Shown: positions 1 through 17,570 of the stretch, in pieces
How positions within the stretch are numbered: position 1 is the first letter of the stretch
How the letters are laid out: every line of letters begins with the position of its first letter
Virus record (IMG/VR): IMGVR_UViG_3300045988_058210
Location: 1 to 17,570 of that record
From: a virus
Direction: 5' to 3' (one strand)
DNA length: 17,570 bases
Translations under genes and position numbers: made by a program
The notes under the pieces: model-generated
The model's database searches: none
Seen by the model: the letters and a program-made list of their open reading frames with translations, nothing else
Told to the model about the DNA's origin: nothing

Positions 1-9
1 ATATATATA
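1..9. repeat. Terminal dinucleotide reiteration ATATATATA, mirrored at 17562-17570
   Basis: The sequence begins atatatatag and ends ctatatatat, so both 3' template ends read 3'-TATATATA. This is a short terminal reiteration of the kind protein-primed replicons use for sliding-back or jumping-back. Confidence 0.8.
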
Positions 10-57
10 GTCCGTCCCACGCGGACATTTTCCCAATTTTGTCCGCGTACGGCGGAC
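10..57. promoter_or_regulatory. Two origin-proximal palindromes: GTCCGT-N5-GCGGAC (10-26) and GTCCGC-N5-GCGGAC (41-57); mirrored at 17514-17561
   Basis: Read directly: gtccgtcccacgcggac and gtccgcgtacggcggac, immediately inside the AT terminal reiteration. Calling them a protein-binding or origin element is inference. Confidence 0.5.
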
Positions 58-74
58 AGCACATTGCACAAAAG

Positions 75-107
75 AAACGGTGTCCGCGTGAGAAAGACAC
101 CGTTTTT
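75..107. terminator. Hairpin with flanking A and T tracts (bidirectional terminator-like) inside the ITR; mirrored at 17464-17496
   Basis: The stem is aacggtgtc (76-84) pairing with gacaccgtt (96-104), 9 bp, with an 11-nt loop. It is preceded by aaaagaaa and followed by ttttt. Confidence 0.45.
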
Positions 108-188
108 GCAAACTATTTCATTGCATTTGTTTACTTTTAATACTTATTACAACACATATGCCCGAAAATTTTTATGCATTTTTCCAAC

Positions 189-217
189 TTGACAAAAACG
201 CTTCACCCGACTAAAGT
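189..217 (+). promoter_or_regulatory. Candidate inward-facing sigma-A-type promoter in the ITR (TTGACA-17-TAAAGT); mirror copy at 17354-17382 on the minus strand
   Basis: TTGACA lies at 189-194, then a 17-nt spacer, then TAAAGT at 212-217. The -35 box is perfect but the -10 matches only the TAnnnT positions. Confidence 0.3.
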
Positions 218-337
218 GTTAGTCCAGCCTAATTGTCTATACAATTTCACAAATATTCACGTTTTCCACCCGAATCTCGCACAATTCTTCCGAAATACTT
301 ACTCATTTTGCCCGAAAAGTGGACAAAACCGACCGTT

Positions 338-356
338 TGTCCGCGGGTCGCGGACA
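338..356. promoter_or_regulatory. Perfect palindrome TGTCCGCG-ggt-CGCGGACA
   Basis: Read directly: tgtccgcgggtcgcggaca, with 8-bp arms and a 3-nt centre. It belongs to the GTCCGCG palindrome family in the ITR. Confidence 0.5.
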
Positions 357-373
357 CAACCGAAACGGAAACT

Positions 374-393
374 CACTTTAGTCTGCTAAAGTG
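374..393. other. Hairpin cactttag-tctg-ctaaagtg (8-bp stem); a related copy sits at 830-845, just outside the ITR
   Basis: Read directly. The motif aactcactttagtNNgctaaag occurs at 370-391 and again at 824-845 (ctttag-ttcg-ctaaag). Confidence 0.5.
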
Positions 394-410
394 TCCGCGG
401 GTGACGGACA

Positions 411-622
411 CGGCGCGGACTGCCGTCGGTTATCTATGTGTAACTTTAGTAATCGTGCAGTAACGCTCGGATGTCTGCCAGTGACCGCCGGAGGCGGAAG
501 TGCCGCGCCTGCCCATTCGGGGTCGTCCGCGGCGCGGACTGCCGTCGGTTATCTATGTGTAACTTTAGTAATCGTGCAGTAACGCTCGGATGTCTGGCAG
601 TGACCGCCGGAGGCGGAAGTGC
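411..622. repeat. 93-bp direct repeat pair (411-503 and 530-622, offset 119 bp)
   Basis: I aligned the two copies by hand. They are identical except ctgccag versus ctggcag (2 nt, itself a reverse-complement flip). Each copy contains the small hairpin CCGCC-gga-GGCGG. Confidence 0.9.
525..539. promoter_or_regulatory. 15-bp palindrome GTCCGCG-g-CGCGGAC
   Basis: Read directly: gtccgcggcgcggac. Confidence 0.5.
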
Positions 623-687
623 TTCGCGCGCCCTCCGGGTGACGGACACGGCGCGTCCTTTCCGTCCGCGCCTGCCCGTTCGGGGTC

Positions 688-702
688 GTCCGCTGCGCGG
701 AC
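688..702. promoter_or_regulatory. Palindrome GTCCGC-tgc-GCGGAC
   Basis: Read directly: gtccgctgcgcggac. Confidence 0.5.
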
Positions 703-925
703 TGCCAGTCATATCCTATGAGTCATGTTAGTTATCGCTTGTGATCGTGCGGTTGTCCGCCGATGACCGCCGGAGGCTGTAGCGCTTCGCGCGCCCTCCG
801 GGTGACGGACACTTCGGAAAGGCAACTCACTTTAGTTCGCTAAAGACGCACCTTTTACACATATATTACTTTGATAAACAAACTTTAACATATTAAATTG
901 CAGATGTGTTGTCGGTTACAAAATT

Positions 926-964
926 GCAGACATTCAGACCATGATAAAAGTGTTGAATGTCTGC
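926..964. terminator. Bidirectional terminator-like hairpin downstream of the last late gene
   Basis: The stem is gcagacattca (926-936) pairing with tgaatgtctgc (954-964), 11 bp, with a 17-nt loop. It is followed by atttatttt on the plus strand and by aattttgt on the minus strand, and lies 9 nt past the stop of the 973..2976 gene. Confidence 0.55.
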
Positions 965-972
965 ATTTATTT

Positions 973-2976
973 TCACTCTAAAAGAGTTTTGTTAAAGAAT
1001 TCTACATTGTTACCGTGGGAAGATGAGTTTATATATTGTGTATCAAAAGTGAATGTTAGTATATCATCAACACTATTTTTATGGTTATTAGCAAAAGTAT
1101 TGTTAATAAAAATGATGTTGGCATTAGGTGCATTGTCAGATTTATACATATTTAAGCATTTTGAATTTATGCCAGAAATTCTGCAATCTTTAACTACTAA
1201 AGATTGATTTGGATTAGCTACTGGTGATGTAGGGTAATTGCCATGGCATAAAAGGGTGCCCTGTGAATTTAATTTTTTAGCATTATAAATATCTTCGTCA
1301 ATAGACGTTAATAAGTCGCAGTTTAACAAGTAAATTGTATTATTTAATTGCATACCAGCCCCAAACGCAGGAAAAGTTTCGCTGTACATATAGCAATTTT
1401 CAAATAGAGAAGTTGTAATTTCGCCGTTAGTTACATCATCACAGAGAACAGCGTATGAACCGAGTGTATTTAGCCAGGTAGGGTTACTAACGCCAGCTAG
1501 CACATCTTTTTTCCATGCTGCATATCCTTTTCCGGTATCAGAAGAATATTTGTCAGCGGTTGCAATAAAAGTTAAATTTGCTACATAGCAAGCACCTTGT
1601 ATTCTTAACGGCGCATTGTTAAAGTGTGCAGTAGCGTCTTTAATAACGCAAGTTTCTCTGTTAATTCCAATTAAAGAGACATAATGTTTACCTTTAATAA
1701 AAAGCACTTCTTCGTAAACGCCAGGAAAAACAATAATTGTAATTGGATTTTCTTTACTTTCAATCGCATAAGCGAAATTCAAGGCAGCATTTATGGAAGT
1801 AAACATTTTAGAATTGTCTTTTGATACTGTTAATGTAGTAGAGTTGCTAATAATTTTAACATCGTACTTCTTATCAATACGTTTTGAAAAGCAGAAATAA
1901 TAAGCGTTTTTTGGTATTGGTACAATAGTTTTATTATAAACAGAACTAAGCGTATTAAAGTTACTATCATAAAATGAAACTGTGAACACATTATCATTTG
2001 AAGTAGTAGTGTCGCAAATAATTGTGCCAGTTAAAGCACGTAAGTAAGGTGAGCAGAAATAGTCTTTATTAGAACTCAATTTGCCAGTGTTCCAATTTGC
2101 GTAATATCCAGTAACACCTATCGTTTGCGGAAGAATAATTGTGTTACTAAATGCACCATGATAAAAATTAGTTAATAATTCACTTTGTAAAGTATACATA
2201 GGATTTATGATAGCTTTCATGTATTTTTTAGATGTAACAATAGAATATCTAATAAAATGGGCATCGTCACGTAGACTAAATGCTTTATTAGCGTTAGTAT
2301 AAAAACCATAAATAAATTCTTTGTTTTCATTGTAAGCACATATAAATGTATCAATGCCGCTTTTAACTTGAAGTGATGTTCTAGGCAGAACGGCAATATA
2401 GTCGGAATAACTATAGTCTTTATTTATATGAACTTTACCATCAGCGTCTATATAGTGTTCATCGGTAAAAGTAGTGCCCTCACCTAAGTTTTCTCGAAAG
2501 TAATTATCGTTTGGTGAGAACAAAGAAGAAAGTAATGAGCCGGTCATAAAGGCATCTGCCGCCGCCCCCTGTACCGTCAACGATTTATCAACTGCCGGAC
2601 TAGTCGGATTTGTAATATTAGCAGCAAGCCATTTCGTAGTTTCGTTCGAAATAGTAGGTTTAATAATAGTTAGTAACGTGCCCTCACGCACCATGTTATC
2701 CAGTTTATTGTTAATTTCTTTCTGCACATCTAAGTTGTCAAAGTAAGTATTGACAAATTCATACAATTCTTTGTAGCTTTTTACAAGCGCGTCCTGTGCG
2801 TCAAACATTTCTTTCACAGTCTTAAACAGCACAACAAATTTATTTTCAAGACTCAACGTCCCGTTGAAATCATATGGAATCCCCCGCACACTTTCTACAA
2901 CTTCACAAGCTTGCGTAATCATCTTACCGAAATCTGGCAACGTAGGAAAATCTGGAATCGTTGGTTTCTCTGCCAT
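973..2976 (-). CDS. Tail appendage / receptor-binding protein with a predicted right-handed beta-helix (pectin-lyase-fold) domain; positional analogue of phi29 gp12
   Basis: This 667-aa ORF has the SD AAGGAGGG 6 nt upstream of its ATG. It is the last gene of the morphogenesis block, after the collar genes. The C-terminal half has a pectin-lyase-like signature (ITIIVFPGVYEEVLFIKGKHYVSLIGINRETCVIKD ... LRIQGACYVANLTFIA). The N-terminus carries LTVQGAAADAFMTG, a motif common in Firmicute phage fibre proteins. Confidence 0.6.
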   Translation of the reverse strand: MAEKPTIPDFPTLPDFGKMITQACEVVESVRGIPYDFNGTLSLENKFVVLFKTVKEMFDAQDALVKSYKELYEFVNTYFDNLDVQKEINNKLDNMVREGTLLTIIKPTISNETTKWLAANITNPTSPAVDKSLTVQGAAADAFMTGSLLSSLFSPNDNYFRENLGEGTTFTDEHYIDADGKVHINKDYSYSDYIAVLPRTSLQVKSGIDTFICAYNENKEFIYGFYTNANKAFSLRDDAHFIRYSIVTSKKYMKAIINPMYTLQSELLTNFYHGAFSNTIILPQTIGVTGYYANWNTGKLSSNKDYFCSPYLRALTGTIICDTTTSNDNVFTVSFYDSNFNTLSSVYNKTIVPIPKNAYYFCFSKRIDKKYDVKIISNSTTLTVSKDNSKMFTSINAALNFAYAIESKENPITIIVFPGVYEEVLFIKGKHYVSLIGINRETCVIKDATAHFNNAPLRIQGACYVANLTFIATADKYSSDTGKGYAAWKKDVLAGVSNPTWLNTLGSYAVLCDDVTNGEITTSLFENCYMYSETFPAFGAGMQLNNTIYLLNCDLLTSIDEDIYNAKKLNSQGTLLCHGNYPTSPVANPNQSLVVKDCRISGINSKCLNMYKSDNAPNANIIFINNTFANNHKNSVDDILTFTFDTQYINSSSHGNNVEFFNKTLLE

Positions 2977-2988
2977 TATTATCCCTCC

Positions 2989-3747
2989 TTAATAAAATTG
3001 ATAGAATAACTCTCTGCAATCATCGCAAATACGCTTGTTAAGATTAAGTATGGTATCTCGGAATCTCTGAATTTCTATAGAGTAACTACCGTCGAATCCC
3101 TCATCTTCAATTGTATCATTATTATCTGCATGATACGTGTCATTACTGTTGGTTTTTGTGGTATTCTCTCCATTGCTGACCGCACTGTTATGGATGGTAT
3201 TCTGTCCCCGATCCATCGTAGACGCATAATTCGTTCCGGCAAAATTAATCTGCGGGTTGTCTGAATGAATGTTCTGTGTGTCGTTATTTGTATCAGTTGA
3301 CGTTGTGTTTTTTGCCGTGCTGTCACCGGAGATCACACCTGTTCGTGTATCGTCTTTTGTACTCGTTACTTTTCGTGTACTCTTATGAGTAATCAGCGGG
3401 TTGTATTCAAAAGTAATACTCCGGTACAACTGCTCATAGTATGGCATATTGAGTGTGAGAATCTTTTTTAGATGATATTGAAATTCTCCGACAGTTTCCA
3501 ACCCGATCTGTTCTCGAAAATACTGTAAACAGAACGATTTTTCGAACGCAAGTTTTGCGGTTTCATATTCGGGAGCGGAAGCATCGACATAAAACGGAAA
3601 GTCAAAATTGAAGATGAAAGGAACGGCGGCTTCGATCATCTGATCAATGGTCTGATTTTCAAGTGGTGAAAGTACATGATCGGAAATGACCAACTGCTCA
3701 ATGGTATTCGTCAATGTTTTCGTTTCGTAGTTATAACTAAGAAACAT
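2989..3747 (-). CDS. Lower collar protein (phi29 gp11-like)
   Basis: This 252-aa ORF lies immediately downstream of the portal gene with a TAATG stop/start overlap at 3745-3749. It has the segment YFREQIGLETVGEF typical of lower-collar proteins as I recall them, and an Asn/Thr/Ser-rich central region. Confidence 0.6.
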   Translation of the reverse strand: MFLSYNYETKTLTNTIEQLVISDHVLSPLENQTIDQMIEAAVPFIFNFDFPFYVDASAPEYETAKLAFEKSFCLQYFREQIGLETVGEFQYHLKKILTLNMPYYEQLYRSITFEYNPLITHKSTRKVTSTKDDTRTGVISGDSTAKNTTSTDTNNDTQNIHSDNPQINFAGTNYASTMDRGQNTIHNSAVSNGENTTKTNSNDTYHADNNDTIEDEGFDGSYSIEIQRFRDTILNLNKRICDDCRELFYQFY

Positions 3748-4706
3748 TATTCCACCTCGCTTTCCGGCGTGTTGTTTCCGTTGTTTTCCGGTGTGTCGTT
3801 TTCGTCATTTGTTGTGTTGAAAACATCCGGTCGGTTAATCGGTGTTACCATCTTAGAATTAAAACGTACATGGATATTCAATCCATATCGTTCATTGATA
3901 GCGTCCAATCCTCTTTGAATGGTAGCCAGATTTCCGTTTCTTGTCAACTCGATCTCTCCATCGTTGTAACTCGTTTCCGCGGAAACCAGCCGTTCCGGTT
4001 TTTCTACGCCGCTTGCTTCGATACCGAGATCAGCTAGACATTCTGCTACTTCTCTCTGTGCGGCGGTGTCAAGTTCGTTAAAAATTGGCTGTATTTTCAA
4101 ATCAATGGTATCAATTTGAATCTGTTTTCGCAGATCGTTTTTTGCTTTGATAAACGGAATATTTTTTACCCACTTCTGAATAAAGTTGTCAATGGATAAC
4201 TTCTGCGTAGAATCCCCGCTGATAACAACTGGCGTTCTCTGCTGAATGACGTTTACCCTTGTGGACGCTTTTTTCTCCGCTAGACTCTGCGAATGCAGAA
4301 TAATACTGAGAATTTCCGGTACGGCAAAAGGTCTGGCAAAAATCAACGAACTTTCGTTTTTGTCCGTCTGCTCATAATACTGACCATTCATAGCGTAGGC
4401 AATCCAATCGGTAGGAATTCCGTAAATATCGGGTTCGCCAACCAGATTAACACCGAAAACGCCGAATAGTCCGGTGATTGGTTCTTTTTTGAACAGGCAC
4501 ATTCCCTGCCATAATAGATAGGAGTTGAGCATCCGCGGCGGAATCTCATCCGGTAAACCGTCATACTCATACCGCGATAATGCCAGATTGACAAACTTGT
4601 CAAAAAAGTGCCGGAAATACATTTTTTCTTCCGGTGACGTATTCGGCTTGCTTTCCCAGTGTCCCCACACTTCCTTGTTACTCACCCGATACGGGTTATC
4701 ATACAT
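3747..4706 (-). CDS. Portal / upper collar connector protein (phi29 gp10-like)
   Basis: This 319-aa ORF has the SD AAGGAGGTG. Several segments align with phi29 gp10 as remembered: KPERLVSAETSYNDGEIELT versus [20 protein letters not shown], and INERYGLNIHVRFN versus INELYGLNVKVKFR. Its size is similar to gp10 (309 aa). Confidence 0.9.
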   Translation of the reverse strand: MYDNPYRVSNKEVWGHWESKPNTSPEEKMYFRHFFDKFVNLALSRYEYDGLPDEIPPRMLNSYLLWQGMCLFKKEPITGLFGVFGVNLVGEPDIYGIPTDWIAYAMNGQYYEQTDKNESSLIFARPFAVPEILSIILHSQSLAEKKASTRVNVIQQRTPVVISGDSTQKLSIDNFIQKWVKNIPFIKAKNDLRKQIQIDTIDLKIQPIFNELDTAAQREVAECLADLGIEASGVEKPERLVSAETSYNDGEIELTRNGNLATIQRGLDAINERYGLNIHVRFNSKMVTPINRPDVFNTTNDENDTPENNGNNTPESEVE

Positions 4707-4718
4707 GACATCACCTCC

Positions 4719-6296
4719 TTAATTATTGGAAAGACCATAGTTTCCAACGTCATCCGTGTGCCAGAACGTAACGCCTCGGTTAAACATTGCCTGCAAAAAA
4801 TTGATATCATCGGTAACACACGACCCATGCAGGCTGCAATTAACCGTTTTGACAAAATTCCAGTTTGACCGCCCGGTAATATTAGGTACTTTAATTTTGT
4901 GCGTTGCATATCCGTACATGGTAAAAAAATCGTCGATCGTTTTCGCCATCTGAGCGGTTACACTCATCACATGACAGTAAACTTGACTGCCGAACAATGC
5001 GGTGGCAACATAACTTCCAGATGAATTACCTTTTGCTGTCGGTGGAATCAAATCATGACTTTCTTTTTGTGCGTTAATGTTTTCGTTCAGTAGATATGTT
5101 CCTGTTGCCGCGGTATAAATGCTTTCAACGCCAGCAGCTAAATTTCCGCTTAATGCTCCTACTAATCCTCCGGCTAAATTTCCAATCTGCGATATTGCAT
5201 TCTGCTTTTTGGAGTAGTCCCATAACGGACTAGACTGCGCTAGAAAAGCCTGATAGCCGTCATTTGTCCAGGCACACTGTGGGAAATTATTGATGATAAA
5301 ACCGTATGGGGATTTTGACCCACCATTACGTTTATATTCACGCGGAGCCACAAAGATTGCAGGAATATTAAACATAACGCCATACACCTGCATGGTTAAT
5401 GCTCCATTTTTACCGTATTCGAAATTAAAAGTATGCTGTATTCCCGAACCATCGTTGACCAGACAATAACAATAGGGATACTGATATAGTTTATTATTTT
5501 TCGGGAGATAGCCGTCAAGTGCATCTGGTTTAACGGTTACTTGTGTATAAGCAGATGTATCTGTCTGGAAACAAGCTTCTGGTGCTTGATATACATTAAC
5601 AATCGCATCTCCGTTTCCGCTTTTGACGTACTTCTGGATAACTGTGATTAAGTCCGTATATTTTGTTTTCCGAGTAAATGTCAACCCCGATAAAATTCCC
5701 TGATTGACAATGGGTATAATATTTGTTCCGTTTTCGTCTGCACTTGCACTCAAACAATACTGCATCGGACCGAGATTCAAAAGTCTCTGTTCGCTCGGAT
5801 TGTCCACGTATTCCCCCGTTTCCAGATTTTCTGGCACTAAATTAATTCCGGCATAATCAGCTTTTTTGTCAATATGTTCCCTTTCCACATAGCACGGTTG
5901 AAGTACCACATCGTAAAAACTGTTCTGAAAACGATCGGGTTCGAAATAAATCTTGAAACTTCCGTCACTCAACCATTCTACGCGCGTCACAAAACCGAAA
6001 TACCATTCTTCCGTATAGGGGTTGTTCTGAAAAGCAAGATAATTGCATTTCAGAAATTCACTCTCATTCCCTTTTCCTTTATAAGTCAGTTCTCCCCATC
6101 TCACGGGCGCGGATTGCTTAAAAATATGGATTGCTTTTTCTCTTACGTGCGCCAGACAGCCAGCTTTTCCGTCGTTATAATATCTTACGTGTTCGTAATC
6201 ATTTCCCCATTCGATACCACTAGCCAAAATAACCGTGGTCTGCGGGGAAACCGCCGCCACATCTTCCTGTGGCGGCATCGGAATGAAATTATCCAT
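4719..6296 (-). CDS. Tail knob / distal tube protein (phi29 gp9-like)
   Basis: This 525-aa ORF has the SD GAGGGTGG. ILASGIEWGNDYEHVRYY and NYLAFQNNPYTEEWYFGFVTRVEW...IYFEPDRFQN parallel phi29 gp9 ILADVPFSNDYKNTRWF and SYIMFQNADYGNKWFYAFVTELEF...VHFEIDVLQT. It sits between the capsid and portal genes. Confidence 0.88.
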   Translation of the reverse strand: MDNFIPMPPQEDVAAVSPQTTVILASGIEWGNDYEHVRYYNDGKAGCLAHVREKAIHIFKQSAPVRWGELTYKGKGNESEFLKCNYLAFQNNPYTEEWYFGFVTRVEWLSDGSFKIYFEPDRFQNSFYDVVLQPCYVEREHIDKKADYAGINLVPENLETGEYVDNPSEQRLLNLGPMQYCLSASADENGTNIIPIVNQGILSGLTFTRKTKYTDLITVIQKYVKSGNGDAIVNVYQAPEACFQTDTSAYTQVTVKPDALDGYLPKNNKLYQYPYCYCLVNDGSGIQHTFNFEYGKNGALTMQVYGVMFNIPAIFVAPREYKRNGGSKSPYGFIINNFPQCAWTNDGYQAFLAQSSPLWDYSKKQNAISQIGNLAGGLVGALSGNLAAGVESIYTAATGTYLLNENINAQKESHDLIPPTAKGNSSGSYVATALFGSQVYCHVMSVTAQMAKTIDDFFTMYGYATHKIKVPNITGRSNWNFVKTVNCSLHGSCVTDDINFLQAMFNRGVTFWHTDDVGNYGLSNN

Positions 6297-6312
6297 GTTT
6301 CCACCCTCTTAC

Positions 6313-7623
6313 TTAATCGGTCGTAAAGTGAATGTTTGCCGTTATGGAAGATTTGTACCGACTGGTAATCACAACTTTCACGCTTGTTTCTGCGTTTGCT
6401 TTCTGTTTAAGATTCTTCTCATCTTTTGCGATTCGAAGAATGGTTGTTCCCGGGATGACAAACGTATCAGCGGAAGAGTTACCCACTACTTTTACATCGA
6501 CTGCTTTATCGGCTACTCCACTTGACTCAACAGAAAAATTTCCGCCAAAGTCAACATCTGTTCCGGCTTTCACCAGTCCCACGTTATGTGCGGTAATGGA
6601 AGAAACAAGAACCGGCTCGGTCGTAAACACGATGATCGGATAAAACAGGGAATAAGAGAACATCTCTTTTACTGTATACGTACTGTTCCAACGCAGTCCG
6701 CGATTAACGTTATCCTGTACCATCATGCGATACTGTTCGCGGATTTTGAAGAACCGCTTGTCAACCAATACTGCTACAATACTCTCAGCATCGTTAAAGT
6801 TATCAATTAACACCTGCTGTGCTTTCGGAATCATCCGATCTAAATTGTAAGCACTTGCGTAGCTGTCAACATTCATAGCCGCTTTGGTGTCAGGGTCGAC
6901 AAACAAAAGAATGGTATCTTCTTTTGCCGCCGATGTCGCGCCAGCGAAATTATACAGCGGGTTCGGGAACTGAATCTTGTCGATGTAACTCTGAATCTGT
7001 TTTGCAAGTGCGTTCGCGGATGCCTGATTCGTAACCGCCTCCACATGAACCGGGTAAATCTGACCAGCGCGCTTTGCGGATGCGATCAACTCTTTCGCTG
7101 TCGTAAATTCATCCCAATTGCAAGCGGAAACGACACTTTCCACTTTTGCCTGCACGAGACTGCGCAAACCGTAATCATCGAGAAACGCGCCGCGCATATC
7201 CTCAAACCAGATCGTCACCGGATAATCGTTATTAAAATTGATTACATGATACAGCGCCATAATGTAGCTGTCATAAATGGCGGTCGCATCTTCGATGCTG
7301 ATATTGGCATCGTGCGCGTAACCCTGTGCAAAATTTACGTAGACTTCCTGTTCTCCGTTTCCATACGGCATGGCGTTACTGTTCAGTACACGCAGAGGAT
7401 TTCGGAACGCTTCGGTACTGATGGATTGACTGGCAATCAGATTTACCAGCGCAGGAACCAGTTCGTTCCGCGCCATCGGATTGTAAGGGTCGGTTAATGT
7501 TTTTGCAATATCGGCAATATTTTCACGAGTTGCTACCGGAACTCTGTCACGGTAGTCAACACTCATCGTCTGCCGAACGGCGTTCAGCATATTAATATTT
7601 GTCATATCTAATTTTTCTGCCAT
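6313..7623 (-). CDS. Major capsid protein (phi29 gp8-like) with a C-terminal Ig-like domain
   Basis: This 436-aa ORF has the SD AAGGAGAG. NMLNAVRQTMSVDYRDRVPVATRENIADI parallels gp8 [29 protein letters not shown], and AVLVDKRFFKI...RGLRWN parallels AVLVDKDWFMV...RGLYWN. The C-terminal roughly 90 aa is beta-rich (VDVKVVGNSSADTFVIPG..), like the BIG2 domain of gp8. Confidence 0.9.
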   Translation of the reverse strand: MAEKLDMTNINMLNAVRQTMSVDYRDRVPVATRENIADIAKTLTDPYNPMARNELVPALVNLIASQSISTEAFRNPLRVLNSNAMPYGNGEQEVYVNFAQGYAHDANISIEDATAIYDSYIMALYHVINFNNDYPVTIWFEDMRGAFLDDYGLRSLVQAKVESVVSACNWDEFTTAKELIASAKRAGQIYPVHVEAVTNQASANALAKQIQSYIDKIQFPNPLYNFAGATSAAKEDTILLFVDPDTKAAMNVDSYASAYNLDRMIPKAQQVLIDNFNDAESIVAVLVDKRFFKIREQYRMMVQDNVNRGLRWNSTYTVKEMFSYSLFYPIIVFTTEPVLVSSITAHNVGLVKAGTDVDFGGNFSVESSGVADKAVDVKVVGNSSADTFVIPGTTILRIAKDEKNLKQKANAETSVKVVITSRYKSSITANIHFTTD

Positions 7624-7627
7624 TGTT

Positions 7628-7972
7628 TCACTCTCCTTTTCCGCTCAGAATGAGCTGAGACATATCAAGATCGTTGATACTTGTTGCGGTTTCTTCCGAT
7701 TCCGGCGCGTTTCCGCCAAACTCGGTTACTTTTGTGATACTTCCGCCGTGGGTAAGATCAGACCAGCGGCTTTTGATTTCTGCCACCGCGGAATCATACT
7801 TTCCTTTCAGTTCGTCCCGTTCTGCGACCAGCGCGTCACGTTCGGACATCAGTGCGCCGATGTCGGTATCTTCTGTTTTGATTTTTTCGCTGATGGCGGC
7901 GATTGCGTCACCGTGCGTTTCGATGTTTCCAATGTCGGCTACGATTTCCGACCAATACTCTTCAAGTGTCAT
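7628..7972 (-). CDS. Scaffolding protein (phi29 gp7-like by position and composition)
   Basis: This 114-aa ORF is acidic and has heptad-like coiled-coil text (ALMSERDALVAERDELKGKYDSAVAEIKSRW). It lies directly upstream of the capsid gene, with the SD AGGAGG 6 nt from its ATG. Confidence 0.55.
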   Translation of the reverse strand: MTLEEYWSEIVADIGNIETHGDAIAAISEKIKTEDTDIGALMSERDALVAERDELKGKYDSAVAEIKSRWSDLTHGGSITKVTEFGGNAPESEETATSINDLDMSQLILSGKGE

Positions 7973-7973
7973 G

Positions 7974-9026
7974 TTAAAACCTCCTTTTTAAATTGGGATA
8001 TAACCAGATTGGCATTTTATGCCGTTTTGGTTTCGTTGGGTGAGGCGGCTCGGGGGGTTCGGGTTGTCCAGGTGACAAATACCGAAATACCATGACCGCG
8101 TTATTCAAACGTTCGGAATCAGATAAATACCGATTCCCAACAAGCCATCCGGTAATTGCAGAATCTTTTGCGTGTTCGGAAATAAAATTGAAACATTCAT
8201 GTGATTTTTCCTGCCGGAACGCAAGTGTTCCATCGTCACTGATTCCCTCCCACCCTTTCATGTAAGCGGCAGTCAGTGCGTTAAGATCGGTACTGTCACT
8301 ATGTAAAAACGCTTGCAGATTTTCGTAAGCACTTGCCGCGCCTACAGAATACCATACATTCTCGTAGATCAAATACTCTAACTGTGCGTTTCCATCGTCC
8401 CGGCTGTACCCGTTCGCGTCCAGCCAATGAAATAACTGTGTGCGGCGGTTGGTGTCGGCGTTATCTGTCCATTGACCCAATCCATAGCCGGGCGCTCCTA
8501 CAATCGTACCTTGCCACAACCCAGGGTTTACGGTTGACTCCTGCCAGAAATTGCCACAGATGGAGGCAATCACATACTGGCTGATATCGCTTTCTACCGC
8601 AACCGGATACCGATAAAGATACGTCCAGGAGCTATAGGGAGACACAAACGTATTGATGGATACCTGTCTGTCCAGCGGGTAACTATCGGTATGCGCTCCC
8701 ATCGTATACCCTCCGCCGTCTGCCTGATCATACACCATTTCGGTATGACCGGAACGCCATAAGATATCACCTTTCTTCCATGGCTGATTGGCTGTACCTT
8801 TTTGAAATCCTGCACCGATCAGATACCCATCCATGCTCCGAGTGGTAAACCATGGGTTAGATGCTAAAAACCCGCCGACCGTACAACAATAACTCATGAG
8901 GGACGAACAATCATAGTACGTAATACCTCCTACGGTCTGACCCTCACGATACGTTTGGGAATATCCAACGTTTGGATTGTTACAAATCTCGATACAGGTA
9001 TTGTACGCAAGTGTCAGATCAGCCAC
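7974..9026 (-). CDS. Tail-associated peptidoglycan hydrolase: N-terminal NlpC/P60-CHAP-like cysteine peptidase plus C-terminal phage tail lysozyme domain (functional analogue of phi29 gp13)
   Basis: This 350-aa ORF starts at GTG (9024-9026), preceded by GAGGGG. Cys and His motifs are YYDCSSLM and SGHTEMVY. The C-terminal half has the GNFWQESTVNP ... GYGLGQWT pattern I associate with the phage tail lysozyme family. Its start overlaps the endolysin stop (GTGGCTGA). Confidence 0.72.
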   Translation of the reverse strand: MADLTLAYNTCIEICNNPNVGYSQTYREGQTVGGITYYDCSSLMSYCCTVGGFLASNPWFTTRSMDGYLIGAGFQKGTANQPWKKGDILWRSGHTEMVYDQADGGGYTMGAHTDSYPLDRQVSINTFVSPYSSWTYLYRYPVAVESDISQYVIASICGNFWQESTVNPGLWQGTIVGAPGYGLGQWTDNADTNRRTQLFHWLDANGYSRDDGNAQLEYLIYENVWYSVGAASAYENLQAFLHSDSTDLNALTAAYMKGWEGISDDGTLAFRQEKSHECFNFISEHAKDSAITGWLVGNRYLSDSERLNNAVMVFRYLSPGQPEPPEPPHPTKPKRHKMPIWLYPNLKRRF

Positions 9027-9723
9027 GGGTCAACCCCTCTTTTGCGACGTAACCAGTATAGACGATTCTATTGACAACCGCTTTTACAAGATACCACTCA
9101 TTTGTATAATACCCGTAGTTTCTAACACTGGTTCCGGTTGGCAACGTCAAGATGACAGTTTTATTCATTCCCGCGCCAACACGCAGATGATAGCGATCAT
9201 TGGTATGATACGCTCCTGCAATTTTCCGGTCAAAACTACGCGCGGATTCTGTTTTGATTGAACTTTCCATGACGTTATTCGGCTTTTCGTCGACGGCTCC
9301 TGCATACCGATAGTGAACGGTATTTTCATACGGAAGATCGTAATAAGACCGTACACAGATTTCTTTTCCGGTCTGATCTCCCGTCTGACCATCAATCCCG
9401 CCGTTTTCCGACTGGCTGGCGTGGACGATGCGGTTCGCGTCAACCGACATCGTTACATGATGACCAGCCGCAAGGTGGATATCCCCGCGTCTCCACGGTT
9501 TACCGCATTTCACAAAACCAGCGTTTTCCAACTGTTCACCTAGATTTCTAGTTGTGCTGTAAATGCTGACCGGAAAACCAGCATTTGCAAGTGCAGTCCC
9601 GACAAAAGAGGAGCAGTCATAATCGGGACTGTTCCGGTGTACCTGTGAGTACCCGTGCCGATCATCGGCGGCGATTTGTTCCGCCCATGCAACTGCTTTT
9701 TCGATTTTATTCATTCTTTCCAC
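9019..9723 (-). CDS. Endolysin: NlpC/P60-CHAP-like cysteine peptidase plus C-terminal SH3b-like cell-wall-binding domain
   Basis: This 234-aa ORF has the SD AGGAGGTGG. Catalytic-type motifs are DYDCSSFVG and AAGHHVTM. The C-terminus (YHLRVGAGMNKTVILTLPTGTSVRNYGYYTNEWYLVK) looks like a bacterial SH3 domain. It lies immediately after a holin-like gene. Confidence 0.78.
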   Translation of the reverse strand: MERMNKIEKAVAWAEQIAADDRHGYSQVHRNSPDYDCSSFVGTALANAGFPVSIYSTTRNLGEQLENAGFVKCGKPWRRGDIHLAAGHHVTMSVDANRIVHASQSENGGIDGQTGDQTGKEICVRSYYDLPYENTVHYRYAGAVDEKPNNVMESSIKTESARSFDRKIAGAYHTNDRYHLRVGAGMNKTVILTLPTGTSVRNYGYYTNEWYLVKAVVNRIVYTGYVAKEGLTRG

Positions 9724-9904
9724 CTCCTAAGTGCTGGCAAAGTGAATTAATTGCAGTCGTGTTCGCTTCTACGCTTTTCCGCAGTTCTTCCATTTCTGCC
9801 TTGTGTGCGTCTTTTTCTTTCACCAGATACCAGAAAAGTGCGCCGCAACAAACAATTGGAAAACCGAGACTTCCAACTAACTGCGTTACCATAGTTACAT
9901 CCAT
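9707..9904 (-). CDS. Holin-like membrane protein (BhlA/UviB-like architecture)
   Basis: This 65-aa ORF has the SD GGAGGT 6 nt upstream. It has a single N-terminal hydrophobic helix (LVGSLGFPIVCCGALFWYLV) followed by a charged coiled segment. It overlaps the endolysin start by 17 nt. Confidence 0.62.
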   Translation of the reverse strand: MDVTMVTQLVGSLGFPIVCCGALFWYLVKEKDAHKAEMEELRKSVEANTTAINSLCQHLGGGKNE

Positions 9905-10185
9905 GTTTCTACCTCCTTATCCTGCCATTTTAACCAGTCCTCAATTTCACTTAATTTATCACACATAATAAAATTATGAATGAAGCGGACAGGCGATTTA
10001 CTGTTATACGCGTTGCCATCCATAAAAAAGAAATCCCACAAATACCGAATGTGAGTCTCATAATTTTCATGTGGGACAATGATTAACGTGTCTTTTTCGT
10101 CCCCTTTATAGCGTACCGTATAAGCAAGATAAGCATTTTCTTTTTTCATCATGCTGACAATCATATTAAAAACGATATTTGCCAT
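9895..10185 (-). CDS. Hypothetical protein (96 aa), first gene after the internal promoter and structured leader
   Basis: The ORF has the SD AGGAG 5 nt upstream of its ATG and overlaps the holin start by 10 nt. I recognise no motifs. Confidence 0.6.
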   Translation of the reverse strand: MANIVFNMIVSMMKKENAYLAYTVRYKGDEKDTLIIVPHENYETHIRYLWDFFFMDGNAYNSKSPVRFIHNFIMCDKLSEIEDWLKWQDKEVETWM

Positions 10186-10200
10186 CTTTGCTCCTTTCTT

Positions 10201-10291
10201 CCCGTCCTTTGAAAAACAAGGAAACCTTTTGACCTGCCAGGACGGGGCGGTTTACTCAACCGTGGCAACCCCTCTAAAAAGGTTTCCCTAT
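10201..10291 (-). ncRNA. Structured RNA element (pseudoknot-capable, terminator-like closing stem); candidate small ncRNA (pRNA-like) or transcription attenuator
   Basis: Minus-strand RNA features, given in plus-strand coordinates. P1 is an 11-bp stem, GGAAACCUUUU (10287-10277) pairing with AAAAGGUUUCC (10230-10220), followed by UUGUUUUU (10219-10212). P2a is GGGG (10272-10269) with CCCC (10247-10244). P2b is CGGUU (10262-10258) with AACCG (10252-10248), loop GAGUA. The 6-nt bulge UUGCCA (10268-10263) is complementary to UGGCAG (10239-10234). An alternative helix pairs CCCGUCC (10246-10240) with GGACGGG (10207-10201), just upstream of the SD. Confidence 0.45.
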
Positions 10292-10297
10292 ATTTTC

Positions 10298-10326
10298 ATA
10301 ATACAGCTTTTCTGTCCGTTTGTCAA
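10298..10326 (-). promoter_or_regulatory. Near-consensus sigma-A/sigma-70 promoter (TTGACA-17-TATTAT)
   Basis: On the minus strand, TTGACA (10326-10321) is followed by the 17-nt spacer aacggacagaaaagctg and then TATTAT (10303-10298). It lies in the 165-bp gap between the ATPase gene and the 96-aa gene. Confidence 0.7.
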
Positions 10327-10334
10327 GTACAGTT

Positions 10335-10351
10335 GTCCGTCTCTTACGGAC
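10335..10351. promoter_or_regulatory. Palindrome GTCCGT-N5-ACGGAC, 8 bp upstream of the -35 box; an extra GTCCGT half-site lies in the spacer (10314-10319)
   Basis: Read directly: gtccgtctcttacggac. It has the same arm sequence and spacing as the ITR terminal palindromes at 10-26 and 41-57, and it overlaps the ATPase stop codon. Confidence 0.5.
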
Positions 10352-11490
10352 TATTTATAAAGATCAATCCCCAGCAACTCAACCGCCATATTTTTACTGT
10401 CAAGATCATCAAAACGCAAGTATGCTTTTTGGTACGCTTCAACTAACCTTACAAACAAGTAATCATAATGATCGAGCATAACCGTGTTTTGTGTGTGATC
10501 ACCGTCACGGAAAACAGCAACATAAGTGCAAGACGGGTTACACTTATGCGTGATATAAATATACCCATCTTCATAATAATCATATACCCCATACCTTTTC
10601 CCACTATGCTGAATCGTGAACAGATACCGCGACCGTCCGGTCGGCTTCTGCACAAACACGGCATCATCAATCAACATCTGATCTCCCACGCTCATGCTCT
10701 GCATGTAGTGACCGCCGCGGAACGCTTTCAAAGCGGTGTTCTCCCACATGGCTTTACTTGCACTATCGTTGTGCGTAAACTCACACACAAAACCAGTTCC
10801 ATGCAGCATTTTGGTTTCTTTCTGATACCGCTTGTGGATGCCGAAAAAAACAAAATGGGGATTGAGCAACGAAATATTATTGGATGCCATCACCAGTTTA
10901 AACCATCGGGACTGGCTTCCATTTCCACGACTGATCGTCAATAACAACGATTGCAGTTTTTCGGGTTCCCCTTTTACGTATTGCCCGCTTTCCATGCTAA
11001 ACTCATCAAAAAACAAAAAGTAGATATCCCGAAAATACGGTGACAGCTTTTTTACACTGTCCATCTTACTTCCAAAACTAAACGCGCATCCGAACGGCTC
11101 ACCATCCAAAAAGTACCGGACGACATTTCCGTTTTTGTCAAGATTTTTATAAGTAATCACACTTCCTAATTTTGGATACATTCTTAGCATATCTTCATAC
11201 ATTGCCGCCGCTCCCGTCATCTCCCCTTTTGTCCGAAAAATCCATCCCGTCTGCAATCCGTACTCTTTACACAAGATACAGCTTGCCGCGGCAAACGCAC
11301 TTGTCTTTCCAGCACTACGGTTGGAACACGTAATTGCTACGCCAGCGAAATCACCGTCTACGTCCGGCTCGGTAAATAACCGAATCGGATTGTAGTACTG
11401 AATCGTATTGCCTTTATCGTCTGCCGATTCAAATTTCACATCATAATCAGCGAAAAGTTTTTCCCAATTGATATCATTCCAAAAAATCAT
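10351..11490 (-). CDS. DNA packaging (encapsidation) ATPase, phi29 gp16-like
   Basis: This 379-aa ORF has Walker A CSNRSAGKTS (compare gp16 GARGIGKS) and Walker B IYFLFFDEFS (compare gp16 TIVFDEFI). The ATG has no adjacent SD; see the finding on the palindrome and mini-ORF at 11491-11530. Confidence 0.85.
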   Translation of the reverse strand: MIFWNDINWEKLFADYDVKFESADDKGNTIQYYNPIRLFTEPDVDGDFAGVAITCSNRSAGKTSAFAAASCILCKEYGLQTGWIFRTKGEMTGAAAMYEDMLRMYPKLGSVITYKNLDKNGNVVRYFLDGEPFGCAFSFGSKMDSVKKLSPYFRDIYFLFFDEFSMESGQYVKGEPEKLQSLLLTISRGNGSQSRWFKLVMASNNISLLNPHFVFFGIHKRYQKETKMLHGTGFVCEFTHNDSASKAMWENTALKAFRGGHYMQSMSVGDQMLIDDAVFVQKPTGRSRYLFTIQHSGKRYGVYDYYEDGYIYITHKCNPSCTYVAVFRDGDHTQNTVMLDHYDYLFVRLVEAYQKAYLRFDDLDSKNMAVELLGIDLYK

Positions 11491-11518
11491 TGTTTCACGT
11501 GAAACATTTTTGTTTCAC
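11491..11518. promoter_or_regulatory. 16-bp perfect palindrome TGTTTCACGTGAAACA plus a third half-site (TGTTTCAC), abutting the ATPase start codon
   Basis: Read directly: tgtttcacgtgaaaca (11491-11506), tttt, tgtttcac (11511-11518). The SD-like AAAGGAGG lies at 11520-11527 (minus sense). The identical 16-mer recurs at 14873-14888. Confidence 0.55.
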
Positions 11519-11540
11519 GGCCTCCTTTCTATCATTTCCC

Positions 11541-11612
11541 GCTCCGCGTCACCGCCAGTTCCCCGCCAGTCGCTCCGCAGTCAATCTCACGTTAATCGCA
11601 CGATATCGCACG
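11541..11612. repeat. Cluster of short direct repeats in the early/late intergenic region
   Basis: GCTCCGC(G/A)GTC occurs at 11541-11550 and 11572-11582. CCGCCAGT occurs at 11552-11559 and 11563-11570. ATC(T/G)CACG occurs at 11584, 11595 and 11605, spaced 11 and 10 bp apart. Confidence 0.7.
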
Positions 11613-11656
11613 TTTTGCTGCAGATGGACGCAGAGGCGGCAGAGCTCGCTGGGTAT

Positions 11657-11690
11657 CAAAAAGAGCTACGCTGGAAAACGTAGCTCTCTC
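11657..11690 (-). terminator. Rho-independent terminator ending the early/replication transcription unit
   Basis: The minus-strand RNA reads AGAGCUACG-UUUUCCAG-CGUAGCUCU followed by UUUUUGAU. The stem pairs 11679-11687 with 11662-11670 (9 bp). It lies 110 nt downstream of the 11801..12220 gene. Confidence 0.85.
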
Positions 11691-11800
11691 ACACGTATGG
11701 AGTTTTTTCAAACACAAGATATCGTAACAATCAACTACAGGTAACTTATCATACTCTTTGGTACCGTCCACCAGTCGGCGCGCGTATTGCGTTCATGTAT

Positions 11801-12220
11801 TTAAGCGAACGGGTTGAATTTTGCCAGCTCGCCGAACTTATGGACGTTTACGGCGGAAAGGAAGGCCGTGAATCCCTTTTCGCGGCGGAACTTGCTTTCG
11901 CCGATCGAGAGGAAGAGGTCAACAACTGCGCCTTTGCCGAGTTCGGCAACACTAGAAACGGTGTCGCTCTCGAATCCGTCCTCATAAAAGGCAACGCGGT
12001 AATTTGTCTGCGCTTTTACGTAGATACCATATTCGTCACTTTCTTTCGCCGGAATCCACTTTGCTTCTGCGGCGGCATCCTCACCAAACTCTTCGATAAT
12101 TTTTTCGAAGATGGCTTTCTGCTGGTCTTCTGTGATCAAAGCAGAAATAACGCTTTTGCCGTCCTCTTCCTTTGCATATTTTACAGTTACGTTGTTCAGT
12201 TTCATTTTTGCTTTACTCAT
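11801..12220 (-). CDS. Putative ssDNA-binding protein (T7 gp2.5 / DUF2815-like architecture)
   Basis: This 139-aa ORF has the SD AAGGAGAG. The N-terminal KLNNVTVKYAKEE and the C-terminal GKGAVVDLFLSIGESKFRREKGFTAFLSAVNVHKFGE resemble the OB-fold pattern of DUF2815/gp2.5-like phage SSBs as I recall it. It sits in the replication module. Confidence 0.45.
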   Translation of the reverse strand: MSKAKMKLNNVTVKYAKEEDGKSVISALITEDQQKAIFEKIIEEFGEDAAAEAKWIPAKESDEYGIYVKAQTNYRVAFYEDGFESDTVSSVAELGKGAVVDLFLSIGESKFRREKGFTAFLSAVNVHKFGELAKFNPFA

Positions 12221-12326
12221 GATTTTCTCTCCTTTTGCTTAAGTTGTTTCCTATGCAGAACCGCGGCGATTTGCTTTGATCGTTTCCGTCTTATCTGGTC
12301 ACTTCCAGACCGCGGTTGTGCGCTGA

Positions 12327-12563
12327 TTAGTCGTCCAGTCTCTTTGCTTCTGCAAAGAACTGTTCGTCAGGCATCTCGTAGCGGGCGGATACGGTATCGG
12401 TTAATACACAGATGAAATCCTCCGGAAAACCAGCGGCGGCAACAGCGGCGGTTTTTGCTTTCTGCGATTTCAGTTCTTCTGTATTACTAAAAGCGCCGAC
12501 CACCTGTTTTGTGTTTCTGTCAATGACAGAGTAGATAAAATTTTCGATTTTTGTTCTAACCAT
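12327..12563 (-). CDS. Hypothetical protein (78 aa)
   Basis: I trimmed the ORF-track call 12327..12638 to the internal ATG at 12561-12563. That ATG is preceded by GGAGA with 7-nt spacing, and the longer version would begin inside the promoter. Confidence 0.6.
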   Translation of the reverse strand: MVRTKIENFIYSVIDRNTKQVVGAFSNTEELKSQKAKTAAVAAAGFPEDFICVLTDTVSARYEMPDEQFFAEAKRLDD

Positions 12564-12609
12564 ACTTTTTTCTCCTTTCGTTATATTGGTATTTGTTCTT
12601 ACAAGTATT

Positions 12610-12638
12610 ATAATAGCATGTCCGACCAAAAAAGTCAA
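12610..12638 (-). promoter_or_regulatory. Near-consensus sigma-A/sigma-70 promoter (TTGACT-17-TATTAT, with TG at the extended -10 position)
   Basis: On the minus strand, TTGACT (12638-12633) is followed by the 17-nt spacer tttttggtcggacatgc and then TATTAT (12615-12610). It lies in the AT-rich gap after the DNA polymerase gene. Confidence 0.65.
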
Positions 12639-12772
12639 TAGTTAAAATAAGAAAATAAAGAAAATATCCAAAAATAAAAGCAGGATGGAAAGGTCGAGTT
12701 CTTCCTCATGTAACGCCCAGATCGTTGATAATACCAAAAACATAAAAAACACAAAATATCCCATATCGTCTC

Positions 12773-14932
12773 CTATTCCGGTAACACTCCGTCTTGAGAG
12801 TTTACCAATACTTCATAGTATTCATTCGATACACCTAAGGTATAAGTGGTATCAAGGATTCCAATGTTACTAGCTGTTAAAATTTCTTCCCCGTTTACTT
12901 TGATGTAATGGGGTTTCGAGTTGTTAAAGCAACTGATTGTCCGGCCGACATTTTCCATCCGGCGGCAGAGACGGAAATTATTGCAGCACTTTAAGTTTTC
13001 CGCTCCCAGTTTCTTATTCATGCCAGCGACCGTAGACGTAAAACGCACGGGGTCTTTGCCAGATTGCGCCGCTTTTTCGTCCCATTCCACGCTGCAGTAT
13101 TTTTTCGCGCCGAGTGTTTTAAACTGGATATACAGATCATCCAGTTCCCAGACGCCGAGAATGTAACGGTTGTCACCAACGTCACAAAACGCCGGAATGT
13201 CATTTTCAATTGCACGTTTTGCCAGTATTTTATTTTTGGCGTCAAATTCCGGAATGTGTGCTTCCGGATGCAGAAATTTGATGCTGTCGGTATCACAGTA
13301 CACAACATCCATTCCCACCACGTCCAGCATATCTTGTAACTGCTTTCTTGCATGGGCGGTAACGTAGATTCCCCATTGATAGTGCAAAAAACTATTCTTT
13401 CCCGCGTAGTACGTTTTCAGTGCTTTTTCCGCATCTGCTTTTTCCCGATGCCATTCACCCGTAAAAGCATCCATCGCCCATTCGTCCTGTAAAAGATCTG
13501 TCACACACATTCCGAACGTGCTGTTTAACTTATTCTTAGACTTCATGTACTCGTAGACTTTATCGGGGTTTCCTTTCAACTGGCTTTTTGCGATAAAAAA
13601 TGACATCATCGTTTTACGCATACTTTCCGGTAACTTTCCGCGCGCGGCTACGTAGCACTCCGAGACGGTAAAAAAGTCGTAGTCGTACTGGTTTCTTATG
13701 ATTGCTAAGTCAATTTCCGTCATTGCTATTTCGCAGCAAGCAATAGACAATACGCGTCCATTATCAATCACACAATCTTTCCCGTGCTTCTGACACTTTG
13801 ACAGCGGGATATACGGGACGGGGATATTTTCTTTCATACGCAAGTTGTCAAATTGTACCCGCATGATAACACAACGTGTAGCACACAAGTTGTCAAACTG
13901 TCCCTGCGTTTTGATCTCAACCGCCCGAAACGCACTCATGGGATAATACTTACTTGCGATCTGCGCCGGATAACTACTCGAAATATCCATACTTCCCATA
14001 ACGATCACAGATTCACCTTTTTTCGCTGTGATCGTGTGCCCCGCGTGAATGCGGTTGGCGTGGGTATTGCCGCCACGGAACGCGTCTTTGCAAAGCTGGT
14101 ACTGCGGTAACGTCAAAGCCAGATCGGCAAATACTCCCGGATAATAACCGCTATCTGCCTGCATGGCGCGGCGAAATTCGCGGCGGACGTAGCCAGTTGA
14201 GGTAAGGGGGATTTCTGCAAGGTTGTCATCTTTTCGTAAGGCGCGGATGCATTCGCACAATCCACGAACGTCATTGTAGCAATATCCCTGTTCAACGTCC
14301 GTTAAAGGTGTTTTTGGTGTACGTAGTTTTTTATAGTCATACGTATCAACCAGTTTATAGTGGGTCACGCCCGCACTGTTCTCACAAAATTTTGAAAGAC
14401 TCATGTTGCTTAAAAAATACGAGCATCGAAACTCAATCCCGTATTTATACGCATAACATTTCATAACTTTATGTGCATCCCGCGCAAAGATTTCATCAAA
14501 TTCTATGAAATCTTTCATGAATTGAAATTCATAGGAAAGATTATGAACGTAGACGACAGCGCGTTTCGTATCAGATGTTTTCAAATACAAATGTACACCC
14601 TCACAAAAACGAATAAACTCGTTCCATGTTCGTCCGAAACAGACGGTATCTTTTAAACAGAACTGCCAGTGATACATGAAAGCATCACCTTTTACTACTT
14701 TTTCCCCTGTTTTATGATAGCGTTTATAATCTAATTTTTCCAGTGTGGTTGTCTCAATATCAAACGCCATTTCTACGTCATAATAAACGATAGGATTTTT
14801 CTTTCTTCCTCGTTTGCGGCATTCGCGCAACGTCTGGTAATCGGAAAAAGGAAAATCATTGACCGAATAAATTGTTTCACGTGAAACATCTTCGTTTCCG
14901 TTCACGATAACAGGGACATCCAATTGATACAT
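12773..14932 (-). CDS. Protein-primed family-B DNA polymerase (phi29 gp2-like)
   Basis: This 719-aa ORF carries every expected motif: Exo I FDIETTT, Exo II VHNLSYEFQF, Exo III YCYNDVRGL, YxGG-like AFRGGNT, motif A MDISSSYPAQ, motif B KNKLNSTFGMC, motif C VYCDTDSIKF and KxY LGAKKYC. Confidence 0.97.
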   Translation of the reverse strand: MYQLDVPVIVNGNEDVSRETIYSVNDFPFSDYQTLRECRKRGRKKNPIVYYDVEMAFDIETTTLEKLDYKRYHKTGEKVVKGDAFMYHWQFCLKDTVCFGRTWNEFIRFCEGVHLYLKTSDTKRAVVYVHNLSYEFQFMKDFIEFDEIFARDAHKVMKCYAYKYGIEFRCSYFLSNMSLSKFCENSAGVTHYKLVDTYDYKKLRTPKTPLTDVEQGYCYNDVRGLCECIRALRKDDNLAEIPLTSTGYVRREFRRAMQADSGYYPGVFADLALTLPQYQLCKDAFRGGNTHANRIHAGHTITAKKGESVIVMGSMDISSSYPAQIASKYYPMSAFRAVEIKTQGQFDNLCATRCVIMRVQFDNLRMKENIPVPYIPLSKCQKHGKDCVIDNGRVLSIACCEIAMTEIDLAIIRNQYDYDFFTVSECYVAARGKLPESMRKTMMSFFIAKSQLKGNPDKVYEYMKSKNKLNSTFGMCVTDLLQDEWAMDAFTGEWHREKADAEKALKTYYAGKNSFLHYQWGIYVTAHARKQLQDMLDVVGMDVVYCDTDSIKFLHPEAHIPEFDAKNKILAKRAIENDIPAFCDVGDNRYILGVWELDDLYIQFKTLGAKKYCSVEWDEKAAQSGKDPVRFTSTVAGMNKKLGAENLKCCNNFRLCRRMENVGRTISCFNNSKPHYIKVNGEEILTASNIGILDTTYTLGVSNEYYEVLVNSQDGVLPE
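14873..14888. promoter_or_regulatory. Second copy of the 16-bp palindrome TGTTTCACGTGAAACA, inside the 5' end of the polymerase gene
   Basis: Read directly. It encodes residues VSRET, about 45 nt downstream of the polymerase ATG. Confidence 0.45.
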
Positions 14933-14942
14933 GGTTATTACC

Positions 14943-15521
14943 TCACTTTAATTTAGTTCTATTCTTATTAAAAAGTTCTTCCTCCGTAATATATCCATCA
15001 AGAAAGTCCTCATACTCTTCCAGAATATCTTCGAATTCAATTCCGCTATCATTTAATTTCGAAATAAAATCGTCAATGATCTGATCGGATTCCACCTGCT
15101 TTCGCAAATCCTTTTTGTAGATATTGGATGTTAGAAAACGATACAAGTCTTTATAGTTATCTTCTGTTACTTCTCCATTAATTTTATTCTTAGACTTGTC
15201 AAAACGTCTCTGCATTTCTGCAATCCGGTATCCCTCCAGTGTGGTTTCTGGAGAAGTCAAAAACGCAATCATGGTATCCCATTCCTGCCGGATGGATGCA
15301 TCCGAACGTTTCGTACCTTTCAAGAAACGATTTTTTTCTCGTCCTTGTGACGCGAAAAACTCCTTTACACGTCCGTATTCCCATTGGTCGCGTGCGTGTA
15401 CTTTTTCCAGTTTGGCAAGGCGGCTATTCGCCGCCGCCGCAACTTTAGGTAATTCGCGTTTGATCTGGTCAATGGATAAGTCAAGGTCTTGATAGATGCT
15501 ATAGTCTTTTGAGTTCGGCAC
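14943..15521 (-). CDS. Putative terminal protein (priming protein), assigned by position and composition
   Basis: This 192-aa ORF starts at GTG, preceded by AAGGGGG. It lies immediately upstream of the polymerase gene, as gene 3 precedes gene 2 in phi29. It is highly charged, with a basic N-terminal half (KVAAAANSRLAKLEKVHAR) and an acidic C-terminus (IEFEDILEEYEDFLDGYITEEE) carrying Ser/Tyr/Thr candidates. I cannot verify any sequence homology. Confidence 0.4.
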   Translation of the reverse strand: MPNSKDYSIYQDLDLSIDQIKRELPKVAAAANSRLAKLEKVHARDQWEYGRVKEFFASQGREKNRFLKGTKRSDASIRQEWDTMIAFLTSPETTLEGYRIAEMQRRFDKSKNKINGEVTEDNYKDLYRFLTSNIYKKDLRKQVESDQIIDDFISKLNDSGIEFEDILEEYEDFLDGYITEEELFNKNRTKLK

Positions 15522-15631
15522 TATTCACACCCCCTTATAAAGATTCGCAATTTATCAGAAATAATCTCGAAACCTATTACTTCTATGCGAACATAGCCGC
15601 AATACAATTTTATAAAATCTACTACTCTCAC
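15521..15631 (-). CDS. Micro-ORF (36 aa, VRVVDFIKLYCGYVRIEVIGFEIISDKLRIFIRGCE), absent from the ORF track
   Basis: I translated this by hand. It starts at GTG (15629-15631), 7 nt after a strong SD, TAAGGAGGT, which overlaps the stop of the upstream gene. Its TAG stop (15521-15523) overlaps the GTG start of the next gene by 1 nt. It fills an otherwise unexplained 122-bp gap. Confidence 0.45.
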   Translation of the reverse strand: MRVVDFIKLYCGYVRIEVIGFEIISDKLRIFIRGCE

Positions 15632-15643
15632 TGTGATACCTCC

Positions 15644-15994
15644 TTAATACAAGCAATCTTCATTTGCTCCATCTGTAGAATACAGAGGGCACATAGTACA
15701 GTTGTCGTTTGCAGAACAAATAACACGGTGAGAAACTTCTACATAGTACGCTTTTAAAGCGTAACGTGTAGAAATTTTGTTATGCAAGTTTACGGTAAAA
15801 CCTACGCCAAAATTACCTTTGTAGGGCAACGGATTACATAACGCACTCACCTTTACGTAGCCATTCGTAAGAGACGCGTGATCATATGCGTAAATATGTA
15901 CTTCTCCATCAGTATCTTCTGATTTCACATATAACGGAATATCCTCCATTCTAGCCGGAATGCTAGACAATTTATCGATAGGTAATGCTTGCAT
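15644..15994 (-). CDS. Hypothetical early protein (116 aa), Cys-containing C-terminus
   Basis: The ORF has the SD AAGGAGA 6 nt upstream of its ATG. I recognise no motifs. The C-terminus reads CSANDNCTMCPLYSTDGANEDC. Confidence 0.6.
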   Translation of the reverse strand: MQALPIDKLSSIPARMEDIPLYVKSEDTDGEVHIYAYDHASLTNGYVKVSALCNPLPYKGNFGVGFTVNLHNKISTRYALKAYYVEVSHRVICSANDNCTMCPLYSTDGANEDCLY

Positions 15995-16005
15995 GTTTTT
16001 TCTCC

Positions 16006-16398
16006 TTATCTTTTTTCATAATAGCCATATAATGACTTGTATCCACTATCCCAGGTATCGTAGTAGTTGCCGTCGACTACAGCAACAACGTGATTCGCTA
16101 CTTTAAGTAGGTAGGCACCTTTTTTATGCTCGGTAGCAAAACCCGCAACCGTAGGACGTTTAGAGCCTTTTTTATTGCTAATGCCGTAGTATGTAAATCC
16201 CAACTTGTCTAATATATCGCGCTCTGTCTTAAGATCGACATTAAAGATGTTAGGCGTTTGATACTCGCGGCAATACGGGATAGTCAAGTCAAAAGTTTCT
16301 AGCCAACTAAGTCCGAAAACTTTACTCAACGCCCGTATCGTACAATCACCGTATTGATCTTTTAAATCTTTACCATTAGGCTGGTAGTATGTATACAT
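16006..16398 (-). CDS. Hypothetical early protein (130 aa) with a papain-fold-like Cys/His/Asp pattern
   Basis: I trimmed the ORF-track call 16006..16434 to the ATG at 16396-16398, which is preceded by GGAGAAAGGAGC. The ordered motifs QYGDCTIRAL, ANHVVAVVDG and YYDTWDSG resemble C39-like/papain-like cysteine peptidases. Confidence 0.55.
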   Translation of the reverse strand: MYTYYQPNGKDLKDQYGDCTIRALSKVFGLSWLETFDLTIPYCREYQTPNIFNVDLKTERDILDKLGFTYYGISNKKGSKRPTVAGFATEHKKGAYLLKVANHVVAVVDGNYYDTWDSGYKSLYGYYEKR

Positions 16399-16447
16399 GA
16401 ATGCTCCTTTCTCCCCGTCTTGCCGATAGGTCAACAGATGTTAAGTA

Positions 16448-16636
16448 TTAAATGGAACGGTACAGCGGCGATTCATGATATAACTCTCTAAAAAGATCGT
16501 CATATGTTACCCACTTAGTAAGTGCTTTTTCCGCTGGCATGCTCTTTTGTCCATATACATTTTCCATTATTTTGAGCATATCCCATGAATCATTGCATTT
16601 TTCATTTAATACGGTTTTAATTTCTTCTACTGTCAT
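16448..16636 (-). CDS. Hypothetical early protein (62 aa), first gene after the early promoter
   Basis: The ORF has the SD AGGAGG 8 nt upstream of its ATG. It is mildly acidic and I recognise no motifs. Confidence 0.6.
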   Translation of the reverse strand: MTVEEIKTVLNEKCNDSWDMLKIMENVYGQKSMPAEKALTKWVTYDDLFRELYHESPLYRSI

Positions 16637-16684
16637 TTAATTTTCCTCCTTTTTATATTATTGGTTTTCCTTGTTTCTGATATT

Positions 16685-16713
16685 ACAATACCACTTTTCT
16701 AGAAAAATGTCAA
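16685..16713 (-). promoter_or_regulatory. Early promoter (TTGACA-17-TATTGT, with TG at the extended -10 position), just inside the right ITR boundary
   Basis: On the minus strand, TTGACA (16713-16708) is followed by the 17-nt spacer tttttctagaaaagtgg and then TATTGT (16690-16685). It lies in the only unique non-coding stretch between ITR-R and the first gene. Confidence 0.65.
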
Positions 16714-16729
16714 TCCTTTTTCTAGAAAA
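16695..16729. promoter_or_regulatory. Twin 12-bp palindromes TTTTCTAGAAAA (16695-16706 and 16718-16729) bracketing the -35 box
   Basis: Read directly. One copy lies within the promoter spacer and one immediately upstream of the -35 box, with centres 23 bp apart. I saw no other copy in the window. Confidence 0.6.
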
Positions 16730-16754
16730 TATCATTACACACATATTCACACCG

Positions 16755-17570
16755 CGAAGTGTCCGTCACCCGGAGGGCGCGCGAAGCGCTACAGCCTCCG
16801 GCGGTCATCGGCGGACAACCGCACGATCACAAGCGATAACTAACATGACTCATAGGATATGACTGGCAGTCCGCGCAGCGGACGACCCCGAACGGGCAGG
16901 CGCGGACGGAAAGGACGCGCCGTGTCCGTCACCCGGAGGGCGCGCGAAGCACTTCCGCCTCCGGCGGTCACTGCCAGACATCCGAGCGTTACTGCACGAT
17001 TACTAAAGTTACACATAGATAACCGACGGCAGTCCGCGCCGCGGACGACCCCGAATGGGCAGGCGCGGCACTTCCGCCTCCGGCGGTCACTGGCAGACAT
17101 CCGAGCGTTACTGCACGATTACTAAAGTTACACATAGATAACCGACGGCAGTCCGCGCCGTGTCCGTCACCCGCGGACACTTTAGCAGACTAAAGTGAGT
17201 TTCCGTTTCGGTTGTGTCCGCGACCCGCGGACAAACGGTCGGTTTTGTCCACTTTTCGGGCAAAATGAGTAAGTATTTCGGAAGAATTGTGCGAGATTCG
17301 GGTGGAAAACGTGAATATTTGTGAAATTGTATAGACAATTAGGCTGGACTAACACTTTAGTCGGGTGAAGCGTTTTTGTCAAGTTGGAAAAATGCATAAA
17401 AATTTTCGGGCATATGTGTTGTAATAAGTATTAAAAGTAAACAAATGCAATGAAATAGTTTGCAAAAACGGTGTCTTTCTCACGCGGACACCGTTTCTTT
17501 TGTGCAATGTGCTGTCCGCCGTACGCGGACAAAATTGGGAAAATGTCCGCGTGGGACGGACTATATATAT
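16755..17570. repeat. Right inverted terminal repeat (ITR-R), 816 bp
   Basis: Reverse complement of 1-816, with coordinate x mapping to 17571-x. The mirrored ORFs 16840..17100, 16859..17125, 16989..17180, 17108..17338 and 17182..17397 translate identically to their left-end counterparts. Confidence 0.95.

Follow-up and report, generated by a model that had tools for sequence, protein, structure and literature searches.

Palindromic 19-bp sites at the ends of a phi29-like gut phage genome as putative protein-binding sites of replication origins

The inverted terminal repeats (ITRs) in the viral record IMGVR_UViG_3300045988_058210 carry a repeated 19-bp site, TGTCCG-N7-CGGACA. Its two outermost copies, S1 and S2, are conserved in every relative with a contig that reaches the genome end. 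The 19-bp sites most likely mark protein-primed replication origins, as putative protein-binding sites. The window, the whole record of 17,570 nt, has an 816-bp ITR at its left end, an exact copy of it at its right end, and a body of 15.9 kb between the two.

Palindromes of the inverted terminal repeat

The GTCCG...CGGAC palindromes are real and non-random. The six palindromes listed in an earlier note on this DNA are all present, at 10-26, 41-57, 338-356, 392-410, 525-539 and 688-702. The count of at least seven pairs given in that note comes down to these six and an additional half copy, GTCCGCG at 82-88, which does lie in the 76-104 hairpin. The accompanying claim of a density far beyond chance holds. 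GTCCGCG or CGCGGAC occurs 11 times in the ITR, and 0.31 occurrences are expected from 2000 dinucleotide shuffles of the ITR (shuffle maximum 3). On both strands of the window, GTCCGCG is found 23 times (1.9 expected), 22 times in the two ITRs and once in the body. GTCCG-N7-CGGAC is present 4 times per ITR (0.003 expected). The enrichment is kept in the non-repetitive segment 1-411 alone (6 occurrences, 0.05 expected). These copies are partly non-independent, as the right ITR mirrors the left and as 525-539, 688-702 and the half-sites at 643 and 806 lie within tandem module copies. The half-site RCGGACA occurs 26 times in the window. Twenty-two of these are in the ITRs, and two of the four body copies are at one promoter.

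The palindromes had been described as one family. The arm is indeed common to all of them, but their geometry splits them into two spacing classes, one of 19 bp (TGTCCG-N7-CGGACA) and one of 15 bp (GTCCG-N5-CGGAC).

The outermost part of the ITR is an A/T-rich segment (1-8), probably 4 nt short, that precedes S1. S1 (AGTCCGTCCCACGCGGACA) is located at 9-27 (mirror 17544-17562) around the core palindrome GTCCGT-N5-GCGGAC (10-26), and in relatives it is conserved at nt 13-31 of the true end. A conserved spacer of 12-13 nt, made up of a T-run, a C-tract and A-T (TTTTCCCAATTT, 28-39), separates it from S2 (TGTCCGCGTACGGCGGACA, 40-58; mirror 17513-17531), which has the core GTCCGC-N5-GCGGAC (41-57). 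S3 (TGTCCGCGTGAGAAAGACA, 81-99; mirror 17472-17490) is a degenerate 19-mer of a type that also occurs in the related contigs L147, L153 and L144. It is enclosed by a terminator-like hairpin (AACGGTGTC...GACACCGTT, 76-104; DNA fold -9.9 kcal/mol, z -3.8) that is followed by a T-run. Centre-to-centre distances in the window are 31, 41 and 54 bp, which corresponds to some 3, 4 and 5 turns of the helix.

A second cluster of sites lies further into the ITR. S4 is a perfect 19-bp palindrome, TGTCCGCG-GGT-CGCGGACA (338-356; mirror 17215-17233). Dozens of IMG/VR contigs have it at about 340 nt from their end, and the arms of S4 are better conserved than its flanks. S5 (TGTCCGCGGGTGACGGACA, 392-410; mirror 17161-17179) has the form TGTCCG-N7-CGGACA. 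Adjoining S5 is a member of a second palindrome family, CACTTTAG-N4-CTAAAGTG (374-393), which occurs again at 828-845, has a half copy at 211-218 and is kept in L145 and L147. A promoter-like TTGACA-17-TAAAGT is present at 189-217, between the two site clusters. Its status as a conserved ITR promoter is doubtful, since the spacing in L145 and L148 is 11 nt rather than 17.

The inner half of the ITR is a GC-rich module, here called Y, that is present as three tandem copies (412-816; mirror 16755-17159) with a unit of about 120-160 bp and cores at 414-502, 533-621 and 696-784. Most relatives have a single copy, always within the ITR and in a constant orientation relative to the end. The 15-bp palindrome GTCCGCG-G-CGCGGAC (525-539; mirror 17032-17046) opens the second copy and GTCCGC-TGC-GCGGAC (688-702; mirror 16869-16883) opens the third. 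These are not artefacts of the tandem junctions, because relatives with only one Y copy have an equivalent GTCCGC-N3-GCGGAC at the opening of that copy. A quasi-palindrome, CTCCG-N5-CGGACA, closes the second copy (633-648) and the third (796-811), with ACGGACA at 642-648 and 805-811; the last quasi-palindrome is 5 nt from the ITR boundary. The units of about 119 bp were also considered as a pRNA-like RNA with a closing helix of CGCGGAC...GTCCGCG. This idea was rejected: Rfam gives no pRNA or other match at E<=1 anywhere in the window, and the Y units fold like their shuffles on either strand (z-scores -1.0 to +0.2).

Conservation of the terminal sites

The earlier note had regarded a lack of conservation in related ITRs as grounds for abandoning a functional reading of the palindromes. 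The 19-bp sites are instead kept in sequence, in spacing and in distance from the end across very divergent relatives. Two sets of relatives are unbiased with respect to the sites. One was found by capsid homology, and the other, a 13-14-kb clade, was collected through the clade's own capsid protein. In the first set, which includes L145 and L148 at 66-68% MCP identity, S1 and S2 are about 31 bp apart at the ends and are separated by the T/C-tract/A spacer; the centre-to-centre distance is 31-32 bp in relatives with complete ends. The 13-14-kb clade consists of phi29-like gut phages that share little with the window beyond the DNA polymerase. In this clade, almost all contig ends extending to the terminus AAAGTATATACA have S1-S4 at 32-33-bp intervals. 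In these homology-derived sets, the arms are near-invariant and the central 7 nt are variable and mostly non-complementary. Variant spacings exist as well, with N0 and N3 forms in L026 and L152 and N5 bordering the Y module.

A pattern scan of 2.9 million viral contigs for an S1-S2 pair within 140 nt of a contig end recovers such a pair at 139 contig ends, which represent 61 distinct variants. The arms were fixed by the pattern itself, so that their conservation in this set is in part circular. The outer T and A, which the pattern left free, are invariant except for the variable first base of S1. Of the 61 unique S1-S2 segments, 59 have a spacer of 12 or 13 nt. The spacer comes in 31 variants, and a central C-tract is present in all but two of these. 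The modal distance of S1 from the contig end is 13 nt in this set.

The position of S1 is also constant when the outermost sequence is not. Several clades with different terminal 12-mers all have S1 starting at nt 13 of the true end. In many independent contigs of several clades, 13 nt (AAACATATATATA) precede GTCCG at both ends, in the form AAACATATATAT-A/T. Only 9 nt precede it in the window, which probably lacks 4 nt at each end. S1 thus follows immediately on the terminal core within the ITR and keeps a constant distance to the end, as is expected of an auxiliary origin site.

The phages that carry the sites span 28-45% GC, and their polymerases are 30-45% identical to each other and to that of the window. 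Clostridium phage HM2 (polymerase 45% identical) has diverged 19-mers at 10-28 and 40-58 with the same geometry. The sites are absent from Salmonella phage astrithr (polymerase 37% identical), and the 13-kb clade (polymerase 33-41% identical) has consensus sites. Judged from these three comparisons, polymerase lineage is not predictive of the sites. L151 (polymerase 51% identical) was considered as a counter-example without the motif and was set aside. The identical stretch at the ends of the Logan contigs L144, L151 and L152 is exactly 30 bases long, which is a k-1 overlap; these contigs therefore stop at the inner ITR border. No relatives of HM2 were found in plasmid collections. HM2-like viral contigs are mostly cut before their ends.

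Protein recognition and alternative explanations

Two features of a dyad site are found in the 19-mers: the inverted half-sites stand at a fixed spacing, and the half-site is conserved while the spacer varies. This comparative conservation supports the earlier proposal that the palindromes at the ends are sites for a dimeric protein. The explanation that we hold to be somewhat more probable than its negation is that the 19-mers are double-stranded DNA sites for a two-fold symmetric protein, which would form an origin-activating terminal complex and would also be tied to late transcription. Such a protein would read TGTCCG-N7-CGGACA in a sequence-specific manner, with RCGGACA as its half-site. 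It would occupy S1, 12 nt from each end, and S2, three helical turns further in across the T/C-tract/A spacer, and one or two weaker sites would follow S2 on the same face of the helix. The resulting phased nucleoprotein complex would define or activate the origin for the initiation complex of terminal protein (TP) and DNA polymerase (Pol), and would be functionally like the adenovirus auxiliary origin or the phi29 p6 complex. In this lineage, the half-site would have spread to the second cluster (338-410), to the borders of the Y module (11 half-sites per ITR) and to a lysis and structural gene promoter. With half-sites at the ends and at this late promoter, one protein would link the origins with late transcription. 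Protein binding, the role at the origin and the regulatory link are thus what we infer from the arrangement and conservation of the sites.

Either TP/Pol or a conserved protein of the host is a candidate for the binder. Among the proteins of the window, neither an HTH nor any other DNA-binding domain is detected, and a p6-like family has no match in Pfam or PHROGs. No small protein common to both site-carrying clades is found by BLAST, iterated HMM searches or profile-profile comparison. The two clades have in common Pol, a holin-like 65-aa protein and a collar-like protein, as well as lysins (by BLAST only) and, weakly, TP. The small early proteins that had been named as possible binders are absent from the second clade and are therefore poor candidates. 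All small early proteins of the window are acidic apart from p142, which is window-specific. A PDB sequence search with Pol and TP gave nothing useful.

Binding by a conserved host regulator would make the sites a negative developmental switch that silences the origins and a key promoter in certain states of the host, in the manner of the Spo0A 0A boxes in phi29, and not a component that promotes origin function. We consider this rather unlikely. In phi29, 0A boxes (TGTCGAA) occur as four consecutive copies at the origins and also at promoters, their position shifts between phi29 and Nf, and five host parS sites are present (PMC2731898). Half-sites in the window likewise occur near the ends and at a promoter. 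Host-type parS 16-mers are perfect in the window (11491-11506 and 14873-14888) and in nearly all relatives of both clades, and a LexA-box-like AAACATATGTTCG is present in the ITR of the 13-kb clade. A host protein would also be compatible with the want of a phage-encoded candidate common to both clades, and with a site sequence that is constant across phages of 28-45% GC. Gram-negative phages whose polymerase is equally related lack the site, and it is diverged in HM2, which has a closer polymerase but a different host. However, the half-site TGTCCG(C/T) differs from the 0A box and does not match its consensus. S1 is exactly 12 nt from the end across different termini while 0A boxes shift between phi29 and Nf, which argues for a core, distance-measuring role. 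A scan of genome_contigs with the S1-S2 pattern for a host or regulon yields, among the matches listed, only high-GC chance matches. To our knowledge, the half-site has no convincing match to the consensus of Spo0A, SpoIIID, the DnaA box, CggR, TnrA/GlnR, LexA or parS.

The earlier note had offered cruciforms or hairpins as its alternative to protein binding. The palindromes would then act on the displaced single strand or in transcripts, as telomere-like fold-backs, pause signals or terminators. Single-stranded folds of 1-62 (-16.5 kcal/mol, z -6.2) and 330-415 (-25.3 kcal/mol, z -4.3) are far more stable than those of shuffles, and S1 and S2 as a single strand can pair into one long hairpin of -16.5 kcal/mol, so that a single-strand role is thermodynamically feasible. 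High z-scores are expected where one palindromic word is repeated; the region of an isolated 15-bp palindrome has a fold z of -0.8. At 76-104 there is a good hairpin with a T-run after it, the outer stem of this hairpin has one compensatory pair in L153, and a symmetric variant, TGTCCAC-N5-GTGGACA, is present in one distant relative. The 19-mers, however, are complementary only in their 6-bp arms, which leaves a 7-nt loop. Among 23 unique sites, Watson-Crick pairing is seen in 39% for the inner pair 7-13, in 13% for 8-12 and in 17% for 9-11. All seven single-arm departures (for example TATCCG, TGTACG and AGTCCT) break the pairing and are uncompensated. Symmetric double changes occur only in HM2 site 2 and L388, and both models predict them. 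The degenerate sites retain one arm only (S3 in the window; S3 and S4 in the 13-kb clade), and HM2 retains the geometry without complementarity. All sites in all clades have the same arm sequence, a constancy that a hairpin would not need. For the 19-bp sites, a hairpin or cruciform function is therefore improbable.

A 19-bp site also lies outside the ITRs, on the minus strand. This internal site (AGTCCGTAAGAGACGGACA, 10334-10352) shares bases with the stop codon of the gene for the gp16-like ATPase and is 7 nt upstream of the -35 box of a predicted sigma-70-type promoter, TTGACA(10326-10321)-17-TATTAT(10303-10298). A second half-site, ACGGACA, is located in the promoter spacer (10319-10313, minus strand). 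The right arm of the internal site, ACGGACA, is kept in about 50 close relatives, and the internal site is perfect in L153. The two half-sites around the -35 box are direct repeats, 21 bp apart, and this arrangement is conserved in about 50 close relatives. The 10298-10326 promoter is predicted to drive a structured leader RNA of about 80 nt and then the lysis and structural genes. A tRNA search for a tRNA-like 3' part of the leader RNA in L144, L145 and L148 found none. The half-sites at this promoter indicate that the element is not purely a feature of the ITR or origin. The internal site is restricted to the close lineage of the window. A separate early promoter at 16685-16713 has its own, different palindromes, with TTTTCTAGAAAA present twice.

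Could the sites be ordinary transcriptional operators for promoters within or beside the ITR as well as for the late promoter, with no role in replication? The two conserved half-sites that flank the -35 box of a strong promoter would fit this explanation, as would the promoter-like sequence at 189-217 and the site arrays of the 13-kb clade, which are upstream of its first promoters. Yet no promoter is near S1 and S2, which occupy nt 13-62 from the end and are conserved more strongly than any other copy. The spacing at 189-217 is not kept in relatives, the early promoter uses palindromes of its own, and the internal promoter site is limited to one lineage. Operators alone are accordingly a quite improbable explanation. 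That the palindromes are functionless by-products of ITR turnover, by duplication, fold-back repair or recombination, is very improbable: some of the counted copies do stem from duplication (the tandem Y module, the mirrored ITR), the ITR boundary does lie inside a duplicated 48-bp segment (344-391, matching 799-845), and Y copy number and ITR length (425-816 bp) do vary among close relatives, but the sequence, spacing and position of S1 and S2 are conserved across polymerases 30-45% identical and genomes down to 28% GC, where neutral by-products would not persist so.

Recognition by a two-fold symmetric protein also has points against it. The heterodimeric TP-Pol is not an obvious reader of palindromes. 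That the sites do not follow the polymerase lineage, and that the two clades have no small protein in common, likewise speaks against it. The N7, N5, N0 and N3 spacings and the direct-repeat half-sites at the promoter mean that not all of the sites are readable by a rigid dimer. A bolder version is put forward only tentatively. In a large group of uncultivated phi29-like gut phages, the 12-nt terminus, the two phased 19-bp sites and the C-tract spacer would constitute a sequence-specific, dyad-symmetric origin module that is read by TP/polymerase or by an unrecognised initiator. In the lineage of the window, the extra ITR copies may titrate the protein off the two half-sites of the late promoter, so that late transcription would be turned on by genome copy number.

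Comparison with known replicons

The sites appear to be a variant of known origin-proximal sites in protein-primed replicons. The adenovirus origin has a core at nt 9-18 and NFI and Oct-1 sites within the ITR. Adenovirus and this phage are alike in that they are linear and protein-primed, have ITRs and have a terminal core that is followed by sequence-specific sites. The site for NFI is a palindrome of the dimer type whose spacer is fixed, and in both systems the sites are in the first ~60 bp at a fixed distance from the end. Adenovirus has two different sites for two identified host factors, whereas this phage has the same 19-mer repeated 2-4 times in helical phase. Also unlike adenovirus, the phage has extra copies hundreds of bp into the ITR and at an internal promoter.

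In phi29, the textbook model of protein priming, the origin is defined by the TP together with a few bases at the terminus, and the DNA-binding protein p6, which is not motif-specific, assists. Binding of p6 is periodic at 24 bp and is not sequence-specific in the operator sense. This phage is of the same virus type as phi29, with a connector, a gp9-like knob, an MCP, a gp16 ATPase, a PolB and a TP-like gene. In phi29, multimeric protein complexes near the two ends control initiation, as they would here, and both phages have host parS sites. The p6 complex differs from the arrangement seen here, which has a periodicity of 31-33 bp and a defined motif rather than ~24 bp and no motif. The 0A boxes of phi29 are 7-mers that do not form palindromic pairs, in contrast to 19-bp palindromes at an invariant distance from the end. 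The phi29 ITR is 6 bp long, according to a source that also lists the replication proteins (PMC4974454).

Two further groups of replicons resemble the phage in part, as set out here. As in the linear chromosomes and plasmids of Streptomyces and in parvoviruses, the last few hundred bp of a linear replicon contain a cluster of short GC-rich palindromes. In the Streptomyces replicons, which have terminal proteins, and in parvovirus ITR hairpins, the palindromes form terminal single-strand fold-backs, and pairing is conserved. Here, by contrast, the arm sequence is conserved, single-arm changes are uncompensated and the loops would have 7 nt on stems of 5-6 bp. Iterons and operator arrays (e.g. 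the lambda O-protein sites) belong to internal origins of plasmids or phages, which start by melting and helicase loading, and their protein often autoregulates a promoter too. They resemble the phage in having a repeated short dyad site in helical phase beside an A/T-rich replication start, but the phage sites abut a free, protein-capped DNA end.

The half-site at the late promoter suggests that replication is linked to the early-to-late switch. If correct, a conserved palindromic 19-bp module set at a constant distance from the end would differ from the solution of phi29 and be closer to that of adenovirus, and it is directly testable. The module recurs in many gut phages that have little else in common apart from the polymerase. 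Its defined sequence may be used as bait for the initiator or host factor, and in metagenomes it may help to tell which genome ends of this phage group are complete.

Palindromes of the inverted terminal repeat

The window spans all, or nearly all, of the linear genome of a phi29-like podophage; the results rest throughout on comparing the sequences of metagenomic contigs. Pfam matches place the phi29 connector (3747-4706), the gp9 tail knob (4719-6296), the phi29-type major capsid protein (6313-7623), the gp16 packaging ATPase (10351-11490) and the lysins on the minus strand, and a 719-aa DNA polymerase is identified with PHROGs (12773-14932). The 192-aa gene just upstream of the polymerase is, by position, the putative terminal protein (TP) equivalent. 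The genome ends form a perfect inverted terminal repeat (ITR) of 816 bp. No GenBank phage has DNA-level similarity to the window; IMG/VR contains about 110 close relatives with capsid identities of 92-96%.

Every palindrome that an earlier note had located in the ITR is present where that note placed it. The palindromes form two classes, one of 19 bp (TGTCCG-N7-CGGACA) and one of 15 bp (GTCCG-N5-CGGAC). The 19-bp sites of the left ITR are S1 (9-27), S2 (40-58), the degenerate copy S3 (TGTCCGCGTGAGAAAGACA, 81-99, inside a terminator-like hairpin at 76-104), S4 (338-356, a perfect 8+3+8 palindrome) and S5 (392-410). Site centres are 31, 41 and 54 bp apart, which is near 3, 4 and 5 helical turns. 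The 15-bp palindromes are at 525-539 and 688-702, and three copies of a GC-rich module make up the inner half of the ITR (412-816).

The density of the motif is, as the same note had claimed, far beyond chance, and the enrichment is real. GTCCGCG occurs 11 times (0.31 expected) and exact GTCCG-N7-CGGAC four times per ITR (0.003 expected), where expectations come from shuffling the ITR alone and so allow for its higher GC content. On both strands of the window there are 23 copies of GTCCGCG (1.9 expected), all but one within the two ITRs, as are 22 of the 26 copies of the extended half-site RCGGACA. The copies are partly non-independent because the ITR is mirrored and contains tandem repeats; the non-repetitive stretch 1-411 is still enriched by itself (6 observed, 0.05 expected).

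The 15-bp palindromes are not products of tandem junctions, since relatives with a single module still open with GTCCGC-N3-GCGGAC; in these relatives the module closes with CTCCG-N5-CGGACA. Nor do they close an RNA helix, as the unit folds no better than shuffles. The module has no match in Rfam. A segment of approximately 48 bp is duplicated (344-391 and 799-845), and the inner ITR boundary at 816 falls within the copy. Close relatives with complete ends have ITRs of 425-644 bp with one or two modules, compared with 816 bp and three in the window. Recombination between these repeats lengthens and shortens the ITR. ITR lengths read from some other contigs are artefacts: several IMG/VR contigs, among them L023, L154, L196 and L203, carry Nextera adaptor remnants (…TGTATAAGAGACAG) joined to the phage end, and Logan contigs L144, L151 and L152 have exactly 30 identical bases at their ends, a k-1 overlap showing that they stop at the inner border of the ITR.

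Another family of palindromes, CACTTTAG-N4-CTAAAGTG, is found at 374-393 and 828-845, with a half copy at 211-218; one copy is just beyond the ITR. It is kept in the relatives L145, L147 and L153 and has a counterpart, AGTTAGT-N4-ACTAACT, in a second group of phages (the 13-kb clade). The CCCGAAAA words, repeated at about 160-170 and 309-320, are also conserved.

Conservation of the sites and the true genome ends

The earlier note had proposed conservation in related ITRs as a check on the motif, and the motif is conserved. In close relatives the first 410 nt are about 90-94% identical, and the arms of S4 and S5 are more conserved than their flanks. In the more distant L145 and L148 (capsid identity 66-68%), S1 and S2 lie at the ends, likewise 31 bp apart. 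One to three further 19-mers lie 200-300 nt inward, with arms kept and the central seven bases different.

When 2.9 million viral contigs were scanned for the S1-S2 arrangement, the matches comprised the window's clade and, unexpectedly, a second group whose genomes measure 13-14 kb and carry the pair at each end. This 13-kb clade is also phi29-like (connector, capsid, gp16, PolB), with a GC content of 28 to 45%. BLAST matches to the window are limited to the polymerase (33-41% identity), a holin-like 65-aa protein, the lysins and, in some genomes, short stretches of the tail proteins p667 and p252. When the clade was resampled through its own capsid protein, independently of the motif, nearly all contig ends reaching the terminus AAAGTATATACA had four sites in phase (S1-S4), spaced 32-33 bp apart, with greater degeneracy in the inner ones. 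Across all loci, 139 contig ends have the S1-S2 pair in their outermost 140 nt, in 61 distinct variants, a collection that is circular for the ten bases fixed by the pattern. The outer T and A, left free in the pattern, are invariant except at the first base of S1. The spacer is 12-13 nt and nearly always consists of a T-run, a C-tract and an A/T-run. In the cultured Clostridium phage HM2 (polymerase 45% identical) the sequences have diverged and the geometry is kept (9 nt, 19-mer, 11 nt, second 19-mer). Salmonella phage astrithr has a polymerase of roughly the same relatedness as the 13-kb clade's and lacks such sites.

In some 13-kb-clade loci, including L157 and L228, a LexA-box-like AAACATATGTTCG directly follows the fourth site, about 130-145 nt from the end. 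Past this element are GC-rich repeats (…CTCCCTCCGGTCGCTCCGCC…) reminiscent of the window's GC-rich module.

In many independent contigs, the longest natural prefix ahead of GTCCG is 13 nt, in clades with the different termini AAACATATATAT-, AAAGTATATACA and GCGATTATCTCA. This puts the start of S1 12 nt from the true end. In the window 9 nt precede GTCCG, so that it probably lacks four nucleotides (AAAC) at each end (1 and 17570); many independent relatives start with AAACATATATATAGTCCG, versus ATATATATAGTCCG in the window. The 13-kb clade begins with AAAGTA, a hexamer identical to the ITR of phi29.

Probable sequence recognition and the internal promoter copy

Pairing was assessed only in termini found by protein homology, which gave 23 unique 19-mers; in 83-100% of these the six outer pairs are complementary. 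Single-arm departures are uncompensated in all seven cases (for example TATCCG, TGTACG, AGTCCT and HM2 site 1), and the inner pairs are mostly not Watson-Crick (39% for pair 7-13, 13% for 8-12, 17% for 9-11). Degenerate sites retain just one arm, and the arm word is identical at every site in every clade, 28%-GC genomes included. This pattern reads as the signature of sequence recognition and not of a selected stem, and the cruciforms or hairpins offered as an alternative in the earlier note are disfavoured for the 19-bp sites. In thermodynamic terms the single-stranded ends can fold, S1 pairing with S2 (-16.5 kcal/mol, z -6), as is expected from any repeated palindromic word. The N5, N3 and N0 spacings and the direct repeats at the promoter described below do not fit a single rigid dimer.

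The sole exact GTCCG-N7-CGGAC outside the ITRs is at 10335-10351 (19-mer 10334-10352). It overlaps the ATPase stop codon. A near-consensus promoter (TTGACA-17-TATTAT, 10326-10298) follows 7 nt downstream, and its spacer holds a second ACGGACA 21 bp from the first. Both half-sites are kept in about 50 close relatives, in which the upstream site drifts in its left arm; in L153 the 19-mer at this position is perfect, and the 13-kb clade has no equivalent. Directly after the promoter, a structured leader RNA of ~80 nt (about 10212-10291, minus strand) ends in a T-run and is followed by the lysis and structural genes. Given the conserved half-sites at this promoter, whatever reads them likely acts on late transcription too in the window's lineage.

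The leader structure is supported by compensatory changes among relatives (CGGTT/AACCG to CGGCT/AGCCG to CAGTT/AACTG), located in the inner hairpin in close relatives and in the closing helix in L147 and L153; the closing helix of L147 is a different one. Its conserved core, GGGxUGCCA...CCC...GGCA, may form a pseudoknot. Rfam contains no match. The RNA could stand in for a pRNA or serve as a regulatory leader. In L144, L145 and L148 it is extended and terminates in GGTTCGAnTCC, which resembles a tRNA T-arm; ARAGORN finds no tRNA.

The early promoter just inside the right ITR (TTGACA 16708-16713, -10 at 16685-16690) is bracketed by a different palindrome, TTTTCTAGAAAA, which is present twice (16718-16729 and 16695-16706) and is probably the operator of a separate regulator. 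L147 has similar repeats, TTCTAGAA.

Candidate binders and a proposed role at the origin

No HTH or other DNA-binding domain was detected in the window proteins. The small early proteins are all acidic (pI 4.9-5.4) except the window-specific p142, and, in the TP candidate, only the N-terminal 120 residues are basic. By iterated HMM and profile-profile comparison, the site-carrying clades have just four families in common: the polymerase, the TP (a weak match, and by position), a holin-like protein and a collar-like protein. By elimination, the candidates that remain are the TP/polymerase machinery, a small phage protein diverged beyond recognition and a conserved host protein.

A host protein has a precedent in phi29, where boxes for the host's Spo0A are found at the two origins as well as at promoters, and five parS sites of host type are used to trap the genome in spores (PMC2731898). 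The window has two perfect Firmicute-consensus parS 16-mers (TGTTTCACGTGAAACA), one directly upstream of the ATPase start codon (11491-11506) and one inside the 5' end of the polymerase gene (14873-14888), where 0.17 would be expected even with 3 mismatches allowed. Perfect copies, one to five of them, are likewise found in HM2 and in nearly every relative from the two clades. A Spo0A-like host switch reading the 19-bp sites is our second-ranked explanation and is rather unlikely: the half-site is not a 0A box and matches none of the regulator consensus sequences compared, and the invariant 12-nt distance to the end argues for a core origin role over an accessory switch.

With moderate confidence, we rank first the reading of the 19-bp elements as protein-binding sites that would organise the origin. 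The motif was not found described in the open-access literature, and a 2024 review of phi29-like diversity mentions ITRs for phi29 alone and does not contain the word palindrome (PMC11476376). By virus type the nearest systems are phi29 and its kin, described with a 6-bp ITR (PMC4974454) and with complexes of p6 and of Spo0A close to the ends (PMC2731898). In function, the closest analogue is the origin of adenovirus, in which a terminal core is followed by sites for sequence-specific factors, one a dimer palindrome.

Dimers of the binding protein would occupy S1 and S2, and S3 more weakly, on one face of the helix. By bending or clamping the last ~100 bp across the C-tract spacer, they would position or open the 12-bp terminus for the TP-polymerase complex. 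In the window's lineage, the half-site would have been copied to a second cluster (S4, S5) and to both edges of the amplified GC-rich module, bringing the total to 11 half-sites per ITR. The added copies could make the complex stronger, and they could also titrate, in a copy-number-dependent way, a protein bound at the late promoter.

Follow-up and report, generated by a model that had tools for sequence, protein, structure and literature searches.

Introduction

The inverted terminal repeats (ITRs) of poxviruses hold arrays of tandem repeats, such as the 70-, 125- and 54-bp sets of vaccinia virus. The function of these arrays is poorly defined, and they behave as near-neutral products of recombination. 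At protein-primed origins, accessory sites that recruit DNA-binding proteins are known from several systems: the NFI and Oct-1 sites of the adenovirus ITR, the p6 nucleation regions of phi29, and the TRF1 sites of pGKL. The ITR of phi29 itself is only 6 bp long (PMC11476376). A search of the literature on tandem repeats in the ITRs of protein-primed phages, and on phage HM2, found nothing relevant.

Here we analyzed a stretch of 17,570 bp (the window), which is the complete linear genome of a phi29-like podovirus and is classed in IMG/VR as an ITR genome. The phage is small and gut-derived, and belongs to a clade abundant in the gut. Its ITRs contain a tandem array whose organization is of the poxvirus type, with head-to-tail repeats inside the ITR of a linear double-stranded DNA virus, copy-number polymorphism, and a movable boundary. 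As in the poxvirus arrays, which change by unequal crossover, copy number varies by strain and sometimes by end. Poxviruses differ, however, in having covalently closed hairpin ends that are not protein-primed, and their units are unrelated and lack the composite of palindrome and AT-box described below. Like the accessory sites of adenovirus, phi29 and pGKL, the array lies toward the end of a replicon primed by a terminal protein, and the GTCCG-N7-CGGAC half-site architecture found here resembles the adenovirus NFI site, TTGGC-N5-GCCAA. Those sites lie about 20-180 bp from the tip, whereas the array is located at 400-816 bp, is tandem, and varies in unit number. The iterons of plasmids and phages offer another likeness, that of directly repeated modules (of putative recognition function here) adjoining a replication origin. 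Iterons, in contrast, are 17-22 bp long and bound by a Rep initiator, whereas the array has a period of 119-163 bp, no Rep-like gene accompanies it, and initiation is at the terminal-protein-linked tip. Classification as an iteron array was rejected on the period, 119/163 bp instead of short regular direct repeats of about 17-22 bp.

Results

The genome and its terminal repeats

All large genes of the phage lie on the minus strand. They include those for a phi29-type connector (gp10-type), the lower collar, the tail knob gp9, the major capsid protein, a gp16 packaging ATPase, and a family-B DNA polymerase. The nearest cultured relative found was Clostridium phage HM2, with a polymerase identity of 44.6%; its ITR is 170 bp long and is devoid of a GC-rich block.

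The left and right ITRs of the window (1-816 and 16755-17570) are 100% complementary, the right one being the exact reverse complement of the left. The outer part (1-397) is AT-rich. Overall G+C content is 63.5% in 390-816, compared with 41.6% in 1-389 and 41.8% in unique DNA, and the counts given in the initial annotation, 15/60 for 121-180 and 44/60 for 601-660, were exact on recount. The GC-rich block is mirrored at 16755-17181 in the right ITR. The outer ITR (about 1-397 to 1-410) is about 92% identical between the window and its relatives. Palindromes of one family are present at the ITR tips (10-26 and 41-57), and each ITR has four copies of the sequence GTCCG-N7-CGGAC, with a single internal one at 10335-10351.

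Several other features of the genome were recorded. Two perfect copies of TGTTTCACGTGAAACA, which is the canonical ParB/Spo0J parS site, are located at 11491-11506 and 14873-14888, with a chance expectation of 0.07. Phage phi29 carries parS sites as well, for riding into spores, and the copies in the window hint at a spore-forming Firmicute host and at hijacking of host ParB. By analogy with phi29 ends, Spo0A boxes (TGNCGAA) were counted; the genome has 12 where 13.4 would be expected, and the ITR has none. The tetranucleotide GGCC is strongly avoided in the unique DNA 817-16754 (3 observed, 30 expected) and absent from the GC-rich block 390-816 (4.3 expected), while CCGG, GCGC and CGCG are over-represented. 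The avoidance points to a host restriction system of the HaeIII type; GGCC is present in the units of some relatives. In the early region, a gene for 142 amino acids (16006-16434, minus strand; phrog_3754, function not assigned) is missing from all 26 relatives compared, and the adjoining genes for 62 and 116 amino acids are alleles just 40-50% identical among relatives, so the early region is a mosaic.

The inner ITR is a degenerate tandem array of composite units

Positions 398-816 form a degenerate tandem array, with a period of 119 and then of 163. Tandem Repeats Finder, which confirmed this architecture as first proposed, reported 398-655 (period 119, 2.2 copies, 87% matches, score 432) and 503-812 (period 163, 1.9 copies, 81% matches, score 416), with both periods mirrored at 16759-17068. 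A repeat search found three 119-nt copies starting at 400, 519 and 682. The 93-nt cores at 411-503 and 530-622 are a true repeat, and they differ at a single position (478, C/G) where two differences had been claimed. Comparison of 503-650 with 666-813 (148 nt) gave no indels and 33 mismatches, 29 of which fall at offsets 41-97; the description of a 163-bp unit with near-identical flanks and a diverged 57-nt core of equal length is thus borne out.

The array is entered through P1, the palindrome GTCCGCGGGTGACGGAC (GTCCG-N7-CGGAC) at 393-409, which is also the innermost palindrome within the conserved outer ITR. There follow, on the plus strand, unit A (398-516; 119 nt, with a 'type 1' core and without the 3' arm of the GC hairpin), unit B (517-635; 119 nt, core 530-622), a linker (636-680), unit C (681-798), and a terminal P1 half-site, CGGGTGACGGACAC, at 799-812. 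The ITR ends 4 bp beyond this half-site, at 816. The linker is composed of a P1 half-site CGGGTGACGGACACGGCGCG, a GTCC-rich stretch and a small CCC-GTTC-GGG hairpin, and comes directly after P1 in single-unit relatives. Unit C is a canonical unit, 93% identical to the sole unit of three relatives (L004, L007 and L014).

Each unit is a series of modules. The first is P2, a GTCCGC-N3-GCGGAC palindrome, present as GTCCGC-GGC-GCGGAC at 525-539 and as GTCCGC-TGC-GCGGAC at 688-702. The second, 13-15 nt later, is the AT-box, TATGTGTAA-NN-TTAGTWATCG, which is the most conserved stretch of the unit. It occurs on the plus strand at 435-455 (TATGTGTAA-CT-TTAGTAATCG), at 554-574, and in a degenerate form (TATGAGTCATGTTAGTTATCG) at 717-737. 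Motifs like GTNAYC recur weakly at 10-11-bp spacing inside the AT-box region. A segment CGGTTGTC..GACCGCCG separates the AT-box from H3, a hairpin with arms CCGGAGG and CCTCCGG, and the CGGGTGACGGACAC half-palindrome comes after H3. The H3 arms are present as originally noted, with coordinates shifted by one: CCGGAGG starts at 607 and 770, and also at 488, where it has no partner, and CCTCCGG starts at 632 and 795. The inner hairpin does tolerate the U/C change reported for it, since it reads GTGC-TTC-GCGC in the H3 copy at 607-638 and GCGC-TTC-GCGC in that at 770-801.

Modules also occur outside the ITR. Just beyond the left ITR, at 824-845, lies the hairpin AACTCACTTTAG-TTCG-CTAAAG, a paralogue of 370-391; the sequence AACTCACTTTAGTTCGCTAAAG at this place is 84% identical to 361-391, which agrees with the related motif described earlier. 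An inverted copy of the AT-box head, TATGTGTAA, is found in unique DNA at the late end (855-863, minus strand), and an AT-box' (ATATGTGTGTAAT; 16734-16746, minus strand) in unique DNA between the right ITR and the early promoter. The proposed build from shuffled modules stands, the modules being palindrome, AT-box, GC hairpin, half-palindrome, and the CACTTTAG..CTAAAGTG hairpin. Near these elements, the early promoter at 16685-16729 (TTGACA-17-TATTGT) is flanked by twin TTTTCTAGAAAA palindromes, of which relatives have two or three copies with small variations. At the other end, a hairpin at 922-968 (AATTGCAGACATTCA..TGAATGTCTGCATTT) has T-runs on both strands and is probably a bidirectional terminator that closes the late operon before the ITR.

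Unit number and ITR boundary vary among relatives

A polymerase search of IMG/VR gave 157 relatives, of which 80 were kept, with amino-acid identities of 87-97%. The array unit recurs in about 50 related contigs, always near contig ends and in 0-4 copies per end, a count to be read with the caution that the relatives are all metagenome assemblies, where near-identical tandem units can be miscounted. Because these roughly 50 clade contigs are independent of one another, the array is not an accident of assembly. The AT-box pattern was found in 56 IMG/VR viral stretches, 55 of them 5-17-kb contigs of this clade and the other a chance match; the clade matches lie at most about 800 nt from an end of the fetched stretch. 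In bacterial genomes (596 Gb, 185,579 species genomes) there were just two matches, at chance level. Because the AT-box is restricted to clade contigs, the block is a clade-specific phage element and not host DNA. An origin from host or mobile DNA was rejected on the near absence of the AT-box from bacterial genomes and the lack of a DNA match in the phage database.

In ten genomes with both ends assembled, ITR length ranged from 407 to 816 bp. Seven of them have the boundary directly after the CGGGTGACGGACAC P1 half-site; in the other three it falls within P2, H3 or the CACTTTAG..CTAAAGTG hairpin. A boundary that moves in this way agrees with recombination, or with template switching, among the repeated modules, and supports the earlier suggestion that the boundary was set by recombination between repeat units. 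Unit type or number can be unequal at the two ends of a genome (contig 103274, G001 and G002), and G007 has no unit at its early end and one at its late end.

Examination of the ITR/unique junctions revealed a common composite. Every clade end has a GTCCG..CGGAC-type palindrome at the junction, with an AT-rich box (TATGTGTGTAA) 13-15 nt further on, the same palindrome-to-AT-box spacing as in the units. The early ends of L009 and L020 are without complete units and read P1 - GGCGYGGCGTG - TTATGTG(T/C)GTAATGAT - early promoter; in L013 and G010, partial units are joined to the promoter region via the AT-box. The 119-163-bp units look like reiterations of this junction composite of P1 and AT-box', extended by the GC hairpin and closed by the half-palindrome. 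Exchange between repeated copies of P1 or of the AT-box would explain unit gain, unit loss and boundary shifts alike.

Units A and B belong to one subtype and unit C to another, with their nearest units in different relatives, and unit divergence is only weakly correlated with polymerase divergence (r = 0.30). This pattern indicates module exchange between lineages. No link was found among the relatives between unit number and early-gene content.

Much of this variation would also be expected if the units were a near-neutral by-product, a residue of recombination or replication slippage between ITR palindromes that seems conserved only through gene conversion from end to end and through horizontal spread of ITR segments in co-circulating phages. 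Copy number reaches zero at some ends, ITR boundaries are located at repeats, units A and B are 99% identical and so recently duplicated, unit divergence is almost uncoupled from that of the polymerase, and the tandem repeats of poxvirus ITRs act in the same way. However, all 12 genomes with both ends assembled retain at least one unit, every junction retains the composite of palindrome and AT-box, and 63.5% G+C is kept up in a 42% genome. Together with the strong patchiness of unit diversity presented next, these observations make a near-neutral origin unlikely in our judgement.

Diversity within the units is patchy

Conservation was measured on the units of 27 genomes. Their mean pairwise difference was 0.166, less than half the neutral rate of 0.366 taken from 4-fold sites of the polymerase as reference, although horizontal spread of ITR modules could inflate this conservation. 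Of the unit columns, 36% are invariant and 18% hypervariable (diversity > 0.4). The invariant runs are TATATGTGTAA, TTAGT, ATCG, CGGTTG and GCCGGA, and hypervariable columns adjoin them. Such patchiness speaks for purifying selection acting on particular motifs; recent homogenization would yield uniform identity.

The AT-box is a long, invariant and asymmetric motif at a fixed distance from the palindrome. The presence of such a long, invariant, non-palindromic sequence within GC-rich DNA points to sequence-specific recognition. We tentatively favor a reading in which the block repeats a composite cis element in variable copy number and works at the DNA level, as a putative reiterated protein-recognition module; we regard it as plausible while stopping short of calling it probable.

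Tests for coding capacity and for a structured RNA

Open reading frames at 391-582, 471-731 and 446-712 cross unit joints that are missing in relatives, and a coding region was rejected. A conserved reading frame is ruled out because units differ by 1-nt and 11-nt indels.

In phi29, a packaging RNA (pRNA) of 120 bases suffices for packaging (PMC11476376). The array unit is comparable in length (119 nt) and likewise lies near the genome end of a phi29-like phage with a gp16-type ATPase and a gp10-type connector. The block could accordingly be viewed as a structured RNA, transcribed inward from 189-217 to yield a non-coding RNA at the left end, an early-operon leader at the right end, or an analogue of the packaging RNA. 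A TTGACA-17-TAAAGT site pointing inward is indeed present at 189-217, its -10 region is 100% conserved, and the 922-968 hairpin with its T-run could stop an inward transcript. In addition, C-to-T changes in the 3' arm of H3 preserve G-U pairing only on the plus sense strand. However, some relatives have a 10-nt insert beside the TTGAC -35 box of this site, and copy number varies from 0 to 4 and is unequal between ends.

Covariance-model searches and folding did not bear this out. With Rfam cmscan on the whole window at E <= 10, only a spurious bxd_1 match at 9908-9991 was obtained, and the phi29 pRNA model (RF00044) had no match at that threshold; a tRNA search of the array was negative. Folding of the units on both strands gave z scores from +1.04 to -1.16, no better than shuffled sequence, and the centroids were mostly unstructured, without a consistent three-way junction. 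When both strands of 30 units and of the 222-412 leader were analyzed with RNAalifold, covariation terms were near zero or unfavorable, with -0.56 for the units and a positive, unfavorable value for the leader. The covariation by which the initial annotation had proposed to check its hairpins was close to nil: a single pair of 17 in a hand-drawn structure is compensatory, a C-G to A-U swap in one small hairpin.

Signals for a separate transcript were sought within the block. There were no promoter-like sites within 398-816 on either strand, and the only terminator-like matches in the block were weak 5-bp stems at 411 and 530. On the plus strand, H3 is followed by GTGACGG and P2 by TGCC; as no U-run follows either GC hairpin, both were rejected as intrinsic terminators. 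The units thus differ from phi29 pRNA in being tandem, variable in number, present at both ends, and without a promoter and terminator of their own. A single pRNA gene with its own promoter and terminator was rejected on the absence of an internal promoter and the 0-4 copies per end, and a phi29-type packaging RNA on the same copy range together with the lack of an Rfam match and of a stable fold.

A more pRNA-like candidate was found elsewhere in the genome. The sequence at 10201-10326, after the ATPase gene, has a closing helix and a terminator-like tail, and the pRNA reading of the ITR units is lowered further by this more convincing candidate. Taken together, the evidence leaves a structured RNA from the block a quite doubtful proposition.

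Two further arrangements of promoter-like sites were observed. On the minus strand, at 10313-10351, the candidate is preceded by an ITR-type palindrome, GTCCGTAAGAGACGGAC, closely followed by a TTGACA -35 box; the spacer contains one more CGGACA half-site. The RNA predicted downstream of this promoter has the closing helix GGAAACCTTTT..AAAAGGTTTCC and a T-run, and is the pRNA-like candidate. In the outer ITR, back-to-back promoter-like sites within 65-217 share the TTGACA/TGTCAA box at 189-195, one directed inward (plus strand) and one outward (minus strand). The outward site would yield an RNA some 60-95 nt long with its end at a bidirectional hairpin at 75-105 (AAACGGTGTC..GACACCGTTT), which has T-runs on both strands.

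Palindromes as possible single-strand DNA hairpins

The palindromes could act in single-stranded DNA. During strand-displacement replication, the GC palindromes would fold into hairpins, or the GC block would clamp a panhandle of the two ITRs. Several properties of the units agree with this. Across 46 sequence variants the H3 stem is retained while the apex changes; an 11-nt insert in the apex is itself a perfect mini-hairpin, and in the L027 variant a different 7-bp hairpin is rebuilt at the place of H3. P2 has arms that are the same in all relatives and a loop that varies freely, and there is the one compensatory C-G/A-U swap mentioned above. Pairing of tandem units out of register would account for changes in copy number and for shifts of the boundary, and the 100% identity of the two ITR copies fits frequent ITR-ITR pairing.

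On the strand with its 3' end at the tip, the loops would be GGA or GCA in P2 and GAA in H3, giving GCGGAGC, GCGCAGC and GCGAAGC. We take these to be very stable GNA-triloop DNA mini-hairpins of the type also present in Streptomyces telomere palindromes. The likeness to Streptomyces telomeres extends to the GC-rich palindromes with 3-nt GNA-type loops (GCGCAGC) and to the terminal-protein-capped linear replicon. The Streptomyces palindromes, however, occupy the first 150-200 nt of a 3' overhang and serve end patching, whereas those of the phage lie at least 400 nt inside, in a genome replicating by strand displacement. The GNA-loop pattern was noticed post hoc and is speculative.

Other observations disagree with hairpin formation. 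Overall folding energy does not exceed that of shuffled sequence, covariation is minimal, and phi29-type polymerases have no need of such structures. Moreover, the best-conserved element of the unit, the non-palindromic AT-box, is left unexplained. We therefore consider it improbable that single-strand hairpins account for the array.

Discussion

Of the three functions first offered for the block, the protein-loading array appears to fit the sequence patterns best; a non-coding RNA fits weakly, and an inert spacer is disfavored because conservation is motif-wise. In the protein-recognition reading that we tentatively favor, the palindrome and AT-box composite found at each ITR/unique junction would be the source that was copied. 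The motifs of the units would be recognition sites for at least one sequence-specific DNA-binding protein, of phage or host, and each additional unit would offer more sites for a nucleoprotein complex assembled close to the protein-primed origin and early promoter. Such a complex may be analogous to those formed at the accessory sites of adenovirus ITRs or by p6 and p4 in phi29. Units may be gained and lost by unequal recombination, or by template switching of the polymerase, between repeated half-palindromes. The palindrome type of the array is shared with the ITR tips and with the operator-like site at 10335-10351, a similarity that would place them in one family of binding sites.

Some findings speak against this reading. 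The spacing of P2 is N3 or N5 in the units and N7 in the palindromes at the tips, and one dimeric protein is not expected to bind both. No recognizable DNA-binding domain was found in the small early proteins with Pfam and PHROGs, nor does unit number follow early-gene content. As the early ends of L009 and L020 show, a given end can do without extra units. The kept stem and varying apex of H3, with the C-G to A-U swap, are hints that selection acts on a folded single strand and not on the sequence of the duplex.

A bolder proposal is that the units are a new kind of terminal cis element of protein-primed phages. They would act either as a nucleoprotein scaffold 0.4-0.8 kb inside the ends or as GNA-loop hairpins in the displaced strand, and would couple origin use, homogenization of the ITRs through a panhandle, and control of the early promoter, with copy number as an evolvable dosage knob. 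We put this forward as a distinctly long shot.

The array has a practical consequence as well. Because of it, assembly of these phages usually breaks off within the ITR, and CheckV and IMG call many such contigs 'linear' fragments.

In this gut clade, then, the ITRs are 0.4-0.8 kb long, in contrast to 6 bp in phi29 and 170 bp in HM2, and their inner part is an array of conserved, expandable modules. Should these modules bind a protein, or form structures in the displaced strand, they would offer tractable accessory elements of origin function or ITR maintenance in protein-primed phages, and would also show how ITR length evolves.

Follow-up and report, generated by a model that had tools for sequence, protein, structure and literature searches.

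The window analyzed here, the whole stretch of 17,570 bp (17.57 kb), is the complete linear genome of a small phi29-like gut phage, bounded by inverted terminal repeats of 816 bp that are 100% identical (positions 1-816 and 16755-17570). Nearly all of its large genes are carried by the minus strand. These include a family-B DNA polymerase of the protein-primed type (12773-14932) and a packaging ATPase of 379 aa that belongs to the phi29 gp16 family (10351-11490; phrog_2150 terminase, E 2e-41) and whose homologues carry Pfam PF05894 (Podovirus_Gp16). The other minus-strand genes encode a 96-aa protein, a holin, two lysins, a major head protein, a tail protein, a phi29-type upper collar/connector, a lower collar and a 667-aa protein. 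Relatives of this phage carry Phi29_MCP, phi29_gp9_C and Phage_connector. A whole-genome near-identity search against GenBank phages gave no match. Based on the ATPase, the nearest cultured phages are the Clostridium phages HM2 (42% identity) and CS229P1-3 (33%; Clostridium symbiosum), and the identity to the ATPases of Bacillus phi29-type phages is 23-25%. The related contigs come mostly from human gut metagenomes. The host is probably a gut bacterium of the Clostridium type. The terminal repeats are unusually long and G+C-rich (49%), with tandem repeats of 119 and 163 nt at 398-812; they also contain an inward-facing promoter-like site (TTGACA-17-TAAAGT, 189-217) and an 86-aa ORF (471-731, mirrored at 16840-17100).

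Directly past the ATPase stop codon, the minus strand carries an inverted repeat, GTCCGTAAGAGACGGAC (10335-10351), without a U-run on that strand. It is followed by a sigma-70-type promoter, TTGACA-17-TATTAT (10298-10326), with the -35 box at 10326-10321, a 17-nt spacer and the -10 box at 10303-10298. A near-consensus promoter downstream of the ATPase gene had been predicted from the sequence, and it proved to be the top promoter-like site of the window (11/12). In 65 relatives the -35 box is invariant, the -10 box is conserved and the distance to the following helix is fixed. The predicted transcription start, at about 10291, lies 3 nt ahead of the closing helix of a structured RNA whose 70-nt core (10219-10288, minus strand) forms a three-way junction. 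A U-run, UUGUUUUUC (10211-10219), comes after this helix, and then the Shine-Dalgarno (SD) sequence (10197-10191) of the first late gene (96 aa; 9895-10197 with its SD), which precedes the holin, lysin and structural genes. The gene order around this first late gene is syntenic in L081-L083. The 96-aa gene itself (9895-10185, minus strand), the first after the RNA, keeps its position in relatives (91-96 aa), and its product matched no PHROG family.

The RNA is closed by the A helix, in which GGGAAACCUUUU (10288-10277) pairs with AAAAGGUUUCCU (10230-10219); this helix was confirmed, with 12 bp (11 Watson-Crick pairs and one G.U) in place of the 11 bp of the original prediction. The two inner helices predicted with it are also present on the minus strand, and both covary: the C helix pairs GGGG (10272-10269) with CCCC (10247-10244), and the E hairpin pairs CGGUU (10262-10258) with AACCG (10252-10248) around the loop GAGUA. 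Between them lies the bulge UUGCCA (10263-10268), the counterpart of the CE or right-hand loop of phi29. The remaining part of the junction is a D mini-hairpin, GUCC-UGGC-AGGUC (10231-10243), with the loop (U)GGC at 10239-10236, the counterpart of the D or left-hand loop of phi29. The bulge (10268-10263) can form five Watson-Crick pairs and one G.U with UGGCAG (10239-10234), and its GCCA is complementary to the UGGC of the D loop. This complementarity had been predicted and does covary, but its conserved part is only 4-5 nt long (GCCA/UGGC). The UGGC, which had been taken for a single strand, is instead the loop of a covarying hairpin (10243-10231), since covariation supports the hairpin GUC(C/U)U-UGGC-A(G/A)GUC. 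The minimum-energy fold favours a nested UUGCCA:UGGCAG pairing over GGGG/CCCC, whereas covariation backs GGGG/CCCY. The D loop of the window is 1 nt shorter than in all aligned relatives because of a deletion at 10239-10240: the missing nucleotide, between GUCC and UGGC, is U, C or A in every aligned relative. The deletion leaves a loop of 3 nt, or of 5 nt with the U-A pair opened, and could reflect natural variation or faulty assembly.

The element is carried by more than 100 related phage contigs. It was found in all 80 of the 80 closest IMG/VR relatives (ATPase 88-97% identical), with 81-95% identity, and its core is far better conserved than the post-ATPase hairpin or the promoter spacer. 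In relatives with about 70% ATPase identity (L081, L082, L246, and L247), the A helix is fully rewritten and its pairing kept, as in GGGGAGAGACGUA with UACGUCUUUCCUC and GGGGAGAACCGGA with UCCGGUUUUCCUC. A covariance model of the element, R1, which gives the window element 116 bits, finds homologues at 45-50% ATPase identity (L084/L248/L254/L255/L264, L249/L266, and L104). In the MAFFT alignment, both sides changed in 9 of 28 pairs, compared with 2.1 in shuffles (0/500); another MAFFT alignment, of the L086/HM2-type RNAs, had too little structural consistency for pair counts and was set aside. In the model-fitted alignment, which is biased towards R1, both-side changes affected 23 of 30 pairs, compared with 5.1 in shuffles (0/500), and slid controls were far lower. 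The D stem contributes a C-G pair replaced by U-A in four sequences and longer GC stems in L084 and L249, and the E loop is GAGA in several mini-class relatives. Examination of homologous loci for covariation, one of the checks proposed along with the original prediction, revealed compensatory changes in every helix and conservation of the core, and by this comparative evidence the element is a real conserved structure.

Single-sequence statistics are weaker. The folding z-score is -1.56, with 14 of 200 shuffles folding equally well. A descriptor of pRNA-shaped folds (pRNA being the packaging RNA of phi29) ranks the element first in the genome with a score of 34.5, within the range obtained on shuffles (27.8-36.1), and one of 12 shuffled strands scored as high. 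Taken alone, the element does not beat chance. The descriptor is too permissive in AT-rich DNA, and its top match in many relatives is a false AT-rich site; it was thus used on restricted regions only, and the complementarity between bulge and D loop was judged on parses chosen without it.

The complementarity between bulge and D loop recurs across lineages with different letters. Six complement types of this pair occur in the mini class: GCCA/UGGC (window clade, L081/82, L249, and L274), ACCA/UGGU (L104), UGCC/GGCG (L083/84), CGAC/GUCG (L256/257), AGCCC/GGGCU (L265-269) and UGGCU/AGCCA (L272). The larger RNAs of other clades have the pairs UGACU/AGUCA, AGACA/UGUCU, GAACUA/UAGUUU, GUAGU/ACUAC and UACA/UGUA, and further UAGC/GCUG, AGCA/UGCU, UAUGC/GCAUA, UACACA/UGUGUG and UGAC/GUCA. 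With parses picked from the helices alone, ignoring complementarity, 30 of 33 lineage representatives showed 4 nt or more of complementarity to their own partner loop, while cross pairs did so in 20%; no permutation out of 5000 did as well, a count that is not a strict probability because the sequences are related to one another. The arms that carry the two loops differ between size classes. The larger versions resemble phi29 in having a C arm (8-11 bp) that far exceeds the D arm (4-5 bp). The two arms of the mini class (C arm 4 bp, D arm 3-5 bp) have similar lengths, so that an intramolecular (cis) pseudoknot is sterically plausible there.

In phi29-type phages, pRNA molecules join through intermolecular loop-loop pairs into a ring on the portal, which is required for packaging and absent from mature virions. 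The A helix of the phi29 pRNA binds the ATPase, and the phi29 connector binds the pRNA through a basic N-terminal RKR patch. When R1 was compared with RF00044 on phi29, the order of elements was the same: A, C, bulge, E hairpin, C', D hairpin, A'. When a descriptor was built on this pRNA order, it reproduced the parse published for phi29 with its AACC/GGUU pair (bulge GAUUAAACC, E hairpin CUGA-UUGAGU-UCAG, D loop UGGUU), and the element fits this descriptor too. Both RNAs share a G/C-rich, covarying Watson-Crick complementarity of 4-5 nt between bulge and D loop, GG/CC pairs that close the C helix beside the bulge, and UUGAGU in the E loop. The phages share a gp16-type ATPase, a phi29-type connector and a linear genome of the protein-primed type. 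There are also clear differences. The phi29 pRNA measures 117-174 nt, compared with about 70 nt here, around half of the minimal phi29 pRNA; its A helix has about 25 bp, compared with 12-15 bp, and its C helix 9-10 bp, compared with 4 bp. It has a U-rich junction bulge that is absent from the mini RNA. The connector of the window phage, whose N-terminus reads MYDNPYRVSNKE and begins MYDNPYRVSNKEVWGHWESK, is without a basic patch of the RKR type; this is weak evidence against a pRNA, since the contact between RNA and connector could differ. The phi29 pRNA gene lies at the left genome end behind the early promoter A1 (PMC6266182), in contrast to the position beside the ATPase gene here.

The known models did not recognize the element. 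RF00044 had no match at its gathering score or at E up to 10 in the window, nor at E up to 10 in a 121-nt sequence of the element; its threshold is 100 bits, and phi29 itself scores 145 bits. Rfam searches of the window, 17 related loci and the 121-nt element, corresponding to the scan for pRNA and riboswitch models proposed earlier, returned no pRNA, riboswitch or ribozyme family, and the low-threshold matches were noise only (bxd_1, Plastid-psbA-2). A ribozyme topology of the HDV-like or another kind (an order b-c-d-d'-b'-c', resembling a nested double pseudoknot) was considered and rejected, given the 4-bp helix, the lack of a P4 and of an Rfam match. Conversely, R1 does not find phi29 or the Streptococcus phage Cp-1, with only a 15-bit match elsewhere in Cp-1, and it is too insensitive to join the mini class with the larger RNAs or with phi29. 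Homology to known pRNAs thus rests on layout and not on sequence. The statement that no other pRNA is evident in the genome held true, as Rfam, R1 and the descriptor found no other candidate in the window.

A putative pRNA of Cp-1 was reportedly described by Martin and colleagues in 1996. It resembles the present case in having been claimed outside Bacillus phages and in being invisible to known models, but the ATPase gene of Cp-1 overlaps the holin gene, so that no RNA follows it; the pRNA is not annotated in the Cp-1 GenBank record. The claim has been cited in a study whose pRNA covariance model was unable to find this RNA reliably (PMC6266182). Known pRNAs come from the Bacillus phages phi29 and the Nf/M2/B103, SF5, GA-1 and DLc1/Goe4 groups, and according to reviews from 2024 and 2016 the pRNA occurs in phi29 and its relatives among the phages of Bacillus alone (PMC11476376; PMC5066667). 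A 2025 study reported 12 more pRNAs, obtained with Infernal models seeded from phi29, GA-1 and DLc1, and stressed the same rule of loop-loop covariation among known pRNAs (PMC12670572). In the open-access literature, we found no report of pRNA-like RNAs beside the ATPase genes of Clostridium or metagenomic phages.

Phages far beyond the window clade also carry RNAs of this layout beside the ATPase gene. In distant phi29-like contigs they start about 20-30 nt past the ATPase stop codon, and in the cultured Clostridium phages HM2 and CS229P1 a larger RNA of this layout directly follows it. The RNA of HM2 is unannotated and lies at 2600-2705 of the locus L252 (around 6090-6200 of LT600745), with the bulge/D-loop pair GUAGU/ACUAC; that of CS229P1 (OP172772), also unannotated, lies at about 2555-2665 of the locus L253, with the pair CUGUA/UACAG. 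What follows the RNA varies. The L116, L158 and CS229P1 types show an isolated group of ATPase gene, RNA and terminator whose flanking genes are on the opposite strand. The L086 and HM2 types have a separate terminator hairpin for the RNA, ahead of the late gene, and -10-like boxes both before the RNA and past the terminator. In L104, the RNA lies about 430 nt past the ATPase gene, directly before an SD and without a U-run. As some clades have no gene downstream of the RNA, the role that these RNAs share would not be leader regulation.

A tRNA-like element lies immediately 3' of the RNA in L084, L248, L254, L264 and L249. In the clade at 46-49% ATPase identity, it was located at 2734-2811 in L084, at about 6940-7005 in L083 and at about 2495-2575 in L249. 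The Rfam tRNA model gives the L084 copy 56 bits, and ARAGORN called no tRNA there. The anticodon loop of this copy is expanded to 16 nt and includes CCUCC, just upstream of a GGAGG SD. This element may be a processing signal or an anti-SD element, and it would allow the 3' end of the RNA to be released by tRNA-processing enzymes.

The RNA of the window clade has features of a leader: the only evident promoter stands before it and the first late gene behind it. The competing helix described in the original prediction is present, formed by CCCGUCC (10246-10240) and a 3' arm, GGACGGG (10201-10207, minus strand); it excludes the C and D helices and ends 3 nt before the SD (10197-10191). It also covaries: one position is U-A in 45 sequences, C-G in 10, U.G in four and G.U in one, and another changes from C-G to U-A. 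Forcing this helix costs the read-through leader no more than 0.4 kcal/mol relative to its minimum-energy fold. The terminator-like end fared less well. The U-run is present in the window clade, L081 and L246, and is a possible weak intrinsic terminator or 3'-end signal, but L082/L247 have a poor version of it and L084, L249 and L104 have none, and a consensus terminator scan of the window did not list it at 10211-10219. For a discrete small RNA, the element thus has a strong and conserved promoter and, at its 3' end, only this weak U-run.

The lambda late leader offers a precedent for such an arrangement: the promoter PR' yields the 6S RNA, which ends at tR' and is read through with the protein Q. 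The two loci share a strong promoter, a short structured RNA, a terminator-like end and, behind it, lysis and structural genes. They differ in that no evidence of an antiterminator was found here, the terminator is weak and not conserved, and the RNA recurs in relatives in which it is not a leader.

Alternatively, the RNA could be chiefly a late-operon leader that acts in cis through attenuation, as a riboswitch or as a switch operated by a bound protein. Transcription would end at the closing helix with its U-run until a signal brings about the alternative fold and with it expression of the holin, lysin and structural genes. We consider this unlikely. The strong promoter before it, the first late gene after it, the U-run behind the closing helix, and an alternative helix that covaries and is nearly iso-energetic with the minimum-energy fold are all as expected of such a leader, and the bulge and D loop could make a ligand-binding pseudoknot in cis. 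Together, the late-leader position and the covarying alternative helix point to a regulatory role and count against a pRNA. However, the alternative helix has its 3' arm beyond the U-run and thus cannot block termination during transcription, and a classical antiterminator reading was rejected on this ground. An attenuator would combine a conserved terminator with an excluding helix formed before the U-run, a combination that the element does not have. The attenuator or switch alternative raised in the original prediction is still not wrong, as its competing helix is real and covaries. No riboswitch or leader family of Rfam was matched, and other clades have RNAs of this layout behind which there is no gene to regulate. 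Two copies of the heptamer ACGGACA at the promoter (see below) would also provide a simpler route to timing.

A second alternative, which we also regard as improbable, is that the element is a structured RNA linked to the ATPase gene with a function other than packaging, for instance an operator for autoregulation of the ATPase, a stabilizer of the 3' end of its mRNA or a decoy against host defence, and that bulge and D loop form an intramolecular pseudoknot. The adjacency to the ATPase gene across clades agrees with this, as do the clades without an evident RNA promoter, in which the RNA lies between the ATPase gene and the terminator like a 3' UTR; the similar arm lengths of the mini class would permit the contact in cis. 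Yet the window RNA is preceded by a near-consensus promoter of its own, set off from the ATPase gene by a hairpin, and the C arm of the larger versions, much longer than their D arm, disfavours such a contact. The pRNA layout and the covarying loop pair would moreover be a coincidence in just the phage group that uses pRNA. Finally, a promoter accompanied by a chance hairpin without a function of its own would suit the weak single-sequence statistics, but it is refuted by covariation, the core being more conserved than its flanks and showing many compensatory changes, and we give it hardly any credence.

The reading that we favour, with moderate confidence and by analogy with phi29, is that the element is the gene for a miniature phi29-type pRNA beside the packaging ATPase gene, with a core of about 70 nt and a predicted transcript of about 80 nt. 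The topology, the loop covariation, the position after the ATPase gene and the lack of another candidate in the window all speak for the pRNA-like RNA of the original prediction. The element is probably a shrunken, so far unannotated relative of the phi29 pRNA. Since neither RF00044 nor R1 links it to known pRNAs, its size is small and the connector has no RKR patch, we file it as pRNA-like, a probable distant miniature variant, and not as a member of the Rfam family.

As a miniature pRNA, the element could work as follows. The conserved strong promoter would start a transcript about 3 nt before the A helix, which pairs its 5' and 3' ends. By analogy with phi29, the bulge of one molecule would pair with the D loop of the next one, building an RNA ring at the empty head's portal. 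The gp16-type ATPase encoded by the neighbouring gene would dock on the A helices, and the motor would package the protein-capped linear genome. In the window clade, the RNA gene appears to be fused to the leader of the late operon. Part of the transcripts would stop at the weak U-run and give free RNA, and those that read through would bear the 3' arm of the alternative helix, which would unfold the C and D helices. Copies still joined to the mRNA would thus probably be prevented from adopting the packaging fold. Judging from the alternative pairing, a second role as a switchable, refolding late-operon leader is probable in this clade; since the competing helix is real and covaries, this role is likely an add-on.

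A broader proposal is more tentative, and we put it forward as a possibility that we would not yet bet on: the pRNA would be general and ancestral in gp16-type motors, with a gene that usually lies right behind that of the ATPase and a size that can shrink to about 70 nt. In the window clade it would have two functions, serving packaging once released as free RNA and otherwise refolding, through the alternative helix, as the leader of the late mRNA. The supply of packaging RNA would then be tied to late gene expression. If these RNAs are pRNAs, an RNA-dependent packaging motor would be widespread in uncultivated gut and environmental phages, and the origin and minimal requirements of the pRNA could be tested with a natural version of about 70 nt and many variants of the loop pair. 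The cultured Clostridium phages HM2 and CS229P1-3 would serve as test systems, the annotation of small podophages would gain a missing gene, and RNA nanotechnology would gain three-way-junction scaffolds. The new pRNAs of the 2025 survey were found only with models seeded from Bacillus phages (PMC12670572).

The heptamer ACGGACA occurs nine times in the window, compared with 2.2 expected (0/200 shuffles). Two minus-strand copies stand at the late promoter, 21 nt apart, one in the inverted repeat (10340-10334) and one in the promoter spacer (10319-10313). A further minus-strand site (4361-4367) is just 3' of another promoter-like site (4402-4374). The plus-strand sites are at 404-410, 642-648 and 805-811 and are mirrored in 16760-17167, that is, three per terminal repeat. 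The timing of the strong late promoter may depend on a DNA-binding protein instead of the weak U-run, and ACGGACA may be the operator at which such a phage regulator acts.

Lastly, the large terminal gene of the relative L081 (13817-15880) encodes a protein of 687 aa that is the positional equivalent of the 667-aa protein of the window. It has Pfam matches to Anti-Pycsar_Apyc1 and Lactamase_B, and from these domain matches it is possible that this virion protein would hold an anti-defence nuclease domain.

Follow-up and report, generated by a model that had tools for sequence, protein, structure and literature searches.

The late promoter of the small genome of a phi29-like gut phage carries the palindromic motif that is arrayed in the inverted terminal repeats (ITRs) at both genome ends, and this ITR-type motif is conserved well above neutral in about 100 relatives, including lineages with 69-74% gp16 identity. 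Its two copies at the promoter, sites A and B, are putative double-stranded DNA sites for the same protein as the ITR palindromes TGTCCGY-N5-RCGGACA, a reading that we give, on sequence comparison, about an even chance. Motif identity, statistical excess, conservation and a phase-keeping geometry together point to a likely operator that shares the specificity of the ITR sites.

The window, that is the whole stretch of DNA analysed (17,570 bp), is a complete linear phage genome from a stand-alone IMG/VR virus record, where it is annotated as 100% complete and as having inverted terminal repeats. These ITRs, of 816 bp each, are perfect, and all genes are carried on the minus strand. Protein families indicate affinity to phi29-like podophages: the genome encodes a structural set (gp10-type connector, gp9-type tail knob and phi29-type major capsid protein), tail lysozyme and endolysin domains, a holin, a protein-primed-type DNA polymerase, and a gp16-type DNA packaging ATPase (Table 1). 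A megablast comparison with known phages returned no match, the deposited phages being without a close relative; among cultured phages Clostridium phage HM2 comes nearest, with 42% gp16 identity, and no gp16 relative was found among bacterial genome contigs. Conservation was studied in IMG/VR contigs: a set of 80 close relatives (gp16 identity 88-97%), to which about 20 were added later, and a set of deeper relatives with gp16 at 69-81% identity (L084, L085, L086, L110 and L111).

The sequence TGTTTCACGTGAAACA, which we take to fit the Spo0J/ParB parS consensus TGTTNCACGTGAAACA, is present in two perfect copies, one adjoining the gp16 start (11491-11506) and one inside the polymerase gene (14873-14888); the pattern search expected 0.13 copies. 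The contig L089 also carries ATGTTTCACGTGAAACAT. In phi29, parS sites serve spore entrapment (PMC2731898). The 72% relative L084 possesses, at the tail-appendage position, a large ORF (13817-15880) with Anti-Pycsar Apyc1 and metallo-beta-lactamase Pfam matches, which could encode a virion-associated anti-defence nuclease domain.

Table 1. Sites, promoter and neighbouring features of the window (coordinates are window positions).
Feature	Coordinates	Strand	Remarks
Site A, 19-bp ITR-type dyad TGTCCGT-CTCTT-ACGGACT	10334..10352		matrix score 19.5, unique-region rank 1
Site B, imperfect 19-bp dyad	10313..10331		minus strand TGTACTT-GACAA-ACGGACA; matrix score 11.7, unique-region rank 2
Late promoter	10298..10326	-	-35 TTGACA 10326-10321; 17-nt spacer; -10 TATTAT 10303-10298
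ITR site 1, terminal-most, AGTCCGT-CCCAC-GCGGACA	9..27		mirror 17544-17562; invariant in relatives
ITR site 2, TGTCCGC-GTACG-GCGGACA	40..58		mirror 17513-17531
ITR site 3, TGTCCGC-GGGTC-GCGGACA	338..356		mirror 17215-17233
ITR site 4, TGTCCGC-GGGTG-ACGGACA	392..410		mirror 17161-17179
gp16-type DNA packaging ATPase	10351..11490	-	PF05894, E=1e-24; stop codon overlaps site A
Structured leader RNA	10186..10291	-	near-invariant in relatives; compensatory changes in helices
First late ORF (g96), 96 aa	9895..10185	-	followed by holin, lysins, capsid, tail and connector genes

ITR palindromes and their counterparts at the late promoter

Each ITR contains four palindromes of the same type. An earlier note on this DNA had described two of them, at 10-26 and 41-57, both of which exist, and had missed those at 339-355 and 393-409. 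It had also assigned identical arms to the ITR palindromes and to the one at the late promoter; a 5-bp core is indeed common to all arms, but the full arms differ (GTCCGT/GCGGAC at 10-26 and GTCCGC/GCGGAC at 41-57). The core pattern GTCCG-N7-CGGAC is found nine times in the window, eight times in the ITRs and once at 10335-10351, with a shuffle mean of 0.01. The unit shared by all these sites is the 7-mer TGTCCGY/RCGGACA, with 22 of its 26 copies located in the ITRs; the four internal copies, against 3.4 expected, include two at the late promoter.

A further ITR element at 81-99 (TGTCCGC-GTGAG-AAAGACA) is half of a terminator-like hairpin, and its half-site variant AAAGACA also replaces RCGGACA in site B of the relatives L084 and L111. 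Phage HM2 (L081) displays a degenerate dyad, TGTGCACGAATCGAGGACA, at 14-32 and 17443-17461, at the same distance from the end as ITR site 1, which suggests a terminal element that is positionally conserved over the wider family.

To score the internal sites, a half-site weight matrix was derived from 51 distinct ITR dyads of the phage and its relatives, and the window was scanned for 7+5+7 dimers. The two best matches in the 15.9-kb unique region were site A (19.5), which comes close to the terminal-most ITR site (21.0), and site B (11.7), followed by a match scoring 9.5. Among 3000 first-order Markov versions of the unique region, the probability of any site scoring at least 19.5 was 0.0027, the mean number of sites scoring at least 11.7 was 0.13, and the probability that the top two matches fall within 25 bp of each other was 0.0047. 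The motif at the origins, in the ITRs, and the motif over the late promoter are the same, and the view taken in the earlier note that its presence at this promoter is not random was upheld by the position of the two top matches and by these P values.

The late promoter itself is the top sigma-70/sigma-A-type match in the window (11/12) and is followed by a 105-nt leader and then by the lysis and structural genes. The core palindrome of site A, GTCCGTCTCTTACGGAC (GTCCGT-ctctt-ACGGAC), was found where it had been reported, at 10335-10351, and its spacing of 8 bp upstream of the -35 hexamer was confirmed; site A as a whole ends 7-8 bp upstream of the -35 and is centred at about -52 relative to the predicted start. 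Site A and the gp16 stop codon TAG (10353-10351, minus strand) overlap, the G of the codon being the first base of the palindrome on the minus strand. The half-site GTCCGT at 10314-10319, previously described as a half-site in the promoter spacer, is present (minus-strand ACGGACA, 10319-10313) and belongs to the imperfect 19-bp site B (10313-10331), which extends over the -35 hexamer and into the spacer as far as its eighth nucleotide. Sites A and B are 21 bp apart from centre to centre, corresponding to two helical turns, and together extend from the UP-element zone over the -35 into the upstream half of the spacer. Three of the features expected of an operator are found together: dyad symmetry, perfect (6+6) in site A of the window and imperfect in site B, overlap with the core promoter through site B on the -35, and conservation above the neutral level.

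The same layout, with one site upstream and one in the spacer, is found at the early promoter, as the earlier note had pointed out; here it is formed by twin TTTTCTAGAAAA sites, a 12-bp palindrome. Since the same layout recurs with a different palindrome, paired operators appear to be a habit of this phage. The ITR-type element is absent from the other two promoters (early and middle): GTCCGA at 12620-12625, which had been noted in the 12610-12638 promoter, is not conserved in relatives and is attributed to chance.

Conservation and origin of the internal sites

The 4-fold degenerate sites of gp16 in the close relatives, with a mean major-allele frequency of 0.76 and only 26% of sites reaching 0.9, served as the neutral baseline. 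Against this background the promoter-proximal half-site of site A (10340-10334) is conserved in 76-79 of 81 sequences and the ACGGA of the spacer half-site in 78-81 of 81, except for position 10314, which is either C or T; the -35 is invariant (81/81) and the -10 is conserved as TATCAT or TATTAT. Spacer conservation is not automatic for promoters of these phages, as free variation is seen in these genomes across the middle-promoter spacer (12638-12610). The entire late-promoter region from -60 to +1 is conserved, however, beyond the half-sites, so that a bound factor is not the only possible cause of the conservation of the half-sites. In most relatives site A ranks first in the matrix scan of the unique region and site B between second and eighth.

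Conservation of the whole region fits an explanation in which ACGGACA is the promoter's own element, UP-like or part of the spacer, or the site of a separate regulator, its likeness to the ITR motif being convergent or coincidental. We consider this unlikely. It gains from the fact that the distal arm of site A, which confers the ITR-like palindromy, is the least conserved part, and from the existence of a clade with ITR sites and no promoter site (see below). It does not fit with both top matrix matches falling at the late promoter, with the absence of the element from the other two promoters, or with the perfect 7-bp-arm dyads of ITR form in L084 and L111.

In most close relatives the distal arm of site A has the sequence GTTCG or GTTTG. 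Among 100 sequences it is perfect in 13, carries C>T changes in 66 and is otherwise altered in 21, so that about 85% of the close relatives have a degenerate arm, most of them with one or two mismatches; the central five bases of the site are variable. The gp16 tree of L001-L105 shows discrete site-A haplotypes (e.g. GTTCGT-GGGAG and GTTTGC-GTATG) in scattered positions that require 20 state changes, a mosaic that indicates frequent recombination at the junction of gp16 and the late operon.

Variation of this type bears on the possibility that the palindrome acts as a hairpin, either as an RNA stem-loop closing the gp16 transcript at its 3' end (a stabiliser or terminator) or as a single-stranded DNA hairpin during strand-displacement replication. 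The palindrome has a folding energy of -8.8 kcal/mol and comes immediately after the stop codon, it received a terminator-like flag on the plus strand, and with GTTCG or GTTTG as the left arm the sense strand would still form G-U pairs. The wobble-keeping changes were nevertheless rejected as hairpin evidence: they involve only three polymorphic sites, all of them transitions and uncompensated. No compensatory change was found in 34 haplotypes, and the right (proximal) arm is kept as sequence; such one-sided variation shows that it is the sequence which is conserved, not the pairing. The transcribed (minus) strand has no U-tract, the palindrome being followed by AACUGUAC, the plus-strand terminator-like match faces no gene, and the z-score of the fold is only -1.8. 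An intrinsic (Rho-independent) terminator was dismissed on the same grounds, a stem being present with neither a minus-strand U-tract nor compensatory changes. A hairpin would also leave unexplained the spacer half-site and site B, the phase-keeping linker described below and the identity with the ITR motif. With compensatory changes and U-tract both lacking, an RNA hairpin or terminator is unlikely, and the hairpin explanation as a whole is very improbable.

In the deeper relatives the internal sites take several forms. In L085 and L086 (69% gp16 identity) the palindrome at the stop codon is perfect and the spacer contains RCGGACA. L084 and L111 (72-74%) carry perfect 7-bp-arm dyads TGTCCGT-N5-RCGGACA located 8 nt past the stop codon, together with a weaker site B (AAAGACA); at this distance from the stop codon, the distal arm is not explained by coding constraints. 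L110 (81%) has the proximal half-sites only, the distal arm being absent. The crown group has a linker of 7 nt between site A and the -35; in all five deep lineages the linker measures 17-18 nt, about one helical turn more, which preserves the helix face relative to the -35. The ITRs of L084 and L085, whose ends are assembled, bear the same dyads, and all lineages with the internal site share the identical ITR motif.

These deep lineages also weigh on a third explanation, according to which the internal palindrome is a non-functional relic, a recombination scar or ancestral copy of the genome terminus that is now decaying. Site A resembles terminus positions 2-27, including a TATAnATAG flank (26-nt similarity, 77%), and the haplotype of the L026 group is identical to the terminal site at 16 of 16 nt, spacer included; decay of the distal arm by C>T and the mosaic of haplotypes on the gp16 tree would also be in line with a scar. 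Yet the proximal half-sites are conserved far beyond neutral, four deep lineages retain the palindrome with its position relative to the stop codon changed, the flank TATAAATAG is conserved coding sequence of the gp16 C-terminus, and site B is left unexplained. We regard a relic as decidedly unlikely.

In a clade with 46% identity (L087 and L088), the ITR dyads are found at 13 and 44 from the end and the promoter directly follows the stop codon, and the matrix scan gave no internal site above 4.2. Neither the GTCCG motif nor an internal site was found when HM2 and L089 were searched. The occurrence of ITR sites without an internal site in the 46% clade makes the link between ITR and promoter clade-specific, and the internal sites look like a derived feature of one clade, added onto an older ITR motif. 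Co-option of the ITR motif as an operator within one clade would represent a datable regulatory innovation.

Proposed regulation and candidate binding proteins

If sites A and B are operators that share the specificity of the ITR sites, the protein that binds both would probably be dimeric and sequence-specific, and either phage- or host-encoded. The ITR sites are perfect, with at least four at each end, and as the first of them lies at a fixed distance from the terminus, their role is presumably to organise the genome ends or the protein-primed origins; sites A and B would be bound with lower affinity than the perfect ITR dyads. Occupation of site B would occlude RNA polymerase and so repress transcription, assisted by cooperative binding to both sites, site A being placed two turns upstream, where the alpha-CTD/UP contact would fall. 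Because a near-consensus promoter should need no activator, and because site B lies on the -35 and site A at the UP zone, repression by occlusion is the simplest reading.

A more far-reaching proposal, which we put forward tentatively and consider rather unlikely, is that the ITR arrays act as a sink and the late-promoter sites read the concentration of free origin-binding protein, forming a replication-counting late switch that would replace the p4 logic of phi29. With at least eight strong ITR sites against two weaker promoter sites per genome, replication could titrate out the protein and thereby free late transcription, so that each round of replication would switch on the lysis, virion and leader-RNA genes. 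Such a switch seems recently acquired, because the 46% sister clade keeps the ITR sites without the internal site.

The leader RNA, which lies ahead of the first late ORF and is predicted to start at the late promoter, has at least two helices that show compensatory changes (CGGTT/AACCG and CCCGTCC/GGACGGG). The second of these is interleaved with a third helix, GGAAACCTTTT/AAAAGGTTTCC, behind which comes UUGUUUUU, and the predicted topology is that of a pseudoknot or an alternative structure. A pRNA analogue and an attenuator are candidates for its role; an Rfam scan of the window gave nothing at E<=1 and no pRNA match. The leader of L087 shares a related core (GGGrTGCCAc..TTGAG..), and at 6990-7020 of that contig, in the leader before the first late ORF, GCAGGTTCGATTCCTGC followed by CACCA resembles the T-arm and acceptor end of a tRNA. 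Structured RNAs also follow gp16 in HM2 and L089.

The small ORFs of the phage were searched for the binding protein. Comparison with Pfam and PHROGs at loose thresholds gave nothing useful, and no HTH, RHH or p4-like protein was recognised in the phage. A 116-aa ORF (g116; 15644-15994, minus strand) is located upstream of the terminal-protein candidate (14943-15521), at the position of phi29 gene 4; it encodes an early protein with four invariant cysteines (C-x5-C-x2-C-x11-C) and is limited to the clade with internal sites. Its assignment as p4 was rejected (hhalign probability of 0.4% against Nf p4), no relative was found in the PDB, and its AF2 model is poor (pLDDT 55). The first late ORF, g96, occurs in exactly those clades that bear the ITR motif; its AF2 model is confident (pLDDT 85), and a Foldseek search of the PDB gave nothing at E<=0.001, hence no match to a DNA-binding fold.

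A 78-aa ORF (g78; 12327-12563, minus strand) shows a weak hhalign match to Nf p6 (probability 50%, E=1.7e-4), while tblastn against phages returned nothing; it is a possible p6-like gene. It precedes an SSB-like 139-aa ORF (11801-12220, minus strand) at the position of the SSB gene, whose positional equivalent in L089 has a weak Phi29_Phage_SSB match. A host factor is also a possible binder. The Spo0A 0A box TGTCGAA is absent from the window (0 against 3.4 expected), so that a host factor, if involved, would not be Spo0A.

For phi29-like phages outside Bacillus, which to our knowledge are known almost only from sequence, the timing of late genes without p4 is a question that the shared element addresses. 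A cis-element common to the origins and the late promoter offers a cheap handle for finding the origin-binding protein of abundant human-gut phages, and the same handle could serve to test a mechanical coupling of replication and late transcription.

Comparison with known systems

A comparable arrangement is that of the host regulator Spo0A in phi29, where 0A boxes are located at promoters A2c, A2b, A3 and C2 as well as near both DNA ends, and where Spo0A suppresses transcription as well as replication, so that a single regulator links the two (PMC2731898). The window likewise combines one specificity at both genome ends and at a key promoter of a protein-primed phage, a likeness of arrangement only: the 0A box is the 7-bp TGTCGAA, whereas the window motif is a 19-bp dyad, TGTCCGY-N5-RCGGACA, the sites of which form perfect arrays in 816-bp ITRs. 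Literature searches and a review (PMC11476376) yielded no account of a comparable site apart from those of Bacillus phages.

The p4/p6 switch of phi29 offers a second parallel, as proteins binding DNA near the late promoter are there also tied to replication, and the order of gene 6 and gene 5 in phi29 is mirrored by the possible p6-like gene and the SSB-like gene of the window. Binding by p6 is not sequence-specific, and p4 recognises sites of the form CTTTTT-N15-AAAATG. With no TGTCGAA box in the window, no p4 homologue found and a -35 present at the late promoter, the dyad is assigned to neither the 0A-box nor the p4-site family. The analogy with p4 drawn in the earlier note failed on two counts: no p4 homologue was found, and the late promoter has a consensus -35. 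The phi29 promoter A3 has no -35 and depends on activation; unlike A3, the late promoter of the window, with its consensus TTGACA, is more likely to be repressed than activated.

Adenovirus, another protein-primed linear genome, has sites for sequence-specific factors at fixed positions in its ITRs, as the phage does; those of its auxiliary origin are bound by NFI and Oct-1, both of which are host transcription factors. We know of no internal promoter copy with such a geometry in adenovirus. The combination of origin repeats with copies over a promoter is typical of the autoregulation of Rep in iteron plasmids, of EBNA1 at oriP and Qp, and of the E2 sites of papillomaviruses, where the regulated promoter usually drives the gene of the binder itself. 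In the window the promoter drives the late operon instead, the first ORF of which is without a DNA-binding fold match. As in these systems, a recognition sequence arrayed at the origin is also placed over a promoter, an arrangement that would permit titration or hierarchical occupancy.

Follow-up and report, generated by a model that had tools for sequence, protein, structure and literature searches.

The question raised by this locus is why a small phage should place a perfect 16-bp palindrome between the Shine-Dalgarno (SD) sequence and the start codon of its DNA packaging ATPase gene, and carry the same palindrome a second time within its DNA polymerase gene. The window, by which we mean the whole stretch of DNA analysed, comprises positions 1 to 17,570 of IMG/VR record IMGVR_UViG_3300045988_058210. 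An initial annotation of this stretch, made from the letters only, described the palindrome and offered three explanations: a hairpin in the ATPase leader, translational coupling through a mini-ORF, and an operator for a dimeric regulator. It did so without recognizing the motif as the bacterial centromere site parS, and this identity is the main point of the present analysis.

At 17,570 bp and bounded by perfect inverted terminal repeats of 816 bp, the window represents a complete viral genome, and its gene content is that of a phi29-like podovirus. All genes at issue here are carried on the minus strand, namely the gp16-type DNA packaging ATPase ORF (10351–11490, with its ATG at 11490; Pfam Podovirus_Gp16, E = 1e-24) and the protein-primed DNA polymerase (12773–14932, with its ATG at 14932; PHROG 1907, E = 3.5e-51), the latter preceded by an ordinary SD of its own, GTGAGG, 7 nt 5' of the ATG. 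The same strand encodes the Phi29_MCP major capsid protein (6313–7623) and, as further members of the phi29-type core, the gp9 tail knob, the connector and the tail lysozyme. A megablast search of the whole window against cultured phages returned zero matches, and the capsid protein is only 25–30% identical to those of cultured phages of Bacillus, Clostridium, Curtobacterium and Hungatella. An ENA scaffold encodes an identical ATPase, and the scaffold name points to a human-gut metagenome cohort; the host of the phage is presumably a Firmicute. No relative of the phage was present among 185,579 species genomes scanned, and there is thus no sign of plasmid-like carriage or of carriage in isolates. 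An Rfam scan of the entire window (E <= 1) returned nothing. A 206-aa plus-strand ORF (11795–12415) overlaps a 139-aa minus-strand ORF (11801–12220), and neither has a family match; the ENA annotation of the identical phage calls the minus-strand 139-aa ORF and a 78-aa ORF, which makes single-strand transcription of the whole genome probable.

Exact copies of TGTTTCACGTGAAACA are found at 11491–11506 (parS-1) and 14873–14888 (parS-2), the two positions at which the palindrome had been reported. Both match the chromosomal parS consensus TGTTNCACGTGAAACA at 16 of 16 positions. This consensus is bound by ParB/Spo0J in Firmicutes, Actinobacteria, Proteobacteria and others (PMC7022226). By sequence identity, the palindromes are certainly parS sites of the host type. 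The first lies in the ATPase leader and adjoins the ATG, while the second, described as beginning about 45 nt into the polymerase ORF, occupies nucleotides 45–60 of that ORF and thereby the last base of codon 15 and codons 16–20 (V S R E T). A third half-site was located at 11511–11518, as claimed, and the repeat turned out to be longer than first noted, since 26 of 28 nt are identical between 11489–11516 and 14871–14898. The remaining window contains no further site within 3 mismatches of TGTTTCACGTGAAACA, and two sites at this threshold arose in 2 of 200 dinucleotide shuffles. The chance of about 0.05 given in the initial annotation is fair for an arbitrary repeated 16-mer. It does not hold for TGTTTCACGTGAAACA, which is a known motif defined in advance and is expected only ~4e-6 times in 17.6 kb, so that chance is excluded; for two 16/16 matches to such a motif, the expectation falls to ~1e-11.

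Two other classes of element were considered for the palindrome and rejected. The consensus motifs of CcpA (cre), LacI-family regulators, Rex, CRP/FNR, LexA, TnrA and CodY each have the wrong half-site orientation or spacing. An intrinsic terminator, consisting of the palindrome and a T-run, would have a weak stem (−3.9 kcal/mol), and no plus-strand transcription unit ends at this position.

The exact 16-mer was found in at least 119 IMG/VR contigs, whereas a control, the reversed palindrome of equal composition, occurred in 2. The matches listed range in GC content from 27 to 72%, and many of them are multi-copy; this breadth across viral contigs points to a universal protein-binding site. 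No match to ParB_N was detected in the six frames of the window (E <= 10), and the small ORFs of the window gave no matches to DNA-binding families. ParB would therefore have to come from the host, and we consider it quite likely that the phage uses host ParB at its parS sites.

We then examined the distribution of parS among phi29-like phages. Run on phi29 (NC_011048) as a positive control, the parS scan recovered four 1-mismatch sites (TGTTTCACGTGGAACA) and one 3-mismatch site, several of which lie within coding DNA. Among the matches listed, 27 of the at least 119 contigs were phi29-like by tblastn (polymerase, ATPase or capsid at ~25–46% identity), 4 of these being close relatives from the window's own phage family. 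Many of the 27 carry 2–4 perfect parS copies whose positions are not homologous; some of these form tandem pairs, and some lie in both terminal repeats. In a sample blind to parS, consisting of 79 phi29-like loci picked via capsid homology, parS (<= 1 mismatch) was present in 18 loci, while the control palindrome occurred 0 times in ~990 kb. The Bacillus phi29-group genomes in this sample carry parS, as do 8 of 9 CH17P1-like contigs. By comparison, a gut clade of 38 IMG/VR contigs (L221–L258; ~13–14 kb, capsid ~40% identical to that of CH17P1) has parS in only 2 of its 38 members, with one 1-mismatch site each. Across the genomes compared, parS is a lineage-specific trait among phi29-like phages. 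Several arrangements were seen in individual contigs: four perfect parS in a tandem array of 55-bp period at the contig end of L208 (CH17P1-like; positions 6–186), perfect parS mirrored in both terminal repeats of L181 (132 and 11579 of 11725), and four copies each in L088, L102 and L187, including a tandem pair 34 bp apart.

The position of parS-1 raises the matter of how the ATPase is translated. In the mRNA sense, the leader reads AAAGGAGG-CC-GTGAAACA-AAAA-TGTTTCAC-GTGAAACA-ATG. By direct sequence reading, the SD AAAGGAGG lies at 11521–11528 on the minus strand and is conserved in relatives. The initial annotation had rightly pointed to this SD and to its distance, with GGAGG exactly 30 nt from ATG 11490, and had misplaced its coordinates by one base (11520–11527 in place of 11528–11521). 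Translation from a different, SD-proximal start, named in the initial annotation as one of the findings that would overturn its reading, was rejected: an in-frame TGA (11517–11515) stands upstream, and the first 60 codons contain no in-frame ATG. ATPase relatives all align from residue 1, codons 5, 7, 13 and 14 vary synonymously, and codons 1–40 evolve as coding sequence. The upstream in-frame stop, the lack of an ATG in 60 codons and the coding-type variation together establish ATG 11490 as the start.

Comparison with relatives revealed that the long spacer contains a 19–20-nt insert, AAAA + TGTTTCAC + GTGAAACA (11491–11510, minus strand), which is flanked by 8-bp direct repeats of GTGAAACA and is present in some relatives and absent from others. 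It is equivalent to the hairpin sequence GTGAAACA-AAAA-TGTTTCAC of the initial annotation. Ten of 81 relatives are free of the insert, and their leader reads AGGAGG-NN-GTGAAACA-ATG with a normal SD spacing of 10 nt. On the ATPase tree, the 10 insert-free tips require 9 changes of state, and well-supported branches force at least 7 of these; one sister pair shares the insert-free state. The pattern is one of recurrent recent loss of the insert, for which slippage between the direct repeats is a plausible route, or of exchange by recombination, and not of one old event.

A lone parS half-site, GTGAAACA at 7624–7631 (minus strand), forms the SD–ATG spacer of the major capsid gene. The start region of that gene (7621–7631, minus strand) reads GGAGA-GTGAAACA-ATG, and its spacer plus start, GTGAAACAATG, is the same as in the ATPase start region; a full parS at the capsid start is absent in all relatives examined. 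The polymerase parS has the flanks GAAAC...GAAACAAT. The shared GTGAAACAATG spacer and these polymerase flanks make it plausible that the leader parS originated when a short patch of the polymerase site was copied into a half-site spacer that was already there. Farther 5' of the ATPase SD, the region 11531–11580 (minus strand) contains direct repeats in mirror order, GCGGAGCG, ACTGGCGG, ACTGGCGG, GCGGAGCG. This region is strongly variable among relatives, yet GCGGAGCGGG-like units are retained in it; no convincing −35/−10 pair was found in 11531–11580.

To follow the two sites through evolution, 80 relatives with ATPase identity of 88–97% were retrieved. A search for the motif in related genomes had been proposed in the initial annotation, and it indicated that parS is kept in most relatives, with at least one site retained in 69 of the 71 in which both regions are covered. 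Among these close relatives, parS (<= 2 mismatches) is confined to the two positions, bar one 2-mismatch site elsewhere in one relative. Of 65 insert-bearing relatives, 60 preserve the leader site exactly and 5 carry it with 1 mismatch, whereas the DNA upstream of the ATPase SD is near-saturated with changes. The polymerase site is bimodal, with 0–2 mismatches in 50 unique sequences and 7–9 in a clade whose N-terminal segment has been replaced. Within the 50 unique sequences, codons 16–20 show 0.2 synonymous variants per codon versus 9.7 outside, and third-position entropy is 0.03 versus 0.77, the lowest among 71 five-codon windows. These near-invariant codons sit in the N-terminus, the most variable part of the polymerase examined. 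Conservation at the nucleotide level thus exceeds what coding or chance would produce, and the parS sequences are kept for their own sake. Seven unique relatives have another polymerase N-terminal segment (…NGTETTAIETVY…) that is free of parS (region window 14860–14932), and this alternative segment indicates mosaic exchange within the first ~25 codons.

Retention of the two sites is not coupled. Both regions are covered in 71 genomes; the two sites occur together in 48 of these, the leader site alone in 10, the polymerase site alone in 11 and neither in 2, so that presence at one position is independent of presence at the other (Fisher OR 0.87, p = 1). This independence argues against an obligatory two-site regulatory circuit and fits redundant centromere sites. 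With 10 genomes of this family that have lost the leader site, 10 without the polymerase site, and a parS-poor sister clade of 38 contigs, the sites are also dispensable.

Folding of the leader mRNA predicted a 9-bp hairpin, CGUGAAACA-AAAA-UGUUUCACG (11498–11519, minus strand), in which the old spacer half-site pairs with the first half of parS-1. This hairpin is both the minimum-free-energy and the centroid structure (−10.9 kcal/mol, z = −3.4), whereas the parS palindrome folded on itself reaches only −3.9 kcal/mol. It leaves 1 + 7 = 8 unpaired nt between SD and AUG. Equivalent hairpins are predicted in 71 of 71 insert-bearing leaders (−7.1 to −12.6 kcal/mol), leaving 4–10 unpaired nt, mostly 6–10. 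The first mechanism proposed in the initial annotation, a hairpin like that of T4 gene 38 that loops out the surplus bases, is thereby strengthened: all 71 insert-bearing leaders fold, and natural variants lack exactly the hairpin's 19–20 nt and have a spacing of 10 nt. According to this model, the leader parS may have arisen as, or may persist as, a 20-nt insert between SD and AUG, the pre-existing spacer GTGAAACA being one half-site. The old spacer copy would pair with the first parS half over 9 bp and loop out the extra bases, with ~8 nt unpaired. With these bases looped out, the ATPase would still be translated, and its translation would depend on the hairpin. We judge it somewhat probable that the hairpin restores the SD–AUG distance. 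The geometry of the duplication produces the hairpin by itself, and conservation of the hairpin is inseparable from that of parS; with one arm dictated by parS and sequences that differ too little, covariation is not meaningful here.

An alternative route to ATPase translation, which we regard as unlikely, runs through the six-codon mini-ORF MFHVKQ* (11487–11507, minus strand; ATG TTT CAC GTG AAA CAA TGA), whose stop overlaps the ATPase start as ATGA. Ribosomes would start at the mini-ORF AUG, terminate at the UGA within AUGA and then initiate again at the ATPase AUG, with the hairpin being irrelevant or inhibitory and the DNA still being parS. The mini-ORF and the ATGA overlap exist in the window as the initial annotation described them and are intact in most insert-bearing relatives, and the mini-ORF AUG lies 13 nt past the SD, a spacing at the upper edge of the usable range in Firmicute start regions. 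Coupling of this kind is possible but is the weaker of the two translational proposals, as the upstream AUG is paired within the favoured stem, that of the −10.9 kcal/mol predicted hairpin. Moreover, the mini-ORF has been lost by small indels and substitutions in about 9 of 71 insert-bearing relatives in which the hairpin is kept, and insert-free relatives do without it altogether. Its presence shows no selection, because an A before parS and ATGA after it generate the mini-ORF automatically.

The remaining explanations deny that the palindromes serve as sites for ParB. One holds that they are operators of a phage-encoded or other non-ParB dimeric regulator co-regulating polymerase and ATPase at the early-to-late switch. 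A perfect palindrome of this size is typical of dimeric helix-turn-helix proteins, the early/late junction holds one of the copies, and several small phage ORFs have no assigned function; but the same 16-mer is the universal chromosomal parS and recurs in unrelated viral contigs across the GC range given above for the matches listed, relatives have or lack the one site with statistical independence from the other, and loss of either site is tolerated. Neither copy is at a promoter, one being 45 nt inside an ORF and the other after the SD. The initial annotation's third mechanism was therefore correct in kind, as these are DNA sites for a dimeric protein, and failed as to co-control, since the sites are gained and lost independently and no recognizable promoter accompanies them; we consider the operator explanation very improbable. 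Still more improbable is an element acting only as RNA (in mRNA stability, processing or translation control), or a neutral remnant of short-patch copying, with the match to parS coincidental. The 26 of 28 nt shared between the copies include flanks, as expected after ectopic copying, both copies are in the same reading register, and the leader hairpin is stable. Against this, the polymerase copy folds insignificantly (z = −0.55), yet its synonymous sites are frozen; the two full matches to a motif defined in advance have the minute chance expectation stated above (~1e-11); and other phi29-like lineages bear the motif at unrelated positions.

The reading that we prefer, in which the palindromes are host-type parS sites for host ParB and the hairpin in the leader copy keeps the ATPase translated, is probable when taken as a whole. 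We infer that after infection host ParB dimers would load at parS on the linear, terminal-protein-capped phage DNA, and that this loading would tie the phage DNA to the host origin-segregation machinery. The expected benefit would be segregation or entrapment: the phage DNA would be carried along at division, or into the forespore if the host sporulates, as experiments have demonstrated for phi29. More tentatively, the leader may be dual-coded, acting as a DNA centromere for carriage by host ParABS/SMC or for clostridial spore entrapment and, as RNA, bridging a split ribosome-binding site; it would be lost repeatedly by slippage between the 8-bp repeats and kept by selection, and ParB occupancy could tie the late genes to the cell-cycle or sporulation state. 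This fuller version is possible, although we hold it with much less confidence.

Borrowing of the host centromere is a documented route by which the "strictly lytic" phi29 hides in spores, and the same parS, in perfect form and conserved at synonymous sites, is now seen in an uncultured family of phi29-like phages from the human gut. The motif marks the Bacillus phi29 group, the Hungatella CH17P1 group and the window family and, apart from the two 1-mismatch sites described above, is absent from a large sister gut clade. The term parS does not occur in one recent review of phi29-like phages. It may provide a simple sequence marker for small gut podoviruses that could have a dormant or carrier lifestyle, and the dual-coded version, if true, would help explain the long-term persistence in the gut of "lytic" phi29-like phages. 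The leader copy also offers a clean natural experiment on split Shine-Dalgarno translation beyond T4, with close relatives that have and do not have the hairpin side by side.

For the translational part of the proposal, the closest known systems are T4 genes 38 and 25, in which, according to the experimental work as reviewed, a hairpin brings SDs lying 22 and 27 nt from the start codon to effective distances of 5 and 11 nt, respectively (Nivinskas et al. 1999; Malys and Nivinskas 2009; reviewed in PMC3014915). In these genes and in the ATPase of the window alike, the SD is too far from the start codon (22 and 27 nt; 30 nt here) and an intervening hairpin restores, or here is predicted to restore, a distance of 5–11 nt. 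The window leader has the hallmarks of a split SD, with a 30-nt spacer that contains no alternative start and a predicted hairpin that lies wholly between SD and AUG and brings the spacing into the 5–11-nt range. Unlike the T4 hairpins, the window hairpin would be a by-product of an inserted DNA protein-binding site, one arm being half of parS; hairpin-less variants of normal spacing coexist in the same phage family, and the host is presumably a Firmicute.

For the centromere part, the 16-bp sequence is identical to that of the chromosomal parS/ParB(Spo0J) centromere of Firmicutes and most bacteria. Chromosomal parS lies near oriC, whereas the window sites are on a phage genome of virulent type with no adjacent parAB operon. 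Phage phi29, as described in the articles that cite the original study, has five parS sites, host Spo0J segregates its genome into the prespore, and spore entrapment is Spo0J-dependent (Meijer et al. 2005, via PMC2731898 and PMC9437464). At 17243–17258 of phi29 (L203), a parS starts at the base right after the stop of gene 16 (packaging ATPase), and the window parS ends right before the ATPase start codon, a correspondence that may be coincidental. Both phages have a small terminal-protein genome with no par genes and several host-type parS, some in coding DNA, the combination on which phi29-type entrapment draws. The second component of that system, Spo0A boxes at the early and late promoters through which the lytic cycle is suspended, was not seen in the window: the exact motif TGTCGAA occurs 0 times versus 3.4 expected from shuffles, and the full phi29 entrapment circuit is for this reason not evident. 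The window phage further differs from phi29 in having two perfect-consensus sites where phi29 has five imperfect ones, in placing one of them between SD and AUG, and in belonging to a distant lineage from a human-gut metagenome (capsid ~25–30% identical to cultured phages). Hungatella phage CH17P1 and its IMG/VR relatives, which are likewise phi29-like phages of gut or sewage with a clostridial host, carry one perfect parS in a short intergenic leader, as the window phage does; in that group, the site is at another genomic position and is single, bar the four-copy tandem array of one relative.
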